A stretch of DNA of 64,000 nucleotides, taken from positions 1-64,000 of IMG/VR virus record IMGVR_UViG_3300027863_000020; one strand, 5' to 3'. This DNA is from a virus. Below, piece by piece: positions 1-64,000 of the stretch; within the stretch, counting starts at the first letter, position 1, and every line of letters starts with the position of its first letter. Made by a program: the position numbers and the translations under genes. The notes below the pieces were generated by a model. It was not told the origin of the DNA. It was given only the letters and a program-made list of their open reading frames with translations, and ran no database searches.

Positions 1-349
1 CGTCATCCCGTGTCTTTCTCTTTGGGGGGACGGGAGGGGAACACTCTTCCAATGGCTTGACCTCGACAACCCATCGACCGATATTACCCGCACGGTCAAT
101 GACTTCCACATAAAGGTCTGGGAAGTAGCGGTGCTTCTGCATATCGGTCGGCTTGATATACTCCACCATCGTTTCGGGGAGTTCGGAACCCCACTTGACC
201 ACATTGGTATTGGTGTCCATAGCACGGAATAGGGTGGCTTCCCATTTGGAGCGGAATACAGGCGGTTTCCCGACTTTAGTGATATTGATACACTTGTCTG
301 GAAATAAGGGGTTATAGACCCCTTTCCGTGTGTTGTTGCCTATCGCCAT
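1..349 (-). CDS. gp4: head completion nuclease (T4 gp4-like), runs off window start
   Basis: Manual translation MAIGNNTRKGVYNPLFPDKC...FRSKWEA...KWGSE...HRYFPDLYVEV...VEVKP carries the gp4 motifs RSxWE, YFPD and EVKP. Confidence 0.85.
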   Translation of the reverse strand, partial: MAIGNNTRKGVYNPLFPDKCINITKVGKPPVFRSKWEATLFRAMDTNTNVVKWGSELPETMVEYIKPTDMQKHRYFPDLYVEVIDRAGNIGRWVVEVKPLEECSPPVPPKRKTRDD

Positions 350-355
350 ATCAGA

Positions 356-1396
356 TCAATGTCCCGTCAAGTTCCCAAAGTTGGGATTCTTCAGAATGTC
401 GTACCAAGATTGGAACCTTGTATCCGTGGTTCTGAAAAACCCATTCGTTATGTAGTAGTTATGCAAGTCTCTCACATTCTTCAAAATGTGGTTAGTTGTT
501 GAAATCTTGTCAATCTGATTGATAATTTCATCGGAAATTTCCTTGGGGATGAACCCGAAATCAACCAATTGACGGTTCAAGTCATACTTTTGACGGGCAT
601 CGCCAACCGACAGGAACTCATCCATCTTGCCCTTGTTGTAGTATTCCATTGCCTTGACTTCGCCATACCCCCTTCGGACATTCTTGATATTGTCGGAGGT
701 ATCGCCACAAATGATCTTGGTCTGCAAGGCATACTCTGGATCATTGCATGGAATGAAGTCTCTTTCCTGTGGATCGTATAGACGGCAATTCCCGTACTTG
801 AACAATTGAAGGTAATCACGATCACGGGACATGATGGTCACTAGCATGGATGGACGGTGCTTGGAAGCCCATTTCACGAATTCGGCAATGCAATCATCAC
901 CTTCGGCTCTTCGTACCTTCAACACCCTGATTGACGGTGCGAACTTGGTCAATGACTCAACGCACTCGTTTGAAGCATCAAAGAATCTGGTTTCCTGTTC
1001 GGGACTCCCGAACTTGTTTTCCATCTTGTTCGTCTTTGGATTGAACTTGGGCTTTCGGTTGGCCTTGTATTCTGGATAGATTCCCTTTCTCCACCCATCA
1101 CCGCCTTCCATCCCAAATATGACTCCATCATATCGGTTCTGGACAACAAGCTCGATCAGCTTGTTATGCCACATGGTCTTGAACCCATCCAGTACGATCA
1201 TATCCAACACCAACGGATCGTCAATCTTGGCTACGGCTTTGGCGAATTCTTCTTTCTGTGTTTCGGGATCAATGCGCTGTAATTGACGCTTCCATTCCCT
1301 CTGCTTCTCTTTGTATTTGTCTTCGGACAACTTTCTGGATGCGAAGTAGCAATACATCGCATAGTGGTTCGCATCAATCACAAGTGGCTTACGCAT
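356..1396 (-). CDS. rnh: RNase H / 5'-3' exonuclease (T4 rnh-like)
   Basis: Motifs VIDAN, WRKGIYPEYKANRK, AEGDD, SRDRDYLQL, GDTSDNI. Confidence 0.9.
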   Translation of the reverse strand: MRKPLVIDANHYAMYCYFASRKLSEDKYKEKQREWKRQLQRIDPETQKEEFAKAVAKIDDPLVLDMIVLDGFKTMWHNKLIELVVQNRYDGVIFGMEGGDGWRKGIYPEYKANRKPKFNPKTNKMENKFGSPEQETRFFDASNECVESLTKFAPSIRVLKVRRAEGDDCIAEFVKWASKHRPSMLVTIMSRDRDYLQLFKYGNCRLYDPQERDFIPCNDPEYALQTKIICGDTSDNIKNVRRGYGEVKAMEYYNKGKMDEFLSVGDARQKYDLNRQLVDFGFIPKEISDEIINQIDKISTTNHILKNVRDLHNYYITNGFFRTTDTRFQSWYDILKNPNFGNLTGH

Positions 1397-2223
1397 TATA
1401 CTTCCGCAATACGGAGAAATTCACGGTTGAGCACATTGACGGGATATGTCTTGGTTGTGCGATTGAGGATATGAATTACCCGCTCTGGCAAATCACGGAT
1501 AGCAACGAATCCCCACCGTGCAACAAGCTCTTGTTCAAGAAGTCGAGCAATCCACCAAGAATCTACCAGATCGGAGAATGGGGAGGTTTCGGTCACTGGC
1601 TTGACCTTCTTACCCGTCTTCTTCCGCTTCTCGTATTCTTCGATAAACTTGGACAGATCAAGGGTCGCAGTCTCAATTCCAGATCGACGCATCTTTTCGT
1701 ATGCTTCGTACATATCGGTCTTGGACGCATCACCACCCTTCGCATAGAGTTTGATCGTCAATGGTTCGGTCTCTCGGATATATACGGGGTGTTCATTGAA
1801 CACATTGAGAAGAGCCAAACGGAGAATGCCACCATATTCACCAATCGGATAAACCCGACCCATAGCACGGAGAGCGTAATCTTCGATTGAAATATAGATG
1901 GGTAGATTGCGCCCGATTTCTGGGTGGAACACGAAATTGCGAATGTCTCTTGCAATGTTCGAGAAACGCTTGAAGCGCAACTCTGGATTGGTCGGAGCAT
2001 CGAGCACCGCCCGACTTACCGTGAAATTGGGGTCATCCTTGAACATCTTGTACATCGCTTCCGTCTGTGGGAAGAAATAGTACCATGATTGAACATGGAT
2101 TCCATCTTTGGAAAACTTATGGATCGTGACCGCTGAAGAACTCATTGACGGATCAATCCCGACCACTAGGAAGTCGGTTGTAGGTCTTGCAAGGAAGAAA
2201 GATTCTTTTTCGTTTCTAGCCAT
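1396..2223 (-). CDS. RuvC-like Holliday junction resolvase
   Basis: VVGIDPSMSSSA, IEDY, IKLYAKGGDASKTDM, DLVDSWWI match the RNase H-fold RuvC catalytic pattern. Confidence 0.75.
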   Translation of the reverse strand: MARNEKESFFLARPTTDFLVVGIDPSMSSSAVTIHKFSKDGIHVQSWYYFFPQTEAMYKMFKDDPNFTVSRAVLDAPTNPELRFKRFSNIARDIRNFVFHPEIGRNLPIYISIEDYALRAMGRVYPIGEYGGILRLALLNVFNEHPVYIRETEPLTIKLYAKGGDASKTDMYEAYEKMRRSGIETATLDLSKFIEEYEKRKKTGKKVKPVTETSPFSDLVDSWWIARLLEQELVARWGFVAIRDLPERVIHILNRTTKTYPVNVLNREFLRIAEV

Positions 2224-3334
2224 TTCGATAGCCTCTTATGTATGGAACATCCAATGGGTTCCGTGAAAAGTATTTCGCAACATCATCGGTATTCCATTGA
2301 TTGACACCGACCAGTTTAACAACATCGTTCCAATCCAGTTTCACCTTCAATCCTTCGGAGCGAAGGTTGTTCATGTACTCGTTGAGAACTGGATAATCGG
2401 CAACGAATTTTCTCCAAAGAAAGACTTTCAATCCACTGGTCAATAATTGATGTGATTGGGTAGCCCCCGCTGAATCATTGTCCAATAGGAAATACAACGA
2501 TTCTCCATGATCCTTCACGATTGATTTGAATTCTTCACTGGAAGAACTAATCCCATTGAGTGCGAAGGAATTATCAAAAAACATCGAATCGAATGCGCCT
2601 TCCGTCACAACGACAGGTCTTGACCAGTCCACGAATTCGATATTGTAAAACTGTTTCTTCCCATACCGATTGAGGTACTTCGGTTCTTGCCCATCAATCG
2701 ACCGACCTTGAAAATACGATGGCTTGCCCGATTTACGGAAGAACGGAACTACGATTCGATCCTGATATTTTCCATCAATCGCAACAAAGAACTTGTCGTA
2801 GATGTGCTTCGGAAGTCTTCTCGTTTTGCAATACGCAATGGCCTTCTCCACATAATGACGCTCAATCGCACTATCTGGTGTTGCCGTCAATGGGATGAAG
2901 TATCGAGTCTGTTCCATCTCATACTTCAGTTTCTCTTTCAATTCTTCTTCGGCTTTGGCTCGTTGTTCTTCTTCCATCTTCTTCCAATTGAAGTCGGAGA
3001 AGTTCGCAGAGTTCATCGGGTTCTTCGATCCCGCCAATTCAGATTTGAAGTCATCGTATGCTTTCGGGTGAAACCGTTTCAGGTATCGTTGAATACCAAT
3101 TGCTTGATTGAATTCACATCCACCATTCTGGCATTTGTAATAAAACATCCACCCCGTAGTTTCGCTGTTCTTGAATACGAAGAACCCCCGCTTCTTTCCA
3201 CGGGATTGACGGCTATCGCCACAATGGGGGCAACGCAGATTGATGGTGTCAATCGTCTCGGAGAACCGTATTCCGTTGGAATGCAGTATCGAGACAAGAG
3301 TGCGCTTTGCTATGGAGACAATACGATAATCCAT
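2216..3334 (-). CDS. gp61: DNA primase (T4 gp61-like)
   Basis: N-terminal Zn ribbon RCPHCGDS...CQNGGC, RIVVPF, FQGRS, TOPRIM motifs VTEGAFDS and LDND. Confidence 0.92.
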   Translation of the reverse strand: MDYRIVSIAKRTLVSILHSNGIRFSETIDTINLRCPHCGDSRQSRGKKRGFFVFKNSETTGWMFYYKCQNGGCEFNQAIGIQRYLKRFHPKAYDDFKSELAGSKNPMNSANFSDFNWKKMEEEQRAKAEEELKEKLKYEMEQTRYFIPLTATPDSAIERHYVEKAIAYCKTRRLPKHIYDKFFVAIDGKYQDRIVVPFFRKSGKPSYFQGRSIDGQEPKYLNRYGKKQFYNIEFVDWSRPVVVTEGAFDSMFFDNSFALNGISSSSEEFKSIVKDHGESLYFLLDNDSAGATQSHQLLTSGLKVFLWRKFVADYPVLNEYMNNLRSEGLKVKLDWNDVVKLVGVNQWNTDDVAKYFSRNPLDVPYIRGYRNG

Positions 3335-3337
3335 TAA

Positions 3338-3406
3338 GAGCTAGAAGGGGAGTCGAACCCCCACACCCATCCCAAGGACAGGATGCTACCATTACATCAT
3401 CTAGCC
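3338..3406 (-). tRNA. atypical tRNA or tRNA-like element (possible Gln, TTG; short anticodon/variable region; no encoded CCA)
   Basis: Minus strand GGCTAGA-TG-ATGTAATGGTAGCAT-CCTGTCCTTGGGATGGG-TGT-GGGGGTTCGACTCCCCT-TCTAGCT-C: 7-bp acceptor stem, D-loop GG, canonical T-loop TTCGACT. Confidence 0.6.
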
Positions 3407-3431
3407 ACCAGTTGATCGGGAGGGGAACCGA

Positions 3432-4433
3432 TCAATCCTTGTCGAAGTCACCCCAAAAACCAGCATCCTTCTTCTGGTTCGCAGAAGGCTTCTTGTCGGC
3501 TTTCGGTGCGTCTGCCTTCGGTGCGTCTGCCTTCTTGGAGGAAGGGGCTTCCGTGGGCGTTTCGGATGCGCTAGAAGGCGCAGTTTCCTTGGTGGATGCT
3601 TCGGTAGTGGAAGCACCCGTTTCGGTGTCAGAAGAGCCATCATCGCTGAATTCGGAGCCATCGGACGCATTGGAAGACTCATCAACGACAGTGCGGGAAT
3701 CCACATAGTCGGACAGGTCTTTTCCAGTGGCCTTGCGAACGATGTCAAGGATGTCCTTGAGGGGCTTGATCTTGGACTTGGAATCGTCCAACAAGGGAGT
3801 CAGATCGTGTAGGCTCTTGTCGCAACGAATGGCATCTTCTTCCGTCATCGGGGACACGCCCTCGAATTTGGAATTGACATAGGTAGGCCATTCGCCCTTC
3901 TGGATTGCCTTGAACACGAAGTCAGCACCACCCATGTAGTCGAACACATTGATCGGTGCGACACCCGCATCCTTGTCGCCTTCGAGAGCCGAAGTGATGA
4001 TGGTGTTGATTTCCTTGGTGTAGCGGACGATCATCACCTTGCCAACGGTCTCTGGATTGGACTCGTTGCGCTTGATGAGCGCATTGGCAAAGTAGTTCTT
4101 CTGGGAGTTCATGGAAGAACCGATCTTCTTGGATTGTTCGTCTCCCTTCTCGAACAAGGCATTCACATAGGAACAGATCGGACAGGGTTGTCCCGCCATC
4201 TTCGGACAGGCGAGATTGATGTCACGCCCGTTGCGATCCTTGAACTTGTGCCACATGGTCTTCACGAACCCAACATCATTGTCGGGAGCGGGGAGAAAAC
4301 GCATGATTGCGGTGAAGGTTCCCTTGTCGCCCATCTTCCAAGTGAAGCGATTGGGGTCTTGGTCGAATCCACCCTTGCTCTTGTTGAGAGCGGACTGCAT
4401 ATTGACCTTTCCACGGAATTGGTATCCAGACAT
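3432..4433 (-). CDS. gp32: single-stranded DNA-binding protein (T4 gp32-like)
   Basis: AIMRFLPAP, H.FK, CP....GQPCPIC Zn site, YFANAL, GADFVFK, acidic C-terminal tail ending FWGDFDKD. Confidence 0.92.
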   Translation of the reverse strand: MSGYQFRGKVNMQSALNKSKGGFDQDPNRFTWKMGDKGTFTAIMRFLPAPDNDVGFVKTMWHKFKDRNGRDINLACPKMAGQPCPICSYVNALFEKGDEQSKKIGSSMNSQKNYFANALIKRNESNPETVGKVMIVRYTKEINTIITSALEGDKDAGVAPINVFDYMGGADFVFKAIQKGEWPTYVNSKFEGVSPMTEEDAIRCDKSLHDLTPLLDDSKSKIKPLKDILDIVRKATGKDLSDYVDSRTVVDESSNASDGSEFSDDGSSDTETGASTTEASTKETAPSSASETPTEAPSSKKADAPKADAPKADKKPSANQKKDAGFWGDFDKD

Positions 4434-4482
4434 ATTGTATCCTTTGGTATTTGGTTGTAAAAGTGCCTATGCACTGGTTGTA

Positions 4483-4511
4483 AATATGGGTTCCTATTCA
4501 ATTCTTGTCAA
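4483..4511 (-). promoter_or_regulatory. sigma70-type early/middle promoter for gp32
   Basis: TTGACA-N17-CATATT; the same motif recurs 9 times upstream of genes. Confidence 0.8.
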
Positions 4512-4513
4512 TT

Positions 4514-5122
4514 TCAATACCGAAGATGTTGAATAAATTTTCGGTATGTACTCTCGACCACCCCAACGGTCAATCCATTACCCCCGTCATTTTGCTTGTA
4601 CTTGAGGTATCCAGACAGGTAGAATCGTGGGGAGATCGAATTGGTTTCGAGCATTCGGAACATGATTGACGAAGCCCCACTGAAGCAATCGTAGTAGGTG
4701 GGCAAGATATTCCCATCCGTCCCGACTATCCCGTCCTTCACGAATCGGGTATGTGCTTTGTGAAAGGTCTGCTTGTCATTCTCGAACCGCTCATTGGTCA
4801 ATGATGATGCCAACCGACAGATTTCCTCATGCCCTGTGGGTAGGCGTTCAATCGCTATCGTCATGCCCGTGGCACATTGATGAATTAGGTAATTCCAGAA
4901 GTCGTTTGTGGTGTATGTCCCGCAAACGATGTTGTCCCGTATCCGACATATGATGTTTTGCCCATAGTCGGACACCTTCCGATACACGAATATCGGAGTA
5001 GGGCGCAATTCATTCGGATGTCGAAGCCCTATCTTCGATTTCTTGGAGGTAGCGTACCGTTTGATTTCAGCGATAATGGCATGAATGCCTAGTTCGTCAA
5101 TTTGTCGTTTAAGTTGTGCCAT
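4514..5122 (-). CDS. hypothetical protein, candidate gp59 helicase loader
   Basis: ORF of about 200 aa directly upstream of gp32, the T4 gp33-gp59-gp32 position; no clear motif recognised; start uncertain (5122 or 5167). Confidence 0.35.
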   Translation of the reverse strand: MAQLKRQIDELGIHAIIAEIKRYATSKKSKIGLRHPNELRPTPIFVYRKVSDYGQNIICRIRDNIVCGTYTTNDFWNYLIHQCATGMTIAIERLPTGHEEICRLASSLTNERFENDKQTFHKAHTRFVKDGIVGTDGNILPTYYDCFSGASSIMFRMLETNSISPRFYLSGYLKYKQNDGGNGLTVGVVESTYRKFIQHLRY

Positions 5123-5138
5123 ACAAGATACAATATAA

Positions 5139-5687
5139 TCAGAAATGAACGAAAGCGGTAGCCCCACCGACCGATGATCTTTTATGGAACCTCATCGCTA
5201 GTTCCAACTTGAGAAGGTCAAAGTTCTTCTCATTGAGAATCGAAGTGAACCGTCTCCAATCAAATTCACAATTCTTGATGATGACCGCCAAAATATCAAC
5301 GATTGTCAATGAGGTGTAATCGGCATTCTCTTCGATATAATCATTGAGGATTTCACATTGAGCAAAATCAAGTTCGCCCGTCTCTGGATTGGAGAGGGTA
5401 TCGAAATTGATCCCCCATCCAACCAGTTCGGATGCGATTTGGTCTGTGTCAATGTCGGTCATCAAAGAATCGCTGAAATTGACATCCCTGAATTTGGCAA
5501 TGTCGAGCTTGCTTGGCTCGAATATGATTTCTTCGTTGGGGTCAGGTCTCGGAGCCTTCTTGACGCTTTCTGGAATCTTGTCGGTCTTCGGAGAACCGAT
5601 GTAATCCTCATCAACACCAACAAGGAACAGGTCTGCCCCCTTTTTGGGAGGGGGTTCTTTCTTCGGTCTTTTAGTTTTAATAGGCAT
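5139..5687 (-). CDS. candidate late transcription co-activator gp33
   Basis: C-terminal helical segment IVDILAVIIKNCEFDWRRFTSILNEKNFDLLKLELAMRF resembles gp33; synteny with gp32. Confidence 0.45.
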   Translation of the reverse strand: MPIKTKRPKKEPPPKKGADLFLVGVDEDYIGSPKTDKIPESVKKAPRPDPNEEIIFEPSKLDIAKFRDVNFSDSLMTDIDTDQIASELVGWGINFDTLSNPETGELDFAQCEILNDYIEENADYTSLTIVDILAVIIKNCEFDWRRFTSILNEKNFDLLKLELAMRFHKRSSVGGATAFVHF

Positions 5688-5700
5688 CGTATCCCCTTAT

Positions 5701-7095
5701 TTAGACGGCAATGCCTTTGACCGAAGTTCGTCCACCACGCATTCCACCGACAGGCTTGGAACCCGATTTGACGGCATCCACGCCTTGTTGTGCTTTGTAA
5801 TGGTGCTCCCGTGACAATGCTTCTGATTTCTCGATGTCCCTCAATTGCATCTTGTCGAAATCCAACTCAACGACATTCTTCACATTCTTCTTGCCAAAAC
5901 GATTCTTGAGAGATTTCAGTGTGATGTGACCAAGAGCCAATTGTTCTTCAGTCGCCATCATGCCCCAAATAGCAGACACATTTTGAGCGATTGAGATACC
6001 TTCGGCAACGGCATCCATTCCAAAGTCTGCCTTGTCATATCCACCACGATTGACCTGTGCGGCTGTTAGGTGTGCGAAGTCATAGGCTTTGGCATAGGCA
6101 TTCAATTCAATTGACACCCATTTCATAAGCTCGTTGGAATTTGCGCCATTGAGCTTACGGGTCGGGGTGAACAATTGAAGGTAGTCAGTCACCACCACAT
6201 CGAACTTGATACCACGCCTTGCATAGTCCTTGAGAATCTTCTTGACGCAAAAAGTATTGGAACCGGGTACGACTTCTTCCACATAAAGATTGGATCGGCA
6301 TTCCTTACCAATGCCCGTTGTGATAGCTTCCCTCAATTGCTCCTTGCTCATTCGGAAAACATCTTCGTTGGATCGACCCAATGCAGATTGAACCAAACGG
6401 GTTCCCAAGTATCCCTTGGAGAGTTCCATCGTTATGTACAGGGTCTTTGCCCCACCCAATGCGGTGTTTGTGGCGATTGATCCCATTCCCGCTGTTTTAC
6501 CAAACCCTGCTTCTGCAAACAGGACTGTGGTATGCCCACGGGCAAGGCCACCCCGCATGAACGCATCCAACGCCTGAATGTTGGTACGCACGAAGTTGTG
6601 TTCTGCGTGCATTTCGTCCCAAAGCGCATCGGGATCATCGAAGACATTGAGACCTTTATCGACATTGAATTTGAACCCACGGGATGCTTCCACCTGATCG
6701 GATAGCTTCTCGACTTCATCGTCATCGGCTCCCGTTGATACGGCTTCGGCAAGAGCGTGTGCGGATTCTGCTAGTAGCTTCTGCTTGACATAGCTCTCAA
6801 TCCCATCTAGCAAATGGTCATCGGTGAATTCGGATACATCCAAAGCCATCGCCTTGGAGAACGATTCAAGAGCATCGTCATCGGAACCGATGAATAAAGA
6901 AACATCGGACTTGGTTGGGAAGTCCCCATATTCGGACACGAACTCCGCTATGCCTTTGGCTACTCGTTTGAGGCCATTGTCATAGAACCATTCTGCCGAA
7001 ATGATGGGGGCTATTGCAGAACGAACTTCCTCACGCTCATAGCATAGCTTGAGGATTGCCCGTTCCTGTACGAAAGGATCGGCAACATATTCCAC
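5701..7095 (-). CDS. gp41: replicative DnaB-like helicase (T4 gp41-like)
   Basis: Walker A AEAGFGKT, YITMEL, VVTDYLQL, TAAQVNRGG, LKNRFG. Confidence 0.92.
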   Translation of the reverse strand: MEYVADPFVQERAILKLCYEREEVRSAIAPIISAEWFYDNGLKRVAKGIAEFVSEYGDFPTKSDVSLFIGSDDDALESFSKAMALDVSEFTDDHLLDGIESYVKQKLLAESAHALAEAVSTGADDDEVEKLSDQVEASRGFKFNVDKGLNVFDDPDALWDEMHAEHNFVRTNIQALDAFMRGGLARGHTTVLFAEAGFGKTAGMGSIATNTALGGAKTLYITMELSKGYLGTRLVQSALGRSNEDVFRMSKEQLREAITTGIGKECRSNLYVEEVVPGSNTFCVKKILKDYARRGIKFDVVVTDYLQLFTPTRKLNGANSNELMKWVSIELNAYAKAYDFAHLTAAQVNRGGYDKADFGMDAVAEGISIAQNVSAIWGMMATEEQLALGHITLKSLKNRFGKKNVKNVVELDFDKMQLRDIEKSEALSREHHYKAQQGVDAVKSGSKPVGGMRGGRTSVKGIAV

Positions 7096-7104
7096 GGTTG
7101 CTCC

Positions 7105-8343
7105 TTATCCTTTGTAGTATTTGGCAAGACGGGCTTCAAAGTCGGACTTCTCGAAAACGATCTTCCAGAATTCATCGTTTCGGTCAATTCCAACTTCCAA
7201 GACCTCGCCAGTCTCCTTGTCAATTTTGTCATTGGCGGGACAGAATACGGGTTCACCCTCGTTCCCGAACTTGGTAGGATCGAACTTGTACTGCTTGCCA
7301 AGGTTTCCCCGATTGACACCCTCAATCACGCCAAGCATCATACCCAACTCATCGAATCCACCCCAACGAACCGGGCCACCATCCCAATACATATCGAACG
7401 GAATGGTCTTCTTCTCTTTCACAAAACGGGACTTGTCGGAGAAGATGACGAAGCGATAGCCAAGGTTTTCCTTGCCACGGGCGAAGGACAGAACGGCCTT
7501 GTCGGTATCATTGACTTCGGTACGGAACATCATCAACACATTGTCAGCCGCAAGCATACCACCGCCACCACCAGACAGGATTCGCTTGGAGTATTCTTCC
7601 AAGGTATCCAGTGAGCTTCCGATAACAACGAAGTGCATTTTCTTGATATTGAACTTGGGTGTCACAACACGGAAGAAGCTGTGGATTGCTTTGGCACGGG
7701 AACCCATGTCAGCGGTGTTCTTTCCTTGTTGTGCCTTATCTGCTTCGGCCTTGGAAGATGCTCTTCCGATTGAGTCCATGAACCAGAAAACTTCATCACC
7801 GATTTCAAAACCACCATCGGTCTTCCCCTTGTCATTCATCACACCATCGAGCCGTTGGGCAATATCGACCTTGGCATCTTCGATTGTGGAGAACGGAATA
7901 TGGAGAACTCTTGACAGATCAACCCCACAATTGATAAGGTATTGCTCATTGATACCGAATTCGTTGTTGTAGAGGAAGGCAATGCCCTTGGGATGATCCT
8001 TCTGCCACTTGGCAAGAGCAAGCAGACCAAGGATGGTCTTTGCGTGTTTGGACGGCCCGGCAATCAGGGTCACGCCATAGGACAGGCCACCATTGAGGGC
8101 ATTTCCAGAAAGGATCAAATTGAGACCGGGAAACCCTGTGTCTTGGAAAAAGTCCTTCTTGATGTAGTCATCCTGTTCGGCAATCGTGGCGGTGAGGGAG
8201 GTGGACATACCCAAGGCTTTCTGCATCAATGAGTTGTCACGGTCGGAGGTCTTGGATGCTTTGGTAGGGGATTCCTTGGCCTCTGTTTTCTTGGTGCGCT
8301 TTGTTTCGACAGGTGCGGGGGCTTCTTTCGGTTTTCTTGGCAT
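7105..8343 (-). CDS. uvsX: RecA-like recombinase UvsX
   Basis: LNLILSG, AGPSKHAKT, EFG, FMDSIG, ADMGSRAK, SGGGG, KSRFVKEK; start MPRKPK lies downstream of a promoter and RBS. Confidence 0.92.
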   Translation of the reverse strand: MPRKPKEAPAPVETKRTKKTEAKESPTKASKTSDRDNSLMQKALGMSTSLTATIAEQDDYIKKDFFQDTGFPGLNLILSGNALNGGLSYGVTLIAGPSKHAKTILGLLALAKWQKDHPKGIAFLYNNEFGINEQYLINCGVDLSRVLHIPFSTIEDAKVDIAQRLDGVMNDKGKTDGGFEIGDEVFWFMDSIGRASSKAEADKAQQGKNTADMGSRAKAIHSFFRVVTPKFNIKKMHFVVIGSSLDTLEEYSKRILSGGGGGMLAADNVLMMFRTEVNDTDKAVLSFARGKENLGYRFVIFSDKSRFVKEKKTIPFDMYWDGGPVRWGGFDELGMMLGVIEGVNRGNLGKQYKFDPTKFGNEGEPVFCPANDKIDKETGEVLEVGIDRNDEFWKIVFEKSDFEARLAKYYKG

Positions 8344-8371
8344 AATTGAGTTCTCCAAAGGGGTGTTTGTA

Positions 8372-8400
8372 AATATGGGTTTCCAACGAAACCCCGTCAA
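8372..8400 (-). promoter_or_regulatory. early/middle promoter for uvsX
   Basis: TTGACG-N17-CATATT. Confidence 0.8.
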
Positions 8401-8412
8401 TCTCTTCAAATC

Positions 8413-11049
8413 CTAAAAAACAACAAACTTTCCACTCAATCTGCTTGGCTTGGGTGCTCCCCATCCAAGAGCGGTGTAGATTCGTTTCACAACGGGCAAA
8501 AACGACTTCTCAAATTGATACTCATAATCAACCGTCAATTTGTCCGCAAGGAAATCAGGCCACTCTCCAATGAACCCGACCGTGGCAATCCCGTAAATGT
8601 TCGGGTTCTTGAGATACACATAGGTCATCTTCTCAAGGGACTTGGCGGTGATTGGGGGGATGCCTAATTGACAACGGGAAGAAAGGTAATTGAACGACAA
8701 TGCGGACTTGCACTGGATCGTGGTTCCCTTTCCAAACTTCAAGGTGATGTCGGAAGCACCATCGTATCCCTCATCCTCTTCGGCTACGAAGCTATCGGAA
8801 TACTTGTCCAGTGTCTTGACATTGGTATTCAACCCAATCTGATCCACTGGTGTCGCTAGGTACTTCTTCTTCAAGTGCCATAGCTTCTCATTGATCTTAT
8901 GCTCGTTCTTGATTTCGAGAATGTCCCACACCAATTGTTCCATATTGGCACGGACGAAATCGGACGCATCGGAGCGTCTGATTTCCAGACCAGAAACGCT
9001 CATCTTCGGCTTGTCGTATTTCTTGCCTTCATTCTCAAGAACGATTGTGATGTACTTCTTCTTCGCAGTGACCAATTGACGGGTGATGATCTTCTCTCGC
9101 TTGAAATTGAGAATGTTCTTCGTGTGCCACTGGTCTGCCCAATCATTGATTACCCCATTGAAGTATGGAGCAAAGAACTTGGTATCGAACTCTCTTGCGA
9201 ACTCAAGGAAGGTATCGTTGTTCTTCTCGATTCCCTGTATTGATTCCCATAGTTCGGCAATCGTGATATAGGTAGAATCGGTATCGGTCACTACAACGGT
9301 GTCGTTCATGCAACCAAGGAACTGGTCGTACTTGTACTTGGGGACTACCTGTTCCAACTCGAACGGGGTGATTTCACGCATCTTCTGATTGACACGATCA
9401 CCGCAATACATAATCACGGATCGTCCACCCGCTGTAATCACCGAAGCATTGTCATTATCGTAGAAGCAGAAGTTCTCATTTCCCATCACACCATAGAACG
9501 AATTGATGAGAATTTTACGGATCAATTGTTGGTTGTTGGCATAGACGGCATCTTCGTGGTCTTCTCCCAATGTCTTGGCAAGACGCTTGAATTCTTCCTT
9601 CCACATCTTACGCTCTTTGAAGATACGCTCAACGATTGACGCAACCACACCCTGTTCTCGTTTGTAATACACACCATCGACAGGGGTGAGGATCAAGTCA
9701 CGCTCAATCGCCTCTTCCTTGGTAATCCCCTTGACCTTCGTTTCTGGACTCACATTGAACAACATCACCATGAATGGGTATAGCGATTCAAAGTCATACG
9801 ACAGAAGCCACGAATGAAGACCGGGATTGGCGAAGACATAACCACCAACCAGTTCGTCATCTTCAACATCATCACGCTCAATGTCGGGTAATGCCAATCC
9901 ACGCTGATTGAGTTCCCGATGGATAATACCAGTGATGAGCAACATCACCATTTGGATGTCTTCGAGAGGGGTCAATGCCATAGCGCAGAAATTGACCGCC
10001 AATTTCAGGAAGCCCAATTTCTGCTCAAGCTCTTCCACTAGGTCGGTATCAATCACATTGTATGCACAAAACCGATCCCATGAATTCCGTTGGAACTCTG
10101 CCATCGAGCCGTGGTACTTCATCTTACCATGACCAAGATGCTTTTGTGCAATGTCTTCCAACTTATAGCTCGACTGCATTTCATAGGTGAAACGCTTGTA
10201 CAAGGGCAAATAGTCAATGACGGAAAGACCGGGTATTCTCCACTTGGACTTCTTCTTGGCTCCACGATATTCGGCAACGCCCATCTTGGTAATCGGGGCG
10301 TAGTATTTCTTGGTGCGTCCCCATTCTTCATAGACATCATCGTTGTCAATCAGTTCACCGACCGCATTCTTGGTCTGATTGAGGATGCGCCAACGATTGA
10401 AGATGTATGGAAGATCGAACTCTTCAATGAACCATCCAGTCAGAATGTCAATTTGGAAGCGTTCGATAAATTCAAAAAACCTCTGCAACAATTCGTATTC
10501 ACCAGAACATTCTTTGACCACCAAACGATCACGGATTCCATCGAATTCCGAAATTGATGTATCCACTGGCCTAGTAGTGAGCATGAAAGTCGGCTTCATG
10601 TGCGAAGCCTTGATGGTGATTAGAAGGATTGGCTTCTTTGCTGTTTCTGGTTCTGGGAATTCGATGTCATCGGTTTCCGTCTCAATATCCAGATAACAGG
10701 TGCGGAAAGTTTCTGCAAATTTGACCTTCTTCGGATCAAGGTCTTTGAATCTCTTTTGAAGGAACTTCCGCTCTGGTGCTATTCCTAGCTCCTTTACACT
10801 GTACCCTTCAGCATGGTACTTATTACGAAGCTCATACGACTTCTCCCCACGCTTCATAACGGATCGGTATAGGCTATGACCTTCAATCGTCTTGAGGTCG
10901 CAATTGGCCTGATCGGGAGAGCAGACTAGATAGTAGTCATGCTCATGGTCAAGGACTTGATATTTCCTCTCTAGGGTGTCGCCTTCTTGTTCAACATACC
11001 ACAAATGGATTTTATTCTTTCGCCTGTCATAGAATACATCACGAAACAA
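8413..11049 (-). CDS. gp43: family B DNA polymerase (T4 gp43-like)
   Basis: Exonuclease motifs LDIET, GWF..FDLPY, YNVID; polymerase motifs SYDFESLYP, KILINSFYG, TDTDS, KKKY; TTG start. Confidence 0.95.
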   Translation of the reverse strand: MFRDVFYDRRKNKIHLWYVEQEGDTLERKYQVLDHEHDYYLVCSPDQANCDLKTIEGHSLYRSVMKRGEKSYELRNKYHAEGYSVKELGIAPERKFLQKRFKDLDPKKVKFAETFRTCYLDIETETDDIEFPEPETAKKPILLITIKASHMKPTFMLTTRPVDTSISEFDGIRDRLVVKECSGEYELLQRFFEFIERFQIDILTGWFIEEFDLPYIFNRWRILNQTKNAVGELIDNDDVYEEWGRTKKYYAPITKMGVAEYRGAKKKSKWRIPGLSVIDYLPLYKRFTYEMQSSYKLEDIAQKHLGHGKMKYHGSMAEFQRNSWDRFCAYNVIDTDLVEELEQKLGFLKLAVNFCAMALTPLEDIQMVMLLITGIIHRELNQRGLALPDIERDDVEDDELVGGYVFANPGLHSWLLSYDFESLYPFMVMLFNVSPETKVKGITKEEAIERDLILTPVDGVYYKREQGVVASIVERIFKERKMWKEEFKRLAKTLGEDHEDAVYANNQQLIRKILINSFYGVMGNENFCFYDNDNASVITAGGRSVIMYCGDRVNQKMREITPFELEQVVPKYKYDQFLGCMNDTVVVTDTDSTYITIAELWESIQGIEKNNDTFLEFAREFDTKFFAPYFNGVINDWADQWHTKNILNFKREKIITRQLVTAKKKYITIVLENEGKKYDKPKMSVSGLEIRRSDASDFVRANMEQLVWDILEIKNEHKINEKLWHLKKKYLATPVDQIGLNTNVKTLDKYSDSFVAEEDEGYDGASDITLKFGKGTTIQCKSALSFNYLSSRCQLGIPPITAKSLEKMTYVYLKNPNIYGIATVGFIGEWPDFLADKLTVDYEYQFEKSFLPVVKRIYTALGWGAPKPSRLSGKFVVF

Positions 11050-11081
11050 AGGATACCTCGAATTTGACGCTCAAATCGTAT

Positions 11082-12218
11082 TTATGCTAGTTCCGATGAA
11101 CTGGCTTCGGAATACAATTTGGACATTTCGGCCTGAAGCGTCAATGATGTTTCCTCTGGGAGATTCAGAGTATCCATGTATTCATAGATCAAATCCAATG
11201 CGGTCTTGGGAGCCTCTTCTTCGCCCGTTTCCTTGGCCTGTGAGGTCTTTTTCATGGAAGATGGGGCATTGACCTCTACTCCGATCAATTTGGCTTCAGA
11301 ACGGTACGGATCAAGGGAATTGACGGTATCAATGAACTTACCGAATGCCTTGGATGAGAAGTCTTCGGTCTTGACCTCAATTTCCACAATGTTTCCACGG
11401 ACTATCAATTCAAGCTCTTCGGAAGTACCACCGAACGGATAGGATACCGTCACGAACTTGGTAATCGTCTTGGATGGAATGAACTCATCCTCAAGGGTCT
11501 CGGTGTTATGAATCCACCAACCCTTGATTTCCCCCGCATCAATCCGTGTGTACTGGAAAGGTGCGCCAAGATACTGGAAGGATGCTCCATTGATCTCTCG
11601 TTGGCTCTGGGTGTGATAATGACCAGAATACCACTTCTTGACATTGGATGCAGATTGAGCGAATTGGAACGCATCGTCACCATGACGGGCGGGATACAAG
11701 CGATTGAAAGAGAATCCAGAGAACTCGAAGTGTCCCAATACAACATCGGGATTGATCGCCCCGATGGTAGCCAAGTCGGTTTCTTTCTCGGATGGAATGA
11801 GCCACGGAACGATTGCGTATGTGGCCTTGCCCATATTGACCGATTGAATCTTCTCCACCACAACAACATTGGCAAGATCACGGAAGACATGAAGGCTATG
11901 CACTTCACGGCTGTCACGATAATACAGGTCATGGTTTCCAAGAGAAATCACAACACGAATGTTCTTAAAGTCATGCTTGAACATATCGTACACACGCTGA
12001 ATGACCAGTTTGTTGGTGTGCTCTTTGTTGTGGAATAGGTCTCCCAAGATGCAGAGAACCTTGATACCATATTCGTTCAATTGAGGCAATAGCTCATTGA
12101 CGAACCAATTGATCTGCATATCAAGGAATCGTGGATTGTTCTGGTGTTCCCCGAAGTGAACATCCGAAACCATGCCGATCATTTTAGCACCAACGCTCTC
12201 TTCTCTCATATCAATCAC
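11082..12218 (-). CDS. gp47: recombination nuclease subunit Mre11/SbcD (T4 gp47-like)
   Basis: Metallophosphoesterase motifs SDVHFG, LGDLFH, GNHD, GHFE, SGHYH. Confidence 0.92.
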   Translation of the reverse strand: MIDMREESVGAKMIGMVSDVHFGEHQNNPRFLDMQINWFVNELLPQLNEYGIKVLCILGDLFHNKEHTNKLVIQRVYDMFKHDFKNIRVVISLGNHDLYYRDSREVHSLHVFRDLANVVVVEKIQSVNMGKATYAIVPWLIPSEKETDLATIGAINPDVVLGHFEFSGFSFNRLYPARHGDDAFQFAQSASNVKKWYSGHYHTQSQREINGASFQYLGAPFQYTRIDAGEIKGWWIHNTETLEDEFIPSKTITKFVTVSYPFGGTSEELELIVRGNIVEIEVKTEDFSSKAFGKFIDTVNSLDPYRSEAKLIGVEVNAPSSMKKTSQAKETGEEEAPKTALDLIYEYMDTLNLPEETSLTLQAEMSKLYSEASSSELA

Positions 12219-12585
12219 CTTCCGTTAAAAAGTTTTCCATCACATCCATAGGAACGCTCTGGTTTTTGTTCCTGTAATACACTCGCAATTGTGCGATAAA
12301 TGCGTTCTTCGATACCGAAGTAAAGTATGCGAAATAGTTGGTCCCCTTGTTTCGGTCGAACCCATCCAGTTTTACCCAAATAGCAGAAATACCCTCTGCA
12401 ACCAAATCGGACTTGAAGTAATCGGGATACCCGTTGAAGAACGGGTGTCTTACGAAGTTCGTCACCATAGCAACGATCATCCGTGCCATCTCTTGTTCAA
12501 TCTTTTGTCTCTTGTCGGACTCCGAAATACTATTGAGTCGTTCAACAAAGAGGGCATCGAATTTAGCATTGCTAAAGTATGACAT
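12211..12585 (-). CDS. gp55: late-transcription sigma factor (T4 gp55-like), minimal 124 aa
   Basis: HPFFNGY...DLVAEGI...FDRNKGTNYFAYFTSVSKNAF; located between gp46 and gp47. Confidence 0.9.
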   Translation of the reverse strand: MSYFSNAKFDALFVERLNSISESDKRQKIEQEMARMIVAMVTNFVRHPFFNGYPDYFKSDLVAEGISAIWVKLDGFDRNKGTNYFAYFTSVSKNAFIAQLRVYYRNKNQSVPMDVMENFLTEGD

Positions 12586-12591
12586 TGACTA

Positions 12592-14964
12592 TTATTCCTT
12601 TATCGCCACATCGGAAAATCCTTCTTCATTCTTTGATACCCACCAAAGACGATTAAATGACTCGCTCTTGGCCTTGTGAGAAACGACAACGATACCAGTA
12701 TCCTTGCGTTCGGAATAATTGAGCAGAATGTCAATCAAACTTTCCATTCCAGTCGCATCCATTCCATCATCCAAAAATTCATCAAAGAACATTTGGTCAC
12801 AATGCCATCCCATGCGTTCGCTCACAATATCAATGAACGAAAGCAGAATTGCGGTCGTTATCCTCCGTCTTTCGCCCTTGGAGTGTTGGCGATACTTGAC
12901 CTCCTTCGGTGAAGAAAGATTGAGGATGGTCATGTTCAACTGATCGTCAAACTCGATATGCACGGGGAGAGAGAACCACTTGAGAAGGTCTGCAACCTTC
13001 TTGTTGAGAACGGGTACGAAAGACTTGATGAAGAATGGCTTGACTCCCTTGTCTCCAAGGACTTCACACCCTAATTCAAAGATTGACAACTCTTTCTGGG
13101 TAGATAGAAGTTGTGCCTCGTACTCATCCCTCACCTTACGGGCATTGGTCAATTCAACTTCAACCTTGTCAATCGGGGAGCGGTCAATTGTCCGTCCCTG
13201 CATTTCAAATATAGCTCCATCCATAGACAAGATCAACGCATCATTGTTTTTCTTGGTCTGTTCGATGGTCTGGTTCGCCAACCCTAGCTTGGTCTCAAGG
13301 GAAGATATGATCGCACCGTACTCGTTCTTGGCATTGTCACGAATCTGGGATGCTTCCCGTTCGGCCTTCGCCATGAGCGAATCAATTTCCATCCTGATCT
13401 TATCAAGATCGACAATCTGCCTTGTGTATGATGCGATTGTCTGGTCTGCCTCCAACTTGGCGACACGAATCTTCTCATCAAGCATCGACTGTTTCGGAGC
13501 CTGATTGATATGAACGGACAATTCCTTCTCATGGGTAGCCAACACACGGGCAAGTTCTTTCTGCTCAATCTCCCGAATAGAAATCTCTTGCTCAATTTCG
13601 GTCGCAGTCTTCAAAGACGCTTCGATGAGTTGCTTTTCGGATTCGAGAGTACCGTGTTCGGTCTGCAACTCCCGTCCCTTGTTATTGATCTTCTCAATCT
13701 CCATAGCACGGTGCTCTTCGGTGATTTCCGATTTGCAATACACGCACTTGGAGTTTTCCTTGAGGAATGCTTTGTCGGCAATGAGAATATCACGCTCTTT
13801 CAGAAGTTGGGTCTGTCTGGTCTGGACTTCTGCCAAACGCTTGACACCACCATGTTCCATGCGGGTATCGACCAACTTCTTCTTGAGACTAGCCAATTCA
13901 CTGGTAAGCACATCATCACGATTGCGCCTGATCGCAAGATTGGCGGTGAGTGCTTCTGTCTTCTCCGAATGAGCCTTGAGCAATTCATTGAAGTCCGTTT
14001 CGATCTTGGACAAAATGGACGGCAACTTCTGATTGACGGCCTCAATCTGGGTAGAAATGTTTTCGTTGAGTGCTATGGAAGAAGTCAATCGCTCTTCAAT
14101 CACCGCCTTTTCGGACTTTGCGACTTCGATGATGTTGGAAGCCTTCTTTTCCTGAAGCTCGATGTATTCATTTTCACGCTTCTTGGCTTCATCAAGACGG
14201 GACTGGATATTGTCCCTGTCCGTGACCAACAAATACATGTCCTTGTCGTTGAAAATGATCTTCTGATCCCGTTTCCCAATTTCCTTGACAATGTTCGCTT
14301 CGTGCTCTTGAACCGCTGTGTTGTATCGGGCGGTTTCTTCGTCCAGTTTCTTTTCCAAGAACTCCACGGTCGGAATTGAGCGGTCGTATGCCGACTTCTG
14401 GATATTGAGAGTTGATTGAAGATTGGATCGTCTGTTCTTCGCCATAGCCTCCATCTTCCCGATGACTCCAAGACGGAAGTAATCTTCGATGAAGGTTCGC
14501 TTTTCAGCGGTCTTCAATTCTGGGAATGGCTTGGTATCGTCTGCTGAAATGAACAACAATCGTCTTGCGGTATCTGCGTCAATTCCAAGAAGGCGATTGA
14601 CCTCATTCTGGAATCCAATCTTACCCTCGAACCCGACCATTTCGGTCTCGTTCCCAACCGTGTCAATCTTGACCAGTTTTTCTTCGGATAGGGTTCGCCA
14701 TGCCTTGTACACCTGATTGTTCCGTGCGAACCACACGGCTACTTCTAGGCTCTTCTTTCCGTTCTGCCAAGATACCAGTTCGGTGATGGTTTCTCGCTGA
14801 AAGGGCTGTCCGTATAGGGCAAAGAACAGGCATTCGAGAAGGGTGGACTTACCCGCTCCATTGACACCGCTGATCTGCGTCAATCCAACACCGAATGGAA
14901 TTTCACGCCACTGATTCCCGAAAGAACCCACACCACGGAAGCCAAATTTGATAAAACGGATCAT
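12592..14964 (-). CDS. gp46: recombination ATPase Rad50/SbcC (T4 gp46-like)
   Basis: Walker A GVNGAGKST, long coiled coil with Zn hook CVYC, signature SKGERRR, Walker B FFDEFLD, SH motif. Confidence 0.93.
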   Translation of the reverse strand: MIRFIKFGFRGVGSFGNQWREIPFGVGLTQISGVNGAGKSTLLECLFFALYGQPFQRETITELVSWQNGKKSLEVAVWFARNNQVYKAWRTLSEEKLVKIDTVGNETEMVGFEGKIGFQNEVNRLLGIDADTARRLLFISADDTKPFPELKTAEKRTFIEDYFRLGVIGKMEAMAKNRRSNLQSTLNIQKSAYDRSIPTVEFLEKKLDEETARYNTAVQEHEANIVKEIGKRDQKIIFNDKDMYLLVTDRDNIQSRLDEAKKRENEYIELQEKKASNIIEVAKSEKAVIEERLTSSIALNENISTQIEAVNQKLPSILSKIETDFNELLKAHSEKTEALTANLAIRRNRDDVLTSELASLKKKLVDTRMEHGGVKRLAEVQTRQTQLLKERDILIADKAFLKENSKCVYCKSEITEEHRAMEIEKINNKGRELQTEHGTLESEKQLIEASLKTATEIEQEISIREIEQKELARVLATHEKELSVHINQAPKQSMLDEKIRVAKLEADQTIASYTRQIVDLDKIRMEIDSLMAKAEREASQIRDNAKNEYGAIISSLETKLGLANQTIEQTKKNNDALILSMDGAIFEMQGRTIDRSPIDKVEVELTNARKVRDEYEAQLLSTQKELSIFELGCEVLGDKGVKPFFIKSFVPVLNKKVADLLKWFSLPVHIEFDDQLNMTILNLSSPKEVKYRQHSKGERRRITTAILLSFIDIVSERMGWHCDQMFFDEFLDDGMDATGMESLIDILLNYSERKDTGIVVVSHKAKSESFNRLWWVSKNEEGFSDVAIKE

Positions 14965-14984
14965 ATAATTCCTCTGTTATTGAA

Positions 14985-15013
14985 AATATGGATGGTTAGA
15001 CGATTCCTGTCAA
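14985..15013 (-). promoter_or_regulatory. early/middle promoter for gp46-55-47-43
   Basis: TTGACA-N17-CATATT. Confidence 0.8.
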
Positions 15014-15015
15014 TT

Positions 15016-15046
15016 AAAAAGAAGTTTGCACTTTGCAAACTTCTTT
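15016..15046 (-). terminator. intrinsic terminator
   Basis: Stem AAGAAGTTTGCA/TGCAAACTTCTT followed by a T-run on the minus strand. Confidence 0.65.
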
Positions 15047-15070
15047 CAAGAACCATCGACCCAAGGGATT

Positions 15071-15316
15071 TCAAAATCTTATGGTACTTCCCTTGAATAG
15101 TCCAGAACATACCACACCTTCCACCGCTTGTCCATTTTGCCCAATGGCGATGAATCCAGTATGGTAGAAGTCATCTTCAGCACATCCACCAATGGAATAC
15201 CCTGTAATCTGGATGTGCGTGAATCCAGACGCTTCGAGAACCCGCTTCGCTTCGTCTGGATTGGTACACGAAACGAACAAAAGGGTTAGCAACACGAACA
15301 GTATGATTTTCTTCAT
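15071..15316 (-). CDS. small lipoprotein
   Basis: Signal peptide II MKKIILFVLLTLLFVSC lipobox. Confidence 0.7.
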   Translation of the reverse strand: MKKIILFVLLTLLFVSCTNPDEAKRVLEASGFTHIQITGYSIGGCAEDDFYHTGFIAIGQNGQAVEGVVCSGLFKGSTIRF

Positions 15317-15657
15317 TGACGCACCTTCTTCAGAGCATCGTCCAACATTTCCTCGAAATATGTTCCACCATTGTAGAACTGAAGAACGAAGTCGATAGTA
15401 CCATCTTCATTCTTGGAAGCATGGCAAATATCCCCTTCATCGTGTTCCGTCTTGTTGATGATCGAATAGATGGTATCCCCGATCATCAATGCTTCGTCAT
15501 TGAACAACTCTCCGAATTCATAGGGGTCGGGAGTGGTATCAAACCCGATCTTTCTTCCGATTGAATCGGCAAAGCGGATGATGTATTGATCCTTCGTTTC
15601 CCCGTCAATCATAGGAAACGGCTTGATCTTGCCTGTAATCGTTTCTGTTCTCGACAT
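15313..15657 (-). CDS. hypothetical protein
   Basis: 114-aa ORF with GGAGGA RBS, overlapping the next gene by 4 nt. Confidence 0.65.
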   Translation of the reverse strand: MSRTETITGKIKPFPMIDGETKDQYIIRFADSIGRKIGFDTTPDPYEFGELFNDEALMIGDTIYSIINKTEHDEGDICHASKNEDGTIDFVLQFYNGGTYFEEMLDDALKKVRQ

Positions 15658-15671
15658 TGAATTATCCTCCG

Positions 15672-17636
15672 TTAAATGTCTTCTGCACGATCATATGATC
15701 CAATGATCGTATCCCTGATTGGCTCTTCAAACCTGATAAAGATTTTCCCATCGGGAACCAATACCGTCAATGAGTCCTTGGCACGGGTCACTGCTGTATA
15801 GACAAGCTCCCTGCTCTCGATTGAATTGGTATGGATGTACACCACATTCTTCATCTCGGAGCCTTGTGCCTTATGGACGCTAGTAGCATATGCCAATCGA
15901 ATACTGGAATAATTGCGCTTGACCTCAAGCTCATCTTCTCCACCGACAACCGAAATGTAAACAACGGGATCGCCTTCGGTATTTTGACCAAACCGTTTGA
16001 TGTACCCGATTGATCCATTGACCACTTCGAGCTTTCGGTCATTCTTCGTGAAGACAACCTTCGCACCCGCAAATTTCCAGTCGGGTGTCTTGGTGGCTCC
16101 CTTCTTCAGAGGATCGCCAAGATCAACCTTGTCCCCACGGACTTCCCCATTGTCAATGAGAAGATTGTAGATGTACGCATTGACGAAATCGACCGTGGCG
16201 TTCCGATGGGCTATGATGGTCGTATGCCTGTACCAATGAGGCTCTTTGTCGAACATGAAGTCAATCAGGTCGGTGATGGTCTTCGCAAGACCCTTGGGCT
16301 TGGTATCGACACAGAACTTCATCGCTTGTTGCCCAACCGCAAGCCCTTCACGAATCTGATTGAAGGTGAGAAGCAAATCAGGATCGCTAGTGCGCTTCAC
16401 TTCGGTCAATCGGAACACGGGGCATTTGTTCTTGCGAATGATGTCATTGAAGATTGCACCCGCACCCACTGGTGGCAATTGAGAGAAGTCGCCAACCAGA
16501 ATGAATCGCAAGTTGGTCAAGGCATCGTTTCGCATTTCATTCAGAACTTTGAGCAACTTACCCATCGTTTCGGAATCGACCATTGATGCTTCGTCAATCA
16601 CGATCAAGTTAGGACATGGAGAAGTTTCACGGATTCGCTTGTTGTGGATGTAGTAGTGGATCGTGGATGGAGCACATACCAACCGTGGGTGGATGTCCGT
16701 GGTCTCATCGCTAATCCGCTTGGAAGCCGCGCCCGTAGGTGCAAAGATCGCAACTCTGTTCTCCCGCCCAATGCACCGTATGATCTGTTTCACAGTAGTT
16801 GTCTTACCAGTACCACCCGCACCAGTGATGACCACCACACGCTCTCTGGACTCAAGGACACCACGGATTGCGTTCTTCTGCCCTTCGGTGTACCACCCAA
16901 GCTCACTCTCATCGCATAGGCCAAGGGGAACCATCGAAGGATCATTGACCATCTCAAGAATGGTCTTTTCGGCAAACAGGATCGTCTCGGAAGTGAAGTA
17001 CCGTGGAAGCCCGTCTTCTCCACGGATCACACCAAGCTCATGCTTGATGAACTTGAGGGACTGCATCAAAGTGGTGTCCAATTGAAGGGACTCGAAGTAC
17101 CATTCAAGAACAGACCTGTCAATCAGGGTATTACCCGTGGATTGGTATGATTCGTCTCCACCCAATCCTTCCTTGATTACATTCTCAAGGATGAGAAGAC
17201 CCGCTAGGATGTTCGGTGGAATCGGCTTTCCCGTTGCCGTGAAATAGAGCAGACACGCTCTTGTGACACCGAACCCATCGACTTCCCGAATGTAGGTCAC
17301 GATGTCATCCCAATCGGGCGTGTTGGGATCGTCTGGTCTCTTCTTTGCCAGTTTGATTTGGTCAATGATTTCATCGAAGAAGACTTCAGTGATGGTGGAT
17401 AGCTTGCCAAAGCCAAGTGCTTCCAAGTCTCCCCGCTGATAGCTCTTTCCAATGCGGATTGCGGAAGTGCTCATGCACCAGTCGGCAAGACCGATCACTC
17501 TGGAAGTCCCATCCACGGGAGCCAGTTTGTCGGCACGGTTCCGTTCGTATCGGAAACCGTTGGAGTTTTCTTCCTTCTTCTTGGAGATAGCTTCGGTCGA
17601 TGGTAGGTCGTTCTGGAACCAGTCGAAATCGCTCAT
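15672..17636 (-). CDS. RecD2/Dda-like SF1B helicase
   Basis: GAGGTGKT, APTGAAS, STIH, IDEASM, VGDFSQLPPV, VNGSIG, AYATSVHKAQGSE, VYTAVTRA. Confidence 0.9.
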   Translation of the reverse strand: MSDFDWFQNDLPSTEAISKKKEENSNGFRYERNRADKLAPVDGTSRVIGLADWCMSTSAIRIGKSYQRGDLEALGFGKLSTITEVFFDEIIDQIKLAKKRPDDPNTPDWDDIVTYIREVDGFGVTRACLLYFTATGKPIPPNILAGLLILENVIKEGLGGDESYQSTGNTLIDRSVLEWYFESLQLDTTLMQSLKFIKHELGVIRGEDGLPRYFTSETILFAEKTILEMVNDPSMVPLGLCDESELGWYTEGQKNAIRGVLESRERVVVITGAGGTGKTTTVKQIIRCIGRENRVAIFAPTGAASKRISDETTDIHPRLVCAPSTIHYYIHNKRIRETSPCPNLIVIDEASMVDSETMGKLLKVLNEMRNDALTNLRFILVGDFSQLPPVGAGAIFNDIIRKNKCPVFRLTEVKRTSDPDLLLTFNQIREGLAVGQQAMKFCVDTKPKGLAKTITDLIDFMFDKEPHWYRHTTIIAHRNATVDFVNAYIYNLLIDNGEVRGDKVDLGDPLKKGATKTPDWKFAGAKVVFTKNDRKLEVVNGSIGYIKRFGQNTEGDPVVYISVVGGEDELEVKRNYSSIRLAYATSVHKAQGSEMKNVVYIHTNSIESRELVYTAVTRAKDSLTVLVPDGKIFIRFEEPIRDTIIGSYDRAEDI

Positions 17637-17664
17637 TTCAATCCTTCGTATAGGGTACTTTGTA

Positions 17665-17693
17665 AATATGGTCTATTCAGCAAAAGCCGTCAA
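17665..17693 (-). promoter_or_regulatory. early/middle promoter for RecD-like helicase
   Basis: TTGACG-N17-CATATT. Confidence 0.75.
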
Positions 17694-17849
17694 TTTAGAC
17701 TTTCGAGCTTCTTGCTTCCTCTTCTGCTCTTCCACCCACTCAAACATATCATCACACGGATCGCCATTCGGAGCACCGTCTTCGTCCCATCCAGAACACG
17801 CACTGCATTGGGCAACGAAATGGCAATATATGGATGGTAGGTCGTTCAC
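17673..17849 (-). CDS. small Cys-rich hypothetical protein (58 aa, not in ORF track)
   Basis: Manual translation from GTG: MNDLPSIYCHFVAQCSACSGWDEDGAPNGDPCDDMFEW...; 4-nt overlap with upstream stop. Confidence 0.5.
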   Translation of the reverse strand: MNDLPSIYCHFVAQCSACSGWDEDGAPNGDPCDDMFEWVEEQKRKQEARKSKLTAFAE

Positions 17850-18061
17850 TCCAATTCCTCAATGAGTCGTTCTACTCCGATGTAGTTCTCCGCATCGTCT
17901 GGATAGAGGTGCTTGATCTGGTTCCATCCTTCGATTGCCAATTCACGGGTCTTGAAAAAGAACCTGTCCGTGTTGTGCGAAGGAGTGATTCCATCATACC
18001 ACACAACGGATAGGCAAATGATATTGACGGATTTCTTGATTTTCAATTGTGTATTGTTCAT
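17846..18061 (-). CDS. hypothetical protein
   Basis: 71-aa ORF in a translationally coupled run. Confidence 0.55.
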   Translation of the reverse strand: MNNTQLKIKKSVNIICLSVVWYDGITPSHNTDRFFFKTRELAIEGWNQIKHLYPDDAENYIGVERLIEELE

Positions 18062-18393
18062 TCGCCTACCATCATCTTCACCAACCGATACGACTTGTCA
18101 GTTGGCATCGTGTTAATAAGACTCAAGAACTCCATCGCCAATTCGTAGGCGATTTCTGATTCATAGTGTCCATCGGACATACAATCACGGATTTCTTCCT
18201 TGTCGTTCGTGTCAATTCCGATCACATTCTCCCAATAACGCAATTGACGCTTCGATGGTCTGATCCCCGATTTCCAGAACTTGATAATCATGGAATCGTT
18301 CGCACCATTGCCGACCGAAACACACACTTCGGTTCCATAATACTTCCCATTCAATTGGAGAAGTTCTGCGAACAGTCTTGGCGTTTGGCTCAT
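18058..18393 (-). CDS. hypothetical protein
   Basis: 111-aa ORF, GGAGG RBS, coupled to neighbours. Confidence 0.6.
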   Translation of the reverse strand: MSQTPRLFAELLQLNGKYYGTEVCVSVGNGANDSMIIKFWKSGIRPSKRQLRYWENVIGIDTNDKEEIRDCMSDGHYESEIAYELAMEFLSLINTMPTDKSYRLVKMMVGE

Positions 18394-18896
18394 CGTACCA
18401 CCTCCGAATTGATTGATCCATCCGCTTGGACGGCTATATTGACGGTTGAATGGATATGCCCAAGGATATTCCGTCTTGGCTCAACATACTTGAACCACGG
18501 ATTTGCCAATTCACGAAGTTCGTTCCATCTTTTATCGAATACAGAACAGGCTCTCCGTGTGTCAATGAGGATCAAATAATTCGGATCACCCCATCTATCC
18601 CCGACCGACCCAATGTGCTTGAAACAAGTATTCAACCGCTCATAGTCTTTATCGAATGGTTCGGAAACCTTCCAAAGATCCCGCATCTCATCGGATTCTT
18701 CGATCTTCCGATCCTTCCAATAGAAGCCATAATTGATGCCCCGCTTCTTGGCATCTTCAATCAGGATGCGTTCGTGTTCGGGGAGTTCGGGTGTTTTACC
18801 AAATGAGCCGAACTTGATTGAGAGTTCATGCACAATGCGTTCTGCTTCAAGCTCACGCTCTCCCTTGAACCCTGCCTTCAGATAAGGACTTTCCAT
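18390..18896 (-). CDS. hypothetical protein
   Basis: ORF with probable start MESPYL after a GAGG RBS and a TTGACG-N17-TACTTT promoter. Confidence 0.6.
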   Translation of the reverse strand: MESPYLKAGFKGERELEAERIVHELSIKFGSFGKTPELPEHERILIEDAKKRGINYGFYWKDRKIEESDEMRDLWKVSEPFDKDYERLNTCFKHIGSVGDRWGDPNYLILIDTRRACSVFDKRWNELRELANPWFKYVEPRRNILGHIHSTVNIAVQADGSINSEVVR

Positions 18897-18987
18897 TTCA
18901 ACCTCTCGTATAATGTCCCTGTATCTTGTAAAGTACAAAAAGAAAACAGGATCGTCAAGACCCTGTTTTCATTATTTTCAAATTGAA

Positions 18988-19743
18988 TTACTTGATGCCT
19001 TCGGGGATGTCGGACAGATACTTTCCCCCGATCCTCTGCAAGAACTCAATCGTGTTCTTGCCCCGCTTGTTCTCCAATGGGGAGCGCAAGAGCTTGATAC
19101 CGATTCGAGCCATGTTGGTCTTGAACTCATTGAGGGCATCACCTTCAAGGACTTCGGAGTTGTCCACTACGAAGAACTTTCCCGCACCAAAGTAGTTCTG
19201 GAACTTACCCAAGTTGGCTTGGACTTGATGCCATCCGTCTTCTACGATATGGTCTGGAACCGTCCTTGCCCTCTTCTTGTTCCGTGCTTTCGCAACATCC
19301 AGTGTGGTATTGACGAACACCATTCCAACATCGTATCCGATCTTCTTCAGCTTTTCGGCCTGATCTCGGATGTCATCGAAATCCTTGCCCGTTCCGTCAA
19401 TCACAATCGGGAGCATTCCATTGACATAGTTGTCTTGACGGACATTGACCGACTTCTTGGCTTCCTTGCGGACTGCCATTTGCTTTGCGTAGAGTTCTTC
19501 GTCCTTCGGATCGAATTTCATGGGAAGGTTGTTCTTCGTAAGCAAGAATTCCAGAAGGTCATCGGAATTGACCACCTTGGCTTCCATTCCATCGAAGATC
19601 GAAGAATTCACATACCCCTTGCCCGAACCCGGGCCTCCCGCCATGAAGACCGCTTTGAACAAAGATTTGTCGTTGATGCTTTCCTCAAGCAAGTCTTCGC
19701 CCAAGAGATATGCGGTCTGTTCTTCCAAAAGATTTCGTCCCAT
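18988..19743 (-). CDS. zeta-toxin-like P-loop kinase
   Basis: FKAVFMAGGPGSGKG, NSDD, VIDGTG, FVNTTLDVAKARNKKRARTVP, VVDNS; late motif CATAAATA upstream; start uncertain (19743 or 19794). Confidence 0.75.
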   Translation of the reverse strand: MGRNLLEEQTAYLLGEDLLEESINDKSLFKAVFMAGGPGSGKGYVNSSIFDGMEAKVVNSDDLLEFLLTKNNLPMKFDPKDEELYAKQMAVRKEAKKSVNVRQDNYVNGMLPIVIDGTGKDFDDIRDQAEKLKKIGYDVGMVFVNTTLDVAKARNKKRARTVPDHIVEDGWHQVQANLGKFQNYFGAGKFFVVDNSEVLEGDALNEFKTNMARIGIKLLRSPLENKRGKNTIEFLQRIGGKYLSDIPEGIK

Positions 19744-19793
19744 CGTTTGCTCGTTGTGTGTTAGCCCCCGAAACCTTCGAGAGTCCTTTTCCA

Positions 19794-19801
19794 TATTTAT
19801 G
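19794..19801 (-). promoter_or_regulatory. late promoter (CATAAATA) for kinase gene
   Basis: GCATAAATA on minus strand. Confidence 0.65.
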
Positions 19802-19805
19802 CGAA

Positions 19806-19849
19806 CCGCCCGACCGACACCCCGACACCCCGACCGCACCGCCCCGACT
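19806..19849. repeat. CCGAC short-repeat cluster (G-rich on minus strand)
   Basis: Five CCGAC copies at 19810, 19814, 19822, 19830, 19844. Confidence 0.6.
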
Positions 19850-20043
19850 CATTCTCTTCCACTCAATTTGTTCTTGAGGTCTTCGATTAGACCATCAATA
19901 GTCCATTAAACCCATTTCCAGACGATTCTAGGCATCTTCTCTGGATAGTTCGATAGATTGGTCATCTTATCGGACGATAGGCTTAAATCGCATAATACGG
20001 GTTTTCTGATTTGTAAAAATTCGTTTACATTCAAAAACTACCC

Positions 20044-20191
20044 TTGACAAGCGTTCGGACTGCTTCCATATTTGGATTTATCTCGTAAATCCTATTCCTC
20101 CCTTCGGTCGTCATACGGATTTACTTATAAATCCAAATATGATATAAAATTAGATATATATTTATATTATATATATTATATTAAAATAATA
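20044..20191 (+). other. candidate replication origin: promoter, long inverted repeat and AT-rich unwinding element
   Basis: TTGACA-N17-CATATT (20044-20072); inverted repeats 20067-20080/20128-20141 and 20085-20092/20117-20124; about 50 nt with a single G (20142-20191); lies at the strand switch. Confidence 0.45.
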
Positions 20192-20250
20192 CCGCAACAT
20201 CCGTGCCAATTCGTTTAGATTTAGATTCTTTAGTTTCGATTGATTCCGAA

Positions 20251-20279
20251 TTGACAAATTTACGACCAGAACCCATATT
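20251..20279 (+). promoter_or_regulatory. early/middle promoter for uvsY (probably leaderless mRNA)
   Basis: TTGACA-N17-CATATT, ATG 6 nt downstream. Confidence 0.8.
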
Positions 20280-20285
20280 GAGCGC

Positions 20286-20741
20286 ATGGAACAAGATCAA
20301 CCCGAAGAACAGACCCCCGAAACTCTCTCGAATGGCCCGGAAGAGGTTTTCCCCGAATTCACGAACCATGAAGAGGTCAATTCCACCCTCTTGTCGATGC
20401 CCCGATTGATCGGATTGACGGTCGATAAGATGCTCTTTGCCCGAAGAGAGGCCAATATCGCATCCCGAAAGCTACGGGAACGGGAAGCGAAGCTCTATCA
20501 GGACTACAAAACGGGGAAGGACAGACGATGGACGAAAGAGGAAATCCTGATCCTGTATCCATCCGATACCGTTTGGCTCGAACTGAAGCGGGAACTGGAT
20601 TTGGCAACCGCCAAGGCCGAATACTATGAAAACCGCCTCAAAATGCTGAAAGAGACTGGTTGGCTACTCCGAACCTATGTGGATCATCAATTGTACCTAT
20701 CGGGCGAAGGGAAGAATCCAAGGTTCGTCAATCGGGGATAA
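20286..20741 (+). CDS. uvsY: recombination mediator UvsY
   Basis: Helical 151-aa protein ...KLYQDYKTG...TKEEI...D...LKMLKETGWLLRTYVDHQLYLSG, UvsY-like C-terminus; upstream of uvsW. Confidence 0.7.
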   Translation: MEQDQPEEQTPETLSNGPEEVFPEFTNHEEVNSTLLSMPRLIGLTVDKMLFARREANIASRKLREREAKLYQDYKTGKDRRWTKEEILILYPSDTVWLELKRELDLATAKAEYYENRLKMLKETGWLLRTYVDHQLYLSGEGKNPRFVNRG

Positions 20742-20768
20742 TCCCTTAAATTTTGAAAATTTGCGGGA

Positions 20769-20849
20769 AGACCGTGAAGCAATAATTTCACCATGAAATT
20801 ATTTGTCTCAAAATATGCCCAAATTGAGACAGAACTGCGATAACGGTCT
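20769..20849. other. small three-way-junction structured element
   Basis: Closing stem AGACCGT/ACGGTCT encloses hairpins AATAATTTCA/TGAAATTATT and TGTCTCAA/TTGAGACA. Confidence 0.5.
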
Positions 20850-20875
20850 ATCCGTGATACGCAACGGTCACTCTC

Positions 20876-20904
20876 TTGACATTTATCTTCGCAGAATCCA
20901 TATT
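20876..20904 (+). promoter_or_regulatory. early/middle promoter driving the large ncRNA
   Basis: TTGACA-N17-CATATT with no credible CDS for about 800 nt downstream. Confidence 0.8.
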
Positions 20905-20910
20905 TTAAGC

Positions 20911-21710
20911 ACGGACTACAACGGGGAAACCCTGTGTAGGGCGGGTTAAGAGGTGTCTAGCGTTTCCCGCTATTCACCCGCTTGCACAAAGACCAATCCA
21001 TTCGCAAGGGTGGCTTGGAGGTACGACTGAAACGCATACCTGTCTCAACGAATAGGCGAGAAGCCGTGATCGAGAGGTCATATGAGAAGCCACAGAACGG
21101 TGGGGTTCCGTACACGGGAAGGCGGTTTTATCAGTGCAAGTGCCTTGGAGTTATAGGTCGCCAAGGAAGTGATGCGAAAGATCAAGGGGTGATGCCAATG
21201 TAGTGTACCGAATCGTGAAAGGCGAATCGGATGACAGGATTGGAGAGCTTCCCCCAAGTGTCAATCGGGCTTACTCCCGCAAGGGTTCGGTAGGATTGAT
21301 GCGAACAAGGATACGAAGTCAAATGGCTATGGGTGAAAGTCCAAGCAAGGTTGCTAAAATACGGTGGCGTAAAACGAAAGTGCTCCGATACACCTAGAAA
21401 TAGGCCCGGGTACTATGAAGGGTATGATACACATGAACCATACCGTTCCATAGCGGTGAGCGTTGAGAACCTAACGAGAGACCATTTGACGGACAACATC
21501 ACGGGGATTGGTCAAAGTCGATATGGTGTCGATGAAGGCCATTCGAGAGAGGAAAGTCTGGGAACCATTGAGAGTGCATAGCGCATAGGCGGGTCTGCAT
21601 GGGGATGGTGAAAGGAATGACCGATTGAGAGTGGAAATAACTGGCTCCCACCACGACAACAAAGAAGAGAATTTTTGAAGCGACATTGTGTTGCCTTGGG
21701 TTCCCATTGT
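20911..21710 (+). ncRNA. large (~800 nt) ornate structured ncRNA, GOLLD/ROOL-size class, family unassigned
   Basis: Own promoter; many GNRA-capped hairpins; long-range helices 20981-87/21134-40, 21318-26/21482-90, 21559-66/21699-706; no credible ORF. Confidence 0.75.
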
Positions 21711-21723
21711 CCTAAATAGGAGT

Positions 21724-22059
21724 ATGGCTAAACGAAACATTGACCGAATCCGCAATGCAAGAAAACAGATTGCATCATCCAGTGCCAAGGTGTCTCCACC
21801 AAGGCGGTATTTTTTGTTTTCAGCGATTGCTACCTACAAGAGCGATCCGTCAAAGCAAGTGTGTCAATTCATTGCATTCGAGCACAACGGGTTCCCATCG
21901 TACAGGGAAGTCCGTGGGTATTTCCATTCCCATCTTGCCAAGGTTTCTTTGGAAAGGGCAATGGAAGAGATTGATAAGAAGATGAAGAGTCTGATTGTCA
22001 ATTCGTTCTCTGAATTCAAGAGTTGTCAGGACTTCCTTGACTTCATCAAGGCTAGGTAG
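21724..22059 (+). CDS. hypothetical protein
   Basis: MAKRNIDR... after AGGAG RBS. Confidence 0.6.
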   Translation: MAKRNIDRIRNARKQIASSSAKVSPPRRYFLFSAIATYKSDPSKQVCQFIAFEHNGFPSYREVRGYFHSHLAKVSLERAMEEIDKKMKSLIVNSFSEFKSCQDFLDFIKAR

Positions 22060-22064
22060 TCTGG

Positions 22065-23590
22065 TGCGTATTCGTGACATCGAATTAGCGAAGCGGGATG
22101 AGGATTGTATCATCTTCAAGATGGTCGATTCCGTTTTTGTCAATGTGATAGCCGAAGAAGGACTCTATCGGTGGTTGAGCGAACAGTTCAAATTCAGGCA
22201 TCCCAATTGGAAGGCGATGCAAAAGAAGATGCCGGGTTGGCAGGGATTTGTCAGGTTCCTCAAGCAAGACGGGTTGTTCCCAATAGGGCTTATTCAGAGG
22301 GCGTGTGAGTGCATTGACAATGCAGGGTACAATTGGTACTTCGAGCCTGTAAAGGGCGTGTTATACGACAGTGCGGTGACTCCCGAACGAGTCGAAACGA
22401 TGGCTTCCAGAATCCTTGATAACTCTGGAATGGAACTCCGTGATTATCAGTTGGAAGCATTGACGGCTATCTTCACCAACAAGAGATGCGTCATTGAAAG
22501 CGGTGTCGGGTCTGGAAAGTCGTTGGTGATCTATCTGGTTGTCCGTGCTATGCTCATGCAGGGAATACGAACATTGATCGTGGTTCCCAACACTGGACTT
22601 GTCAATCAGTTGTTCTCCAACTTCGTGGATGATTATGACTGGACGGATTGTGGTGATTACTGCAATGTTGTTTACAGCGGGGTTCGCTATGATGCAGAAG
22701 CTCCGATCCTCATATCCACTTGGCAGAGCTTGGTCAATAAGGACGGGCGGTTCTTCAAGGACTTCGGATGTGTCATAATTGACGAAGCGCATGGAGCAAA
22801 GGCAGAGTCGTTGATAAGCGTTTCCGAAATGTGCGTCAATGCCAATTACCGAATCGGAACCACGGGAACTCTCCCCGATGAGCCACTGGACTTGATGCGT
22901 ATTGAAGGACATCTTGGTCGAGTGGTGTTCAATCTATCAGCGGGTGAACTTGTCAAGCGTGGGGTATTGTCGAAGTTCAAGATCAATTCGTTGTTGATCC
23001 ACAACGAGCATAATCCATTCGAGACATACGAAGAAGAAATGAACTATGTCGAGACATTGGCTTGGCGCAATGCAGTAGCCCTCAATGTGATCCGAAAGAA
23101 GACACAACCGACCGACAATGTTGTCTTGCTCTTCAAGAAGCGAGAGCACCTTGAGACCATGCTTGAATCGTGTAAGAACGAGTTTCCCGACAGGATTGTC
23201 TATGCGATTCATGGAGACATTGCCCCGCTTGAGCGAGAGCGCATCCGTCAAGAGATGATTGCCAAGGGAGGCCATGTCCTTTGCGCCACTTATCAAACCA
23301 TGTCAGAAGGCATCAATATCCCACGGCTCGACCATATCATATTCTGTTCCCCGTACCGTGCCAAGATCAAGGTTATGCAGTCGCTAGGCCGTGTTTTGAG
23401 AAAGCACATGGACAAGGCGATGGCATACCTATGGGATATGGTAGATGTCTTTGCGGGAGCCAAGAACGACTCATTCACTTGGAAACACTACAAGAAGCGA
23501 TTGCAGTATTACAAGGACAACGAGTTCGAGGTAGAGGAATTCAATGTCGGGCTTCCACCTCAATCGGTCAAGAACAAGTTTGTTCGATAA
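22065..23590 (+). CDS. uvsW: UvsW SF2 DNA/RNA helicase
   Basis: LRDYQ, GVGSGKSL, ISTWQS, IDEAH, GTTGT, SEGINIP, QSLGRVLR; start approximate. Confidence 0.92.
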
Positions 23591-23619
23591 TTGACAGGAT
23601 TTGGGTAGGAATCCATATT
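23591..23619 (+). promoter_or_regulatory. early/middle promoter for the QueC-TAGT cassette
   Basis: TTGACA-N17-CATATT. Confidence 0.8.
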
Positions 23620-23645
23620 TTCAGAATACGATAAATTGAGGAAGT

Positions 23646-24338
23646 ATGACCAAGCATTTCGTAGCATGGAGCGGTGGACTTGACTCTACCCTAGTTCTGA
23701 AGACCCTTTTGGATGAAGGTATCGAACCGAAACTTTTGTCATTCATCGTTCCCGAATTCGGTCAGGAAAAAGTAAATCGGGAACGGGTTGCTAGACAGCG
23801 AATCCTAGACCATTTCAAAAAGGATTTGAGCGTATCCGAAATCAGCTTGTCCCTTCCTTTTGGTTATCAATCAAGGGGAGAAGGAACGAGCGTGATCCAA
23901 CAACCTCTCATGCTCTCCCATAGCGCATTCGTGGTTCCCAATGATTCGATCATCCACTTCGGATACCATGTCGGTGACTCATACTTTTCATTCGAGCCAT
24001 TGATTTCCAAAGCAGTCGAGTCGATCCTATTATGCCTTGGCGATAAGAAGATTCGCTATTCGTTCCCCCTTCGGTTCTTGAGCAAGCCAATAATCGTAGA
24101 ACGAATGGACAATGCGGGATTGACCAATCTATGCCATTGGTGCGAGAAACCTTCGTACCACACAACCGAATGCGAGTGTATTCCGTGTTATACCATGAAA
24201 GAATCGAGACTTCTTCTGGATCAAAGAAGACGGGATCATATGGTTGATATTGGAAAGATCATATTCGATTTTCCATTGCATGAATCAATCAATGAAGAAC
24301 GCAAATGGACGGAAGTTGCGAAGGTCGGCAATGTCTAA
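23646..24338 (+). CDS. QueC-like PP-loop ATP pyrophosphatase
   Basis: N-terminal WSGGLDST PP-loop, FPL..LSK, C-terminal Zn motif WCEKP...CECIPC. Confidence 0.75.
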   Translation: MTKHFVAWSGGLDSTLVLKTLLDEGIEPKLLSFIVPEFGQEKVNRERVARQRILDHFKKDLSVSEISLSLPFGYQSRGEGTSVIQQPLMLSHSAFVVPNDSIIHFGYHVGDSYFSFEPLISKAVESILLCLGDKKIRYSFPLRFLSKPIIVERMDNAGLTNLCHWCEKPSYHTTECECIPCYTMKESRLLLDQRRRDHMVDIGKIIFDFPLHESINEERKWTEVAKVGNV

Positions 24339-24594
24339 AAAGTTCATCGTAGAAGACCCCAATCCAGATACTTCCGATTGGAAGAACGAATGGAAGGGTA
24401 TGCCCGAATTCGTACAGGATGATCTTCGTCCATTCAGGGCTATCAATGTTCGTTTCCGAAATGAAGCCGATGTTGAAGACTTTATGAAACTGATTGGACA
24501 AACGATTACCCCGAATCAGAAAGCATTGTGGTTCCCGCATATGGAGAACCGAAAGACATCCCATTTGATTTATGTGGATGACAATGAATCCTAG
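24331..24594 (+). CDS. small glycosyltransferase-associated protein (copy 1)
   Basis: MSKKFIVED...WKNEWKGMPEF...VRFRNEADVEDF..LIGQ.IT...WFP; paralog of 25667-25924. Confidence 0.7.
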   Translation: MSKKFIVEDPNPDTSDWKNEWKGMPEFVQDDLRPFRAINVRFRNEADVEDFMKLIGQTITPNQKALWFPHMENRKTSHLIYVDDNES

Positions 24595-25459
24595 TTATCC
24601 AATTTACATCGTCTCCAAAGGGAGATGGGATACTAGATTGACTAGCAAGGCATTGGAGAGAATGCGAGTCCCCTATTACATCGTGGTAGAGGAATCCGAA
24701 TATGATTTGTATTCCAGTGTGATCGACCCATCAAAAGTGTTAATTCTTCCGAAACATTATTTGGAAGAATATGATACCTTCGATGACCTTGGGGATAGCA
24801 AGGGAAAAGGCCCGGGTTCTGCTAGAAACTTCTGTATGGATCATTCGAGGTCGAATGGCTTTGCCCGTCATTGGGTAATGGATGATAACATCCCACGGTT
24901 CCATAGGTTGAATAGAAACCTCATGGTCGTTGTGAACAGCGGAACCATATTCAAGGTCATGGAAGACTTTGTGGATCGGTATGAGAATATCCGAATAGCG
25001 GGTCTCAATTATGATTTCTTTGCAAAGGCCAAAGAACCATTGCCCCCATATGTTTTGAACACCCGAATCTACTCATGCTTGTTGATCGACAATTCGATCA
25101 AGTATAGGTGGCGAGGTAGGTATAACGAGGATACCGATTTGAGCTTGCGGGTGTTGAAGGATGGTGACTGTACCATTCAGTTCAATGCGTTCCTCCAAGA
25201 GAAAGCAACCACACAGACCGTTAAGGGTGGGAACACCGATATGTTTTATGCGGTGGAAGGAACGAAGCCAAAGAGCGAAATGCTTGTTGCTATGCACCCC
25301 GATGTTTCCAAACTTGTGTGGAAGTTCAATCGGTGGCATCATTCTGTCAATTATGCTCCATTCAAAAAGAACAGATTGATCCGAAAGGAAGGATTGGACA
25401 TCCCCGATGGTGTCAATGAATACGGTATGAAATTGAAATTGAAGAGCGAGGTTCTATGA
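24584..25459 (+). CDS. TAGT/GREB1-like DNA glycosyltransferase (copy 1)
   Basis: YPIYIVSKGR, ARNF, HWVMDDNI, NTRIYSCLLI, WRGRYNEDTDL, GGNT. Confidence 0.8.
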   Translation: MNPSYPIYIVSKGRWDTRLTSKALERMRVPYYIVVEESEYDLYSSVIDPSKVLILPKHYLEEYDTFDDLGDSKGKGPGSARNFCMDHSRSNGFARHWVMDDNIPRFHRLNRNLMVVVNSGTIFKVMEDFVDRYENIRIAGLNYDFFAKAKEPLPPYVLNTRIYSCLLIDNSIKYRWRGRYNEDTDLSLRVLKDGDCTIQFNAFLQEKATTQTVKGGNTDMFYAVEGTKPKSEMLVAMHPDVSKLVWKFNRWHHSVNYAPFKKNRLIRKEGLDIPDGVNEYGMKLKLKSEVL

Positions 25460-25662
25460 ATATCAATCAGATACGAAAATGCCATGAACTATGCGATGCC
25501 CTTGAGAAAGAGGGATTGGAGATGTGTTTTCTCAATGCGATCCGTGGGACTTTGGTGGTGAAGGAGATGGTGTGGAATAAGAGGAATCCCAGACTTACAA
25601 TGTCCCATGCTTTCGGGTCGCTTCCAGAAGACCCTCACTTCATAGCCCTCAACTTCGTGTAA
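25456..25662 (+). CDS. hypothetical protein
   Basis: 68-aa ORF with ATGA overlap, between the two TAGT modules. Confidence 0.5.
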   Translation: MNINQIRKCHELCDALEKEGLEMCFLNAIRGTLVVKEMVWNKRNPRLTMSHAFGSLPEDPHFIALNFV

Positions 25663-25666
25663 TCAT

Positions 25667-25924
25667 ATGGCAAAGAATTTCATAATCGAAGACGCAGACG
25701 CACCAAAGGTCAATTCGTGGAAAGACGAATGGAAGGATATGCCCGAATACTCCAACAAAGAGATCGAGCCATTCAAGAGCGTCATTATGCACTTCAGGAA
25801 CGAAGAAGATTACCAGAAGTTTTGTGAACTGATCGGTCAATCATTGACGGATAAAACAAAGTCGGCATGGTATCCGAAACTGGAAGGACGCACCAATCCA
25901 TTTCTTCGGTATGTCGATGAATAA
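25667..25924 (+). CDS. small glycosyltransferase-associated protein (copy 2)
   Basis: MAKNFIIED...WKDEWKDMPEY...HFRNEEDY..F..LIGQSLT...WYP. Confidence 0.7.
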   Translation: MAKNFIIEDADAPKVNSWKDEWKDMPEYSNKEIEPFKSVIMHFRNEEDYQKFCELIGQSLTDKTKSAWYPKLEGRTNPFLRYVDE

Positions 25925-26885
25925 TCAATATCCGATCTATGTCATTTCCAAAGGTCGTTGGAAAAGAAGGCAGACTTCAAAGACATTGGAACGCATGAAT
26001 GTTCCGTATCGAATCGTGATCGAGCCACAGGAATACGAAGAGTATTCAAAGGTCATTGATCCATCGAAGATATTGGTTCTTCCATTCTCTAACCTTGGGC
26101 AAGGCTCCATCCCCGCACGGAATTGGGTATGGGAACACTCAATATCCGAAGGACACGAACGGCATTGGATATTGGATGATAACATCGAATGGATTTATCG
26201 GTACAACAACAACCAGAAAGTTCGTTGTACTTCGGCAACCCCATTTGCGATCATTGAAGAGTTCGTCAATCGCTATGAGAACCTTCGCATTGCGGGAATG
26301 AATTATGCCAAGTTCTGTCCAGATACAGAGAACCGCCCACCAGTTCGATTCAATACCAGAGTCTATTCGTGTCTTTTGATTGATAACTCAATTCCATTCC
26401 GTTGGAGAGGAAGGTACAACGAGGATACCGACCTTTGCATTCGTGTGATGAAAGAGAAGGGAGTGACCGCACTGTTCAATGCTTTCCTGATTGACAAGCG
26501 CACTACAATGAACCAATCGGGCGGGAATACGGATGAACTTTATCAGGATGATGGACGATTGAAGATGGCTCAATCACTGGTAGAACAGCATCCAGACATT
26601 GCAACGATTACATGGAAGTTCAATCGGTGGCAACACCAAGTCGATTACAGGCCGTTCGAGATGAACCGATTGATTCGTAAAACTGGAAGGATCATTCCAG
26701 AAGGAATCAATAACTATGGTATGCGTTTGATTGACACAAAAGAGTCTGGAAACCATATTTTAGAGAACCCGAATGAACTATGTGACGATACGGATGAAAT
26801 GCAAGACCTGTCAGACCAATCAGACCCGTCAATATGCGGAGAATTGGGTCAGAGTGGTCAAGCAAGGAATGAAGTTGTGGTGTGA
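25917..26885 (+). CDS. TAGT/GREB1-like DNA glycosyltransferase (copy 2)
   Basis: YPIYVISKGR, PARNW, HWILDDNI, NTRVYSCLLI, WRGRYNEDTDL, GGNT. Confidence 0.8.
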   Translation: MNNQYPIYVISKGRWKRRQTSKTLERMNVPYRIVIEPQEYEEYSKVIDPSKILVLPFSNLGQGSIPARNWVWEHSISEGHERHWILDDNIEWIYRYNNNQKVRCTSATPFAIIEEFVNRYENLRIAGMNYAKFCPDTENRPPVRFNTRVYSCLLIDNSIPFRWRGRYNEDTDLCIRVMKEKGVTALFNAFLIDKRTTMNQSGGNTDELYQDDGRLKMAQSLVEQHPDIATITWKFNRWQHQVDYRPFEMNRLIRKTGRIIPEGINNYGMRLIDTKESGNHILENPNELCDDTDEMQDLSDQSDPSICGELGQSGQARNEVVV

Positions 26886-26936
26886 ACCCTGTAAAAGAAC
26901 CAGACATTGTGAATATGTCGAGATCGTAAGGAAAGA

Positions 26937-27443
26937 TTGATGAAGAACCAATGGGAATTCCCCCTTTACCCAATCCCCGATACCCCGAATGTGAATGGTG
27001 TAGTCTATCCAAGAGACATTCTTGAAAGGGCGATTGACAACATCCAACCCGCTATCCAAGCAAACCGCTTCTTTGCCCACCAGTTGCGCCAAGACGGACA
27101 AATTCAAGTGAAGGATATATTGGGTATCAATACAGCAATTGCGGTCGTAAACAGCGTCCAATTGGGAGAAGTCGGAAAGCATGGATTAGTCCGTTTGACC
27201 TTCTTGCCATCCTACGAAGAAACCGTGAAGGACTGCATCCTCATCCTCAAAGACCTCTGCTTTGGGTGTATCACGGCTTCGACCTTGACTGGATTCTTCG
27301 ACCGAAGGGCGTACCCCTCTGGAACCAAGATGGTTGTTGAAGAAATCCAACAAATCTACGGAATCCATCCGATCCGTTTGTCCAACAAAGAACACATTGT
27401 AATCAGTGAGGATCAAATTGTCCAAGAATCAAAGCGTCCGTGA
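26937..27443 (+). CDS. hypothetical protein with gp21 prohead-protease-like N-terminus (apparently inactive)
   Basis: PNVNGVVYPRDILERAID resembles gp21 KNSNGRIY...RAVE; no GEL.HP or SSR catalytic motifs. Confidence 0.45.
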   Translation: MMKNQWEFPLYPIPDTPNVNGVVYPRDILERAIDNIQPAIQANRFFAHQLRQDGQIQVKDILGINTAIAVVNSVQLGEVGKHGLVRLTFLPSYEETVKDCILILKDLCFGCITASTLTGFFDRRAYPSGTKMVVEEIQQIYGIHPIRLSNKEHIVISEDQIVQESKRP

Positions 27444-27639
27444 ATTCAAGGATGTTCAATCTTATGCCGATGGTCTGGCAAAGTTGAAAGACCTGAAGGT
27501 GCGATTGACGAAGGCATCACAGCAGAAGGTGAGTGGAATGGGACTCTCCCCCATCTATTCCGAAATCAAGAAAGAGATTTCCGACCTTGAGGCAATGTGT
27601 TCCCGATTCCGTGCGAAGAACCCGAAGGTATCTCTATGA
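27406..27639 (+). CDS. hypothetical protein
   Basis: 77-aa helical ORF filling the gap before dUTPase. Confidence 0.45.
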   Translation: MRIKLSKNQSVREFKDVQSYADGLAKLKDLKVRLTKASQQKVSGMGLSPIYSEIKKEISDLEAMCSRFRAKNPKVSL

Positions 27640-28115
27640 AAGAATTGTCGATGTTTGCAAAGGTAGTCGATGATGCTACCATCCCCGTTCGTGGTACTCC
27701 CGACAGTGCGGGTGTTGATGTGTTCCTGTACACGGAAAAGTTGTTTGTGGATGGGTTTCTCGAAAGCGGGAACCCGAAGTATATCCGCATGGAAAAGATC
27801 GAACCTAACGAAACCAAGTTGCTTCGTTCTGGAATCCGTCTCAAGGAACCGCTCCCCCGTGGATACTATATCCAAATGAGTCTTCGGTCTTCTTGGAGAA
27901 AGAAGGGCTTGAGCAGTCACGGTGTTGGTATCATTGACGGTGATTACCCCGATGAGATCATGCACCTTGTTCACAACACAACGGACAAGCCTATCTACAT
28001 CCACAATGGCGAACGCCTTTCTCAATTCGTGGTTCATGCCCATCATACCCAAATGCTTGGATGTGAAATCATCAATAAGGAACGCACTGGTGGATTTGGC
28101 TCAACGGGCAAATAG
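27636..28115 (+). CDS. dut: trimeric dUTPase
   Basis: SAGVD, RSS, GIIDGDY, GERLSQ, ERTGGFGSTG. Confidence 0.93.
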   Translation: MKELSMFAKVVDDATIPVRGTPDSAGVDVFLYTEKLFVDGFLESGNPKYIRMEKIEPNETKLLRSGIRLKEPLPRGYYIQMSLRSSWRKKGLSSHGVGIIDGDYPDEIMHLVHNTTDKPIYIHNGERLSQFVVHAHHTQMLGCEIINKERTGGFGSTGK

Positions 28116-28125
28116 GATTCGCCTC

Positions 28126-28350
28126 ATGGTGTGGCTTTCGGTTCCTTTTCGCATTCGGTACTGGATAAGCAACAAGATTGACCACATCCATAAAAAGCTG
28201 AAACGAATACCATGCCGAATAAAAGGACACCGATATGTTTTATGCGGTGATGGGTATGCGTTCAGTATGAGAGCCGATTTCTATTCCTGTTCGTGTTGTG
28301 GTTCGATAATGTGGACAACAAAGCGAAAGAAGAGAAAGAAGAAACAATAA
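28126..28350 (+). CDS. small basic Zn-ribbon-like hypothetical protein
   Basis: CRIKGH...CSCCG; start uncertain. Confidence 0.4.
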   Translation: MVWLSVPFRIRYWISNKIDHIHKKLKRIPCRIKGHRYVLCGDGYAFSMRADFYSCSCCGSIMWTTKRKKRKKKQ

Positions 28351-28364
28351 ATTGAGAGGAAGTC

Positions 28365-28652
28365 ATGGCGGTAAAAGTTGAAGTCGAGTCCAAGGAACTC
28401 CGAAAGGCGTTTCCATCAATCAGGGAGAATTGTTGCTTGTGTGGTCGCCCTACGAGGTTCTGGCATAAGCACAAGACCCGTGATTGTGCATTATGCCCCG
28501 ATTGCGCCTTGACCGCCAAGACTTCGGATATTCCCATCAAAGCCGATTGGTGCAAACAAGAAGAGGCCAAGAAAGAGGCGGGTAAACTCAATGTCCCGCC
28601 TTATCATTTGACAGGGATAATACCCATTGGCGAACCGATAAAGGGGATGTGA
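28365..28652 (+). CDS. Cys-rich hypothetical protein
   Basis: CCLC...CPDC; GAGG RBS. Confidence 0.55.
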   Translation: MAVKVEVESKELRKAFPSIRENCCLCGRPTRFWHKHKTRDCALCPDCALTAKTSDIPIKADWCKQEEAKKEAGKLNVPPYHLTGIIPIGEPIKGM

Positions 28653-28873
28653 TGTCGTTCAAAGATGCCGTCAATCTACCAGAAATCCATGAACTGAAAT
28701 GTCAATTGGTGTCAATCCATGACCGTATTGACGAATATGGTCATTGTTCTGGTTACTCCACCGACTACCCGCCCGTGGAAGAAAAGGCGAAGAAGGCATT
28801 GGCAAAGATACGGGAAGGCTTGGATGAGCTTGACAACCTAACCGATGAAATGGAGAAGTGGTACGGGAACTGA
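28649..28873 (+). CDS. hypothetical protein
   Basis: 74-aa ORF coupled to upstream stop. Confidence 0.5.
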   Translation: MMSFKDAVNLPEIHELKCQLVSIHDRIDEYGHCSGYSTDYPPVEEKAKKALAKIREGLDELDNLTDEMEKWYGN

Positions 28874-28883
28874 TTTCCCGTTG

Positions 28884-28891
28884 CATAAATA
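28884..28891 (+). promoter_or_regulatory. late promoter CATAAATA
   Basis: Motif repeated upstream of structural genes. Confidence 0.7.
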
Positions 28892-28897
28892 TGTTTG

Positions 28898-29290
28898 ATG
28901 AACCATATTTATGCAAAGACCCTTCCGAAGCTACTCAATGGAGCCATTGCGTTCAACAATGGCATTCGTATCGACCTATTGATCCAGAATCAAGTAGGGT
29001 TCGACTATGAGTATTACCATGACATCCCCGCTTCAAACCGTCTTGGATTGCCTGTATCGGTTCCATTGACGGTGAACAATGGGGTGGCTAGTGCCGACCC
29101 CAATCCGAACAACCGAATCGCCTTGTTCGCCACTCCCGAAACGACAGACCTGTATGGTGCGGTGGTGTATCTCCCATCGGGTGAACTTCTCTTCTATATC
29201 GAGTTCGGTGATATTCGCCATTCAAAGGACGGTGCGTTCCGTCTCATGTATCCGTGCGATCTAATCACATTGCGGGTAAGGGAAGTATGA
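28898..29290 (+). CDS. putative virion structural protein
   Basis: Follows late promoter; beta-rich, N-terminus IYAKTLPKLLNGAIAF resembles small phage tail/baseplate proteins. Confidence 0.5.
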   Translation: MNHIYAKTLPKLLNGAIAFNNGIRIDLLIQNQVGFDYEYYHDIPASNRLGLPVSVPLTVNNGVASADPNPNNRIALFATPETTDLYGAVVYLPSGELLFYIEFGDIRHSKDGAFRLMYPCDLITLRVREV

Positions 29291-30309
29291 GTCATTCCCC
29301 CGAATTCATCCAATACGAGGTAGGCTATCATGCCTTCCGCACTGGCATATTCGATTGTCAATCTGGAATCGTGATTGATATTGAATATCCGTTGGATGAT
29401 TTCTTGTATAACATCGACAGCAAGTACCCCGCTTACACGGGTGCTGAATTTGGCGATCTTGCGAAGCACCAGACCAAATACGACAATGAGCGTGAACTGT
29501 ATTCAATGTGGCAAATGGAAGCGTTCAATATGAACGGAATGCCTGCTACATGGCATATCGTGACCTTCGATACTTCGTATGATCCTCTTTTCGGAGAAGA
29601 CAACGACAAGCGGGTGGAACGCTCTTTCCCCGTCCAAATGTATATCCCAGAGACTCCCGACAATAACCGTATCTGGACTATCTTCGGTGCTGAAGGTGTC
29701 AATGATCTGATTTTCTATATCAACAAAGAGCACTTCAAATTTGCTTCTCAATGTGGTATGCCATCGGATTATCCGAATGGTAGTTCCGACAATGCAATGT
29801 ATCCGACCGACTGGACACGAAACCATATCCCTGCTATGGAGCAGAGTGGAACTGGTGTGCGAACTGGTGGCGTTGCCAATACCGAATTCTCCGATGCTTT
29901 TGAATTGGGAACCCCGCTCAAATCTCACATTCCAAAAGTAGGTGATATTTTCGTTCTTGAGTATGACCAGAAATCGGTCTATGAAGTGAAACGGGTTCGT
30001 GAAGAAGAAGAGATGTTCCTTCAGAAGAAACATTGTTGGATCATCGAAACGACAAAGCTCTATGTCAATGAGCACATCAACAAGAATACGACAGGAACAC
30101 AGCCGACCAACTACATTGACCCAGAGCTTGAACGCATAATTGACGAACCCGAATTGTATGACGATAGGAATTTGCCCGAAATTGCGAAGGCAAGTACCGA
30201 AGTCGTACCCGACACATTCCCCGCTACAACGGGCAAGGGCAAGCCAAACCCCTTCTATACCCCAAGGACTTCGGAGAAAGCCCCGAACGATCCATTCGGA
30301 GGATTCTAA
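29287..30309 (+). CDS. gp14: neck protein gp14 paralog (copy A)
   Basis: YDPLFGEDN..R..RSFPV.MY, PKVGD, YEVK.V, C-terminal NDPFGGF. Confidence 0.75.
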   Translation: MSHSPEFIQYEVGYHAFRTGIFDCQSGIVIDIEYPLDDFLYNIDSKYPAYTGAEFGDLAKHQTKYDNERELYSMWQMEAFNMNGMPATWHIVTFDTSYDPLFGEDNDKRVERSFPVQMYIPETPDNNRIWTIFGAEGVNDLIFYINKEHFKFASQCGMPSDYPNGSSDNAMYPTDWTRNHIPAMEQSGTGVRTGGVANTEFSDAFELGTPLKSHIPKVGDIFVLEYDQKSVYEVKRVREEEEMFLQKKHCWIIETTKLYVNEHINKNTTGTQPTNYIDPELERIIDEPELYDDRNLPEIAKASTEVVPDTFPATTGKGKPNPFYTPRTSEKAPNDPFGGF

Positions 30310-31061
30310 TGCTACCCAATGCAAAGAAAGACCTACACACGCTTAAAACCGATTTCGATGAGAATGGAGTCAATCGGATTACTCCGAAACTTCTCCGTGA
30401 TCTTCTGGTGTCGGTGTATTCTTCGAGGAATCCACGGAAGGTCATGGACAGCCAAGACCTTGGGGAGAACGATGATTTGATTCTTGTCGAAATGGGAGAG
30501 AACGGAAACTATATCCGTCTTCCTAGTCGATTCGAGGTTGATACATCGGGGACACCATTCGTCAATCAGCATTACACGATCTGCAATGCGGGTGTTTACC
30601 CATTTTCGGTGATTACCCAATCCAATGATGAATTCCACACACACGAACAATCGGTGCGTATCGGTGTCGGTGAAATCGTTGAAGTGGTCGCAACCCCCGA
30701 CTACTGGTTCCATTGGAGCGGTGGATCGACTGTTCCTAGTGGTGGAATGATCGGATTCCCTGTTCGGATACAAAGCGAAGTCGATGATACAGAAGTCATT
30801 GTTTGCGATTCGATTCCAGTGGAAGATGCCCGTGCGATCAAGTGGACTATTTCGGCACAAGGAGTTTCGGATACAAGGACATCCGAAATTCTGGTCAATG
30901 TGAAGCCCACCCAAATTGATGCGTGTGAGTCCTTTATCCTTGGCGATGATATTGACCTTGAGTTCTCCGTGAACCTTGTTTCTGGCAGTATCAATTTGAC
31001 GGTGAATAACCAATCTGGTGAAACACTAAATATCATTGTACTGCGGGTTATTCACGCATAA
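30309..31061 (+). CDS. virion fibre/collar-associated structural protein
   Basis: In late operon; C-terminal beta domain resembles that of 31071-32597. Confidence 0.55.
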   Translation: MLPNAKKDLHTLKTDFDENGVNRITPKLLRDLLVSVYSSRNPRKVMDSQDLGENDDLILVEMGENGNYIRLPSRFEVDTSGTPFVNQHYTICNAGVYPFSVITQSNDEFHTHEQSVRIGVGEIVEVVATPDYWFHWSGGSTVPSGGMIGFPVRIQSEVDDTEVIVCDSIPVEDARAIKWTISAQGVSDTRTSEILVNVKPTQIDACESFILGDDIDLEFSVNLVSGSINLTVNNQSGETLNIIVLRVIHA

Positions 31062-31070
31062 GGAGTTAAT

Positions 31071-32597
31071 ATGTCACTGTTCAAAACCAAAGACGGATTC
31101 AGTATCAATGGACGGGCAAGCCTTTTACACGGAACCGATGCCCCCAATACGGGTGCGGGTGTCGTAGCCCCTCTTTCTTCACTGTATCTTCGTTCCACTG
31201 GTTCCAGTGCCGAACTTTGGCAGAAGATTGGTGCAAGCGATACGAATTGGGAGCTTGTGGCAAGCGATCTATCGTCCGAAGACCCATTCCAGAATGCCTA
31301 CATGGGCAAGACCAGTGGCTCCGTCCTTCCCCAATACGGAACCCCTAGCGTTGTTGCGAACAACGATACCCTTGTGTCCGCATTGACCAAGATTGACACG
31401 AAGATTGGAGCCAATCCGACCCCCGTGTCCCGCACTACCAGTCCAATCGTTGCAACCGACCCTGTACAGACCAACATCGACAAATTGGACAGTGCCATTG
31501 GATCGGATTTGACGAATACCAATTATGCCAAGAACAACCAGACCGTCAATCAGAACATTTCGGCAATTGACGGACAGGTGAAGACCAATTCCGATGCAAT
31601 CGCATCCATTCAGACTGGACAGAAATGGATTACTCCGATGAAGTTCATCACTTCGGAAAACCTCTCTGGTCGTTCTGGTCTTGCTCAATTCACCGATGAC
31701 CAAGTTCCGTACACCTTCCCCGTGGCGGGTGATCGGGTGGTCTCCACAGCCGACAACAAGCTCTATATCGCAAGTGCGGGTGTTTGGAGTGCGGGTACTG
31801 CATTGACAGCGGGTGATACCTTCTTTGTCGATAATGACCTATTGCAGACTTCAGCGGTCAATGAGAAGGCAAGCGCATACACCTTCAATGGAAGCGCAAT
31901 GATTCGTCAAGCGTCATTCGACTTTGAAGCCGCCGACACAATCAATCTCACGGGCGCATATACCGTATCTTCGGGCGATCCTTCCCCAAGTGATTCCGTC
32001 CAGAAGGCGATTTCCAACATTGACGGCAATGTCGATGCCCTCACATCCACTATGGGCGTTTCCCAAGGCCATACGAACCTTGGAACATGGACTGGCACTG
32101 GTGCTACCCGAATCCTTGCCAATGCCTCTGAAACGGCTAAAACGGCTATCCAGAAGGTCGCCAACGAGATCGGTGGATTGGCGGGTGGTCAAGGTGATTA
32201 TGTTTCCAATCAGGCCGTCAATCCGAACCTCAATGCGATTGACACCATCTTGACCCAAGCCTTGAAGAAGATTGCCGTCTCGAATGTTCCGACCGATACG
32301 GAATATGTGGTCGATACCTTGGACTTGAGTGGGGACATCCGATTCGTGGAATGGGATGTGACCATCATCCAATCCACTACCCCCGCCAACCGATACTCTT
32401 GCAAGATTCGTGGCATGGCTTCCACTGGTGGATCGGATTTCACGGAATATGCGATCTTGACCATCGGAACAACCATCGGCAATGTGGTCTTCTCCGTTGA
32501 TTCGTCCACCCTCAATGCCACTACCCTCAAGGTACAGGCAAGCGTCACGGGTGGATTCAATGTGAAGATCGTTCGCAGAACTGGTCTGGTTGCTTAA
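31071..32597 (+). CDS. fibritin/whisker-like fibre protein
   Basis: Short coiled-coil repeats (ALTKIDTKIG, NIDKLDSAIG, NISAIDGQVK, AISNIDGNVD) in a Ser/Thr/Gly-rich chain. Confidence 0.55.
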   Translation: MSLFKTKDGFSINGRASLLHGTDAPNTGAGVVAPLSSLYLRSTGSSAELWQKIGASDTNWELVASDLSSEDPFQNAYMGKTSGSVLPQYGTPSVVANNDTLVSALTKIDTKIGANPTPVSRTTSPIVATDPVQTNIDKLDSAIGSDLTNTNYAKNNQTVNQNISAIDGQVKTNSDAIASIQTGQKWITPMKFITSENLSGRSGLAQFTDDQVPYTFPVAGDRVVSTADNKLYIASAGVWSAGTALTAGDTFFVDNDLLQTSAVNEKASAYTFNGSAMIRQASFDFEAADTINLTGAYTVSSGDPSPSDSVQKAISNIDGNVDALTSTMGVSQGHTNLGTWTGTGATRILANASETAKTAIQKVANEIGGLAGGQGDYVSNQAVNPNLNAIDTILTQALKKIAVSNVPTDTEYVVDTLDLSGDIRFVEWDVTIIQSTTPANRYSCKIRGMASTGGSDFTEYAILTIGTTIGNVVFSVDSSTLNATTLKVQASVTGGFNVKIVRRTGLVA

Positions 32598-32636
32598 CCA
32601 GACCCCTTTGTGGGACATTGAACCAAAGGGATCAAA

Positions 32637-34475
32637 ATGGATAGAAGCAAAGCATTTCGTACCAAGAACGGTATTTCTCTCAATGATGTATCGTGGCTTG
32701 GCTATACTGGAAACGACATCGAAGCGTCTTTCTCCGATGAAGGCGATCTGGTCGTTCGTACCTATACCGTTGGATCGGATAGCTATTCCGAACTGTTCTT
32801 GAAGAAGGCCAACAAGTATGTGAAGCTAATTGACGCAAAGCACAACCTGAATGCGTCCGTTGCTCCGACCGTATCGAACGACTCTTCCCAAGGATACTCC
32901 GTTGCGTCAATGTGGATCGACACAACGGGGAACAAGGCATACATTTGTGTGGATAATGCCGTTGGCGGTGCTATCTGGATCGAGATGGGTGGTTCTGGTG
33001 GTGGCGGGGGTACAGCGTATCCTTACGCAATCGTTGGGGAACCGTCTGGATTCACCAATCCGAAACTGATTGATGTTTCATACAATCCCACCAACAAGAC
33101 CGTCACATTGACGGGAACCTTCGTGTGCTTGAAGCAGGGCGTACAGATACCCGAACTGGTGAGTGGATACACAAGCCCCGCACACCCAGACCCAACGGGA
33201 ATACCGTACTTCCTTTTCTACGAGGTTGAGACATCTACGATCAAGTGGAGCACTACCCGTTGGAAAGACGAAGATATTTCAATCGCACTCGCCTTCCGTG
33301 ATGGCTTCAATTTCTGTCTTCGTGAAGTGCATAGCTTCATGGATCAGCGTGTTCATGCGTCCCTTCACAAGAACTTCGGAACCTATGTCGATGAAGGACT
33401 GCAATGGGTTCCCAACAGCTATGTGTTGAATAGCAATGTCGCAACCGACCGAAGGCCACAGATAGGCGAAGGTTGGGTAATGGATGAAGACCTACCGACA
33501 TTCATTGCATCCAATCTTGGTTCTGGCTATTACACCCATTTGCGATTGACGGGATCGGGAACCGCAACCGAATACTTGGATCAGGTCGAACAGCTTGCAG
33601 TAAGCGGAAACCAACCATACTACAATCAATTTACGGGTGGTGTCTGGACACAGACCTTGATGAGCAACAATAGCTTCTCCAAGGGATTCGTGATGGCGGT
33701 TCCCGTGACAAGCAACCCCGAATGTCAGAAGAAGCGACTTGTCTGGATTCAACCACAGAACAATAGCTCCGATGAAGTCGCTATCAGAGCACTCACACCG
33801 AATTCGCTCAATCTTGGTAATATCTCTTCGGCACTTCAGGAATTCGTGTTTGTTGGAGAGTACATCGTCCAATATACTGGTGGAAATTGGGTGCTTCGTG
33901 AAGTGAACAATCTTCGTGGAACACGGTATTCGCAGACATCGAACCCCGCCACGGTATCGAACAACAAGGAAGTGACCCGTCAATATCTCAAGAATTTCGC
34001 ATCCGCTACCCAAATGCTAAACTGGTCGGATGCCAACCCACAAATGCCCGATTATGCCAATTACCCGACATGGATAAATGCGGGGTTCCAAGGAAGCATG
34101 ACGAACGCCCGTGGTGCGATTATGATGCCATTCACGGCAAACCGTGTGGCATATTCTGGACGGCTACTACTGTACCGAATCGGTGTCGGGCCTATTGCTT
34201 CGGGAACATCGGTATCGGGAACCATCCATTTGGTGAGAACCAATGCTACGAATGCGTCCGTCATTGCCACGATTCCAGTCACCATGACAACAACGGAAAC
34301 ACTCAACCAGAACCAAGGACAGCAACCCAACAACCCAAGCAACTTCAGTGGTAATGTTGTGTTGGGTGCTTCGTTGCCCGTTGGTGGCTACATTGGGGTA
34401 TCGTTCACATTGGCAAGTACGGATTGGGCGGTCATTGGCGATGTCTCTATTTCACTCAATATCAGGGCTGAATAA
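32637..34475 (+). CDS. tail fibre / receptor-binding-like protein
   Basis: N-terminal FRTKNGISLN shared with previous gene; PTVSNDSSQGYSVASMW...YICVDN..G.AIW module; Gly linker. Confidence 0.6.
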   Translation: MDRSKAFRTKNGISLNDVSWLGYTGNDIEASFSDEGDLVVRTYTVGSDSYSELFLKKANKYVKLIDAKHNLNASVAPTVSNDSSQGYSVASMWIDTTGNKAYICVDNAVGGAIWIEMGGSGGGGGTAYPYAIVGEPSGFTNPKLIDVSYNPTNKTVTLTGTFVCLKQGVQIPELVSGYTSPAHPDPTGIPYFLFYEVETSTIKWSTTRWKDEDISIALAFRDGFNFCLREVHSFMDQRVHASLHKNFGTYVDEGLQWVPNSYVLNSNVATDRRPQIGEGWVMDEDLPTFIASNLGSGYYTHLRLTGSGTATEYLDQVEQLAVSGNQPYYNQFTGGVWTQTLMSNNSFSKGFVMAVPVTSNPECQKKRLVWIQPQNNSSDEVAIRALTPNSLNLGNISSALQEFVFVGEYIVQYTGGNWVLREVNNLRGTRYSQTSNPATVSNNKEVTRQYLKNFASATQMLNWSDANPQMPDYANYPTWINAGFQGSMTNARGAIMMPFTANRVAYSGRLLLYRIGVGPIASGTSVSGTIHLVRTNATNASVIATIPVTMTTTETLNQNQGQQPNNPSNFSGNVVLGASLPVGGYIGVSFTLASTDWAVIGDVSISLNIRAE

Positions 34476-34906
34476 TGATTAAGACGATGCACTTGACCAA
34501 TAGGACGGATGCCGACATAACCTTTGGTACATTCGTCATTCCCGCAACAAAGACCATCACGCTCTATGATATTGGCGACAAGGCCACATATGAGAATGCG
34601 ATGTATATGTGTCGGAATTTCTTTGATGCTATCAAATATGCGGTTGTCGCCAAGCGATTGTCTTTCTTGTTCAATGGCTCGATCCCCTTTACCAAGGAAG
34701 AACATTTCAATTCTCTTTGGGATGAGTTGAAGCCAATGTTTACCAATCACTCCATCGGGTTTTCGAGCGAACACCGCTTCTACTTCGATCTTGGAAGGGA
34801 AGCATTTTGTGTCACCAACCTGATTACTGGAAAGACATATCGAATCAAGATGGAGAAAGAGGGCGAAGGAACGCCTTGGCTCAATCAGGAAGGCGGGGGT
34901 ATTTGA
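34475..34906 (+). CDS. hypothetical protein
   Basis: 143-aa ORF coupled to fibre gene. Confidence 0.55.
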   Translation: MIKTMHLTNRTDADITFGTFVIPATKTITLYDIGDKATYENAMYMCRNFFDAIKYAVVAKRLSFLFNGSIPFTKEEHFNSLWDELKPMFTNHSIGFSSEHRFYFDLGREAFCVTNLITGKTYRIKMEKEGEGTPWLNQEGGGI

Positions 34907-35265
34907 TGAGCGATCAAAAGAAGATAGCCACGGAAGAATATGCGTCATACTTGATGGCGAAGCGTCTTCTCACACCTCCGAAGGAAACGGAAGCGTTCAA
35001 GCGTGGTCTGATTGACGAACAGGGCAATATCCTTCGAGACCCCGAATCAATCGAGGATGAGCTTGCGTTCACCCTTCTCGACAAACTTGCCCTCTATTTG
35101 AGAAAGCAATTGGGAACCCGCATAAATAGATTGAGGGATTTCACAGCGGTCTATATGTTCGAGGATGACAAGTTCTCCGACAAGTTCGTTCTCAAGAGCG
35201 GAATGGAAGATAGGCCACAGGTGCAGAATCTCTCGAAGAAATTGACCGACCGATTGAAGCAATAA
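34906..35265 (+). CDS. conserved T4-like hypothetical protein
   Basis: RLLTPPKETEAFKRGLIDEQGNILR...AFTLLDKL resembles a conserved T4-like phage protein. Confidence 0.6.
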   Translation: MSDQKKIATEEYASYLMAKRLLTPPKETEAFKRGLIDEQGNILRDPESIEDELAFTLLDKLALYLRKQLGTRINRLRDFTAVYMFEDDKFSDKFVLKSGMEDRPQVQNLSKKLTDRLKQ

Positions 35266-35283
35266 TTCACGAAGGATTGATCC

Positions 35284-35937
35284 GTGGCGAATCCCCTAGC
35301 ACAAGACAAGTATCTACAAGACCTAGTGGACTTGGATGATACCATTTCCCTTTTTCCTAGAAAGGTGCGCCTTCCCACAGGTGCGGGTGCGACAGAGGCC
35401 ACCCAAAAGCGTTTCAAGGTGCAGGGGCTTCAGGATTACCTCAAGGTCATTCAGGGATTCCCTAAAGTCAAAATGCCACTGCCGGGTTATTTCTATTCCT
35501 ATGCGTATGCCTTTGCGAAGACGGACACATGGAGCAAATTGAGGCTCTACGATTATCACCCCCTTGCGTTCATCTACTGGATGGAACGGAAGAATGGGAA
35601 CATCTATGCGTGGGGAATCAATTTCCATCGGTTGCCCGTACAGATTCGTCTTCAATTGCTCAATAAGATTTTTTCGATGTCTGGAATCAATCCAACATCG
35701 GTCACGGCAAGAAAGCGTCTTCTTTGGAATTTCCAGAGAATGAAGCCATTGCTGAAGAAACTTTCATTTGCAGTCCGCTTGTACCGTGTAGATCGTATGC
35801 GGAACATTCGGGGAATATCCTTGAGGTATGTGAAGCAACTCATGGTGTTCTATCCAGAGACATTGTACCGTGCTAGGGTTGCCGACCTCTTCAGCGCATA
35901 CAAGACATTCAAACCAACACCGCCAAAGCGCAAGTGA
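35284..35937 (+). CDS. gp2: DNA end protector (T4 gp2-like)
   Basis: PG.FY.Y.Y, YD.HPL, GINFH.LP..IR, VRLY motifs. Confidence 0.8.
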   Translation: MANPLAQDKYLQDLVDLDDTISLFPRKVRLPTGAGATEATQKRFKVQGLQDYLKVIQGFPKVKMPLPGYFYSYAYAFAKTDTWSKLRLYDYHPLAFIYWMERKNGNIYAWGINFHRLPVQIRLQLLNKIFSMSGINPTSVTARKRLLWNFQRMKPLLKKLSFAVRLYRVDRMRNIRGISLRYVKQLMVFYPETLYRARVADLFSAYKTFKPTPPKRK

Positions 35938-35960
35938 TAAATAAGGATGGAGACTAATCT

Positions 35961-37529
35961 ATGAATATCATTTCTCTTGCGAAGATGAACCCGTTTGGAA
36001 AATACTTCCTACCCGATAAAGTACAGGAAAAGGAAATTGAAAAACAGGAAGATAATCGGGCGGCTATATCCGAGATTGACTTGGAGTTCATGGCGACATA
36101 CGGCAACTTCAATGAAGTTGGTGCGATGTCCGAAACCATCAATTTCACGGAAGCATTCCAGAACAAGTTGTCCCGCAAGATCATGTATCGGGAGATGAGT
36201 TTCTATCCAGAAATTTGTGAAGTCCTTGATGCCATTGCCGATGATGCGGTTGCCAAGGATGTGGATGGTAAGGTCGTTCTTCCCATGATTGACAAGGCCG
36301 TTCCAGAGAATATCCGCAAGGCGATGGAAGACAACTTCGATTACCTATGCTACCACATTCTGAAAGTCCAACACACTGGTTGGGAAATGTTCCGTAAGTG
36401 GCTCATTGAGGGCGAACAGTTTGTGGAGTGGATTCAGGATGGCAAGGGCGAAGACATCGTTGGCTACCAGATTCTCCCATCCGCAATCACCTTCCCCGTT
36501 TATGAGAATGCCCGAATCCTGAAATTCCTTCAGGCCAACTACGACATGAACATCAATCGTGCGTCCGATGGCAACGGGTATAGCTCGAAGGTCGTTGGAG
36601 ACCTTGGAAACAAGTCATTCGAGGTCAATCAGATTGCATACGCCAATTATGGTGTATTCGGTCGAAATGCCATTGATGTCCTTGGCTATTTGGAAACCGC
36701 CATTCGTTCGTACAATCAGCTTCGTGGCCTTGAGGATGCCCTTGTGGTCTATCGCATGGCAAGAGCACCCGCAAGACGCTTGTGGAACATCGAAGTCGGT
36801 AAGATGAGTTCTAACCGTGTTGGCGAATACATGAACCGTGTGATGCAGAAGTATCGCAGACGGTCGGTGTATAACCCCGCCACGGGCGAAATTGACTCCG
36901 TTCGCAATGTTCAATCGGTGGTCGATGACATTTGGTTCCCCAAACGCCACGGTGAAGGTTCATCGGTCGAAGAGTTTGGCGGGTCAATGGAAATCGGAAC
37001 AATGGATGATGTCAAGTATTTCTTGCAGAAGCTCTACAAGTCCATGCGGTATCCAAAAACCCGTTGGAACACGGAACAGTTCGATCCATTCTCATTGAGC
37101 AAACCCGGTGAAGTCCCCCGTGATGAAATCAAGTGGTCTCGCTTCATCAATCGTGCTAGGGCGAAGTGGGGTAATGGAATCATCCTTCATGGATGGATGC
37201 AACTCAATCGCATGAACATCACGGATGCGAAGATTTCCGATTGGAACTCTACCCAATACCTTGGCATCAATTTCGTTGAAGACAATGTGTTCGAGGTGCA
37301 GAAGCGCAACGAGCTATTGGAACAGCGTTTCACCATGCTAGGCAATGCCGCAAACTATATGGCTTCTCCCGAAAATCCGAATGGCCTGTTTGCTCCCGAA
37401 TACATCTTGAGGGAAGTGTTCCGCATGACCGATGATGAATACAAGCTCAACGAGAAATATAAGAGTTCGCAGAAGGCCAATGAACCGCCTCCCGATGAAG
37501 GCGATATGGGCGATGACCTTGGAGAATAA
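35961..37529 (+). CDS. gp20: portal vertex protein
   Basis: YREMS.YPE, WLIEG, NQLRGLEDALVVYRMARAPARR, D.WFP.R.G.GS, DDVKYFLQKLYKS. Confidence 0.95.
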   Translation: MNIISLAKMNPFGKYFLPDKVQEKEIEKQEDNRAAISEIDLEFMATYGNFNEVGAMSETINFTEAFQNKLSRKIMYREMSFYPEICEVLDAIADDAVAKDVDGKVVLPMIDKAVPENIRKAMEDNFDYLCYHILKVQHTGWEMFRKWLIEGEQFVEWIQDGKGEDIVGYQILPSAITFPVYENARILKFLQANYDMNINRASDGNGYSSKVVGDLGNKSFEVNQIAYANYGVFGRNAIDVLGYLETAIRSYNQLRGLEDALVVYRMARAPARRLWNIEVGKMSSNRVGEYMNRVMQKYRRRSVYNPATGEIDSVRNVQSVVDDIWFPKRHGEGSSVEEFGGSMEIGTMDDVKYFLQKLYKSMRYPKTRWNTEQFDPFSLSKPGEVPRDEIKWSRFINRARAKWGNGIILHGWMQLNRMNITDAKISDWNSTQYLGINFVEDNVFEVQKRNELLEQRFTMLGNAANYMASPENPNGLFAPEYILREVFRMTDDEYKLNEKYKSSQKANEPPPDEGDMGDDLGE

Positions 37530-37573
37530 TTCACATTCAATCGACAGAGTGTGAATACATTGAAATGAACTTG

Positions 37574-37581
37574 CATAAATA
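37574..37581 (+). promoter_or_regulatory. late promoter CATAAATA
   Basis: TTGCATAAATAG upstream of prohead genes. Confidence 0.75.
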
Positions 37582-37592
37582 GAGGTATAGAG

Positions 37593-37772
37593 ATGAGCAC
37601 AGTTGCAATCCCATCCGATGTCCTAGCCCGTTTGCCAAGGACATCCCTAGTTCGGAGACTCTACGAGGGTGATCCCAAATTGAGTACCGACCTGAATGCG
37701 GTTGTTCGTTCCAAAGTAGTGGGGCGCATGGATGAGGTCAAGAAGAGGCTTATCGCTGAAAAGAGGTTATGA
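37593..37772 (+). CDS. small prohead core protein (gp67-like), 59 aa, not in ORF track
   Basis: MSTVAIPSDVL...VVRSKVVGRMDEVKKRLIAEKRL between portal and protease, GAGG RBS. Confidence 0.55.
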   Translation: MSTVAIPSDVLARLPRTSLVRRLYEGDPKLSTDLNAVVRSKVVGRMDEVKKRLIAEKRL

Positions 37773-38458
37773 TTATGACACAACAACTCCTTACCGATGA
37801 TTTCATTTCGTCCCCGTACCGTTTTTCCGCAAAGGAAATTCTGGAAGAGCAGATTGACGGCAATGGTATCAAGCGCAAGATGATTGCGTGTCCTATGATC
37901 GTCATGGAGCGTAAGAACTCCAATGGTCGCATCTACGCCTACGATGAGACTTGCCGTGCGGTCGAACGCTACATTGACGAATGGGTGAAGCCCCGTGGTG
38001 CAATGGGCGAACTCAATCACCCGGGAACTCCCCGTGTCAATCCCGAACGGGCTTGTATTGGCATCACATCCCTTGTTCTGGATGAGAAGAACAAGTGGTG
38101 GTATGGAAAGGCCAAGTTCCTTTCTACCCCCCTTGGACGGCTTGTGGAGACCCTTCTGGTCGAAGATCAGATTCAATTGGCGACATCTTCCCGTATGCTT
38201 GGAGCCACAGACCCCATCACTGGACGCACCAAGGGTTCTCTATCGGTGGTGACTGCGGCTGATATTGTGACCGACCCATCCGCATCCCAAGCAATCATTG
38301 AGGTGATCGAGGAATCCAAGAACTATGTCGTTGGAAGCTCCGAAAGTGCCAATATGACCTATGAAGAACTGGAAATGAAACTCGCAACCAAGGGACTCCG
38401 TACCCCCGTGGATGACATTCTTGAGGGGTTCTTGCTCCGAATCGGAAAAGAACTGTAA
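37769..38458 (+). CDS. gp21: prohead protease
   Basis: KNSNGRIY, AMGELNHP, TPLG, SSRMLG, ADIVTDPSA. Confidence 0.93.
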   Translation: MIMTQQLLTDDFISSPYRFSAKEILEEQIDGNGIKRKMIACPMIVMERKNSNGRIYAYDETCRAVERYIDEWVKPRGAMGELNHPGTPRVNPERACIGITSLVLDEKNKWWYGKAKFLSTPLGRLVETLLVEDQIQLATSSRMLGATDPITGRTKGSLSVVTAADIVTDPSASQAIIEVIEESKNYVVGSSESANMTYEELEMKLATKGLRTPVDDILEGFLLRIGKEL

Positions 38459-38539
38459 TCCAAGAAGTGCGAAATTTGCAAGAAATCAAAGAACCAACAA
38501 AAATTATGCACAAAATGACACTATATCGGTTTTTCGTTG

Positions 38540-38547
38540 CATAAATA
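38540..38547 (+). promoter_or_regulatory. late promoter CATAAATA
   Basis: Upstream of gp22-gp23. Confidence 0.75.
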
Positions 38548-38566
38548 GAAGAAAGAGGTTGAGAAA

Positions 38567-39469
38567 ATGGCAGACAAGACCCTAGAACAACTCAAGACCC
38601 TCCTTGATGGTGGAACCTACAAGGCGTTCAAAACACGCCTGAATGCGATCATTGACCGTAAGGTGAATGAGCGGGTTGCGGTCATTGAGGAACAGAAACT
38701 TGAGGCCATTCGGGTCATCAAGGACAAGTTGCAGAAGAAGGCCGAACAGTTCACAGCCGACAAGACCCGTGAACTGGAAACACAGTTCAATGCCGTCCTT
38801 GAGGAATCCAAGAAGCAAATGAAGGATGAGATGGTACAATCCTTGCTTCTCGTGGAATCCAAACTGGTCTCCCACCTTGACCGTGTTCTGGAAGAATCCG
38901 TGAACACCAACACCCCCACCGACATCCTTGAGGAAGCGGTGAAGGCACAACATTATGGGAAGGTCGCCAAGGCAGTTGCTTCGGTGATCGAGGAACAGAA
39001 CATTGTCATTGACAAGTCTGGTTCTTCCCGCATCCAAGAGCTTGAGCAGATGGTCTCCCAATTGAATGGTAAATTGATGGAAGAGCAGACGGCACGGGAA
39101 AACATTTCCAATCGTGCCAACTCTCTCCAACGGGAACTTCTCCTTGAGAGCAAGACAAGTGGACTCGATGAGGATGGACGAAAGAAAATCCTTGGTCAAT
39201 TCCGTGAGTCGAGCTACGAAGTAATACAAGAACAAATTGACAAATCCATTGAACTCTTACAAGAGTCCCGCAAGCAAGAGCGAAGGGGACGGGTTGCAAA
39301 CAATAACACCCTAGTAGGTGATTCCGCTCCAAACATGAATTTGAGCGGTGGCAAGAAGTTGATTGAAGAAGAGGTCAAGAACCCTACGGCAACGGCACGG
39401 ACTCCCGTGTTGGAAGAGTCCGTACAGGCTCCTTCGGTCTTTGACGCAATTGATGACTTGCTCCCATAA
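38567..39469 (+). CDS. gp22: prohead core scaffold protein
   Basis: Coiled-coil, Glu-rich, many LEE/IEE sites; between gp21 and gp23. Confidence 0.8.
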   Translation: MADKTLEQLKTLLDGGTYKAFKTRLNAIIDRKVNERVAVIEEQKLEAIRVIKDKLQKKAEQFTADKTRELETQFNAVLEESKKQMKDEMVQSLLLVESKLVSHLDRVLEESVNTNTPTDILEEAVKAQHYGKVAKAVASVIEEQNIVIDKSGSSRIQELEQMVSQLNGKLMEEQTARENISNRANSLQRELLLESKTSGLDEDGRKKILGQFRESSYEVIQEQIDKSIELLQESRKQERRGRVANNNTLVGDSAPNMNLSGGKKLIEEEVKNPTATARTPVLEESVQAPSVFDAIDDLLP

Positions 39470-39511
39470 GGGAACCACAGGGTATCAACCAATCCATTTC
39501 GAGGTATAAAG

Positions 39512-41065
39512 ATGAAACCATCTATCCCCGCTCCTCTTCAGCATCAGGCCATTGCCAAGAAGTATCTGGCAAAGAAGTGGTCTGAAGTCAAGTCCAAGAA
39601 GCTCTCCGTTTCTTCCATCATGGAAGAAGACCGCAAAGAGAATGTGGCACAGCTTCTCGAAAACCTTGCCAATCTACCCGGTTCTGCATTCTTGATGCAG
39701 GAACAGAATGGCTCTTCTGGCATTGACGGCTCTTCCTTGGGCAATGCTTCCATCAATCAGGGTATGTTCACTGCCGCCACCCTTGACCCCGATGCACACA
39801 AGTTCCGTCCGATTGAGATGGCACTGGTTCGTCGTGCTCAAGCCGATCTGTTCGCCTACAATCTCGCAGGTGTTCAAGCCATGAACGGCCCGGTCGGTCT
39901 GGCATACGCCCTCCGTTTCTTCTATGACGGCACTCGCACCGAAGCGGGCTTCCAGTCCGTTGGTCAGTACAGTGGTTGGAGCGGTAAGCCCGGTGTTGCG
40001 GGTTCCAATGGCGTGTTCAAGGTCACGAATGCGGGTGTGGTTGCCGACCTGAAGGCCGCTGGCCTGAATGGTGTCGATGCCAAGACCCTCATCAACATGA
40101 CCACTGGCGAATGGGCAGTGACTTGGACTGGTGCTTCGACCACCGTGTACACTGCGGGTACAGCCGTTGCGGGTTGGGTTGGTGGCGGTTGGGGTCAAGC
40201 CCTGTCCGTGACCGATGCTGAAAAGCTCGCAATCATGGCTCCTTCTGCGGGTACTGCTCCCCGTGACATCGGAACTGCGATTCCGAATGCCACTACTGGC
40301 GTGTCCCCTTACGCCATGCGTCAGCTCAAGATGTCCTTCGACAAGAAGAGCATTGATGCCCAAGACCGTATGCTTGGTGCTTCCTTCTCCGTCCAGTCGC
40401 TCTATGACATCCGCACCATGCAGGGTGTGGACATCGGGCGTGAAATGGTCAAGAAGCTCACCTATGAGTCTGGTGCGGAAATCGACCGTGAAATCCTCTG
40501 GAAGTGCAAGAACGCCGCCGTCTTCGGTGATGGTGGTCAGAATGGTGTGGTCGAAACCTTCGATCCTACCACCGTTTCCTCCACCTTCCTGTACGACAAG
40601 AAGGCCGCCATTGCCGACAAGTTGATTTCGCTCTCCAACGAAATCCACACTGCAACCTTGCAGGGTTCGGGCAACATCCTTGTTGCTTCTCCCCGTGTTT
40701 GCACGGCTCTTCAGACCATCCAGAACGGCTCCTTCAAGTCTTCTGGTGTGTTCAACTTCGACCAGAAGGGCTTGATCGAGGTCGGTACTCTTGATGGTCG
40801 CATCAAGGTCTATCGTGATCCTTGGGCATACTTCGATGGTGGCGTGGACTACGCTCTGGTCGCCTACAAGGGCGCAGGGATTGACGAAGCGGGTGTGCTC
40901 TATCACCCCTATATGCTCAATCTGGTGAACACTGCGGTTGCACAGGAAGACTTCGGTACTCGCATTGGCGTTCTCTCTCGCTATGCCATCACCGACAGCC
41001 TCTTGGGTAGCGGTCGCTACTACCGCTACATCGAATTCACTGGTCTGGCCGCTCTCGGTCTGTAA
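39512..41065 (+). CDS. gp23: major capsid protein
   Basis: KKW..V, AQLLEN, ALVRRA, GVQAMNGPVGLAYALR, EIDREI, GTLDGRIKVYRDP, YKG, RYA. Confidence 0.95.
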   Translation: MKPSIPAPLQHQAIAKKYLAKKWSEVKSKKLSVSSIMEEDRKENVAQLLENLANLPGSAFLMQEQNGSSGIDGSSLGNASINQGMFTAATLDPDAHKFRPIEMALVRRAQADLFAYNLAGVQAMNGPVGLAYALRFFYDGTRTEAGFQSVGQYSGWSGKPGVAGSNGVFKVTNAGVVADLKAAGLNGVDAKTLINMTTGEWAVTWTGASTTVYTAGTAVAGWVGGGWGQALSVTDAEKLAIMAPSAGTAPRDIGTAIPNATTGVSPYAMRQLKMSFDKKSIDAQDRMLGASFSVQSLYDIRTMQGVDIGREMVKKLTYESGAEIDREILWKCKNAAVFGDGGQNGVVETFDPTTVSSTFLYDKKAAIADKLISLSNEIHTATLQGSGNILVASPRVCTALQTIQNGSFKSSGVFNFDQKGLIEVGTLDGRIKVYRDPWAYFDGGVDYALVAYKGAGIDEAGVLYHPYMLNLVNTAVAQEDFGTRIGVLSRYAITDSLLGSGRYYRYIEFTGLAALGL

Positions 41066-41090
41066 TCAGTTCGTTCGACTGGCTACTACG

Positions 41091-41122
41091 AAAAGGGCTT
41101 GGAGAAATCCAAGTCCTTTTTT
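41091..41122 (+). terminator. intrinsic terminator after gp23
   Basis: AAAAGGGCTTGGA-GAAA-TCCAAGTCCTTTTTT. Confidence 0.85.
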
Positions 41123-41124
41123 CA

Positions 41125-41153
41125 TTGACAGGATAATGAGTTGAATCCATATT
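41125..41153 (+). promoter_or_regulatory. early/middle promoter (leaderless ORF downstream)
   Basis: TTGACA-N17-CATATT, ATG 6 nt downstream. Confidence 0.75.
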
Positions 41154-41159
41154 TTAAGC

Positions 41160-41546
41160 ATGGATATACTGGACATCGTAGCAATAGTCATCATAGCCCC
41201 GATCTTCGCATTGACGATGATTGTGTTGGGTATGCTATTGTTCGGAACGATATGGTGGATTTGGGATAAGTTCGAGCGATCCCTGTACCCCATAACATTC
41301 GTCCGTGCGTCAATCTTGGCATTGTCAATCATTCTGGTTCCCGTATCCTTGACTCATTCCGTTGTTCGCTTCACAGACAGTCCAGTCGTTGCGTATGACT
41401 TCGGAACCTATGAGTTTGTCAATGTCATCGAAATCGTGAGTTATGAACATCCGAATTTTCTGGTGATTGAGCCGAATTTTCCATTTGTGAAAATCCGACC
41501 CATGATGGGCGGGAGTACGGATCGAATATGCGCTTTGGGTACATAG
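41160..41546 (+). CDS. membrane protein (two predicted TM helices)
   Basis: Two hydrophobic segments in the N-terminal half. Confidence 0.6.
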   Translation: MDILDIVAIVIIAPIFALTMIVLGMLLFGTIWWIWDKFERSLYPITFVRASILALSIILVPVSLTHSVVRFTDSPVVAYDFGTYEFVNVIEIVSYEHPNFLVIEPNFPFVKIRPMMGGSTDRICALGT

Positions 41547-41650
41547 AGACCCTACCCGCCCAAAACAGGGTCGTGTCCATAACTCACAATGAATGGCGAT
41601 GCTTCGGTGTCGCCATTTGTCGTTTGCATAAATAGTACAGAGGTACTATT

Positions 41651-42298
41651 ATGAAAGCCCCCGATGCAATCGAACAAGTCTATACAGAAGTCCTTGAGGA
41701 TTTCAGCAAGAACCGTCAATCGGAAATGAAGCAACTCATTTCGTTGCTCACCAGAACAACCGATCCCGATGATGCTTCCCCCGACAAGCACATGACCCCA
41801 ATTGAGAATGGCGATGGATACCTCAATCCATTTTCGATTGCCAAGTTCGGAAACTTCAGACGGTTCTCCCAAGAGTTCCCCAACTATGTCTCCGAATGCT
41901 TGGAGTTCTTCATTTCCAAGGCAACCGAATCGAAGCAGATTACCTTTGACCAAGGCTCCATGCTTGTGGACAAGTTGGTTGAATGGGTTGGCTACATGAA
42001 GCCACTCATGGAAAAGATTATGAAGTCTGCTTCCGATGCCAACATTGACTTCGTGAAGTTCTGTACCAATGTGCGAATCTCCAATCTATTTCAACGAGCC
42101 GATGTTCTTTTCAAAGACGGGTCTTTCGATGTTGATTGTGTATTCGGTGCTATCGTTGCCGTTGAACTGGACATCAAGGTTCTTGAACGCCTCATCAAGT
42201 CTTCCGTGACCAATGATCTTTTCGGTGGTGAAGTCGTTGTCAATCGCAAAGGTATCGACCATAAGATTGATACCCCTTCAATCGCAGACCTTCTTTAA
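41651..42298 (+). CDS. late hypothetical protein
   Basis: CATAAATA at 41627-41634 and GAGG RBS. Confidence 0.65.
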   Translation: MKAPDAIEQVYTEVLEDFSKNRQSEMKQLISLLTRTTDPDDASPDKHMTPIENGDGYLNPFSIAKFGNFRRFSQEFPNYVSECLEFFISKATESKQITFDQGSMLVDKLVEWVGYMKPLMEKIMKSASDANIDFVKFCTNVRISNLFQRADVLFKDGSFDVDCVFGAIVAVELDIKVLERLIKSSVTNDLFGGEVVVNRKGIDHKIDTPSIADLL

Positions 42299-42307
42299 GG
42301 AGCATCT

Positions 42308-43060
42308 ATGCCCGTAGTATCCCGTTTGGCTTCTATGTCCGATGCTATCAATTATGCACGGACTATGCTTGGCGAACCAATCGTCAATGTGGAATTGACC
42401 GATGACCAGATCAAGCAATGTGTTCTCGATGCCGTCCAGATTTTCCAACGCTACAACATGGGCGAAGGTGTCTATGAGGAATCAATCGTCTTCACCATGA
42501 AGGCGGGACAACGGGTGTACCCAATGCCAGACAACATTGCAGAAATCACCAAGTATTTTGCATCCTACAATGGCGATGTGAACCAACTTTTCACAGCAGA
42601 ACACCAGATTCTCATGGAGACTGGCATCCTTCCTTCATTGACGAAACAGTTGGCGGGTCAATCGGTGGGTATGGACTTGGCGGGATATGACATTGCAACC
42701 AAGTACCTTGAATTGTACAAGCACTACTTCAACAAGACCTATTCTGTCAATTTCCACCACTTGCGAAGGGAATTGACGGTCGATCCTACTCCGACAACCG
42801 ATGTGGTCGGTATCATGCTTGTGTGGAAGAAAGAAGCCCTATCCAATTGCGTGGATCATACCGATGTCAAGAAGCTCATCATTGCCAAGTGCAAGCAATT
42901 GTGGGGCATGATTCGTGGCAAGTATTCCATTCAGTTGCCGGGTGGCGGTTCGATTGAAGGCGAATCCCTGAAGAGCGAAGGAAAGGAAGAAGAGCGGGAA
43001 ATCATCGAACGCATGGATGACGAATCTGAAGGCAATGCGCTTGGCTTCTATATCGGGTAA
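42308..43060 (+). CDS. gp13: neck protein gp13
   Basis: YARTMLGEPIVNVELTDDQI, A.CKQLWG...KY..QLPGGGSI.G, FYIG C-terminus. Confidence 0.92.
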   Translation: MPVVSRLASMSDAINYARTMLGEPIVNVELTDDQIKQCVLDAVQIFQRYNMGEGVYEESIVFTMKAGQRVYPMPDNIAEITKYFASYNGDVNQLFTAEHQILMETGILPSLTKQLAGQSVGMDLAGYDIATKYLELYKHYFNKTYSVNFHHLRRELTVDPTPTTDVVGIMLVWKKEALSNCVDHTDVKKLIIAKCKQLWGMIRGKYSIQLPGGGSIEGESLKSEGKEEEREIIERMDDESEGNALGFYIG

Positions 43061-43178
43061 ATTATGAATTCTCTGTTTTCTCTATTTCGGGTGTTCGTGT
43101 GGTTCCCAATCAAGTTGATAGGGGTCTGCGTGTTCATTGCGTATCAAGAATGGAGAAGCGAAATCAAGAGGTGGCAAT

Positions 43179-43901
43179 ATGGGAAACTTTGACCATCTAT
43201 CCAGACTTCCGAAGCCTTGGTTCAAGCGTCATGCTCCCAAGTATGACAATGAACGAAAATTGATTGCGGATATGGGAGCCGAAATGATTAACCATCATGG
43301 GGTTCTCTGTGAATACATCCTCATTTCAAACGATCCTTCGTATGACACTCTTTTTGGTGATGACCGAAATCGAAGGGTTATCCGAAAATTTCTTGTGATG
43401 GTTTATTTCGATCTTCCCGCTGAAGATGATCGTTGGAGTTCGTTTGGTATCGAAGGACTTGACAACTTCTCAATGATTGCAAGCATCAAGCATTTTTCGG
43501 AACGAGGGAAGCTAGATGTTTTACCAGAACAGGCGATCTATTCTCCCCGTGTTGGTGACATCATCAAGCCAATGTACAACAACTTCTATTATGAAGTGAC
43601 TGCGTGGTATGATGGTATGACATCCATGAACTTCTTGCAGATGGATAATGTGTATGAGATCGTTGTCAATAAGATGACCGATGACCACATCAATGATCCA
43701 GACAATCTCATCAATTCGTCAATCAGACCTCTTGGCGCACAAGACATCTTTGACGATACCGATTTCATCAATACCATGAATGGAAGCACGGCTATCATTC
43801 CAAACACATTCCCAGAGACAACGGGGAAAGGAAAGCCATCTCCATTGTATAAACCAAAGGCGGGTGAGAAAGCACCCAATGATCCATTCGGGGGTTTCTA
43901 A
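43179..43901 (+). CDS. gp14: neck protein gp14 (copy B)
   Basis: E.I..HG, YD.LFGDD, FGIE, PRVGD, YEVT, NDPFGGF; between gp13 and gp15. Confidence 0.85.
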   Translation: MGNFDHLSRLPKPWFKRHAPKYDNERKLIADMGAEMINHHGVLCEYILISNDPSYDTLFGDDRNRRVIRKFLVMVYFDLPAEDDRWSSFGIEGLDNFSMIASIKHFSERGKLDVLPEQAIYSPRVGDIIKPMYNNFYYEVTAWYDGMTSMNFLQMDNVYEIVVNKMTDDHINDPDNLINSSIRPLGAQDIFDDTDFINTMNGSTAIIPNTFPETTGKGKPSPLYKPKAGEKAPNDPFGGF

Positions 43902-44768
43902 ATGGCACATACCCAACAAGACGGTGTACAGGACGGTGATCGGTACAATGGGAAGGCTTGGTATTCTCCCAATGTCCTTCGTAGCATCACGCTTGGCCTT
44001 GCCGATATGTTCAACGACATCGTGGTTCGCAAATTCGCAAAGGACTTCATCACTGTAATCAAAGAGATTCCAGTTCCTCTCCATGTCGCTCCGAAGACGA
44101 AAGAATACTTCGAGAGAAAAGAAGATTATACATCGGATGGTGGGGGTCGCTATTACCAACAAGTCCCCGCATTGGCTCTTGTGTTCACTGGAATGAATTA
44201 TGCCCAACAACGGGTGATGGCTCCCAATGAAGAACGGGCGTGGCCTTATCCAGTCGATTCTTCGGTTGATCCCGATTACTTCAAGGACTATTCACCGACT
44301 CCGTATGACTTGACCTATGAGTTGAAGATCAGAACAGAGTCGATGGAAGATTACATCCAGATCATCGAACAAATCATTCCATTCTTCAATCCTTCATTGA
44401 CACTCCGAATGAAGGAAATCCCGTTCCTTGATGTTGCTCGAAATGTTCGTGTCAATCTGGACAATCCTTCCATCGAGATTCCACAGGAATTGACTGGAAG
44501 CGATATGAACCAGATCGAAGGAACATTGAGCTTGACTTGCGAAGCCTACCTGTATCGCCCAATCACGAATGCGATCTTCTTGAAGGAACTCTACAAATAC
44601 ATCTCCGTCATTGAGCTTGATGGTGACAAGAGCTTTGATCGAAGGATCAGAACACTCATGGCATTTTCGGAAGAAGAGATACCACAGGAAGCCGTCAATA
44701 AGAGGAAAACCCTCTATGGATATTGGTTGTACGAACTTTTGGATCAAGTCAATGATATTGGTGCATAA
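43902..44768 (+). CDS. gp15: tail sheath stabiliser / tail terminator
   Basis: MFNDIVV, VPL..APK, PTPYDLTYEL, QIIEQIIPFFNP, YLY.P. Confidence 0.9.
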   Translation: MAHTQQDGVQDGDRYNGKAWYSPNVLRSITLGLADMFNDIVVRKFAKDFITVIKEIPVPLHVAPKTKEYFERKEDYTSDGGGRYYQQVPALALVFTGMNYAQQRVMAPNEERAWPYPVDSSVDPDYFKDYSPTPYDLTYELKIRTESMEDYIQIIEQIIPFFNPSLTLRMKEIPFLDVARNVRVNLDNPSIEIPQELTGSDMNQIEGTLSLTCEAYLYRPITNAIFLKELYKYISVIELDGDKSFDRRIRTLMAFSEEEIPQEAVNKRKTLYGYWLYELLDQVNDIGA

Positions 44769-44776
44769 ATAGAAGT

Positions 44777-46282
44777 ATGAAGTATTCGCAGATCAAAGAA
44801 CACCGTGAGGTAATTGAAGAGTCGATTCGGCTCAATCGGAACTTTTCCCAGACGGAAATAGTATTCGTCCGATACCTTGCAAGGAGACTGAATCAACCGA
44901 TCTATCGTGTCGGTGGCTCCGACTTCGTGGTCAATTACCGTCATGGTAATGATTTCGGGCGTGGTATCCGTTATGTGTTCATGCTCCCCATGATGACCAG
45001 TTTCCGAATCAATTGGACTGGAAAGCGTCAAGCGATTACTCCGACAAGCATTGATGTGTTCTTGAAGAATCAAAAGCGTCCATCGTATCGGTTGGCTATT
45101 TCTGGAATGGGGCTTGGTTCGATTGCTTCCGTCCTAGCCGATGTCCTTTCTAGCCGTGAAATCCTCAAGAACGATATTCCAGTGATTACCAATGGTGGTG
45201 ATGAATACCTGATTGACGAAGGTTCTAGCGCACTAGCCAAATCGAAGACCGCATTGACGGTTCTGGAAAAGAAGCAGAAGCCCGAACTGGTGGTACTTGA
45301 TCTTCTTCGCCTTGGATACACCCCTCTCGAAATCAGTGGGTATGCGAAGATTCCTCTCCCCATTGCCGAAAATGCTCTCAAGCTCAACCCCGATTCGTTT
45401 GGGTCGGTGGAGAATCCGAAGAAGCGTACTGTTTCCTTCATCAAGATCATCACAGGCCGTCCAGACAAACAGGAACTTCCCACAGAGAAATGGAACACTT
45501 CTGTCATTGCCGAATGGATGAACGACAACAAGGGTCGCATTCGTGGAGCACTGGAACCCGCAATCGAAGCAGTTTCCACCCTTCCAAGTGGTCGGAATTT
45601 CAGTCTGGTTGTGACTGGAATTGATGAAAACAATCTTCGGGTTCCGTTCGTCAATTCCGTTTCTGGCTTTTCCAAAGTACAGGTCATCGACTGTACGGAA
45701 CTCATGCCCGATGACATTGCCCCTCTGTTCTGGCAGATTAGAAACGATGACAAGGCAACGATCATCCTATTGGGTGTCGAACGCCTTGCCGATGATCCCA
45801 TTTCTCGCCAAATTCTTGCCGATGCTTCCGTCAATCGGAATGTACGAACCATCAACCTGAAGGGAAAGAAGTACAAGGACTATGGCTCCATGCCCATGTC
45901 CGAAATCGAGAAAGCCGTATCGAGCGGTGATCTTCTTCCTACCAAGTTCGAGTTTACCGCCAATGTCGTACTGGTTTCGGATACGAAGCCATCGTTTGTT
46001 GGAAACTCCATCCAGAACCCGATTGTAGAGGTCGTATTGCCCCCTGCAACGGTGTTCGAGGTGATAGCGTCCACTATGGGCAAATTGACCATTGGGACAG
46101 CGGACATGGCTATCAAGACCGAATGCTTGGAATATCTGAAGGGATTGGGAAAGAGCTTCGGTGGTTTCACCATTTCCATGTTCGAGACAGCGGTGGTGTG
46201 CCGATTGACCGATCAGTCGCATTTCCAAAAGCTATTCAGCGCACACACAACGAGCCAATACGGTGGAGTTGCGGAATTTTGA
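44777..46282 (+). CDS. late protein with degenerate AAA/P-loop ATPase-like C-terminal domain
   Basis: CATAAATA at 44764; SLVVTG lacks GKT; LPTKFEFTANVVLVSD resembles a phage ATPase family. Confidence 0.5.
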   Translation: MKYSQIKEHREVIEESIRLNRNFSQTEIVFVRYLARRLNQPIYRVGGSDFVVNYRHGNDFGRGIRYVFMLPMMTSFRINWTGKRQAITPTSIDVFLKNQKRPSYRLAISGMGLGSIASVLADVLSSREILKNDIPVITNGGDEYLIDEGSSALAKSKTALTVLEKKQKPELVVLDLLRLGYTPLEISGYAKIPLPIAENALKLNPDSFGSVENPKKRTVSFIKIITGRPDKQELPTEKWNTSVIAEWMNDNKGRIRGALEPAIEAVSTLPSGRNFSLVVTGIDENNLRVPFVNSVSGFSKVQVIDCTELMPDDIAPLFWQIRNDDKATIILLGVERLADDPISRQILADASVNRNVRTINLKGKKYKDYGSMPMSEIEKAVSSGDLLPTKFEFTANVVLVSDTKPSFVGNSIQNPIVEVVLPPATVFEVIASTMGKLTIGTADMAIKTECLEYLKGLGKSFGGFTISMFETAVVCRLTDQSHFQKLFSAHTTSQYGGVAEF

Positions 46283-46317
46283 GAATTTTCGCACATTGAC
46301 GATCTTTTGAGGTGACT

Positions 46318-46947
46318 ATGCAGATTCATTCAGGGTTCAACGAGAACGCCCAACACTTCTTCGATTCTCTTGATGCCGACTTCGTGCCACAGAAACCCGT
46401 GGCAATCCCCGCCACAGCGTCCGTAAGAGCGTCTGAAGAGGCATGGGGTAGTTCGGGCGGGTTGCCACAGGAAACCCCGCCACAGCCCCCCGTACAGGCG
46501 AATACGGTGGCTCAATTGCCCGATCCCAAGACAGTCGAGCCAATTGATCGGAATTCGTATGACTTTCTGGACAGGTCGTATCGGGACAACATAACGACAA
46601 TTGAGCAAGCGATTTCACAGATCGAGGGCGAAATCATGCCCGGTGCTCATCCGAAGCTATTGGAATCGTATGCTCAATTACTGGAAAGACGGACAAGCGC
46701 AATCAATTCTTACACGGAATTCCTCAAATTGAGGCGAAAGTCCGAAATTGAGGAACGAAAAATTCGCATAGCCGAAAAGAAAGCGGGTATGGGTGTGAAG
46801 ACGGGTGATGCTCCGTCCAATGGGCTTACCATGAGTCCCCGTCAATTGGCAGAATTCATGCGTGAATTGGATGCTTCGAGGATGAGCGAAATTCCTGAAG
46901 CAGAAGAAGTACCTTCCGATGGGAAGCCCGATAGGAGCTTTGAGTAA
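46318..46947 (+). CDS. gp16: terminase small subunit (candidate)
   Basis: Directly upstream of and coupled to TerL; helical HPKLLESYAQLL segment. Confidence 0.55.
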   Translation: MQIHSGFNENAQHFFDSLDADFVPQKPVAIPATASVRASEEAWGSSGGLPQETPPQPPVQANTVAQLPDPKTVEPIDRNSYDFLDRSYRDNITTIEQAISQIEGEIMPGAHPKLLESYAQLLERRTSAINSYTEFLKLRRKSEIEERKIRIAEKKAGMGVKTGDAPSNGLTMSPRQLAEFMRELDASRMSEIPEAEEVPSDGKPDRSFE

Positions 46948-49913
46948 TGGCGTTTCGTGGCAATCCAAGACTCCGTGGTCATAGGGAGACATACGAGTAT
47001 TCCGAAGCAGAATTGACGGAATATCTCAAATGCCGTGCCGACTTTGAGTATTGGGCAGAGAAGTATGCCAAGATTGCCACTCTTGATGATGGTATTGTGA
47101 CCATCAAGCTACGGGGATACCAGAAGAGGATGATCCGAACGATCAAGAACCTTCCCAAACAGGGGAAGCGTGGAATGGTCGTATTGGCTCCCCGTCAATG
47201 TGGAAAGACCACGGGCATCTATCTGTACATCCTATGGCTAATCATTTTCTTCGAGTACAAGCGTGTTGCCATCATCGCCAACAAGGGCGCAAACGCCCGT
47301 AAGGTGATCCGTGACATCAAGCAAGCCTACGAATTTTTGCCACTCTGGATGCAACCCGGTGTCAAGGACGGTGGGTGGAGCAAGGGTTCGATTGAGCTTG
47401 AGAACGGTTCTATGGTGGTGTCTGGTTCGACTACGAGCGATTCGATCCGTGGTCAAACCTTCCATTGTTTGTCTGGTCGTAGTGAAGTAATCGTCCGTTT
47501 CGCAAATGGCGAAGTCTATAAAACGACAATGCGGGGGTTGAACGAACAGGATGAAAGTACATTCGTCAAATTAAACAATGTATATTTCGGTAATGACCGA
47601 CCTGTTTCTGAAAAACAAATATCTGGATTGGTACAACCGAATAATGCTTTCGGATTGGAGCGGTATGACCGAACTCCATCACATAATCCCACGAAGCCTT
47701 GGTGGTACGGATGCTCCGTCAAACCTGAAGCGATTGAGCGTAAAAGCTCATTTGGTAGCACATCATTTATTGACCAGAATAACCACGGGACAACATTTGC
47801 GGAAAATGCTATTCGCTTATGCTCAAATGATGTCGGGAAGACAGGGAAAACTTGTGGGGATGGACTGGAAATCCCAGAAAGTAGCCATTCGTCAATTGGC
47901 AGAGAGTCAATCGAAACGGATGAAAGGAGTTCGTTTGACAGAGGAATGGAAGAGACGGATTTCGGAATCCAACAAGGGAAAAACTTTGTCGAAAGAAACC
48001 AGAATCAGAATATCGGTTTCCAAGAAAGGAAATTTGAAGGGCGTTCCGAAGACGAACGAACACAAGCGGAAAATATCGGAAGCGAATACGGGGAATCCCC
48101 GTCCGTATGTTGTGAAAATGAACAAGAATCCAGAGAAGATTCGCAAGACAGCGGAAAAACATCGTGGAATGAAACGAAGCGAAAAATCACGAGAATTGAT
48201 GAGCCAACAACGGAAAGGGAAACCGTCTCCGTTGAAGGGGGTTCGTGGAATCATATCGGAAGAGACACGAGAGAAGATGCGTCAATCAGCAATTCTTCGA
48301 GTACAGCGTTTGGGGATTTGTGGGGACAAGACATTGAAGTCTTCACCGATGAAGGATGGAAACGATTTGAAGGGTGTGTAAACAATGGCTTTAAGAAAAC
48401 TTGGAGATTGAACCTATCAAATGGATTGACGATTGGTGCAACGGACAATCACGAATTCTCTACATACCGTGGGTGGGTTCGCCTTGATGCTCTTCAATCG
48501 GACGATATGGTCGATACAGTACATGGTCAATCCAATGTAGCATCAATCGAATATGTTGGCGAAGAGGATGTATATGATCTACTCAATGTAGAAGACATCC
48601 ATTGTTTCTACTCCAATGGAATAAAAGTCCATAATTGCGTGTACATTGACGAATACGCATTTATTCCAAAACACGCCGCCGATGACTTTATGAAGTCGGT
48701 TCTCCCGACTATCCTATCTGGAAAATCGGCTCAATTGTTTGCGACAAGTACCCCCAAGGGAATGAACCAGTTTTGGCGAATGTGGAGAAAGGCCGAAGCG
48801 GGTAAGGGTATGCTTGTACCCGTCAAGATCGACTATACCGAAGTTCCGAACTATACCAAGCCCGAATTCAAGAAGATGATTATTGAAACGGAAGGCTTGG
48901 CGACATGGAGACAGGAATTCGAGTGCAAGTTCCTTGGATCGTCCAAGACTCTAATCAATGCAGAATGCCTTGAAGAAATGGCACTGAAGCTACTCCCAGA
49001 ACCAATCGTCCGTCATTTCGATGACAAGTTCAAGATATGGGAGAAGCCTTCCAAGGGCGCAAGCTACATCCTTGCCGTGGACAGTGGAAAGGGTGTCGGT
49101 GGTGATTACTCCATCGTACAGGTTCTCCGAATCTATGGAATGCACAAAGCAGAACAGGTTGCGGTCTTTGCCGACAACTATACCCCAATCAACGACTTTG
49201 CCCAAATCTGCGTGTCAATCGCACGGTATTACAACAATTCGGAAATCATTGTCGAGAACAACGATCTTGGTGGTGTCCTTTGCGAACGAATCTTTGAACA
49301 ACTTGGATATGACCGTCTGGTTTCCTATGAGAAGGATTACTTCGGTGTTCGCTCGAACAAGAAGAACAAGGCCATTGGCAATATCGCCCTACGAGAATAC
49401 ATCGAGTCGAATTGGGTCAAGCTCAATGATGAAGAGACCGTAAAGGAATTTTCGTTCTACGAAGAAGTCCGTGACAATGTGTTCCAAGCAATCGAGGGCG
49501 AACATGATGACCGTGTGATGAGCCTTCTTTGGGCATTGTTCTGGTTGAAATCCAACTCCGAATTCGAGGATGAGGGTATCAATCAGATCAATGCACGGTT
49601 CCGAATCCATGACAAGGAATTGGGATACGAGGATACTGGAATGGGTGACGGGGATGCCGACTGGATGGGTGGCGGTGGTTCCACGGGTGACTGGTTGGGT
49701 GATTCCGATTCCCGTCAATCTGCGTCAATTTTCGGAAAAAGTGCCACAGCCGACAACCTATTCTCTGGTTTTGGCGGTGGGGACGATGACTTTTTTGGGT
49801 CTATGAAGGTAGGTGCGAATTCACCGAACCACAATTCAATGAGATTTGAGAACGGTGGGTACAGGCATTCAAACGGTGCTTTGGCGTTTGAGGATGATAT
49901 ACCGTCTCTCTGA
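46947..49913 (+). CDS. gp17: terminase large subunit, intein-containing
   Basis: LRGYQ, APRQCGKTT, LPLWMQ, ELENGS, IRG/[intein]/CVYIDEYAF Walker B, STPKGMN, QEFEC, AVD..KG.GGDYS, HDDRVM. Confidence 0.95.
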   Translation: MAFRGNPRLRGHRETYEYSEAELTEYLKCRADFEYWAEKYAKIATLDDGIVTIKLRGYQKRMIRTIKNLPKQGKRGMVVLAPRQCGKTTGIYLYILWLIIFFEYKRVAIIANKGANARKVIRDIKQAYEFLPLWMQPGVKDGGWSKGSIELENGSMVVSGSTTSDSIRGQTFHCLSGRSEVIVRFANGEVYKTTMRGLNEQDESTFVKLNNVYFGNDRPVSEKQISGLVQPNNAFGLERYDRTPSHNPTKPWWYGCSVKPEAIERKSSFGSTSFIDQNNHGTTFAENAIRLCSNDVGKTGKTCGDGLEIPESSHSSIGRESIETDERSSFDRGMEETDFGIQQGKNFVERNQNQNIGFQERKFEGRSEDERTQAENIGSEYGESPSVCCENEQESREDSQDSGKTSWNETKRKITRIDEPTTERETVSVEGGSWNHIGRDTREDASISNSSSTAFGDLWGQDIEVFTDEGWKRFEGCVNNGFKKTWRLNLSNGLTIGATDNHEFSTYRGWVRLDALQSDDMVDTVHGQSNVASIEYVGEEDVYDLLNVEDIHCFYSNGIKVHNCVYIDEYAFIPKHAADDFMKSVLPTILSGKSAQLFATSTPKGMNQFWRMWRKAEAGKGMLVPVKIDYTEVPNYTKPEFKKMIIETEGLATWRQEFECKFLGSSKTLINAECLEEMALKLLPEPIVRHFDDKFKIWEKPSKGASYILAVDSGKGVGGDYSIVQVLRIYGMHKAEQVAVFADNYTPINDFAQICVSIARYYNNSEIIVENNDLGGVLCERIFEQLGYDRLVSYEKDYFGVRSNKKNKAIGNIALREYIESNWVKLNDEETVKEFSFYEEVRDNVFQAIEGEHDDRVMSLLWALFWLKSNSEFEDEGINQINARFRIHDKELGYEDTGMGDGDADWMGGGGSTGDWLGDSDSRQSASIFGKSATADNLFSGFGGGDDDFFGSMKVGANSPNHNSMRFENGGYRHSNGALAFEDDIPSL
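47466..48635 (+). mobile_element. intein (390 aa) in TerL, immediately before Walker B
   Basis: Starts CLSGRSEV, block B ATDNHEF, block F VYDLLNV, ends IKVHN with +1 Cys; removing it gives IRGQTFH-CVYIDEYAF. Confidence 0.92.
47578..48381 (+). CDS. HNH homing endonuclease with NUMOD3 repeats, nested out-of-frame (+1) inside the intein
   Basis: NKYLDWY, ELHHIIPRSLGGTDAPSNL...AHLVAH, five NUMOD3-like repeats (EEWKRRISESNKGK, KETRIRISVSKKG, NEHKRKISEANTG, SEKSRELMSQQRKGK, SEETREKMRQS). Confidence 0.88.
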   Translation: MYISVMTDLFLKNKYLDWYNRIMLSDWSGMTELHHIIPRSLGGTDAPSNLKRLSVKAHLVAHHLLTRITTGQHLRKMLFAYAQMMSGRQGKLVGMDWKSQKVAIRQLAESQSKRMKGVRLTEEWKRRISESNKGKTLSKETRIRISVSKKGNLKGVPKTNEHKRKISEANTGNPRPYVVKMNKNPEKIRKTAEKHRGMKRSEKSRELMSQQRKGKPSPLKGVRGIISEETREKMRQSAILRVQRLGICGDKTLKSSPMKDGNDLKGV

Positions 49914-49927
49914 TTGGTTTTTCAAAG

Positions 49928-49935
49928 CATAAATA
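49928..49935 (+). promoter_or_regulatory. late promoter CATAAATA
   Basis: Upstream of tail sheath. Confidence 0.75.
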
Positions 49936-49975
49936 GGATAGAGAACCATTTGGTCTTATCCACAAGGAGTTAAAC

Positions 49976-51961
49976 ATGGCAGTCACCATTCGTAAAGAAG
50001 ATGCGCCCGGCACTTATCTGGCAGAGAAGGATGAGTCTGGTGGTCGTGTCCTTCCCGCTTCCACCCGTGGAGTTGCCGTAGTCGGCTACTTCGCAAAAGG
50101 CCCGGTGAATCGGAGAGTCCGTCTTCGTTCACAGGATGAACTCATTTCCGTCTTCGGTGCATCCGACATTGCCAAGTTTGGCTATGCTTGGTGGGTCGCA
50201 TACGAAGCACTCACCGAATCCGATGAAGTCTATGTGATCCGTGTTGTCAATGACACAGCGGTCGCAAATGACAAGTTGCTCTATGCGGGACTTGCCTACA
50301 ATGCGGGATGGGGTACTACCTTTGCGGGTGTTGCCGAACTCCCCACAAGCTCCGTGGTCTCCCATGAAAGTCTCCCTCTTGGAAAGGGCTATTCTCCCGA
50401 CAAGATCGTCTCCCTTGATGGTATGACCGTTGCCAACGATGGCTTCACTCTCGCAAGTGCAGTACCCGGTCTCGAAGGAACCCTGATTGGTTTCGAGATT
50501 GTCGGTGCGAAGGCCAACATCACAACCATCACTCCGACTTGGAGCGCAACCCCGTCCACCCCCGTTCTCAACGATCTCTACGAAGACACGAATGGAAACC
50601 TTTGGCGCATCACGAAGAGCGGTGCGGTTGGAACCACTCAACCCGCATGGCCTACCACTCCGTATTTCGGACAGCAAGTGACCGATGGCAATGCCGTCTG
50701 GACTTCCACAACCGAAATCCGTGAAAAGGATGTCCTTGGTCTTTCCGCAAAGTATCCTACGATGTGGTGGAAGATTCTTCGCCTCCGTGTTTACCAGAAG
50801 CCGAATTCTTCCGTGACTACCTTCACTGGTCTCCCCATTGTCGATGAATTCTTCTTCACCCTTGACGATTCCGTGACCACTGGTGGCGTGGCTATGCAAG
50901 CCAATCGCATCATCAATGGAAAGGGTCGCAATCTGGTCTATATCCGTGTCGGCTCCGACTTTTCCGATGGCACGATTGACATGAGCGAAGGTGTGTTTGA
51001 TGGTTCCGAATTCAACACCAGTGGGATCAAAGCCCTTCTTGGTGGTCAGGTCGGTGTCAATTCCATCACCCATACCTCTGGTCTCGCTCAAATTGGAAGC
51101 GGTTGGGAACTCTTCAAGGTTCGTGAGTATTCTTCTTGGAATCTCGCAGACACTTGTGTTGATCCCGATTTGGATGCCACTTTCAGCGTGTCCCAGAAGC
51201 TCAATGATGTGGTCGCAACCCGCATGGGTGCGATGTACACCGCTCAAGTGTCCAAAGTCACCGACATCCGAAAGGAACAGGTGGAAATCACAGCAGAACC
51301 CGCCTTTGCGGGTCTCAAGGATGCGTCCTATGGTGCGTTCTATGCGGGTTTCGACCGTAGGCGTGATCCGATCAGCGGTCGCCTTGTGTGGCTCCCCAAG
51401 TCCATCGAAGGTCTCCGTGCTATCCTGAAGGCGGGTCGTATGTTCAACGATGCACAAGCCCCTGCGGGTGCGGTCGTTGCGGTCTGTAAGGGCATTGAGC
51501 AGAATGTCGAGTTCTCCAAGGTCGATTGCGGATACCTCTACGCCAAGAACATCAATACCTCCATCAAGAAGCCCGAAGGCAATGTGATGTGGGGTCAGAA
51601 GACCGCACAGCGTACCGAATCCAAGCGTGATCGCATCAATGTAAGGCGTATCCTCAACAAGATCGGTCTCGATCTCGAACAGATTGGTGATAGCCTGATT
51701 TGGTCGAACATCTCCCCCGCTTTGATGGAGCGTCTGTACACAGCAGTTGATCGCAACCTTGAACAGCGTTCGGGTGAGGGGTATTTCGATACCTCCACGA
51801 AGGAAGCGGGTAAGGGTTATCGTGTCAAGGTCATGCGGAACCCCGACAACAAGAACCGTCTCGATGTCCGTGTGGAAGTCATCCCGATTGACACTCTGGA
51901 ATGGGTCGGTGTCGAAATCGTTGTGACCGATGCGGGTGTTGAATCCGTGACCGAAGTGTAA
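49976..51961 (+). CDS. gp18: tail sheath protein
   Basis: APG.Y..E.D, G.F.KGPV, APAG, LY..NIN, WGQKT, DRINVRR. Confidence 0.93.
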   Translation: MAVTIRKEDAPGTYLAEKDESGGRVLPASTRGVAVVGYFAKGPVNRRVRLRSQDELISVFGASDIAKFGYAWWVAYEALTESDEVYVIRVVNDTAVANDKLLYAGLAYNAGWGTTFAGVAELPTSSVVSHESLPLGKGYSPDKIVSLDGMTVANDGFTLASAVPGLEGTLIGFEIVGAKANITTITPTWSATPSTPVLNDLYEDTNGNLWRITKSGAVGTTQPAWPTTPYFGQQVTDGNAVWTSTTEIREKDVLGLSAKYPTMWWKILRLRVYQKPNSSVTTFTGLPIVDEFFFTLDDSVTTGGVAMQANRIINGKGRNLVYIRVGSDFSDGTIDMSEGVFDGSEFNTSGIKALLGGQVGVNSITHTSGLAQIGSGWELFKVREYSSWNLADTCVDPDLDATFSVSQKLNDVVATRMGAMYTAQVSKVTDIRKEQVEITAEPAFAGLKDASYGAFYAGFDRRRDPISGRLVWLPKSIEGLRAILKAGRMFNDAQAPAGAVVAVCKGIEQNVEFSKVDCGYLYAKNINTSIKKPEGNVMWGQKTAQRTESKRDRINVRRILNKIGLDLEQIGDSLIWSNISPALMERLYTAVDRNLEQRSGEGYFDTSTKEAGKGYRVKVMRNPDNKNRLDVRVEVIPIDTLEWVGVEIVVTDAGVESVTEV

Positions 51962-51987
51962 GTCAATTGATGAAATTGACGGGATTT

Positions 51988-52016
51988 GGGATAGGGTGTA
52001 TGCCCTATCCCTTTTT
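51988..52016 (+). terminator. intrinsic terminator after gp18
   Basis: GGGATAGGG/CCCTATCCC stem followed by TTTTT. Confidence 0.8.
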
Positions 52017-52074
52017 CAATATCAATAATGTATCTTGTATTGCACAACTATCGAAAATGTGTTATATTGAAGTT

Positions 52075-52287
52075 ATGAGACAGAATTGGACACATAATAG
52101 GTTCCGTTGTGGCGAAGTGGTTGATACCTGTTTTGGTGTTGGTAAGGTCGTTGGAATCGACCTCCCTCAATCACAGAATGCGTGGCGGTGGCTTGTGGAA
52201 ATCGTCAATCCCACCCGCCCGATATATGGTTCACCAGTCCTTGCATTCTTCGACAAGGAATTGACTGGAATTGAAACCCATAAATAG
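52075..52287 (+). CDS. small hypothetical protein (SH3-like fold possible), probably leaderless
   Basis: TTGCAC-N17-TATATT promoter ends 6 nt before ATG. Confidence 0.5.
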   Translation: MRQNWTHNRFRCGEVVDTCFGVGKVVGIDLPQSQNAWRWLVEIVNPTRPIYGSPVLAFFDKELTGIETHK

Positions 52288-52316
52288 AATGTAAGCCTTA
52301 ACCCCAAGGAACGATT

Positions 52317-55193
52317 ATGCCATTGAAGATCAGTGAGAAGAAGAAAGAGGAATTGAAGAAGCAGATCATCGAAATGCGGAAGAAGCGTTCCGCAAGTCAC
52401 GATGTCACTGCGATGATTGACGGTTTCAAGGGGGTCGATGCCTCCGACAAGCGTTATGAGAAAATCATCGACCTGTACATTCGTCTTGGTGGTGGTCAAT
52501 ACGGTGCTACGAAGGAAAAGATCATTGCCAAGCTCAATGAAGAATCCAAGAAGTCAGCAGAAGCCCGTAAGGATTTGAAATCCACCACTTCGATGGCGAA
52601 GTACGGGATTGACGGTGCGTTCGATGGCTTGCTCATGGAAATCGCAAAGAATCCACAGCTTGACGATCTCATGGCATTCGAGGATGAAAACTTCCCCGAA
52701 ATCAATCTCTCCGTATTCTCCGACTTCTGTACACAAATCCGATTGGATTATGGATCGTTCCTTTTCAATGGGTCGGTAATCAACAATGGCTACAACGAGA
52801 AGCCCCGTACTCCCGAATTCGTGCTCTGGTCTCCCAAGGGTGGCGCAATCAATTCCAAATGGGATTTGATGGTCAAGAAAGGTCGCATTCCCAACAAGCC
52901 CGAATATCAACCCAAGACCGCATGGTGTGATCCCCATGCTATGATGGCGTTCAATGTCGATCTTCTCAAGTCGTTGATGATTAAGGCATACTACACGGGT
53001 GTCACCGCCAAGGATTCCGCACGGGGAAAGAAGTACAAGTCCAATGGTGGAAAATTCCCAGACTATTGGTGGCCTGTCGAGTACATCATCATTCACGAAG
53101 TTCTGCATTTCAAGCAGGGCGACTTCTACAATGTCGAGCAAATGAGTTCCTTGATTGACGAACTCAAGTCGAATGCCAAAAAGCCATTCCACAAGACCAA
53201 GTTTGCCCACACGATTTCCAACATCACCCAAGACCTCATCAATAACTGGATGATTTCCGAAAAGTTGGGACTTCCGATCTTGACTACTGGATGGGTGTCT
53301 GAAAAGCTCAATATGCTAACCCTCAAGGAAGAGTCCCTGAAGACGGGCGAACCTCCCCTTATCGTGGGTATGCGTATTGTGATGAATGACCTCATTTCGC
53401 TCAAGAAGGAAGACCCCGAAGAGGCCAAGAACGCTATGGAGAATCAGCAAGATCAGCACCACAACGACTCCGAAGATTCGGAAAGTGGTGACGATCAAGG
53501 CGAAGGTGGCGAAGGCCAAGGTCAGGGCGAAGGCCAACAAAGCGATGGAATCGAAGATGATTCCGAAGATGGTGATGGTCAGGGCGAAGGCCAAGGCCAA
53601 GACGGTCAGGAAGGTGGTCAGGAAGGCGAAGAACAGGACGGGCAAGGTTCTGGTTCTGGTGAAGACAAAGATGGTCAGGAAGGCGATAAAAAGGGCAAGG
53701 GAAAAGGAAAGGGTGTTCCCTCCGACAAGGACATTGACGATATGGAAGACCTTGCCGATGAAGTGAGCCAAGAGAAGCCCGAATTGGGCGATGAGACCAA
53801 GAACGATGAGGGTCAAACGAAGACCAATCAGCAAGCCAATACCGCCCAAAAGAAAAAGAAGAAGATTGACGATGCTTTGGACAAGTCCAATGACAAGAAG
53901 GGCGAACCACAGGAAGGTGATGGAAAGGACGGTAAGGGGGAAACCGATTCTGGTAGCGATTCCACCGATTCGTCCACCGACCCATCCGAAACCGAAAGTG
54001 GCGAAAACACTGGAAACTGGCAAGACAAGGTATCGAAAGAAACCGATGATGTCGAGTTCGATCCTACGAATATGCCACAGGGCGAAACCGATCAGGAAGC
54101 AGAACAAGCAAGCGAAGATGCTTTCAATGATGTCGATGACGCATGGGACAATATGAACGAGGGTCTGGACAAGATTTCCGATCAGCTTGACAAGGTTGCC
54201 GACACCGAATCCAAGATGCGTACCCGTGAGGAAATCGAAGAAGCGGAGAAGAAGCGCAAGGAAGAACGAGCGGAAGCGGCACGGTCGATTGGACAGCAAT
54301 TGTCCAAGGAATCAGCGGTCATTTCAGCGGATTCGGCACTCTCTTGGAAGACCATGATTAACGAGTTCTTCGTCAATTACAAGATCAAGCAAGAGACCTA
54401 TGCCCGTATGTCTTCCCAGACCATTGCCAATATCACGGCCTCCGATGGAAAGGGCGCAATTGCGATTGATCCCGGCATCATCAAGGAAGATTCCAAGCAG
54501 AAAGTCCGTGTTGTGTTCTGCTTCGATGTCTCTGGCTCCGTGTGGAACCAGATTGGAAAGGCCAACCTTCAGCTTTGGAATTATGTCAAGAAGTTCGGAA
54601 ACCGAATTGACGAATGTTGGTTCATGCGCTTCAGTTCCGAAAACAACTACGACATTCACCTTCTCTCCGATACCAAGAACTTCTCTGGTGTGAAATTGAC
54701 ACCTTCTGGAAAGCGGAAGATCATGGAAGCGGGTAAGGGGAACAAGGGAGAATTCAAACTGGATGTAGAAGACATCTATCCAAGGCCAAGGAAGTTCTCT
54801 GCGATCATGTCGGGCGAAGGCGGGAAACAGACATACAATGCCGATGAGGATGAATCTTCTGCGATCCCCACGGGTGGAACCGACTTCACCAACAAGATTC
54901 TCAATATGTTGGAAGCCTTCTATCGTAGGGGTTGTGGTATCATCTTCTTCACGGACTCCGATTGTGCGGGTGGGCAAAATCTTGAGTCGATGAAGACCAT
55001 GCTATTCGACACCTTTGGCGTTCCTCCCCGCAAGAAATCAATCGGTGTGTGTATGACACAGGCCAAGGACTATGTTGCTATGGTCAAGGGTCTTGGAACC
55101 GAAAGCTCTGCGAATGGAGCATGGCGAATCACCTATTTCACCAACGAAGCCTATACCGAAGCGGTTGGCTTTGACGATAGCGACACTAACTAA
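52317..55193 (+). CDS. HEXXH metallopeptidase-like plus VWA domain protein (DUF2201-like architecture)
   Basis: IIHEVLH...QDLINN, long acidic Gly/Gln linker, VWA MIDAS FDVSGS...GGTDF...FFTD; late promoter at 52279. Confidence 0.8.
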   Translation: MPLKISEKKKEELKKQIIEMRKKRSASHDVTAMIDGFKGVDASDKRYEKIIDLYIRLGGGQYGATKEKIIAKLNEESKKSAEARKDLKSTTSMAKYGIDGAFDGLLMEIAKNPQLDDLMAFEDENFPEINLSVFSDFCTQIRLDYGSFLFNGSVINNGYNEKPRTPEFVLWSPKGGAINSKWDLMVKKGRIPNKPEYQPKTAWCDPHAMMAFNVDLLKSLMIKAYYTGVTAKDSARGKKYKSNGGKFPDYWWPVEYIIIHEVLHFKQGDFYNVEQMSSLIDELKSNAKKPFHKTKFAHTISNITQDLINNWMISEKLGLPILTTGWVSEKLNMLTLKEESLKTGEPPLIVGMRIVMNDLISLKKEDPEEAKNAMENQQDQHHNDSEDSESGDDQGEGGEGQGQGEGQQSDGIEDDSEDGDGQGEGQGQDGQEGGQEGEEQDGQGSGSGEDKDGQEGDKKGKGKGKGVPSDKDIDDMEDLADEVSQEKPELGDETKNDEGQTKTNQQANTAQKKKKKIDDALDKSNDKKGEPQEGDGKDGKGETDSGSDSTDSSTDPSETESGENTGNWQDKVSKETDDVEFDPTNMPQGETDQEAEQASEDAFNDVDDAWDNMNEGLDKISDQLDKVADTESKMRTREEIEEAEKKRKEERAEAARSIGQQLSKESAVISADSALSWKTMINEFFVNYKIKQETYARMSSQTIANITASDGKGAIAIDPGIIKEDSKQKVRVVFCFDVSGSVWNQIGKANLQLWNYVKKFGNRIDECWFMRFSSENNYDIHLLSDTKNFSGVKLTPSGKRKIMEAGKGNKGEFKLDVEDIYPRPRKFSAIMSGEGGKQTYNADEDESSAIPTGGTDFTNKILNMLEAFYRRGCGIIFFTDSDCAGGQNLESMKTMLFDTFGVPPRKKSIGVCMTQAKDYVAMVKGLGTESSANGAWRITYFTNEAYTEAVGFDDSDTN

Positions 55194-55210
55194 TCAAAAG
55201 GAGTACCGAA

Positions 55211-55513
55211 ATGGACTTGCAGACATACCTCACAGCGAATACCCAGAACCTCTCCGATGACGAAAAGAAGGCTCTTGGATTGACCAACCCCGTGAAAGCG
55301 GATGGAACCCCCGATACCGAACCGAAGGGCGTGACCCCCAAATCGTACTCCATCAATGAGTTGTACGAAATGGTCAATCCCGCCACGGGGAGACGGTATT
55401 CGATTCCGTTCCTGTCCCCTGCCGACCCCGACTACAAGAAAAAGTATGCGGACGCAATGCGGACGATGATCGAAGACCCCGAAGTGTTCCAGAAGCTCTT
55501 GGATGGCGAATAA
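55211..55513 (+). CDS. hypothetical protein
   Basis: 100-aa ORF with AGGAG RBS. Confidence 0.6.
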   Translation: MDLQTYLTANTQNLSDDEKKALGLTNPVKADGTPDTEPKGVTPKSYSINELYEMVNPATGRRYSIPFLSPADPDYKKKYADAMRTMIEDPEVFQKLLDGE

Positions 55514-55533
55514 TCGAAATTGACGAATCAATC

Positions 55534-55559
55534 AAGTCCCCCAAATCGGGGGACTTTTT
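55534..55559 (+). terminator. intrinsic terminator
   Basis: AAGTCCCCC/GGGGGACTT stem followed by T-run. Confidence 0.8.
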
Positions 55560-55684
55560 GTTTTTATGCGAAAAACGGCAAACTAACCACGGACGATCTT
55601 CTTCAATGTCAATCTATACCTCTTTCTGAAACCATAAATAGGAATAGCGAGAGCTTGAACTTCATAAACGAAAAGAGGTCATAC

Positions 55685-58600
55685 ATGAAGAAACTGTACC
55701 CAATCACCAAGTTCGTCATCGGTGCTATCCTTGAGGAAGGAGCCGATGGGGGCTATACCGACAAAACCCTGATTTTCCCGCCCCTATTGGATGGCTCCCC
55801 TTCGGATGCAATCATCGGGCAACTGGAAGCATCCGCTCAAAAAGACGGTGATCGGGTCAATGAGAACGCCTTGGCATTGACGATGCTTGGAACTGGTATC
55901 CTCAATATCGAGGATGTCATCAAGTACACGAAATGCTTTGAGGGGAAGATCAATTCGACCCGTGCATCCACTCTCAATCGTGTGAAGGTCAATCTTTTCA
56001 AGAATCCTTCCCTGTACAAGCCATATCCCGGTCAGGAAAAGTATGCCAAATGGGTGGGCTATTCCGACCGAAGTGCCGAAACCAACGGAAACACCTATCG
56101 TATCGAGCGTGATCCCGCCAATCCCGAAAAGGTGCGTTTCCACAAGGTCAATCGTGGTGTGGCGGTTGCCGTCAATGCCGACATCGACAAGGTTCTGAAT
56201 GGCGAAGCGTATGCCCAAGAGGGATTGAGCATTCCGTCCCCTGTCGCAACCCCCTCCGTCCCCCCTCCCGCCCAAGAAACCAAGATTGACGCTCCCGAAG
56301 TCAAGGAAACCCCCGTCACTCCCGAACCGACTTCTGCGCCTACCCCCGCTGAAACAGTGCCTAGCGGTGGTGTCGAAGCATCCGCTCAAGAGGCTCTTGC
56401 CAATGCTCAACAAGCGGAACGCATTGCAACGGGCAATCCCGCCATTCCTACGGCCTCTGTACCGTCTTCCGAAGCCGTCCCTTCCACCAACGAGCCTGTC
56501 GCTCCCGAAGCCACAGACATCTCCAAAGCGGGTGTCAATCAGGTCAAGGATGAGACACAGACCATCAACAACGATCCAGAACCACAGAACACGGGCGACC
56601 AGTCTGGTGTTGGTGATACCCAAGTGTCTTCCGATGAAGCCCAAGCCCCCGCAGTCGGTGGTGGTGCTACTGGAACTGGAATGGGTGCGGTGAAGGCTAT
56701 TGCCGAATCTGCGAAATTCCAAGAAGACATTTCCAAATTGATGTCCCGCTACAAGGCGGGTGAGCGTCTGAAGCAGAAGTACAACCAGAATGTGAGCGAC
56801 CTGTTCTCCGACAAGAAGATGGTGAAGATCAAGAACATCTCCCAGAATTTTGTCGATAAGCTCAAGGTTGTCATGGTGGACATGAAGGAAAAGGCAACCA
56901 AGGGCAAGAATGCCAAGATGGGTATGCTTCTCACTGGTGATCCCGGTGTTGGTAAGACCTCTTTCATCCGCTCCCTTGCCGATGCAGTCGGTCTTCCGCT
57001 CATCACAATCGAAGCTCCCCATATCACCAAAGAACACCTCATCAATATCCCATTCCTTGTGAAAGACCCCTTCATTCCAGAAGGTGTCCAGAAAATCGCA
57101 ACTGGAAAAGACCATGATCCGAACCTGAATGATGACAGGCACGATTGGCGCATTGAGAATGCGGAATCGAACATCGTGACCGAAATGATTAAGGCACGGG
57201 GCAAGAAGAAGAACAAGTTTACCGATGAATTCTGGATGAAGAAGATTCGTACTTCTCCGATCATTGACAAGGCGTTCGACCAAGACCCGAACCTCTTGCA
57301 GACCGCCCAAGTCATCCGTCAATTCTTCTCTTGCATCTTCTTTGTGGATGAATTCTTCCGCACGGACGATCCTAGCGTCCAGAACATCCTCCGTGCTATC
57401 ATCAATGGAAAGGTTGGAAACGACAACCTTCCAGACGATGTGTACTGCATCTATGCCGCCAACATGAAGAATGACGATGGTTCTTTCTCCAAGATTCCGT
57501 CCAATATGCAGTTTGGTGGTATGCTCAATTTCGACATGGCTACCGCTGAAGATTGGGGTAAGCAGTATTTCAATGTCCAGTACACGGAAAATGTCGCAAT
57601 GGCACGGGAACTGAAGGCCAAGGTCGAATCCAATACCGCAACCGATGAAGAGCGGGAAATGTGGAATTCTTCTGAAAAGACCCGCAACCTTGCCAACATG
57701 ACCGTATCCATCAATCAGGATTTGACCAATGCGATTACCGATGCTATCGGGGATCAGCTTGGCAAAGTCACCGATGGAAAGGGTCTTCGCCTGTCCCCCC
57801 GTAGGCTTGAGCAGATCGTGTTGTCGATCAATGCGATTGCCGATGGTATTGGAGATGGAAAGTATCCGTTCCTCAATGCCGAAAACATCAATGCGTTCCT
57901 CCGTGTCCAGTTCCGTGACTACCTCTCTGGTGCGGTCAATGAGGATGTCTTCAAGGCGGTCTCCAAGGCAGTTCTTGAGAAGTTGGGCATCCCACAGACC
58001 GATAAGGTCACGCATCCGTCCAATTGGGAAGATAGCATGAAGCTCCAATTGTTCCTCAAGGACAAACTTGGTTCCTTCCGTAGCTATCCCACGGTGGTTG
58101 CGGGTGAGCCCGGTATTGGAAAGACGCAGATTATGGAGTCTGCTCTTGGCTCAATGAACATCCAAATGATTACCATTGAAGCCCACACATTGACAAAGGC
58201 ATCCGTCATCGGTATGCCGATTGTCAAGACCATGAGCGAAGATGAAGTCAGGCTCCGTAAGGAAACGACCGACAAGTATCTCTCCAAGAGTTCCCAAATC
58301 TCCAAGGAAATGATGGATCAGGTCATTGTCGAATCTGGTATGGACTCCAAGGTTGTGACCGACTTTATGAGCAAGTTGGATGTCGGACGCTATACCGAAT
58401 TCGCTCCACCCGCACTCTATCGCTACATCATGTTCGAGTATTTCCGCTACCTCTCCGATTATGCACGGTATGATCGGGAAGAACAGCAGGGAGTCGCCAA
58501 GAACGACCGCAAAGGCCGTCCCCGTCCAGAAGGCAAGTACAAGGTTGCTCTGTTCCTTGACGAATTGAGCCGTGTCGAAGATACCTCCATCTTCAATGCA

Positions 58601-59884
58601 CTCCGTCTGGTTCTTCTGGAAGGCAAGTTTGGCGATGGCAACAAGCTCCCAGACGATATGCTCATCATTGGCGCACTCAATCCGACCGACCGTGGAGAGA
58701 ATGTGCGTGAATTGACCGACCATATGAAGGATGTGCTCGACATCGTTCCCGCTGAAGCTAATTGGCCTGAATGGTACAAGTGGCTCCAATCCCATGCCCA
58801 AGACCTGTATTCCGAACAGGTTGGTCATTACAACAAGATCGTTGAAAAGGGAACGGTGGAACTTGAAGAAGGCGATTCCGTCCCCGCAATCATCGTTGCC
58901 TCCGATATGTACCCTCTCGGAATCAGTCCGTTCAATTTCGCAGAAGCGGTTGCCGAAGTCCTCAATTATGTGGCATCCACCCACATGAATGTTGGCAAGT
59001 TCGGAGATCAACCAGAAACCCTCAAACGGTTCCCAATGATCGGAACCCCCGCAGTCAATTTCTATTGGCAGGGTATGTCCCCAACCGACAAGGCACTGTA
59101 TCACAACCCACGAAACCTTGCATTGACATTCGATGCGATGGTATCGAGGGCTTTCAGCGATGCGAAGGTGTCAATCGGTGGTGAAGAACTGGATGGAAAC
59201 TTCCTTCTCTTCAAGTTGTTCGAGGTTGAACCCGAAGATCGTCCACCCGCAATGATTGAATCCTTCTTCGGTGTGGTGCGCCAAGGCTTCCTCAATGCCT
59301 ACGAAGCCCAAATGCACGGTCAATTGACCAATATGCAAGAGGTCTCGGAGAATTCCTACAAGGCTTGTTTGGCGAACTTCACGCAGGGCTTGATGGATGA
59401 TGGCACTACGACCATTCTGGAACAGGTGCTTGTTGGAAAGGAATCGAAGCTCGAAGTCGAGAATTTCGATGCCTTCATCAAGAAGAATGGCCTGTCGGTC
59501 AATTCAATCAAGAACTATGCGTATGCCGAAAAGATCAGCAACGATGGCGAAGTCATTGTTGCCGAATTCAATGCGGTGTACGAAGAAGCAATCAAGAACC
59601 CCCCTAGCGGTGGGTACACGATGCTTATGCGCTTGATGTGGATGGTTGCTACCCAGATCGAAGAAAAGCTCCAAACATTCGAGGGAACCGAAAACAAGAA
59701 GGTCACTCTGGATGTGGTGTCTGGAATTCGCACTGGTCTGAAGAAGAGCCTCATCAATTGGTACGGGGCGATCTTTGAACCGCTCTTCACCGATGAGCCT
59801 TCCGTCAAGACCATCATGGAAGACGAAAAGTTCGAGGCGACCTTCACCGATCCGAACATTGAATACTTGAAGGATTATGTCTAA
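55685..59884 (+). CDS. giant tandem AAA+ ATPase (two MoxR/dynein-like modules)
   Basis: GDPGVGKT...FVDEFFR...AAN...SPRR and GEPGIGKT...FLDELSR...ALNP; Pro/Ala/Thr-rich linker; late promoter at 55633. Confidence 0.85.
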   Translation: MKKLYPITKFVIGAILEEGADGGYTDKTLIFPPLLDGSPSDAIIGQLEASAQKDGDRVNENALALTMLGTGILNIEDVIKYTKCFEGKINSTRASTLNRVKVNLFKNPSLYKPYPGQEKYAKWVGYSDRSAETNGNTYRIERDPANPEKVRFHKVNRGVAVAVNADIDKVLNGEAYAQEGLSIPSPVATPSVPPPAQETKIDAPEVKETPVTPEPTSAPTPAETVPSGGVEASAQEALANAQQAERIATGNPAIPTASVPSSEAVPSTNEPVAPEATDISKAGVNQVKDETQTINNDPEPQNTGDQSGVGDTQVSSDEAQAPAVGGGATGTGMGAVKAIAESAKFQEDISKLMSRYKAGERLKQKYNQNVSDLFSDKKMVKIKNISQNFVDKLKVVMVDMKEKATKGKNAKMGMLLTGDPGVGKTSFIRSLADAVGLPLITIEAPHITKEHLINIPFLVKDPFIPEGVQKIATGKDHDPNLNDDRHDWRIENAESNIVTEMIKARGKKKNKFTDEFWMKKIRTSPIIDKAFDQDPNLLQTAQVIRQFFSCIFFVDEFFRTDDPSVQNILRAIINGKVGNDNLPDDVYCIYAANMKNDDGSFSKIPSNMQFGGMLNFDMATAEDWGKQYFNVQYTENVAMARELKAKVESNTATDEEREMWNSSEKTRNLANMTVSINQDLTNAITDAIGDQLGKVTDGKGLRLSPRRLEQIVLSINAIADGIGDGKYPFLNAENINAFLRVQFRDYLSGAVNEDVFKAVSKAVLEKLGIPQTDKVTHPSNWEDSMKLQLFLKDKLGSFRSYPTVVAGEPGIGKTQIMESALGSMNIQMITIEAHTLTKASVIGMPIVKTMSEDEVRLRKETTDKYLSKSSQISKEMMDQVIVESGMDSKVVTDFMSKLDVGRYTEFAPPALYRYIMFEYFRYLSDYARYDREEQQGVAKNDRKGRPRPEGKYKVALFLDELSRVEDTSIFNALRLVLLEGKFGDGNKLPDDMLIIGALNPTDRGENVRELTDHMKDVLDIVPAEANWPEWYKWLQSHAQDLYSEQVGHYNKIVEKGTVELEEGDSVPAIIVASDMYPLGISPFNFAEAVAEVLNYVASTHMNVGKFGDQPETLKRFPMIGTPAVNFYWQGMSPTDKALYHNPRNLALTFDAMVSRAFSDAKVSIGGEELDGNFLLFKLFEVEPEDRPPAMIESFFGVVRQGFLNAYEAQMHGQLTNMQEVSENSYKACLANFTQGLMDDGTTTILEQVLVGKESKLEVENFDAFIKKNGLSVNSIKNYAYAEKISNDGEVIVAEFNAVYEEAIKNPPSGGYTMLMRLMWMVATQIEEKLQTFEGTENKKVTLDVVSGIRTGLKKSLINWYGAIFEPLFTDEPSVKTIMEDEKFEATFTDPNIEYLKDYV

Positions 59885-59891
59885 TCCGCTT

Positions 59892-59921
59892 GGAAGGGGT
59901 ATGAGTGTACCCCTTCCTTTT
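59892..59921 (+). terminator. intrinsic terminator
   Basis: GGAAGGGGTA/TACCCCTTCC stem followed by TTTT. Confidence 0.75.
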
Positions 59922-59955
59922 ACCTTTTGCATAAATAGAATAAAGGAGTCCAACT

Positions 59956-60519
59956 ATGGCACAAAATCGTGACCTCCATATCAACAACCTTCAGCGGTTT
60001 GGTGATATTCAGCGTACCTACCTTTGGCAAGTACAGATCAATGGTCTGTCTGGTGCTGAAGACATGAAGTTCCTTGTCCGTGAAGCTACTTGGGCGGGAC
60101 GAACCAACACACAGATCGAATCCTACTTCCTTGGGATGAAGCAGTTTTTCCCGGGCAAGGAAGAGTTCTCTGGTGACTTGACCTTGCAGTTTGAAGAGCA
60201 TGAGAGCCTGTTCGTTTCCAAGACCCTGTACAAGTGGAAACAACAGATTTTCGATGTGACCCGTGGTGCGTCCAATGCCGTGAACACTGGTGCGGAAAAG
60301 GCCGAACTTGCCAAAGACATCACATTGACCCTTCTTGCCTACAACAACGAACCGCTACCTTACCGTATGCGTTTCAAGAATGCGTGGCTGAAGAATGTCG
60401 ATGATGTGTCCTTGTCGATGTCGGGTGGCGAGGCCATGATGGTCGGCTCCACCTTCCAGTACGACTATTGGGTACTTGTCGATGAACAGGGCAACGAGAT
60501 TGCCTACGAATCCCTCTAA
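59956..60519 (+). CDS. gp19: tail tube protein
   Basis: QRTYLW.V, F.G...FPG, L.F.E, FKNAW, F.YDYW; late promoter at 59930. Confidence 0.85.
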   Translation: MAQNRDLHINNLQRFGDIQRTYLWQVQINGLSGAEDMKFLVREATWAGRTNTQIESYFLGMKQFFPGKEEFSGDLTLQFEEHESLFVSKTLYKWKQQIFDVTRGASNAVNTGAEKAELAKDITLTLLAYNNEPLPYRMRFKNAWLKNVDDVSLSMSGGEAMMVGSTFQYDYWVLVDEQGNEIAYESL

Positions 60520-60535
60520 CCTCAAGGTGCGCTGA

Positions 60536-61093
60536 ATGGCGAGTTTGACGGAAACAAAGGATGGCGGGATGAAACCCGCCTCTTCTGGATTAGCGGATGA
60601 GCTAAAGCGATTCCGTGCGTCCACTATTCAGCGTGACTACACATTCATCGCTTCCTTCTTGGACATTGACTTGTCGGATATTGTACAGCCACAGCAGATC
60701 GTGGCGGTCGGTATCCCCCAATGGCAGTTCACGAAGGATGCAGTGTACAAGAATATGTACCCTGTCGCCTATCCAAAGTATGACTCCGATGGATGGGAAG
60801 CTAGGGTGTCAATCAGGGAAGATGCGTTTGGGTCGGCACGAACATTGACGGATGCCTTGGTTTCCCGAATCAGGCGACCCGATGGCCTGTTCAACCCCCC
60901 GAATCAGGCAAAAATCCTTGGATTGCAGATCAAATTGCTCGATTTGAGCGGAAACATCACCGATGTTTACCAATTGAGAAATATGATGTATCTTTCTTCT
61001 GAAGAAATCGCCCTCAATCACAATGGGTCGGACATAATCCTTCGGGATTTGCAGTTCCATGTAGAGGATGTTCTTCGGGTAGGGAATGTATAA
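60536..61093 (+). CDS. tail tube-like protein (gp54/gp19 paralog)
   Basis: IQRDYTF and C-terminal pattern parallel gp19; adjacent to it. Confidence 0.55.
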   Translation: MASLTETKDGGMKPASSGLADELKRFRASTIQRDYTFIASFLDIDLSDIVQPQQIVAVGIPQWQFTKDAVYKNMYPVAYPKYDSDGWEARVSIREDAFGSARTLTDALVSRIRRPDGLFNPPNQAKILGLQIKLLDLSGNITDVYQLRNMMYLSSEEIALNHNGSDIILRDLQFHVEDVLRVGNV

Positions 61094-61094
61094 T

Positions 61095-61152
61095 AGCGGA
61101 ACGGTCAGAGGTTGGGTTGGGTGATCCGTTAGGTGGATTTGACCGTTCCGCT
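61095..61152 (+). terminator. long hairpin, possible terminator
   Basis: 13-bp stem AGCGGAACGGTCA/TGACCGTTCCGCT with a G-rich loop. Confidence 0.5.
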
Positions 61153-61175
61153 TTCCTTGCATACTAAATACTGGT

Positions 61176-62201
61176 ATGCCAACCGTTGATAAACTTACAC
61201 AATCCGACATTGACACCATCAATAAGCTGAAGGCTGGTAAGATCAGTGGCTTATTGCCCCGTTTAACCCCCTCCGTGCTCATTGCAGGGCAGAATGTGGT
61301 TGCGGTCGATACAAGCCTCAAGCCAGACCTATTCATTGCCAAAGAGACCAAGAAACGGAAGATCGTGCTCCATGCCACGGTCGGGCTTCTTGCGTCCGAC
61401 TTACCGACATTGACAAGCCAGAAGCAAATGACTACTCATTACATCGTAGCCCGTGATGGGACGATCATTGAGGTCTATCCTCCGAAGTATTGGGCATTTC
61501 ATCTTGGTAAAGGTGCGATTGGTGGAAATGGTGCGATGTCCCAAGAGTCAATCGCAATCGAAATCTCCAATTACGGGCCGCTCGAACTCAAGAACAAGGG
61601 AGACAAGGCCAACCCCGCAGACGATAAGTTCTACACGGTCTATGGAAGCCTGTATGGTTCGGGAAACGAGAAGGTGGACACGAAGGGATTTGTCGGTGGA
61701 AGCAATCCTAGCGTCACCAAGCTACTCCATGCGTACAGAGGGTACAAATACTATGCCTCAATCACCGAAGCCCAATACAGTGCTCTAAACGCCCTTGTGA
61801 CCGCATTGTGCAACAAGTTCGCTATTCCATTGACGGCAATCGAATACGAAAACCGATTCAAGGTATTCGAGAACGACCAGAAAGCAAAGGATTTCCAAGG
61901 TATCTGCTCCCATGTCAATTTCAGACCTAGTGGTAAATGGGACTTGAGTGCTTGGTGCGATTGGGACAAGATTACCACTCAATCCGATTCAATCGAATGG
62001 GAAGAAGCCTCATCCACCGAAGAACCAGAAGGCAACCCAGAGGGTATCCGTGTTCTCAAGGAAGAGAAGTTCGATGGAGCGGATGACAATTGGGAGTACA
62101 CCGATACCATCGACCCGATTTCTGGTGCGGTGATTGAAACAGCAGAGAACAAGAAGATGCGGATATTGAGGGAAAATAACCCCTTGATTTGTGCGTTCTA
62201 A
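61176..62201 (+). CDS. N-acetylmuramoyl-L-alanine amidase (Amidase_2), putative endolysin
   Basis: IVLHAT, HYIVARDG, AFH.G, SIAIE, TEAQY.AL, SH....KWD. Confidence 0.85.
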   Translation: MPTVDKLTQSDIDTINKLKAGKISGLLPRLTPSVLIAGQNVVAVDTSLKPDLFIAKETKKRKIVLHATVGLLASDLPTLTSQKQMTTHYIVARDGTIIEVYPPKYWAFHLGKGAIGGNGAMSQESIAIEISNYGPLELKNKGDKANPADDKFYTVYGSLYGSGNEKVDTKGFVGGSNPSVTKLLHAYRGYKYYASITEAQYSALNALVTALCNKFAIPLTAIEYENRFKVFENDQKAKDFQGICSHVNFRPSGKWDLSAWCDWDKITTQSDSIEWEEASSTEEPEGNPEGIRVLKEEKFDGADDNWEYTDTIDPISGAVIETAENKKMRILRENNPLICAF

Positions 62202-62220
62202 ATACGATTGAGGATCAATT

Positions 62221-63849
62221 ATGGCGAAAGTGTCTGTACGGTTCAAGAAGGTAAAGTCTGGTGAGTTCGTGGAGTTTGAAATCGCTCCGATTCTCGACCA
62301 GTTCCTTGAAATGCGATTCGATGATCTTCAAGCGTGGTTTTTTGGATTCAGCGAACGGGAACTGAAGAACTGGTTGGATGACCTATCCGAACTGAAACGG
62401 AATGACTATGCCCCGAAGGAACTCAAGTATTATTCCAAGGGCGGGACAGCACAAAAAACTGGTGGGCATATCGACCAGTGGTATATCAAGACATTGACGA
62501 TGTTCCTTGCTTCGACCGATTCGATGCGTGGCAGTGGTGCGGGGCGTGTGTATGCTCCCGTGAAAGGATTTCCATTCTTCACCGATGTCCAGAACAATCA
62601 ATCAATGACGAAGACAAGCGAACTCATGGTATTCACGCATGAGTACGAACACGATTGGAGCGACAAGATCAATCAATATGTGACGGTGGAAGACGCTACT
62701 ATCAGCTATGGTGGTAGTTCGTCCACTCATTTCGTGTTCAAGAATTGTACCATGATCGTGGTCGATTCGACCGACTATGACAAGGGCGCAAAGCTCGAAA
62801 GCAATGCCAAGTTCATCAATTGCAAATTCATCAAAGACGCATCTTTCAGATCGTCAATTGGATTACACACCAACAACGAGCGGGATACTAGCCCATCACA
62901 TTTCGGAGAAGTTGATGGATGTTCCTTCACTGGTTTTACATTCGAGCTTCCCGAAGGGCATGGCGGGGGAGCCAAACTAGTCCAGAATTGCGAGTTTACC
63001 AAGTGCGTTTTCGAGAAAGAAAAGTACGACAAGACATCGGATTTGATGTTCCGTCATTGCAAGCTCAATGGGGTCACGGTAAAAGGAATCCACACGCTTC
63101 TCGACAATTGTACTGGAACGGTCGAGCAGTCAGCGGATTGGAAAGATGCGAAGGGTCTTCGTGACTACGACTACATGATAACACCGACATTGTATGTCCG
63201 TGGTGACACCGCTCCGTCAATAACACTCAATCAGCATAGCTTTGGAGCACGGCTTGTCAATTTGACTAAATCGCCTCTGAAGGTGAAGGTCGAACCAAGG
63301 CAGACGAAGTATTCCGAACGGGGTGGATGGAAACAAGGAACATATCAAGAGATTCCCTACACGCTTGTTGGAGTCGGAAATATCGAATTGGAAGGAAGTC
63401 TGTATGGTGCAGTCGTTCCGCAAATGGCACAAGTCAATATGGGGTTCGCTCCCCGTGATGCGTCTAGCAATATCGACACGATAGTCAGGGACTACAAGGA
63501 GCTTGAAAACGCCCATGTCAATTTCATCAAGAAAGATGGGATGTTCCAACTATGGAATCCAGTGGTCGATGGAAACAAATTCGGATATGGTGGAATGTTC
63601 TTGAATGGCGATGATGTTCTTCCAATGATCGTATCGACTTTCAATTCCGTATGCTTCGGATCGTTCTTCAAGTTCTTCAACAAGAAACTTGGTGGACGGG
63701 CAATGGCTATCGCTATGTACGACAAGGCACTAGCCGTATTCATCGAAGTCATCAAGAAGAATGGTCTGTATTCCATCAATGATGCCAAGCAAATCCAAGC
63801 CCGTGCCGACCGCATTGCGAATTTCCTACGATTGGGTGGTGTAAAATGA
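62221..63849 (+). CDS. hypothetical protein with beta-helix-like xxNCxF repeats
   Basis: FKNCTM, FINCKF, VDGCSF, VQNCEFTKCVF, FRHCKL, LDNCTG. Confidence 0.55.
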   Translation: MAKVSVRFKKVKSGEFVEFEIAPILDQFLEMRFDDLQAWFFGFSERELKNWLDDLSELKRNDYAPKELKYYSKGGTAQKTGGHIDQWYIKTLTMFLASTDSMRGSGAGRVYAPVKGFPFFTDVQNNQSMTKTSELMVFTHEYEHDWSDKINQYVTVEDATISYGGSSSTHFVFKNCTMIVVDSTDYDKGAKLESNAKFINCKFIKDASFRSSIGLHTNNERDTSPSHFGEVDGCSFTGFTFELPEGHGGGAKLVQNCEFTKCVFEKEKYDKTSDLMFRHCKLNGVTVKGIHTLLDNCTGTVEQSADWKDAKGLRDYDYMITPTLYVRGDTAPSITLNQHSFGARLVNLTKSPLKVKVEPRQTKYSERGGWKQGTYQEIPYTLVGVGNIELEGSLYGAVVPQMAQVNMGFAPRDASSNIDTIVRDYKELENAHVNFIKKDGMFQLWNPVVDGNKFGYGGMFLNGDDVLPMIVSTFNSVCFGSFFKFFNKKLGGRAMAIAMYDKALAVFIEVIKKNGLYSINDAKQIQARADRIANFLRLGGVK

Positions 63850-64000
63850 GTGTGTTGATGCGATTCATTCCCGACCCATCCATCACTAAACAGGATGGAT
63901 CAAAACTGGATGTGATTGAAGTTCCTTTCGATTACAAGAACAAGTCTTTGGTGATGGGCAAGTATTCCAAGTACAAGCCAGAAGCTCTCGACCATGATTT
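63846..64000 (+). CDS. hypothetical protein, runs off window end
   Basis: MSVLMRFIPDPSITKQ... open to end; ATGA overlap with upstream stop. Confidence 0.55.
   Translation, partial: MSVLMRFIPDPSITKQDGSKLDVIEVPFDYKNKSLVMGKYSKYKPEALDHD

Follow-up and report, generated by a model that had tools for sequence, protein, structure and literature searches.

A candidate large structured RNA gene in the recombination gene block of a T4-like phage

Beyond ribosomes, RNase P and introns, very few natural RNAs longer than 500 nt are known that keep a conserved and intricate fold, and each of those described so far, OLE, GOLLD, ROOL and HEARO/omega RNA, has brought unexpected biology or architecture. Transcripts can also act through their structure in replication: the folding of ColE1 RNA II governs formation of its RNA-DNA hybrid, and an origin of phage T4 lies at uvsY, where UvsW unwinds the R-loop. 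GOLLD (RF01998) and ROOL (RF03087) are elaborate non-coding RNAs of phages and prophages, ~600 to >800 nt long and of unknown function (bioRxiv 10.1101/2024.12.08.627333). They are rich in hairpins whose loops engage in tertiary or intermolecular contacts, they form RNA-only cages, and they often lie near tRNA islands (bioRxiv 10.1101/2024.12.08.627333). OLE RNA (RF01071) is a large structured RNA that forms a ribonucleoprotein with small dedicated proteins encoded alongside it (PMC9723947).

We analysed a 64-kb stretch of viral DNA (64,000 nucleotides, hereafter the window) that constitutes the first part of a complete 150.8-kb phage genome in IMG/VR and that carries a T4-like gene set, including genes for a UvsY-like mediator, a Dda-like helicase and a UvsW-like helicase as well as QueC-like and glucosyltransferase genes. 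These genes are remote from those of cultured phages (the UvsW-like helicase has ~35% identity to cyanophage UvsW), and a DNA search with the RNA locus matched no cultured phage. The original prediction had placed an ornate non-coding RNA of ~800 nt at 20911-21710, between uvsY and uvsW. The upstream neighbour is indeed a UvsY-like recombination mediator gene (20286-20741, plus strand; PHROG 231, E 1.2e-05), the C-terminus of which is intact by comparison with relatives, but uvsW is not adjacent: an ORF of 111 codons (ORF111; 21724-22059, plus strand) intervenes, and the UvsW-like helicase gene (22064-23590, plus strand; PHROG 16, E 8e-81) starts 4 nt after it. Literature searches turned up no account of a structured RNA at uvsY/uvsW. 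The reading we favour, with a probability of roughly 0.55, is that the locus encodes a stand-alone, early-expressed large structured RNA (~745 nt) of a new family that would function through its fold, possibly in company with ORF111.

A constrained non-coding stretch behind an early promoter

The gap between uvsY and ORF111 (20742-21723, 982 nt) has no coding potential. Each of the six frames contains 6 to 19 stops, and all three stop types occur in every frame, so that no genetic code yields an open frame and coding under other genetic codes is ruled out. The gaps of two relatives, L007 and L008, likewise contain no conserved ORF, in agreement with the lack of a coding sequence that had been proposed.

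The promoter TTGACA-N17-CATATT that had been thought to point into this stretch lies where it was predicted (20876-20904, plus strand) and belongs to a genuine class. Specifically, with at most one mismatch this pattern occurs at 11 sites in the window, compared with 0.57 expected, all of them co-oriented with genes, and the class shares an extended CCATATT. The RNA promoter is kept in L004, a relative with ~90% identity to the window, despite substitutions in the spacer, and in L008 as TTGACA-N17-GATATT. Sites of the class span positions 485-41153 of the window (for example 20044-20072, 20251-20279, 23591-23619 and 41125-41153); for most of the other ten a start codon is 7 to 50 nt away, whereas the RNA promoter is separated from the next ORF by 820 nt. 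Several sites of the class end 7 nt before an ATG, as they do at uvsY (20286) and at a gene at 41160, which implies that these early mRNAs are leaderless. Judging by the position of the promoter, transcription of the RNA would start at about 20911, and we propose that early in infection this sigma-70-type promoter directs transcription of the plus strand from there to about 21655.

Upstream of the promoter, the spacer that follows the uvsY stop (20734-20875, plus strand) contains a hairpin resembling a terminator (20734-20746, with a T-run) and a conserved pair of inverted repeats. These repeats (20781-20803 and 20807-20830) are perfect or near-perfect, are kept in L004 amid varying surroundings, and could be operator or processing sites.

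We measured divergence between the window and L004, taking four-fold degenerate sites from three flanking genes. Across 20911-21710, 35 of 800 sites differ (4.4%), compared with 23% at four-fold degenerate sites and 3.1% at codon positions 1 and 2. The stretch is under purifying selection, and by this comparison the non-coding sequence is constrained as strongly as amino-acid-changing positions. The 35 substitutions fall 14:11:10 by phase, that is, with no three-base periodicity, and the flanking genes show a strong third-position bias in the same comparison. Five indels, each of a single base, are scattered through the RNA stretch, and not one difference is found across 20893-21194. The 170 nt from uvsY to the promoter differ by 13% (87% identity) and are thus less conserved than the RNA. 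Conservation begins at the -10 region of the promoter and stops near 21655, with the helix that closes the 3' domain; the conserved core of the putative structured RNA measures ~745 nt (20911-21655, plus strand) and ends short of the 21710 originally proposed. Some of the strong conservation between the window and L004 could stem from recent exchange of the segment between phages.

Compensatory changes in the plus-strand fold

Three sequences are informative for covariation, namely the window, L004 (~90%) and L007 (~70%), the last a contig of 1,079 nt whose coverage of the RNA starts at about 21100. The RNAalifold consensus of these three has an energy of -278.7, compared with -244.9 ± 7.4 for 40 column shuffles that keep the gap pattern and conservation (z -4.6), and it contains 34 doubly compensated pairs, compared with 21.4 ± 4.2 in the shuffles, none of which (0/40) reaches that number. 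Thus homologues carry compensatory changes in the plus-strand fold, as would be expected of the structured RNA originally proposed. The pair statistics lean largely on L007, a diverged and partial sequence, with L004 nearly identical over the 5' 300 nt, and we regard covariation among three sequences as good evidence that falls short of conclusive.

The folding energy of the single sequence is no better than that of shuffles (z -1.17 for the plus strand and -1.36 for the minus strand), an outcome that had been listed beforehand among those that would refute the proposed RNA. This energy is a weak test for an RNA of 800 nt, and we consider the comparative data to outweigh the null result. The minimum-free-energy structure of the window was likewise rejected as a model, since the substitutions of the relatives fit it no better than slid controls, and the comparative structure was used instead. 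Both the consensus energy, which reaches only -225.0 for the reverse complement, and the count of GNRA-capped hairpins with stems of at least 3 bp point to the plus strand as the RNA strand, as had been claimed: the plus strand has 7 such hairpins, compared with 2.1 ± 1.4 in shuffles (p ~0.002), and the opposite strand has 3. All six GNRA-capped hairpins that had been named are present at their places.

In the fold that we propose, the RNA has at least three parts. Its 5' domain is invariant and carries three GNRA-capped hairpins, helix 21318-26/21482-90 closes a multi-branch domain in the centre, and a long hairpin makes up the 3' domain at 21504-21649. The 5'-terminal hairpin is capped by GAAA (20916-20939, plus strand; local fold z -3.6), and the 5' domain that is without substitutions relative to L004 (20893-21194, plus strand) also holds CCATTC-GCAA-GGGTGG (20998-21013) and GTGATC-GAGA-GGTCAT (21066-21081). 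With L004 identical in this domain and L007 beginning at about 21100, the support for pairing comes from elsewhere in the RNA. For the long-range helix 20981/21134, complementarity is present in the window, L004 is identical there, and L007 is without the 5' strand.

Downstream of the 5' domain, a central hairpin pair (21184-21310, plus strand) comprises helices 21186-94/21248-55, 21195-204/21234-43, 21208-10/21228-30 and 21264-74/21290-300 and includes CCC-GCAA-GGG. Here 6 of 37 pairs have changed on both sides, compared with 2.7 ± 1.2 in shuffles (2 of 500 reach this number) and 0 to 2 in slid controls. The 3' domain (21504-21649, plus strand) is a long irregular hairpin with eight helical segments and, in L007, an inserted apical extension. 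Across 21500-21655, 10 of its 35 pairs have changed on both sides; shuffles average 3.6 ± 1.4, with 0 of 500 reaching this number, and sliding the partners yields 1 to 3. Both domain counts were made on model-fitted alignments. The extra hairpins of L007 are inserted at helix tips and junctions of the consensus, which is where structured RNAs typically gain insertions. Elsewhere in the window, a covariance model of the central hairpins gave a weak match (E 0.034) at 39448-39491, a hairpin capped by UCCC-AUAA-GGGA upstream of a gene starting at 39512, which is probably a chance match.

In the multi-branch domain (21318-21490, plus strand), GGUGAAAGUCC is invariant. The domain also has a hairpin, CCUA-GAAA-UAGG (21393-21404), that had been predicted from one sequence and is compensated in L007, where it reads CUCA-GAAA-UGAG. 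The helix that closes the domain is GTCAAATGG/CCATTTGAC in the window, GTCAGATAG/CTATCTGAT in L004 and GAGTAGTGA/TCACTACGA in L007, and its position is fixed: in each sequence it precedes the invariant GGTGAAAGTCC by 5 to 6 nt and the invariant CATCACGGGG by 6 nt. Thus, while all three of the long-range complementarities originally put forward are present in the window, it is helix 21318/21482 that has compensatory changes in three sequences; helix 21559/21699 finds no support, as two of its pairs are broken in L004 and L007 contains no complementary sequence.

A non-coding stretch, a promoter of its own, purifying selection and compensatory changes are the generic hallmarks of a structured non-coding RNA gene, and on these grounds the locus would qualify as one. 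The core of the original prediction, a conserved structured non-coding RNA on the plus strand, is supported by three of these findings, the promoter being a genuine early one.

Relatives and the accompanying ORF111

The RNA lineage is rare, with three to five sequences known. Among 5.8 billion proteins, a search with UvsY gave four matches and a search with ORF111 five; an ORF111 profile found two clusters only among 1.8 billion representatives and none in JGI metagenomes and IMG/VR. A search with the N-terminus of the helicase gave no useful further homologues, and DNA patterns derived from conserved blocks of the RNA matched nothing in viral, metagenome and genome collections. Within the 150.8-kb genome there is no second copy of the RNA, and there is no repeat array at the RNA locus. 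Three of the relatives (L003, L004 and L005) are mutually identical in the region and share ~90% identity with the window, the ORF111 of L007 is 66% identical, and a further contig, with 61% UvsY identity, has according to its gene table a gap of 844 nt followed by an ORF of 111 aa. In L006, by comparison of L006:480-640 with window 20742-22063, uvsY (70% identical) is followed by 35 nt with TATAAATA and then by uvsW, with neither the gap nor ORF111; no terminal repeats were found at the L006 junctions. RNA and ORF111 are thus present or absent together in the relatives, and the existence of a relative without both indicates that the RNA plus ORF111 form an accessory cassette of ~1.3 kb.

Two sets of short matches were discarded in these searches. 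The sequence GCGACNTNGTGTTGCCTTG occurs in 22 contigs, in all of them within one unrelated phage gene and with no other similarity; we take these matches as chance, since several random ones are expected for 17 fixed bases. Matches to GGTGAAAGTCCAA...CAAGG in three viral contigs have nothing in common beyond the motif. The exact match spans 22 nt, from 21679 to 21700 of the window, and falls where that gene ends (...SDIVLPWRDR*); the 22 contigs are IMG/VR records from one phage group, and we judge the resemblance coincidental.

A second subgroup is represented by L008, with the full gap (L008:590-1371), and by L012, with the last 230 nt (L012:1-230). In L008 the early promoter occupies the same relative place and is followed by a gap of ~780 nt without ORFs that is 60% purine, compared with 49-51% in flanking genes. 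A GCAA-capped hairpin of different sequence lies at the same distance from the promoter as the 5' hairpin of the window (local fold z -5.2). Beyond a linker motif of ~35 nt beside ORF111, three covariance models run with filters off, nhmmer and shuffled alignment scores gave no similarity between the L008/L012 gap and the window RNA. Two explanations offer themselves: very rapid divergence of the RNA from one subgroup to the other despite constraint inside each, or the presence of a different RNA in this slot. The ORF111 homologues of this subgroup (L008:1372-1710 and L012 ~227-556) had been called at 81-82 aa by gene callers, and an upstream in-frame ATG restores a basic N-terminal tail in each (MNNRRIDD... 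and MIRRIDGKK...).

Two observations would fit a functionless, decaying remnant of a mobile element, an intron or a dead gene, its apparent conservation due to recent horizontal exchange: relative to L006 the cassette is an indel, and the sequences at this site cannot be aligned from one subgroup to the other. We consider this very improbable: the RNA diverges five-fold less than neutral sites do, a restraint not shared by the linker or by the 170 nt alongside, and the pattern repeats independently in the second subgroup, L008 and L012 being 88% identical in the last 80 nt of the RNA core, 40% in the linker and 71% in ORF111. Moreover, compensatory changes keep the pairing, no intron or ribozyme family is matched, and no host gene is split.

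Downstream of the RNA core lies a fast-evolving linker (21656-21710, plus strand) that contains a stem, GCGAC/GUUGC (21680-21694), conserved in sequence around a variable loop; the linker has a 50-nt insertion in L007 and a tandem duplication in L008. It is followed by CCTAAATA (21711-21718, plus strand), a variant of the late-promoter-like motif CATAAATA, 5 nt before the ATG of ORF111. The motif CATAAATA itself occurs 13 times in the window, and the combined CMTAAATA occurs 14 times, compared with 2.0 expected (a seven-fold excess), in 13 of 14 cases co-oriented with the surrounding genes; the exception lies at 28906-28913 on the minus strand. Further examples are found at 19794-19801 (minus strand), 44764-44771 and 52279-52286, and at the six plus-strand sites checked the distance to the next clear start codon is 5 to 40 nt. 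The motif precedes ORF111 in 5 of 5 sequences, and from its placement ORF111 probably has a late promoter of its own, like uvsW in L006 (TATAAATA). In all five, the hypervariable linker together with this late-like CMTAAATA separates the RNA core from ORF111, so that the core stands as a separate module.

ORF111 accompanies the RNA in all sequences. It encodes a basic protein of 111 aa (pI 10, with 9 K/R within the first 30 residues) that has no Pfam or PHROG match. Its model has the order beta-beta-alpha-alpha-beta-alpha (pLDDT 84), for which Foldseek against the PDB gave no clear match (best E 0.03), and an Atlas structural search returned only hypothetical viral proteins. The best match of a wide VIA-align search (Z 5.0, to ribosomal protein chains of the eL20/LX type) is too low to indicate anything beyond a widely shared arrangement.

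A search for an intrinsic terminator downstream of the RNA came up empty, so the RNA may be the 5' part of an ORF111-uvsW message. If so, early transcription from 20876 would continue through ORF111 and uvsW, and the RNA, as a structured 5' leader of giant size, could act in cis on how these genes are translated or how stable their message is, for instance by sequestering the ORF111 Shine-Dalgarno sequence in a UCCU-AAAU-AGGA hairpin. The RNA, ORF111 and uvsW share one strand with no terminator detected between, RNA and ORF111 are always co-present or co-absent, and the window, L004 and L007 do not differ in the hairpin containing the Shine-Dalgarno sequence (21710-21721). However, this hairpin is missing in L008 and L012, conservation is lowest right beside the ORF, the opposite of what is expected for a translational operator, and a leader of 745 conserved nt in three domains has no known precedent in phages. 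The late-promoter-like motif 5 nt before the ATG, which would make ORF111 independent of the early transcript, also counts against a leader. We think a role in cis on the whole unlikely, and suggest instead that a stand-alone RNA would work in trans, as a folded RNA and not as message, most likely as a scaffold or in a ribonucleoprotein, possibly with the adjacent basic ORF111 as the protein that travels with it in the accessory cassette set between uvsY and uvsW. The transcript, its ends, its action in trans and the partnership with ORF111 are what we infer from the observations set out here.

The genomic setting raises the question of replication. Up to ~19.8 kb the genes point leftward, from 20.3 kb on they point rightward, and the cumulative GC skew of the whole genome has its minimum at ~20 kb and its maximum at ~88 kb, positions that coincide with a divergent and a convergent switch of gene orientation, respectively. 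As in T4 ori(uvsY), the transcript might serve as an origin primer, a purine-rich RNA forming a persistent R-loop that primes replication, with its fold controlling the hybrid in the way known for ColE1 RNA II and with UvsW removing the hybrid. The RNA is 59-60% purine with a GC skew of +0.2, the locus lies between uvsY and uvsW, and the skew minimum and divergent strand switch are 0.6 kb upstream, all of which would suit such a role. Nevertheless, the switch in transcription direction explains the skew minimum without an origin, and the AT-rich stretch that would be the candidate unwinding region (19850-20285) lies outside the RNA. In addition, the cassette is absent from L006 and so is not an essential origin, and compensated long-range helices and many GNRA loops exceed what an R-loop needs. 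An origin primer therefore seems to us doubtful, and more so than a leader. The AT-rich stretch itself has a GC content of 0.32-0.39 and holds three early promoters.

Comparison with known large RNAs

A cmscan of the whole window against Rfam at gathering thresholds gave 0 hits, and the same search of 20700-21900 with E up to 10 gave only 'skipping-rope' (E 9.4). Permissive Rfam searches of L004, L007, L008 and L012 returned nothing consistent. These negatives cover GOLLD, ROOL, OLE, HEARO (RF02033), RNase P, tmRNA, group I and group II introns and small ribozymes. The proposal that the RNA belongs with GOLLD and ROOL thus finds no support in a family match, and of the two possibilities that had been offered, a known class or a new one, only the new class survives.

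Two known classes had further reason to be set aside. A group I or group II intron would be at odds with complete uvsY and ORF111 genes and with L006, in which uvsY is joined directly to uvsW, as well as with the lack of a match to Rfam introns at E up to 10. A look-alike of the bacterial RNase P P4/CR-I element GAGGAAAGUCC, namely GAGAGGAAAGUCUGGG (21546-21561, with the string GAGGAAAGUC at 21548), is not conserved in L007, and there is no match to RF00010 or RF00011.

Like ColE1 RNA II and the T4 ori(uvsY) transcripts, the RNA is non-coding, purine-rich, found in a neighbourhood of replication and recombination genes and apparently promoter-driven. It differs from them in being much larger and more ornate, and in being dispensable in a relative (L006). 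With OLE it shares the combination of a large structured RNA and a small protein gene alongside, here ORF111. However, OLE is bacterial (Bacillota) and not homologous, and the suggested partnership with ORF111 draws on co-occurrence and basic character.

Set in a lytic T4-like phage, the candidate is directly testable: its promoter is clear, its size is defined and it comes with a potential protein partner. By type it resembles GOLLD and ROOL, the large ornate RNAs encoded by phages. It differs from them in giving no sequence or structure match to these families at E up to 10, and its known sequences are a handful, all from one T4-like clade. It is also not adjacent to tRNAs: the sole tRNA in the window, tRNA-Gln at 3338-3406 (ARAGORN), is 17 kb away, and the neighbours are uvsY and ORF111/uvsW. 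More speculatively, the RNA might be the first of a new class of giant, ornate RNAs from phages, folding or assembling by itself, as in the GOLLD and ROOL cages, or catalytic, and carried as a mobile cassette of RNA plus small protein in the T4-like recombination block, with the equally purine-rich but non-alignable RNA of the sister subgroup a fast-diverging or replaced version; we offer this tentatively, as clearly less probable than the stand-alone folded RNA that we favour. If that favoured reading is true, large ornate RNAs would extend to a new phage group and to a new setting, among recombination genes and not, as for GOLLD and ROOL, at tRNA islands.

Follow-up and report, generated by a model that had tools for sequence, protein, structure and literature searches.

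An out-of-frame HNH-NUMOD3 homing endonuclease gene nested in the terminase intein of a T4-like phage

Inteins with out-of-frame or antisense endonucleases have already been published (1998, 2025, and 2026). In the cyanobacterial DnaX intein the endonuclease is reportedly antisense or out-of-frame and double-coded by the middle of the intein; the distribution is sporadic, and a secondary mini-intein invasion has been proposed (Gorbalenya 1998; Phillips et al., bioRxiv 10.64898/2026.09.14.751524). In actinophage inteins, some of them located in the terminase TerL, a 2025 report described an endonuclease VII-like separate ORF lying in “frame 3” of the usual endonuclease region, proposed that a free-standing endonuclease gene had invaded the intein, and gave HNH solely as an in-frame domain. 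An out-of-frame HNH is also known from the ShiLan insertion, where the HNH gene lies within, and in the same orientation as, the phage DNA methylase gene that it overprints, leaving the host frame stop-free (Arsenault et al. 2025, PMC11855218). A second group of close systems comprises the Lake Gatun gp17 locus, GOS-TerL and AceL-TerL, which are fractured or atypically split TerL inteins (Dassa et al. 2009, PMC2677866; PMC11766414): the IntN of AceL-TerL and GOS-TerL measures 25-37 aa (PMC11766414), and the motifs other than N1 reside in a C part of 104-122 aa (PMC2677866; PMC11766414).

The locus analysed here, in the window (the whole 64,000-nucleotide stretch of viral DNA under study; Table 1), shares with the actinophage inteins a contiguous, same-strand endonuclease ORF in another frame and an intein frame that stays open; unlike them, it combines an HNH+NUMOD3 enzyme, the +1 frame, a position between blocks A and B, and a T4-like myovirus host. 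It thereby adds the nuclease type, the position and the host to a known kind of arrangement, and its layout is widespread. The DnaX intein differs in its cellular host gene, its endonuclease and the position of the latter, and the ShiLan insertion lacks a surrounding splicing domain, its in-frame loop being thought to be retained in the mature protein (PMC11855218). Like the split TerL inteins, the window intein sits in a myovirus gp17 gene and is interrupted where only motif N1 remains in a short N part; as in fractured gp17, an endonuclease gene occupies the break and runs with its 3′ end into the beginning of the C part. In contrast to the two ORFs and trans-splicing of fractured gp17, however, the window carries an uninterrupted 988-codon frame with a contiguous intein, and its nuclease is an HNH, whereas those reported at fractured gp17 loci are GIY-YIG or Vsr-like. 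The nuclease itself resembles free-standing T4-like HNH-NUMOD3 enzymes (PHROG 655) in family and domain order, with 30-34% identity over 72-88% of the protein; these lie between genes, while the window gene is located within an intein, where a second frame restricts it.

Table 1. Features of the TerL locus (positions in the window).
Feature	Position	Strand	Evidence and remarks
TerL precursor (T4 gp17-type), 988 aa	46947..49913	+	ORF list; Pfam Terminase_6N and Terminase_6C
N-extein, 173 aa, C-terminal end ...GQTFH	46947..47465	+	Terminase_6N 2-98; alignment with intein-less relatives
Class-1 intein, 390 aa	47466..48635	+	Boundaries, conserved residues, HINT fold, PDB sequence matches
Structured N-terminal HINT piece, residues 1-28, block A	47466..47549	+	pLDDT 77-94; two strands and a helix; counterpart of the short IntN in atypically split TerL inteins
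Frame-0 reading of the insert, 257 residues	47550..48320	+	Hydrophilic, with a net acidic charge; disorder predicted; matches no family
Mini-ORF of 7 codons, HNH frame	47551..47574	+	Sequence; TAA separated from the HNH ATG by 3 nt
Leader upstream of the HNH start	47559..47577	+	Motif AAyTCrTCTArA, family-wide; alignment of 22 upstream regions
HNH + NUMOD3 homing-endonuclease gene, 267 aa, +1 frame	47578..48381	+	Pfam, PHROG, tblastn, AF2
True double-coding stretch (first C-part HINT strands over disordered HNH tail)	48321..48381	+	AF2 pLDDT
Structured C-terminal HINT part, residues 286-390, blocks B, F, G	48321..48635	+	pLDDT 86-97; Foldseek
C-extein, N-terminal start Cys-Val-Tyr-Ile-Asp-Glu (Walker B)	48636..49913	+	Terminase_6N restart; alignment

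The intein span proposed by the first-pass annotation, from a cysteine at 47466 to a terminal His-Asn at 48635, was borne out by the interruption of Terminase_6N exactly at the intein, as model positions 2-98 end at 47465 and 99-211 resume at 48636, so that the insertion is in frame and falls between positions 98 and 99. The boundary residues agree: Cys1, block B T-D-N-H (48441-48452), block F VYDL, the terminal H-N and Cys+1 at 48636. Among 14 aligned inteins Cys1 is invariant (14/14), as is Cys+1, and the class-1 residues T326, H329, V369-Y370-D371 and H389-N390 are invariant or nearly so. Sequence matches in the PDB comprise mini-inteins and the Cat-TerL IntC (6dsl_B, over intein residues 288-389, E 7.7e-4). 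A group I intron was considered and rejected, the Rfam search having returned no intron; likewise, the 1454-aa neighboring protein displayed no second intein, either as a motif recognizable by eye or as an intein family among its Pfam matches. TerL occurs at a single locus of the 150.8-kb, T4-like genome (CheckV completeness 100%), and the phage would therefore depend on splicing of this intein, which we infer from that single essential gene.

The AlphaFold2 model supports a HINT fold, formed by residues 1-28 and 286-390 at pLDDT 77-97, and leaves residues 29-285 below pLDDT 50 and devoid of secondary structure. Foldseek with this model gave 56 PDB matches at E ≤ 0.001, headed by mini-inteins (4o1r, E 7e-9, TM to target 0.67) and the VidaL (6vgv) and Cat (6dsl) inteins also matching. 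The insert is thus placed between blocks A and B, which is not the usual endonuclease site, and the structured N part ends after 28 aa, the HNH start following 37 aa into the intein. No PHROG family was matched by the frame-0 translation of the insert, in agreement with the claims that the intein has no in-frame endonuclease and reads there as a motif-free acidic stretch; the stretch is indeed net acidic and predicted to be disordered. Additional selection for a hydrophilic loop was rejected, since its hydropathy equals that of a stop-free synonymous null (z about 0), indicating a by-product of the K/R/E-rich nuclease. The net charge of the loop was slightly more negative than the null in 12/12 loci, which are not independent of one another. 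At the end of the nuclease gene both frames truly code: intein residues from 286 onwards, which begin the HINT strands of the C part, exceed pLDDT 90, and the HNH residues that they overlap belong to a disordered tail (247-267, below 50).

The nested ORF runs from ATG to TAA at the coordinates originally proposed, and is bounded in the +1 frame by a stop at 47572 and another at 48379; along this stretch frame 0 contains 0 stops and frame +2 about 30. A further in-frame ATG, at 47593, is where the ORFs of relatives begin in the alignment. Its identity as a homing endonuclease is supported by PHROG 655 (“homing endonuclease,” E 4.7e-31), by tblastn matches to annotated phage homing endonucleases and by Pfam NUMOD3, scoring 53.6 bits (cut-off 20.4) in the window ORF and matched by 22/22 relatives. 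Pfam HNH is weak in the window ORF (19.6 bits, just under the gathering cut-off of 21.4) and is matched at E ≤ 0.01 by 17/22 relatives; the catalytic residues H34/H35, N49 and H58/H62 are nonetheless invariant across the 22 sequences, and the HNH assignment holds. The proposed count of five NUMOD3 repeats was not confirmed by Pfam, in which two stretches score alone, although membership in the NUMOD3 family stands and the AF2 model (mean pLDDT 80.8) displays five or six short helical repeats. Searches with this model by Foldseek (PDB) and VIA-align wide recovered short HNH-core or generic helical matches and no clear relative.

Selection on the two frames could be separated at the codon level. 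In the overlap a stop arises in the intein frame when a nuclease codon ending in T precedes AA, AG or GA, and the first-pass annotation had taken the open frame as a sign of selection and advised synonymous shuffling. Against the 0 stops observed, shuffles of synonymous HNH codons gave a mean of 13.6, codons drawn from neighboring genes 19.2 and shuffles of codon order 16.4, with no trial at zero in 20,000 of each kind. Third-position T occurs in the window at 0/80 at-risk junctions as compared to 55/186 elsewhere, an outcome with a chance probability of (1-55/186)^80 = 6.6e-13, and over the 22 related nested loci at 0/1890 as compared to 1107/3505, none of them carrying an intein-frame stop; homologs with such stops had been named in advance as a potentially refuting finding. 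By contrast, for 20 homologous nucleases outside the nested layout (free-standing, split or fused) the count is 583/1831 (32%), with 17-38 stops each. Avoidance of stops is specific to the nested copies. Differences between relatives at HNH codon positions 1/2/3 amount to 0.44/0.37/0.61, with a weaker periodicity for the pair formed by the window and locus L001 (0.38/0.35/0.53) than for other pairs, and the amino-acid sequences are 40-63% identical in the HNH frame vs. 17-33% in the intein frame. Selection maintains the protein sequence of the HNH, and across the insert the intein frame is only kept from stops.

Less uniform is the region preceding the nuclease. The mini-ORF, which the first-pass annotation put forward as a putative modulator of HNH initiation, is present as previously described, with equivalents upstream in L001 and L002 and none in the other clade, as judged by eye; its ATG and TAA fall within the conserved leader, which also encodes intein residues, and the TTA codon that supplies the TAA accounts for 0/41 Leu codons in the exteins. 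The host codon phase of the leader motif differs between the window clade and the other clade (alignment by eye), which suggests a signal at the nucleotide level. Within 60 nt of the HNH start the window copy has neither a Shine-Dalgarno sequence nor TATAAATA, the late-promoter motif, and other genes of the same phage use AAGGAG. Among relatives a Shine-Dalgarno-like motif at the right spacing was found in 8/22 and TATAAATA in 6/22, and all 22 nested ORFs have an ATG start near a conserved NKY motif. The HNH is putatively a product translated separately from TerL, with the missing start signals of the window copy as a caveat.

Relatives of the TerL gene were obtained from a protein search and the HNH alignment; blastn of TerL against GenBank phages and intein peptide patterns against IMG/VR found nothing. 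The same +1-frame nested ORF is present in the TerL inteins of L001-L005, whose TerL proteins are 29-48% identical to that of the window, and, with the HNH alignment, the nested layout was recognized in about 31/80 IMG/VR loci. A relative with 68% identical TerL (P0003) has, when compared as protein, the same intein minus the insert, as expected if an HNH gene had entered a mini-intein. In L006 the TerL site is empty, Ala replaces Cys at +1 and the flanks are 87-88% identical to L001 at the nucleotide level; at the L001/L006 junction identity is raised for ~110 nt downstream (2 mismatches), which could reflect co-conversion but is not decisive, as conserved sequence around Walker B falls in the same stretch. 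The nuclease shares the frame of the N-extein and IntN in L028-L030 and about 15 other loci, and split-gene forms were found besides the fused, mini-intein and empty-site states. Identities of extein, HINT and HNH co-vary (r about 0.7), pointing to an element inherited mostly vertically. Comparison of the deepest TerL clades gives a higher identity for the HNH (about 41-53%) than for the C-extein (30-38%), and in the HNH tree the window and L001 group with L008/L011 and not with L002, with moderate support; the tree resolved neither a single origin of the nested form nor the direction of change.

Taken together, the locus is very probably a composite selfish element in which a class-1 TerL intein harbors a nested +1-frame HNH-NUMOD3 homing gene. 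Counted against this reading were the missing start signals and the sub-threshold Pfam HNH score of the window copy, the co-varying identities, the HNH tree, and the need for a 250-codon stop-free frame to have first arisen across a foreign gene, given the number of stops that relatives carry there. The intein occupies a site of an essential gene just before Walker B, and ribosomes translating TerL would read the nuclease gene in frame 0 as a disordered, hydrophilic loop of 257 residues between block A and the rest of the HINT fold. The two HINT parts may then assemble like the naturally split GOS-TerL and AceL-TerL inteins, and the loop would be discarded with the intein upon splicing; the fold and the conserved catalytic residues are evident, and splicing itself is presumed. 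The late TerL message would yield the nuclease by internal initiation, at the ATG of either 47578 or 47593, and the nuclease may come, in many relatives, perhaps from late-promoter-like or Shine-Dalgarno signals of its own. It could subsequently cut or nick the intein-less TerL of co-infecting relatives, whose repair would copy intein and nuclease together; such homing is suggested by family membership and by the presence/absence polymorphism of L001 and L006. The core of the initial proposal, i.e., a free-standing-type HNH gene in a mini-intein with its off-frame product removed by splicing, is supported by the layout in >30 diverged relatives, by stop avoidance specific to nested copies, by substitutions that track the HNH codons and by the relative whose intein lacks the insert.

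Among other explanations, the HNH might be functional but no longer homing, within an element that is fixed and passed on vertically, and be retained for a different task, for example the degradation of competing phages' DNA, or be barely expressed and slowly decaying in the window lineage. The co-varying identities, the missing start signals and the weaker codon periodicity of the window-L001 pair would fit, but the ORF is intact with catalytic residues invariant in 22/22 copies, a close relative of L001 has an empty site, and both the excess of HNH over extein identity between deep clades and the moderately supported grouping with L008/L011 speak against it, which makes this explanation improbable. 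Considerably less probable still is that ribosomes enter the HNH through a +1 frameshift out of the TerL frame, yielding an N-extein-IntN-HNH fusion. Fusions of this type are encoded in frame by L028 and its kind, and the window copy lacks a ribosome-binding site; however, the +1-frame stop at 47572-47574 adjoins the ATG and leaves no room for a frameshift upstream, no slippery site was apparent in the aligned upstream regions (by inspection rather than systematic search), and initiation signals in part of the relatives and the universal ATG near NKY favor an independent start.

The window being a single metagenomic contig, two compensating assembly frameshifts could in principle mask a conventional intein with its HNH in frame, or the ORF could have arisen by chance. 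An in-frame HNH would nevertheless have left about 14 stops in frame 0, where none was observed, the identical frame relation recurs in >30 independent assemblies, and the ORF, delimited by start and stop codons of its own, has a homing-endonuclease family as its match (E 4.7e-31); an artefact is thus effectively refuted.

Returning to the composite element, we consider it possible, though rather doubtful, that the atypically split TerL inteins descend directly from the nested, double-coding form, with the invariant NUMOD3 tail (NKNPEKIRKTAEKHRGMKRS) acting as a swappable module for targeting the TerL site. A single frameshift ahead of the HNH start would join IntN to the nuclease and interrupt the gene, producing the state of L028, where the ATG of IntC comes immediately after a stop; stop avoidance would relax once the gene is fractured, and the NKNPEKIRKTAEKHRGMKRS module may have been swapped between HNH and GIY-YIG nucleases in, between or adjoining TerL genes. 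If this were true, the TerL intein family would be a natural series recording gene fracture step by step.

The HINT fold appears to tolerate a disordered loop of 257 residues at the point where the labelling inteins with short IntN (AceL-TerL, GOS-TerL, and Cat-TerL) break, and nested TerL inteins are contiguous natural relatives of these protein-labelling split inteins. Gene callers report TerL alone at this locus, and nested nucleases are therefore systematically missed. The overlap is a clean natural case in which one frame is selected for protein and the other merely for openness, with an all-or-none codon signature. As empty, mini-intein, nested, fused, split and free-standing states all occur around TerL, the model of Dassa et al., in which an endonuclease invades an intein and the gene then breaks, can now be tested from real intermediates.

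The TerL intein with its nested homing-endonuclease gene is a real, strongly selected and widespread double-coding intein, whose splicing, separate nuclease translation and homing are putative. As the first-pass annotation had described, a full HNH ORF lies inside the intein in the +1 frame; its coordinates hold, and across its span the TerL/intein frame (frame 0) contains no stop and the third frame about 30. The Pfam Terminase_6N domain is broken off precisely between 47465 and 48636 by an intein of 390 residues, which starts with Cys, ends with His-Asn and is followed by Cys. Only block A lies upstream of the insert and block B (T-D-N-H, 48441-48452) is found downstream, a site different from the usual endonuclease position between blocks B and F. 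The window covers the first 64 kb of an IMG/VR virus record (150,817 bp, 100% complete by CheckV) and carries a T4-like late module. The Gly- and Asp-rich TerL tail is missing from the more distant TerL relatives aligned, and no intein motifs were seen by eye in the large late-module ORF with two P-loops. Very long antisense ORFs opposite large plus-strand genes are probably a codon-composition effect (no Pfam match for the three scanned, of 754, 442 and 327 aa), the 754-aa ORF being striking all the same.

Features of the window and of relative loci (L handles)
Feature	Coordinates	Strand	Remarks
gp23-type capsid protein	39512-41065		
Neck protein	43137-43901		
gp15	43902-44768		
TerL	46947-49913	+	single 988-codon ORF
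TerL tail	49550-49913	+	~120 residues
HNH ORF	47578-48381	+	267 aa, between +1-frame stops at 47572 and 48379
Late-module ORF	55520-59884	+	1454 aa, TTG start; two AAA/P-loop motifs ~390 residues apart
Antisense ORF	55784-58048	-	754 aa
Antisense ORF	50129-51457	-	442 aa
Antisense ORF	39674-40906	-	410 aa
Antisense ORF	53316-54299	-	327 aa
ATAAATA or CTAAATA	44760-44776; 35940-35960; 59930-59955; 62195-62220		just upstream of several late genes
Fused, same frame	L028:1124-3900 (also L029, L030)		TerL in two pieces: N-extein, IntN (~45 aa) and full HNH-NUMOD3 nuclease in one frame, stop, next codon ATG of IntC and C-extein
Fused, shifted frame	e.g., L045		same fusion; IntC and C-extein in another frame, overlapping the end of the first ORF
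Fractured gene	L053:1890-2639; L055:2500-3411		free-standing nuclease between halves of atypically split intein
Nuclease upstream of TerL	L047:2578-3267		free-standing, immediately 5' of intein-less TerL
Split intein, shifted site	L053:1292-3100		after ...SLLY, before DEF...
Distant C-extein match	L033:4013-5868; L075:3623-4923		1.3-1.9 kb past intein end

A frame-0 stop is created wherever a T-ending HNH codon is followed by one starting with AA, AG or GA, and the open frame had been read as a sign of selection, with a synonymous-codon shuffle proposed as a check. When this was run, the mean expectation was 13.6 stops, rising to 19.2 with neighbour-gene codon usage and 16.4 with codon-order shuffles, and zero stops were reached in 0/20,000 trials of every kind. 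In the window T precedes such at-risk codons at 0/80 junctions against 55/186 elsewhere, and over 22 nested loci at 0/1890 against 1107/3505. Decisive here is the comparison with non-nested members of this nuclease family: in 20 copies that are free-standing, split or fused, 583 of 1831 at-risk codons (32%) follow a T, and the corresponding frame has 17-38 stops per 230 codons. The open intein frame exceeds chance, and the earlier reading is borne out. Compensating sequencing errors hiding an in-frame HNH are ruled out, since frame 0 would be riddled with stops if the nuclease were truly in frame.

Within the insert it is the HNH frame that encodes the protein. Differences among relatives at HNH codon positions 1, 2 and 3 (0.44, 0.37 and 0.61) bear the signature of purifying selection in the HNH phase, and over the same DNA the amino-acid sequences of relatives are 40-63% identical in the HNH frame, compared with 17-33% in the intein frame, where the few conserved residues (Q51, I52, E236, E257) overlie conserved HNH motifs when the codons are read by eye. 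The HNH frame hits PHROG 655 (4.7e-31), and NUMOD3 is matched in 22/22 nested copies and HNH in 17/22. The frame-0 reading, previously called a motif-free acidic stretch, indeed has no family match. Its sole departure from expectation is a slightly more negative net charge; hydrophilicity does not deviate (z about 0), and the hydrophilic loop is a by-product of a K/R/E-rich nuclease. AlphaFold2 folds the HNH frame (mean pLDDT 80.8, above 90 at residues 10-130), and gives a confident HINT fold from intein residues 1-28 and 286-390, with pLDDT below 50 and no secondary structure at 29-285. Foldseek matches the structured part to the NpuDnaB, gp41-1, VidaL and Cat-TerL inteins (best E 7e-9). In the predicted models the intein is disordered wherever the nuclease is folded, and over the last 20 nuclease codons (48321-48381) the roles are swapped, a folded stretch of intein there overlapping a disordered nuclease tail: a neat division of the DNA between the frames.

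Nuclease expression is the weakest link. Other genes of the phage have AAGGAG ribosome-binding sites, and none of this type was found at the HNH ATG 47578 or at ATG 47593, which aligns with the start in relatives; among these, Shine-Dalgarno-like motifs occur in the last 20 nt in 8/22 and TATAAATA within 60 nt in 6/22 (background 0.005 per 60 nt). The whole family keeps a nucleotide motif, AAyTCrTCTArA, upstream of the nuclease gene. By reading of the alignment, its phase relative to the host codons differs in the window clade, which suggests a DNA- or RNA-level signal. The mini-ORF noted earlier just upstream of HNH exists within this conserved leader and recurs, by eye, in relatives L001 and L002; its TAA relies on a TTA codon, used for 0/41 Leu codons in the exteins. 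The ATAAATA/CTAAATA sequences are probably T4-type late promoters of this phage; in the HNH leader no more than a degenerate form of them occurs.

The TerL protein search gave seven intein-bearing relatives aligned through the insert; DNA was compared for five (L001-L005; TerL 29-48% identical to that of the window), and in 5/5 the +1 frame likewise contains an HNH ORF, of 245-265 codons. P0003, a relative compared as protein (TerL 68% identical), shares the window's intein and its site, without the ~260-residue insert, and L006, with 87-88% DNA identity to L001 in flanking genes, is intein-less with Ala for Cys at +1. The identities of extein, HINT and HNH parts rise and fall together (r about 0.7), indicating mostly vertical inheritance. 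Between the deepest TerL clades compared, the nuclease is ~41-53% identical against 30-38% for the C-extein, and the HNH tree joins the window and L001, with moderate support, to L008 and L011 rather than to L002, a grouping that suggests occasional transfer. The tree is compatible with a single origin of the nested state.

The insert site coincides with the unusual break point of the Lake Gatun myovirus gp17 gene, whose C part holds every motif except N1 (Dassa et al., 2009; PMC2677866), and of the split inteins GOS-TerL and AceL-TerL, with IntN of 37 and 25 aa (PMC11766414). Because the break point is shared and residues 288-389 of the window intein are matched by the Cat-TerL IntC consensus, this intein is, by sequence, the contiguous counterpart of these split inteins. 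Antisense LAGLIDADG endonucleases had been noted in inteins in 1998, and an out-of-frame endonuclease in a cyanobacterial dnaX intein was reported in 2026 (bioRxiv 10.64898/2026.09.14.751524); the phage methylase gene found in 2025 to enclose an out-of-frame HNH (PMC11855218) involves no intein. Out-of-frame or antisense intein endonucleases were thus already known, and the searchable literature yielded no description of T4-like TerL inteins carrying an HNH-NUMOD3 gene between blocks A and B in the +1 frame; this is a new form.

An IMG/VR scan with the HNH alignment returned 80 loci, 79 also with TerL, and about 31 of the 80 have the nested contiguous layout. The nucleases of L047, L053 and L055 have other N-terminal domains (GIY-YIG-like by eye in L047 and L055), and share with the nested family a NUMOD3 tail including the near-invariant motif NKNPEKIRKTAEKHRGMKRS; since these genes adjoin TerL or lie between its halves, the tail suggests a common TerL-targeting DNA-binding module. 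The split intein of L053 is offset downstream by a few TerL residues, indicating a second insertion site near Walker B. In some TerL genes a second or even a third insertion is probable, with C-extein matches far past the intein end (L033, L075) or intein-like sequence near the start of the TerL ORF (L020, L033). From the nested to the fused or split state is an easy step via one frameshift, and if the halves of the L028 type splice in trans, the nuclease would come free as an IntN fusion.
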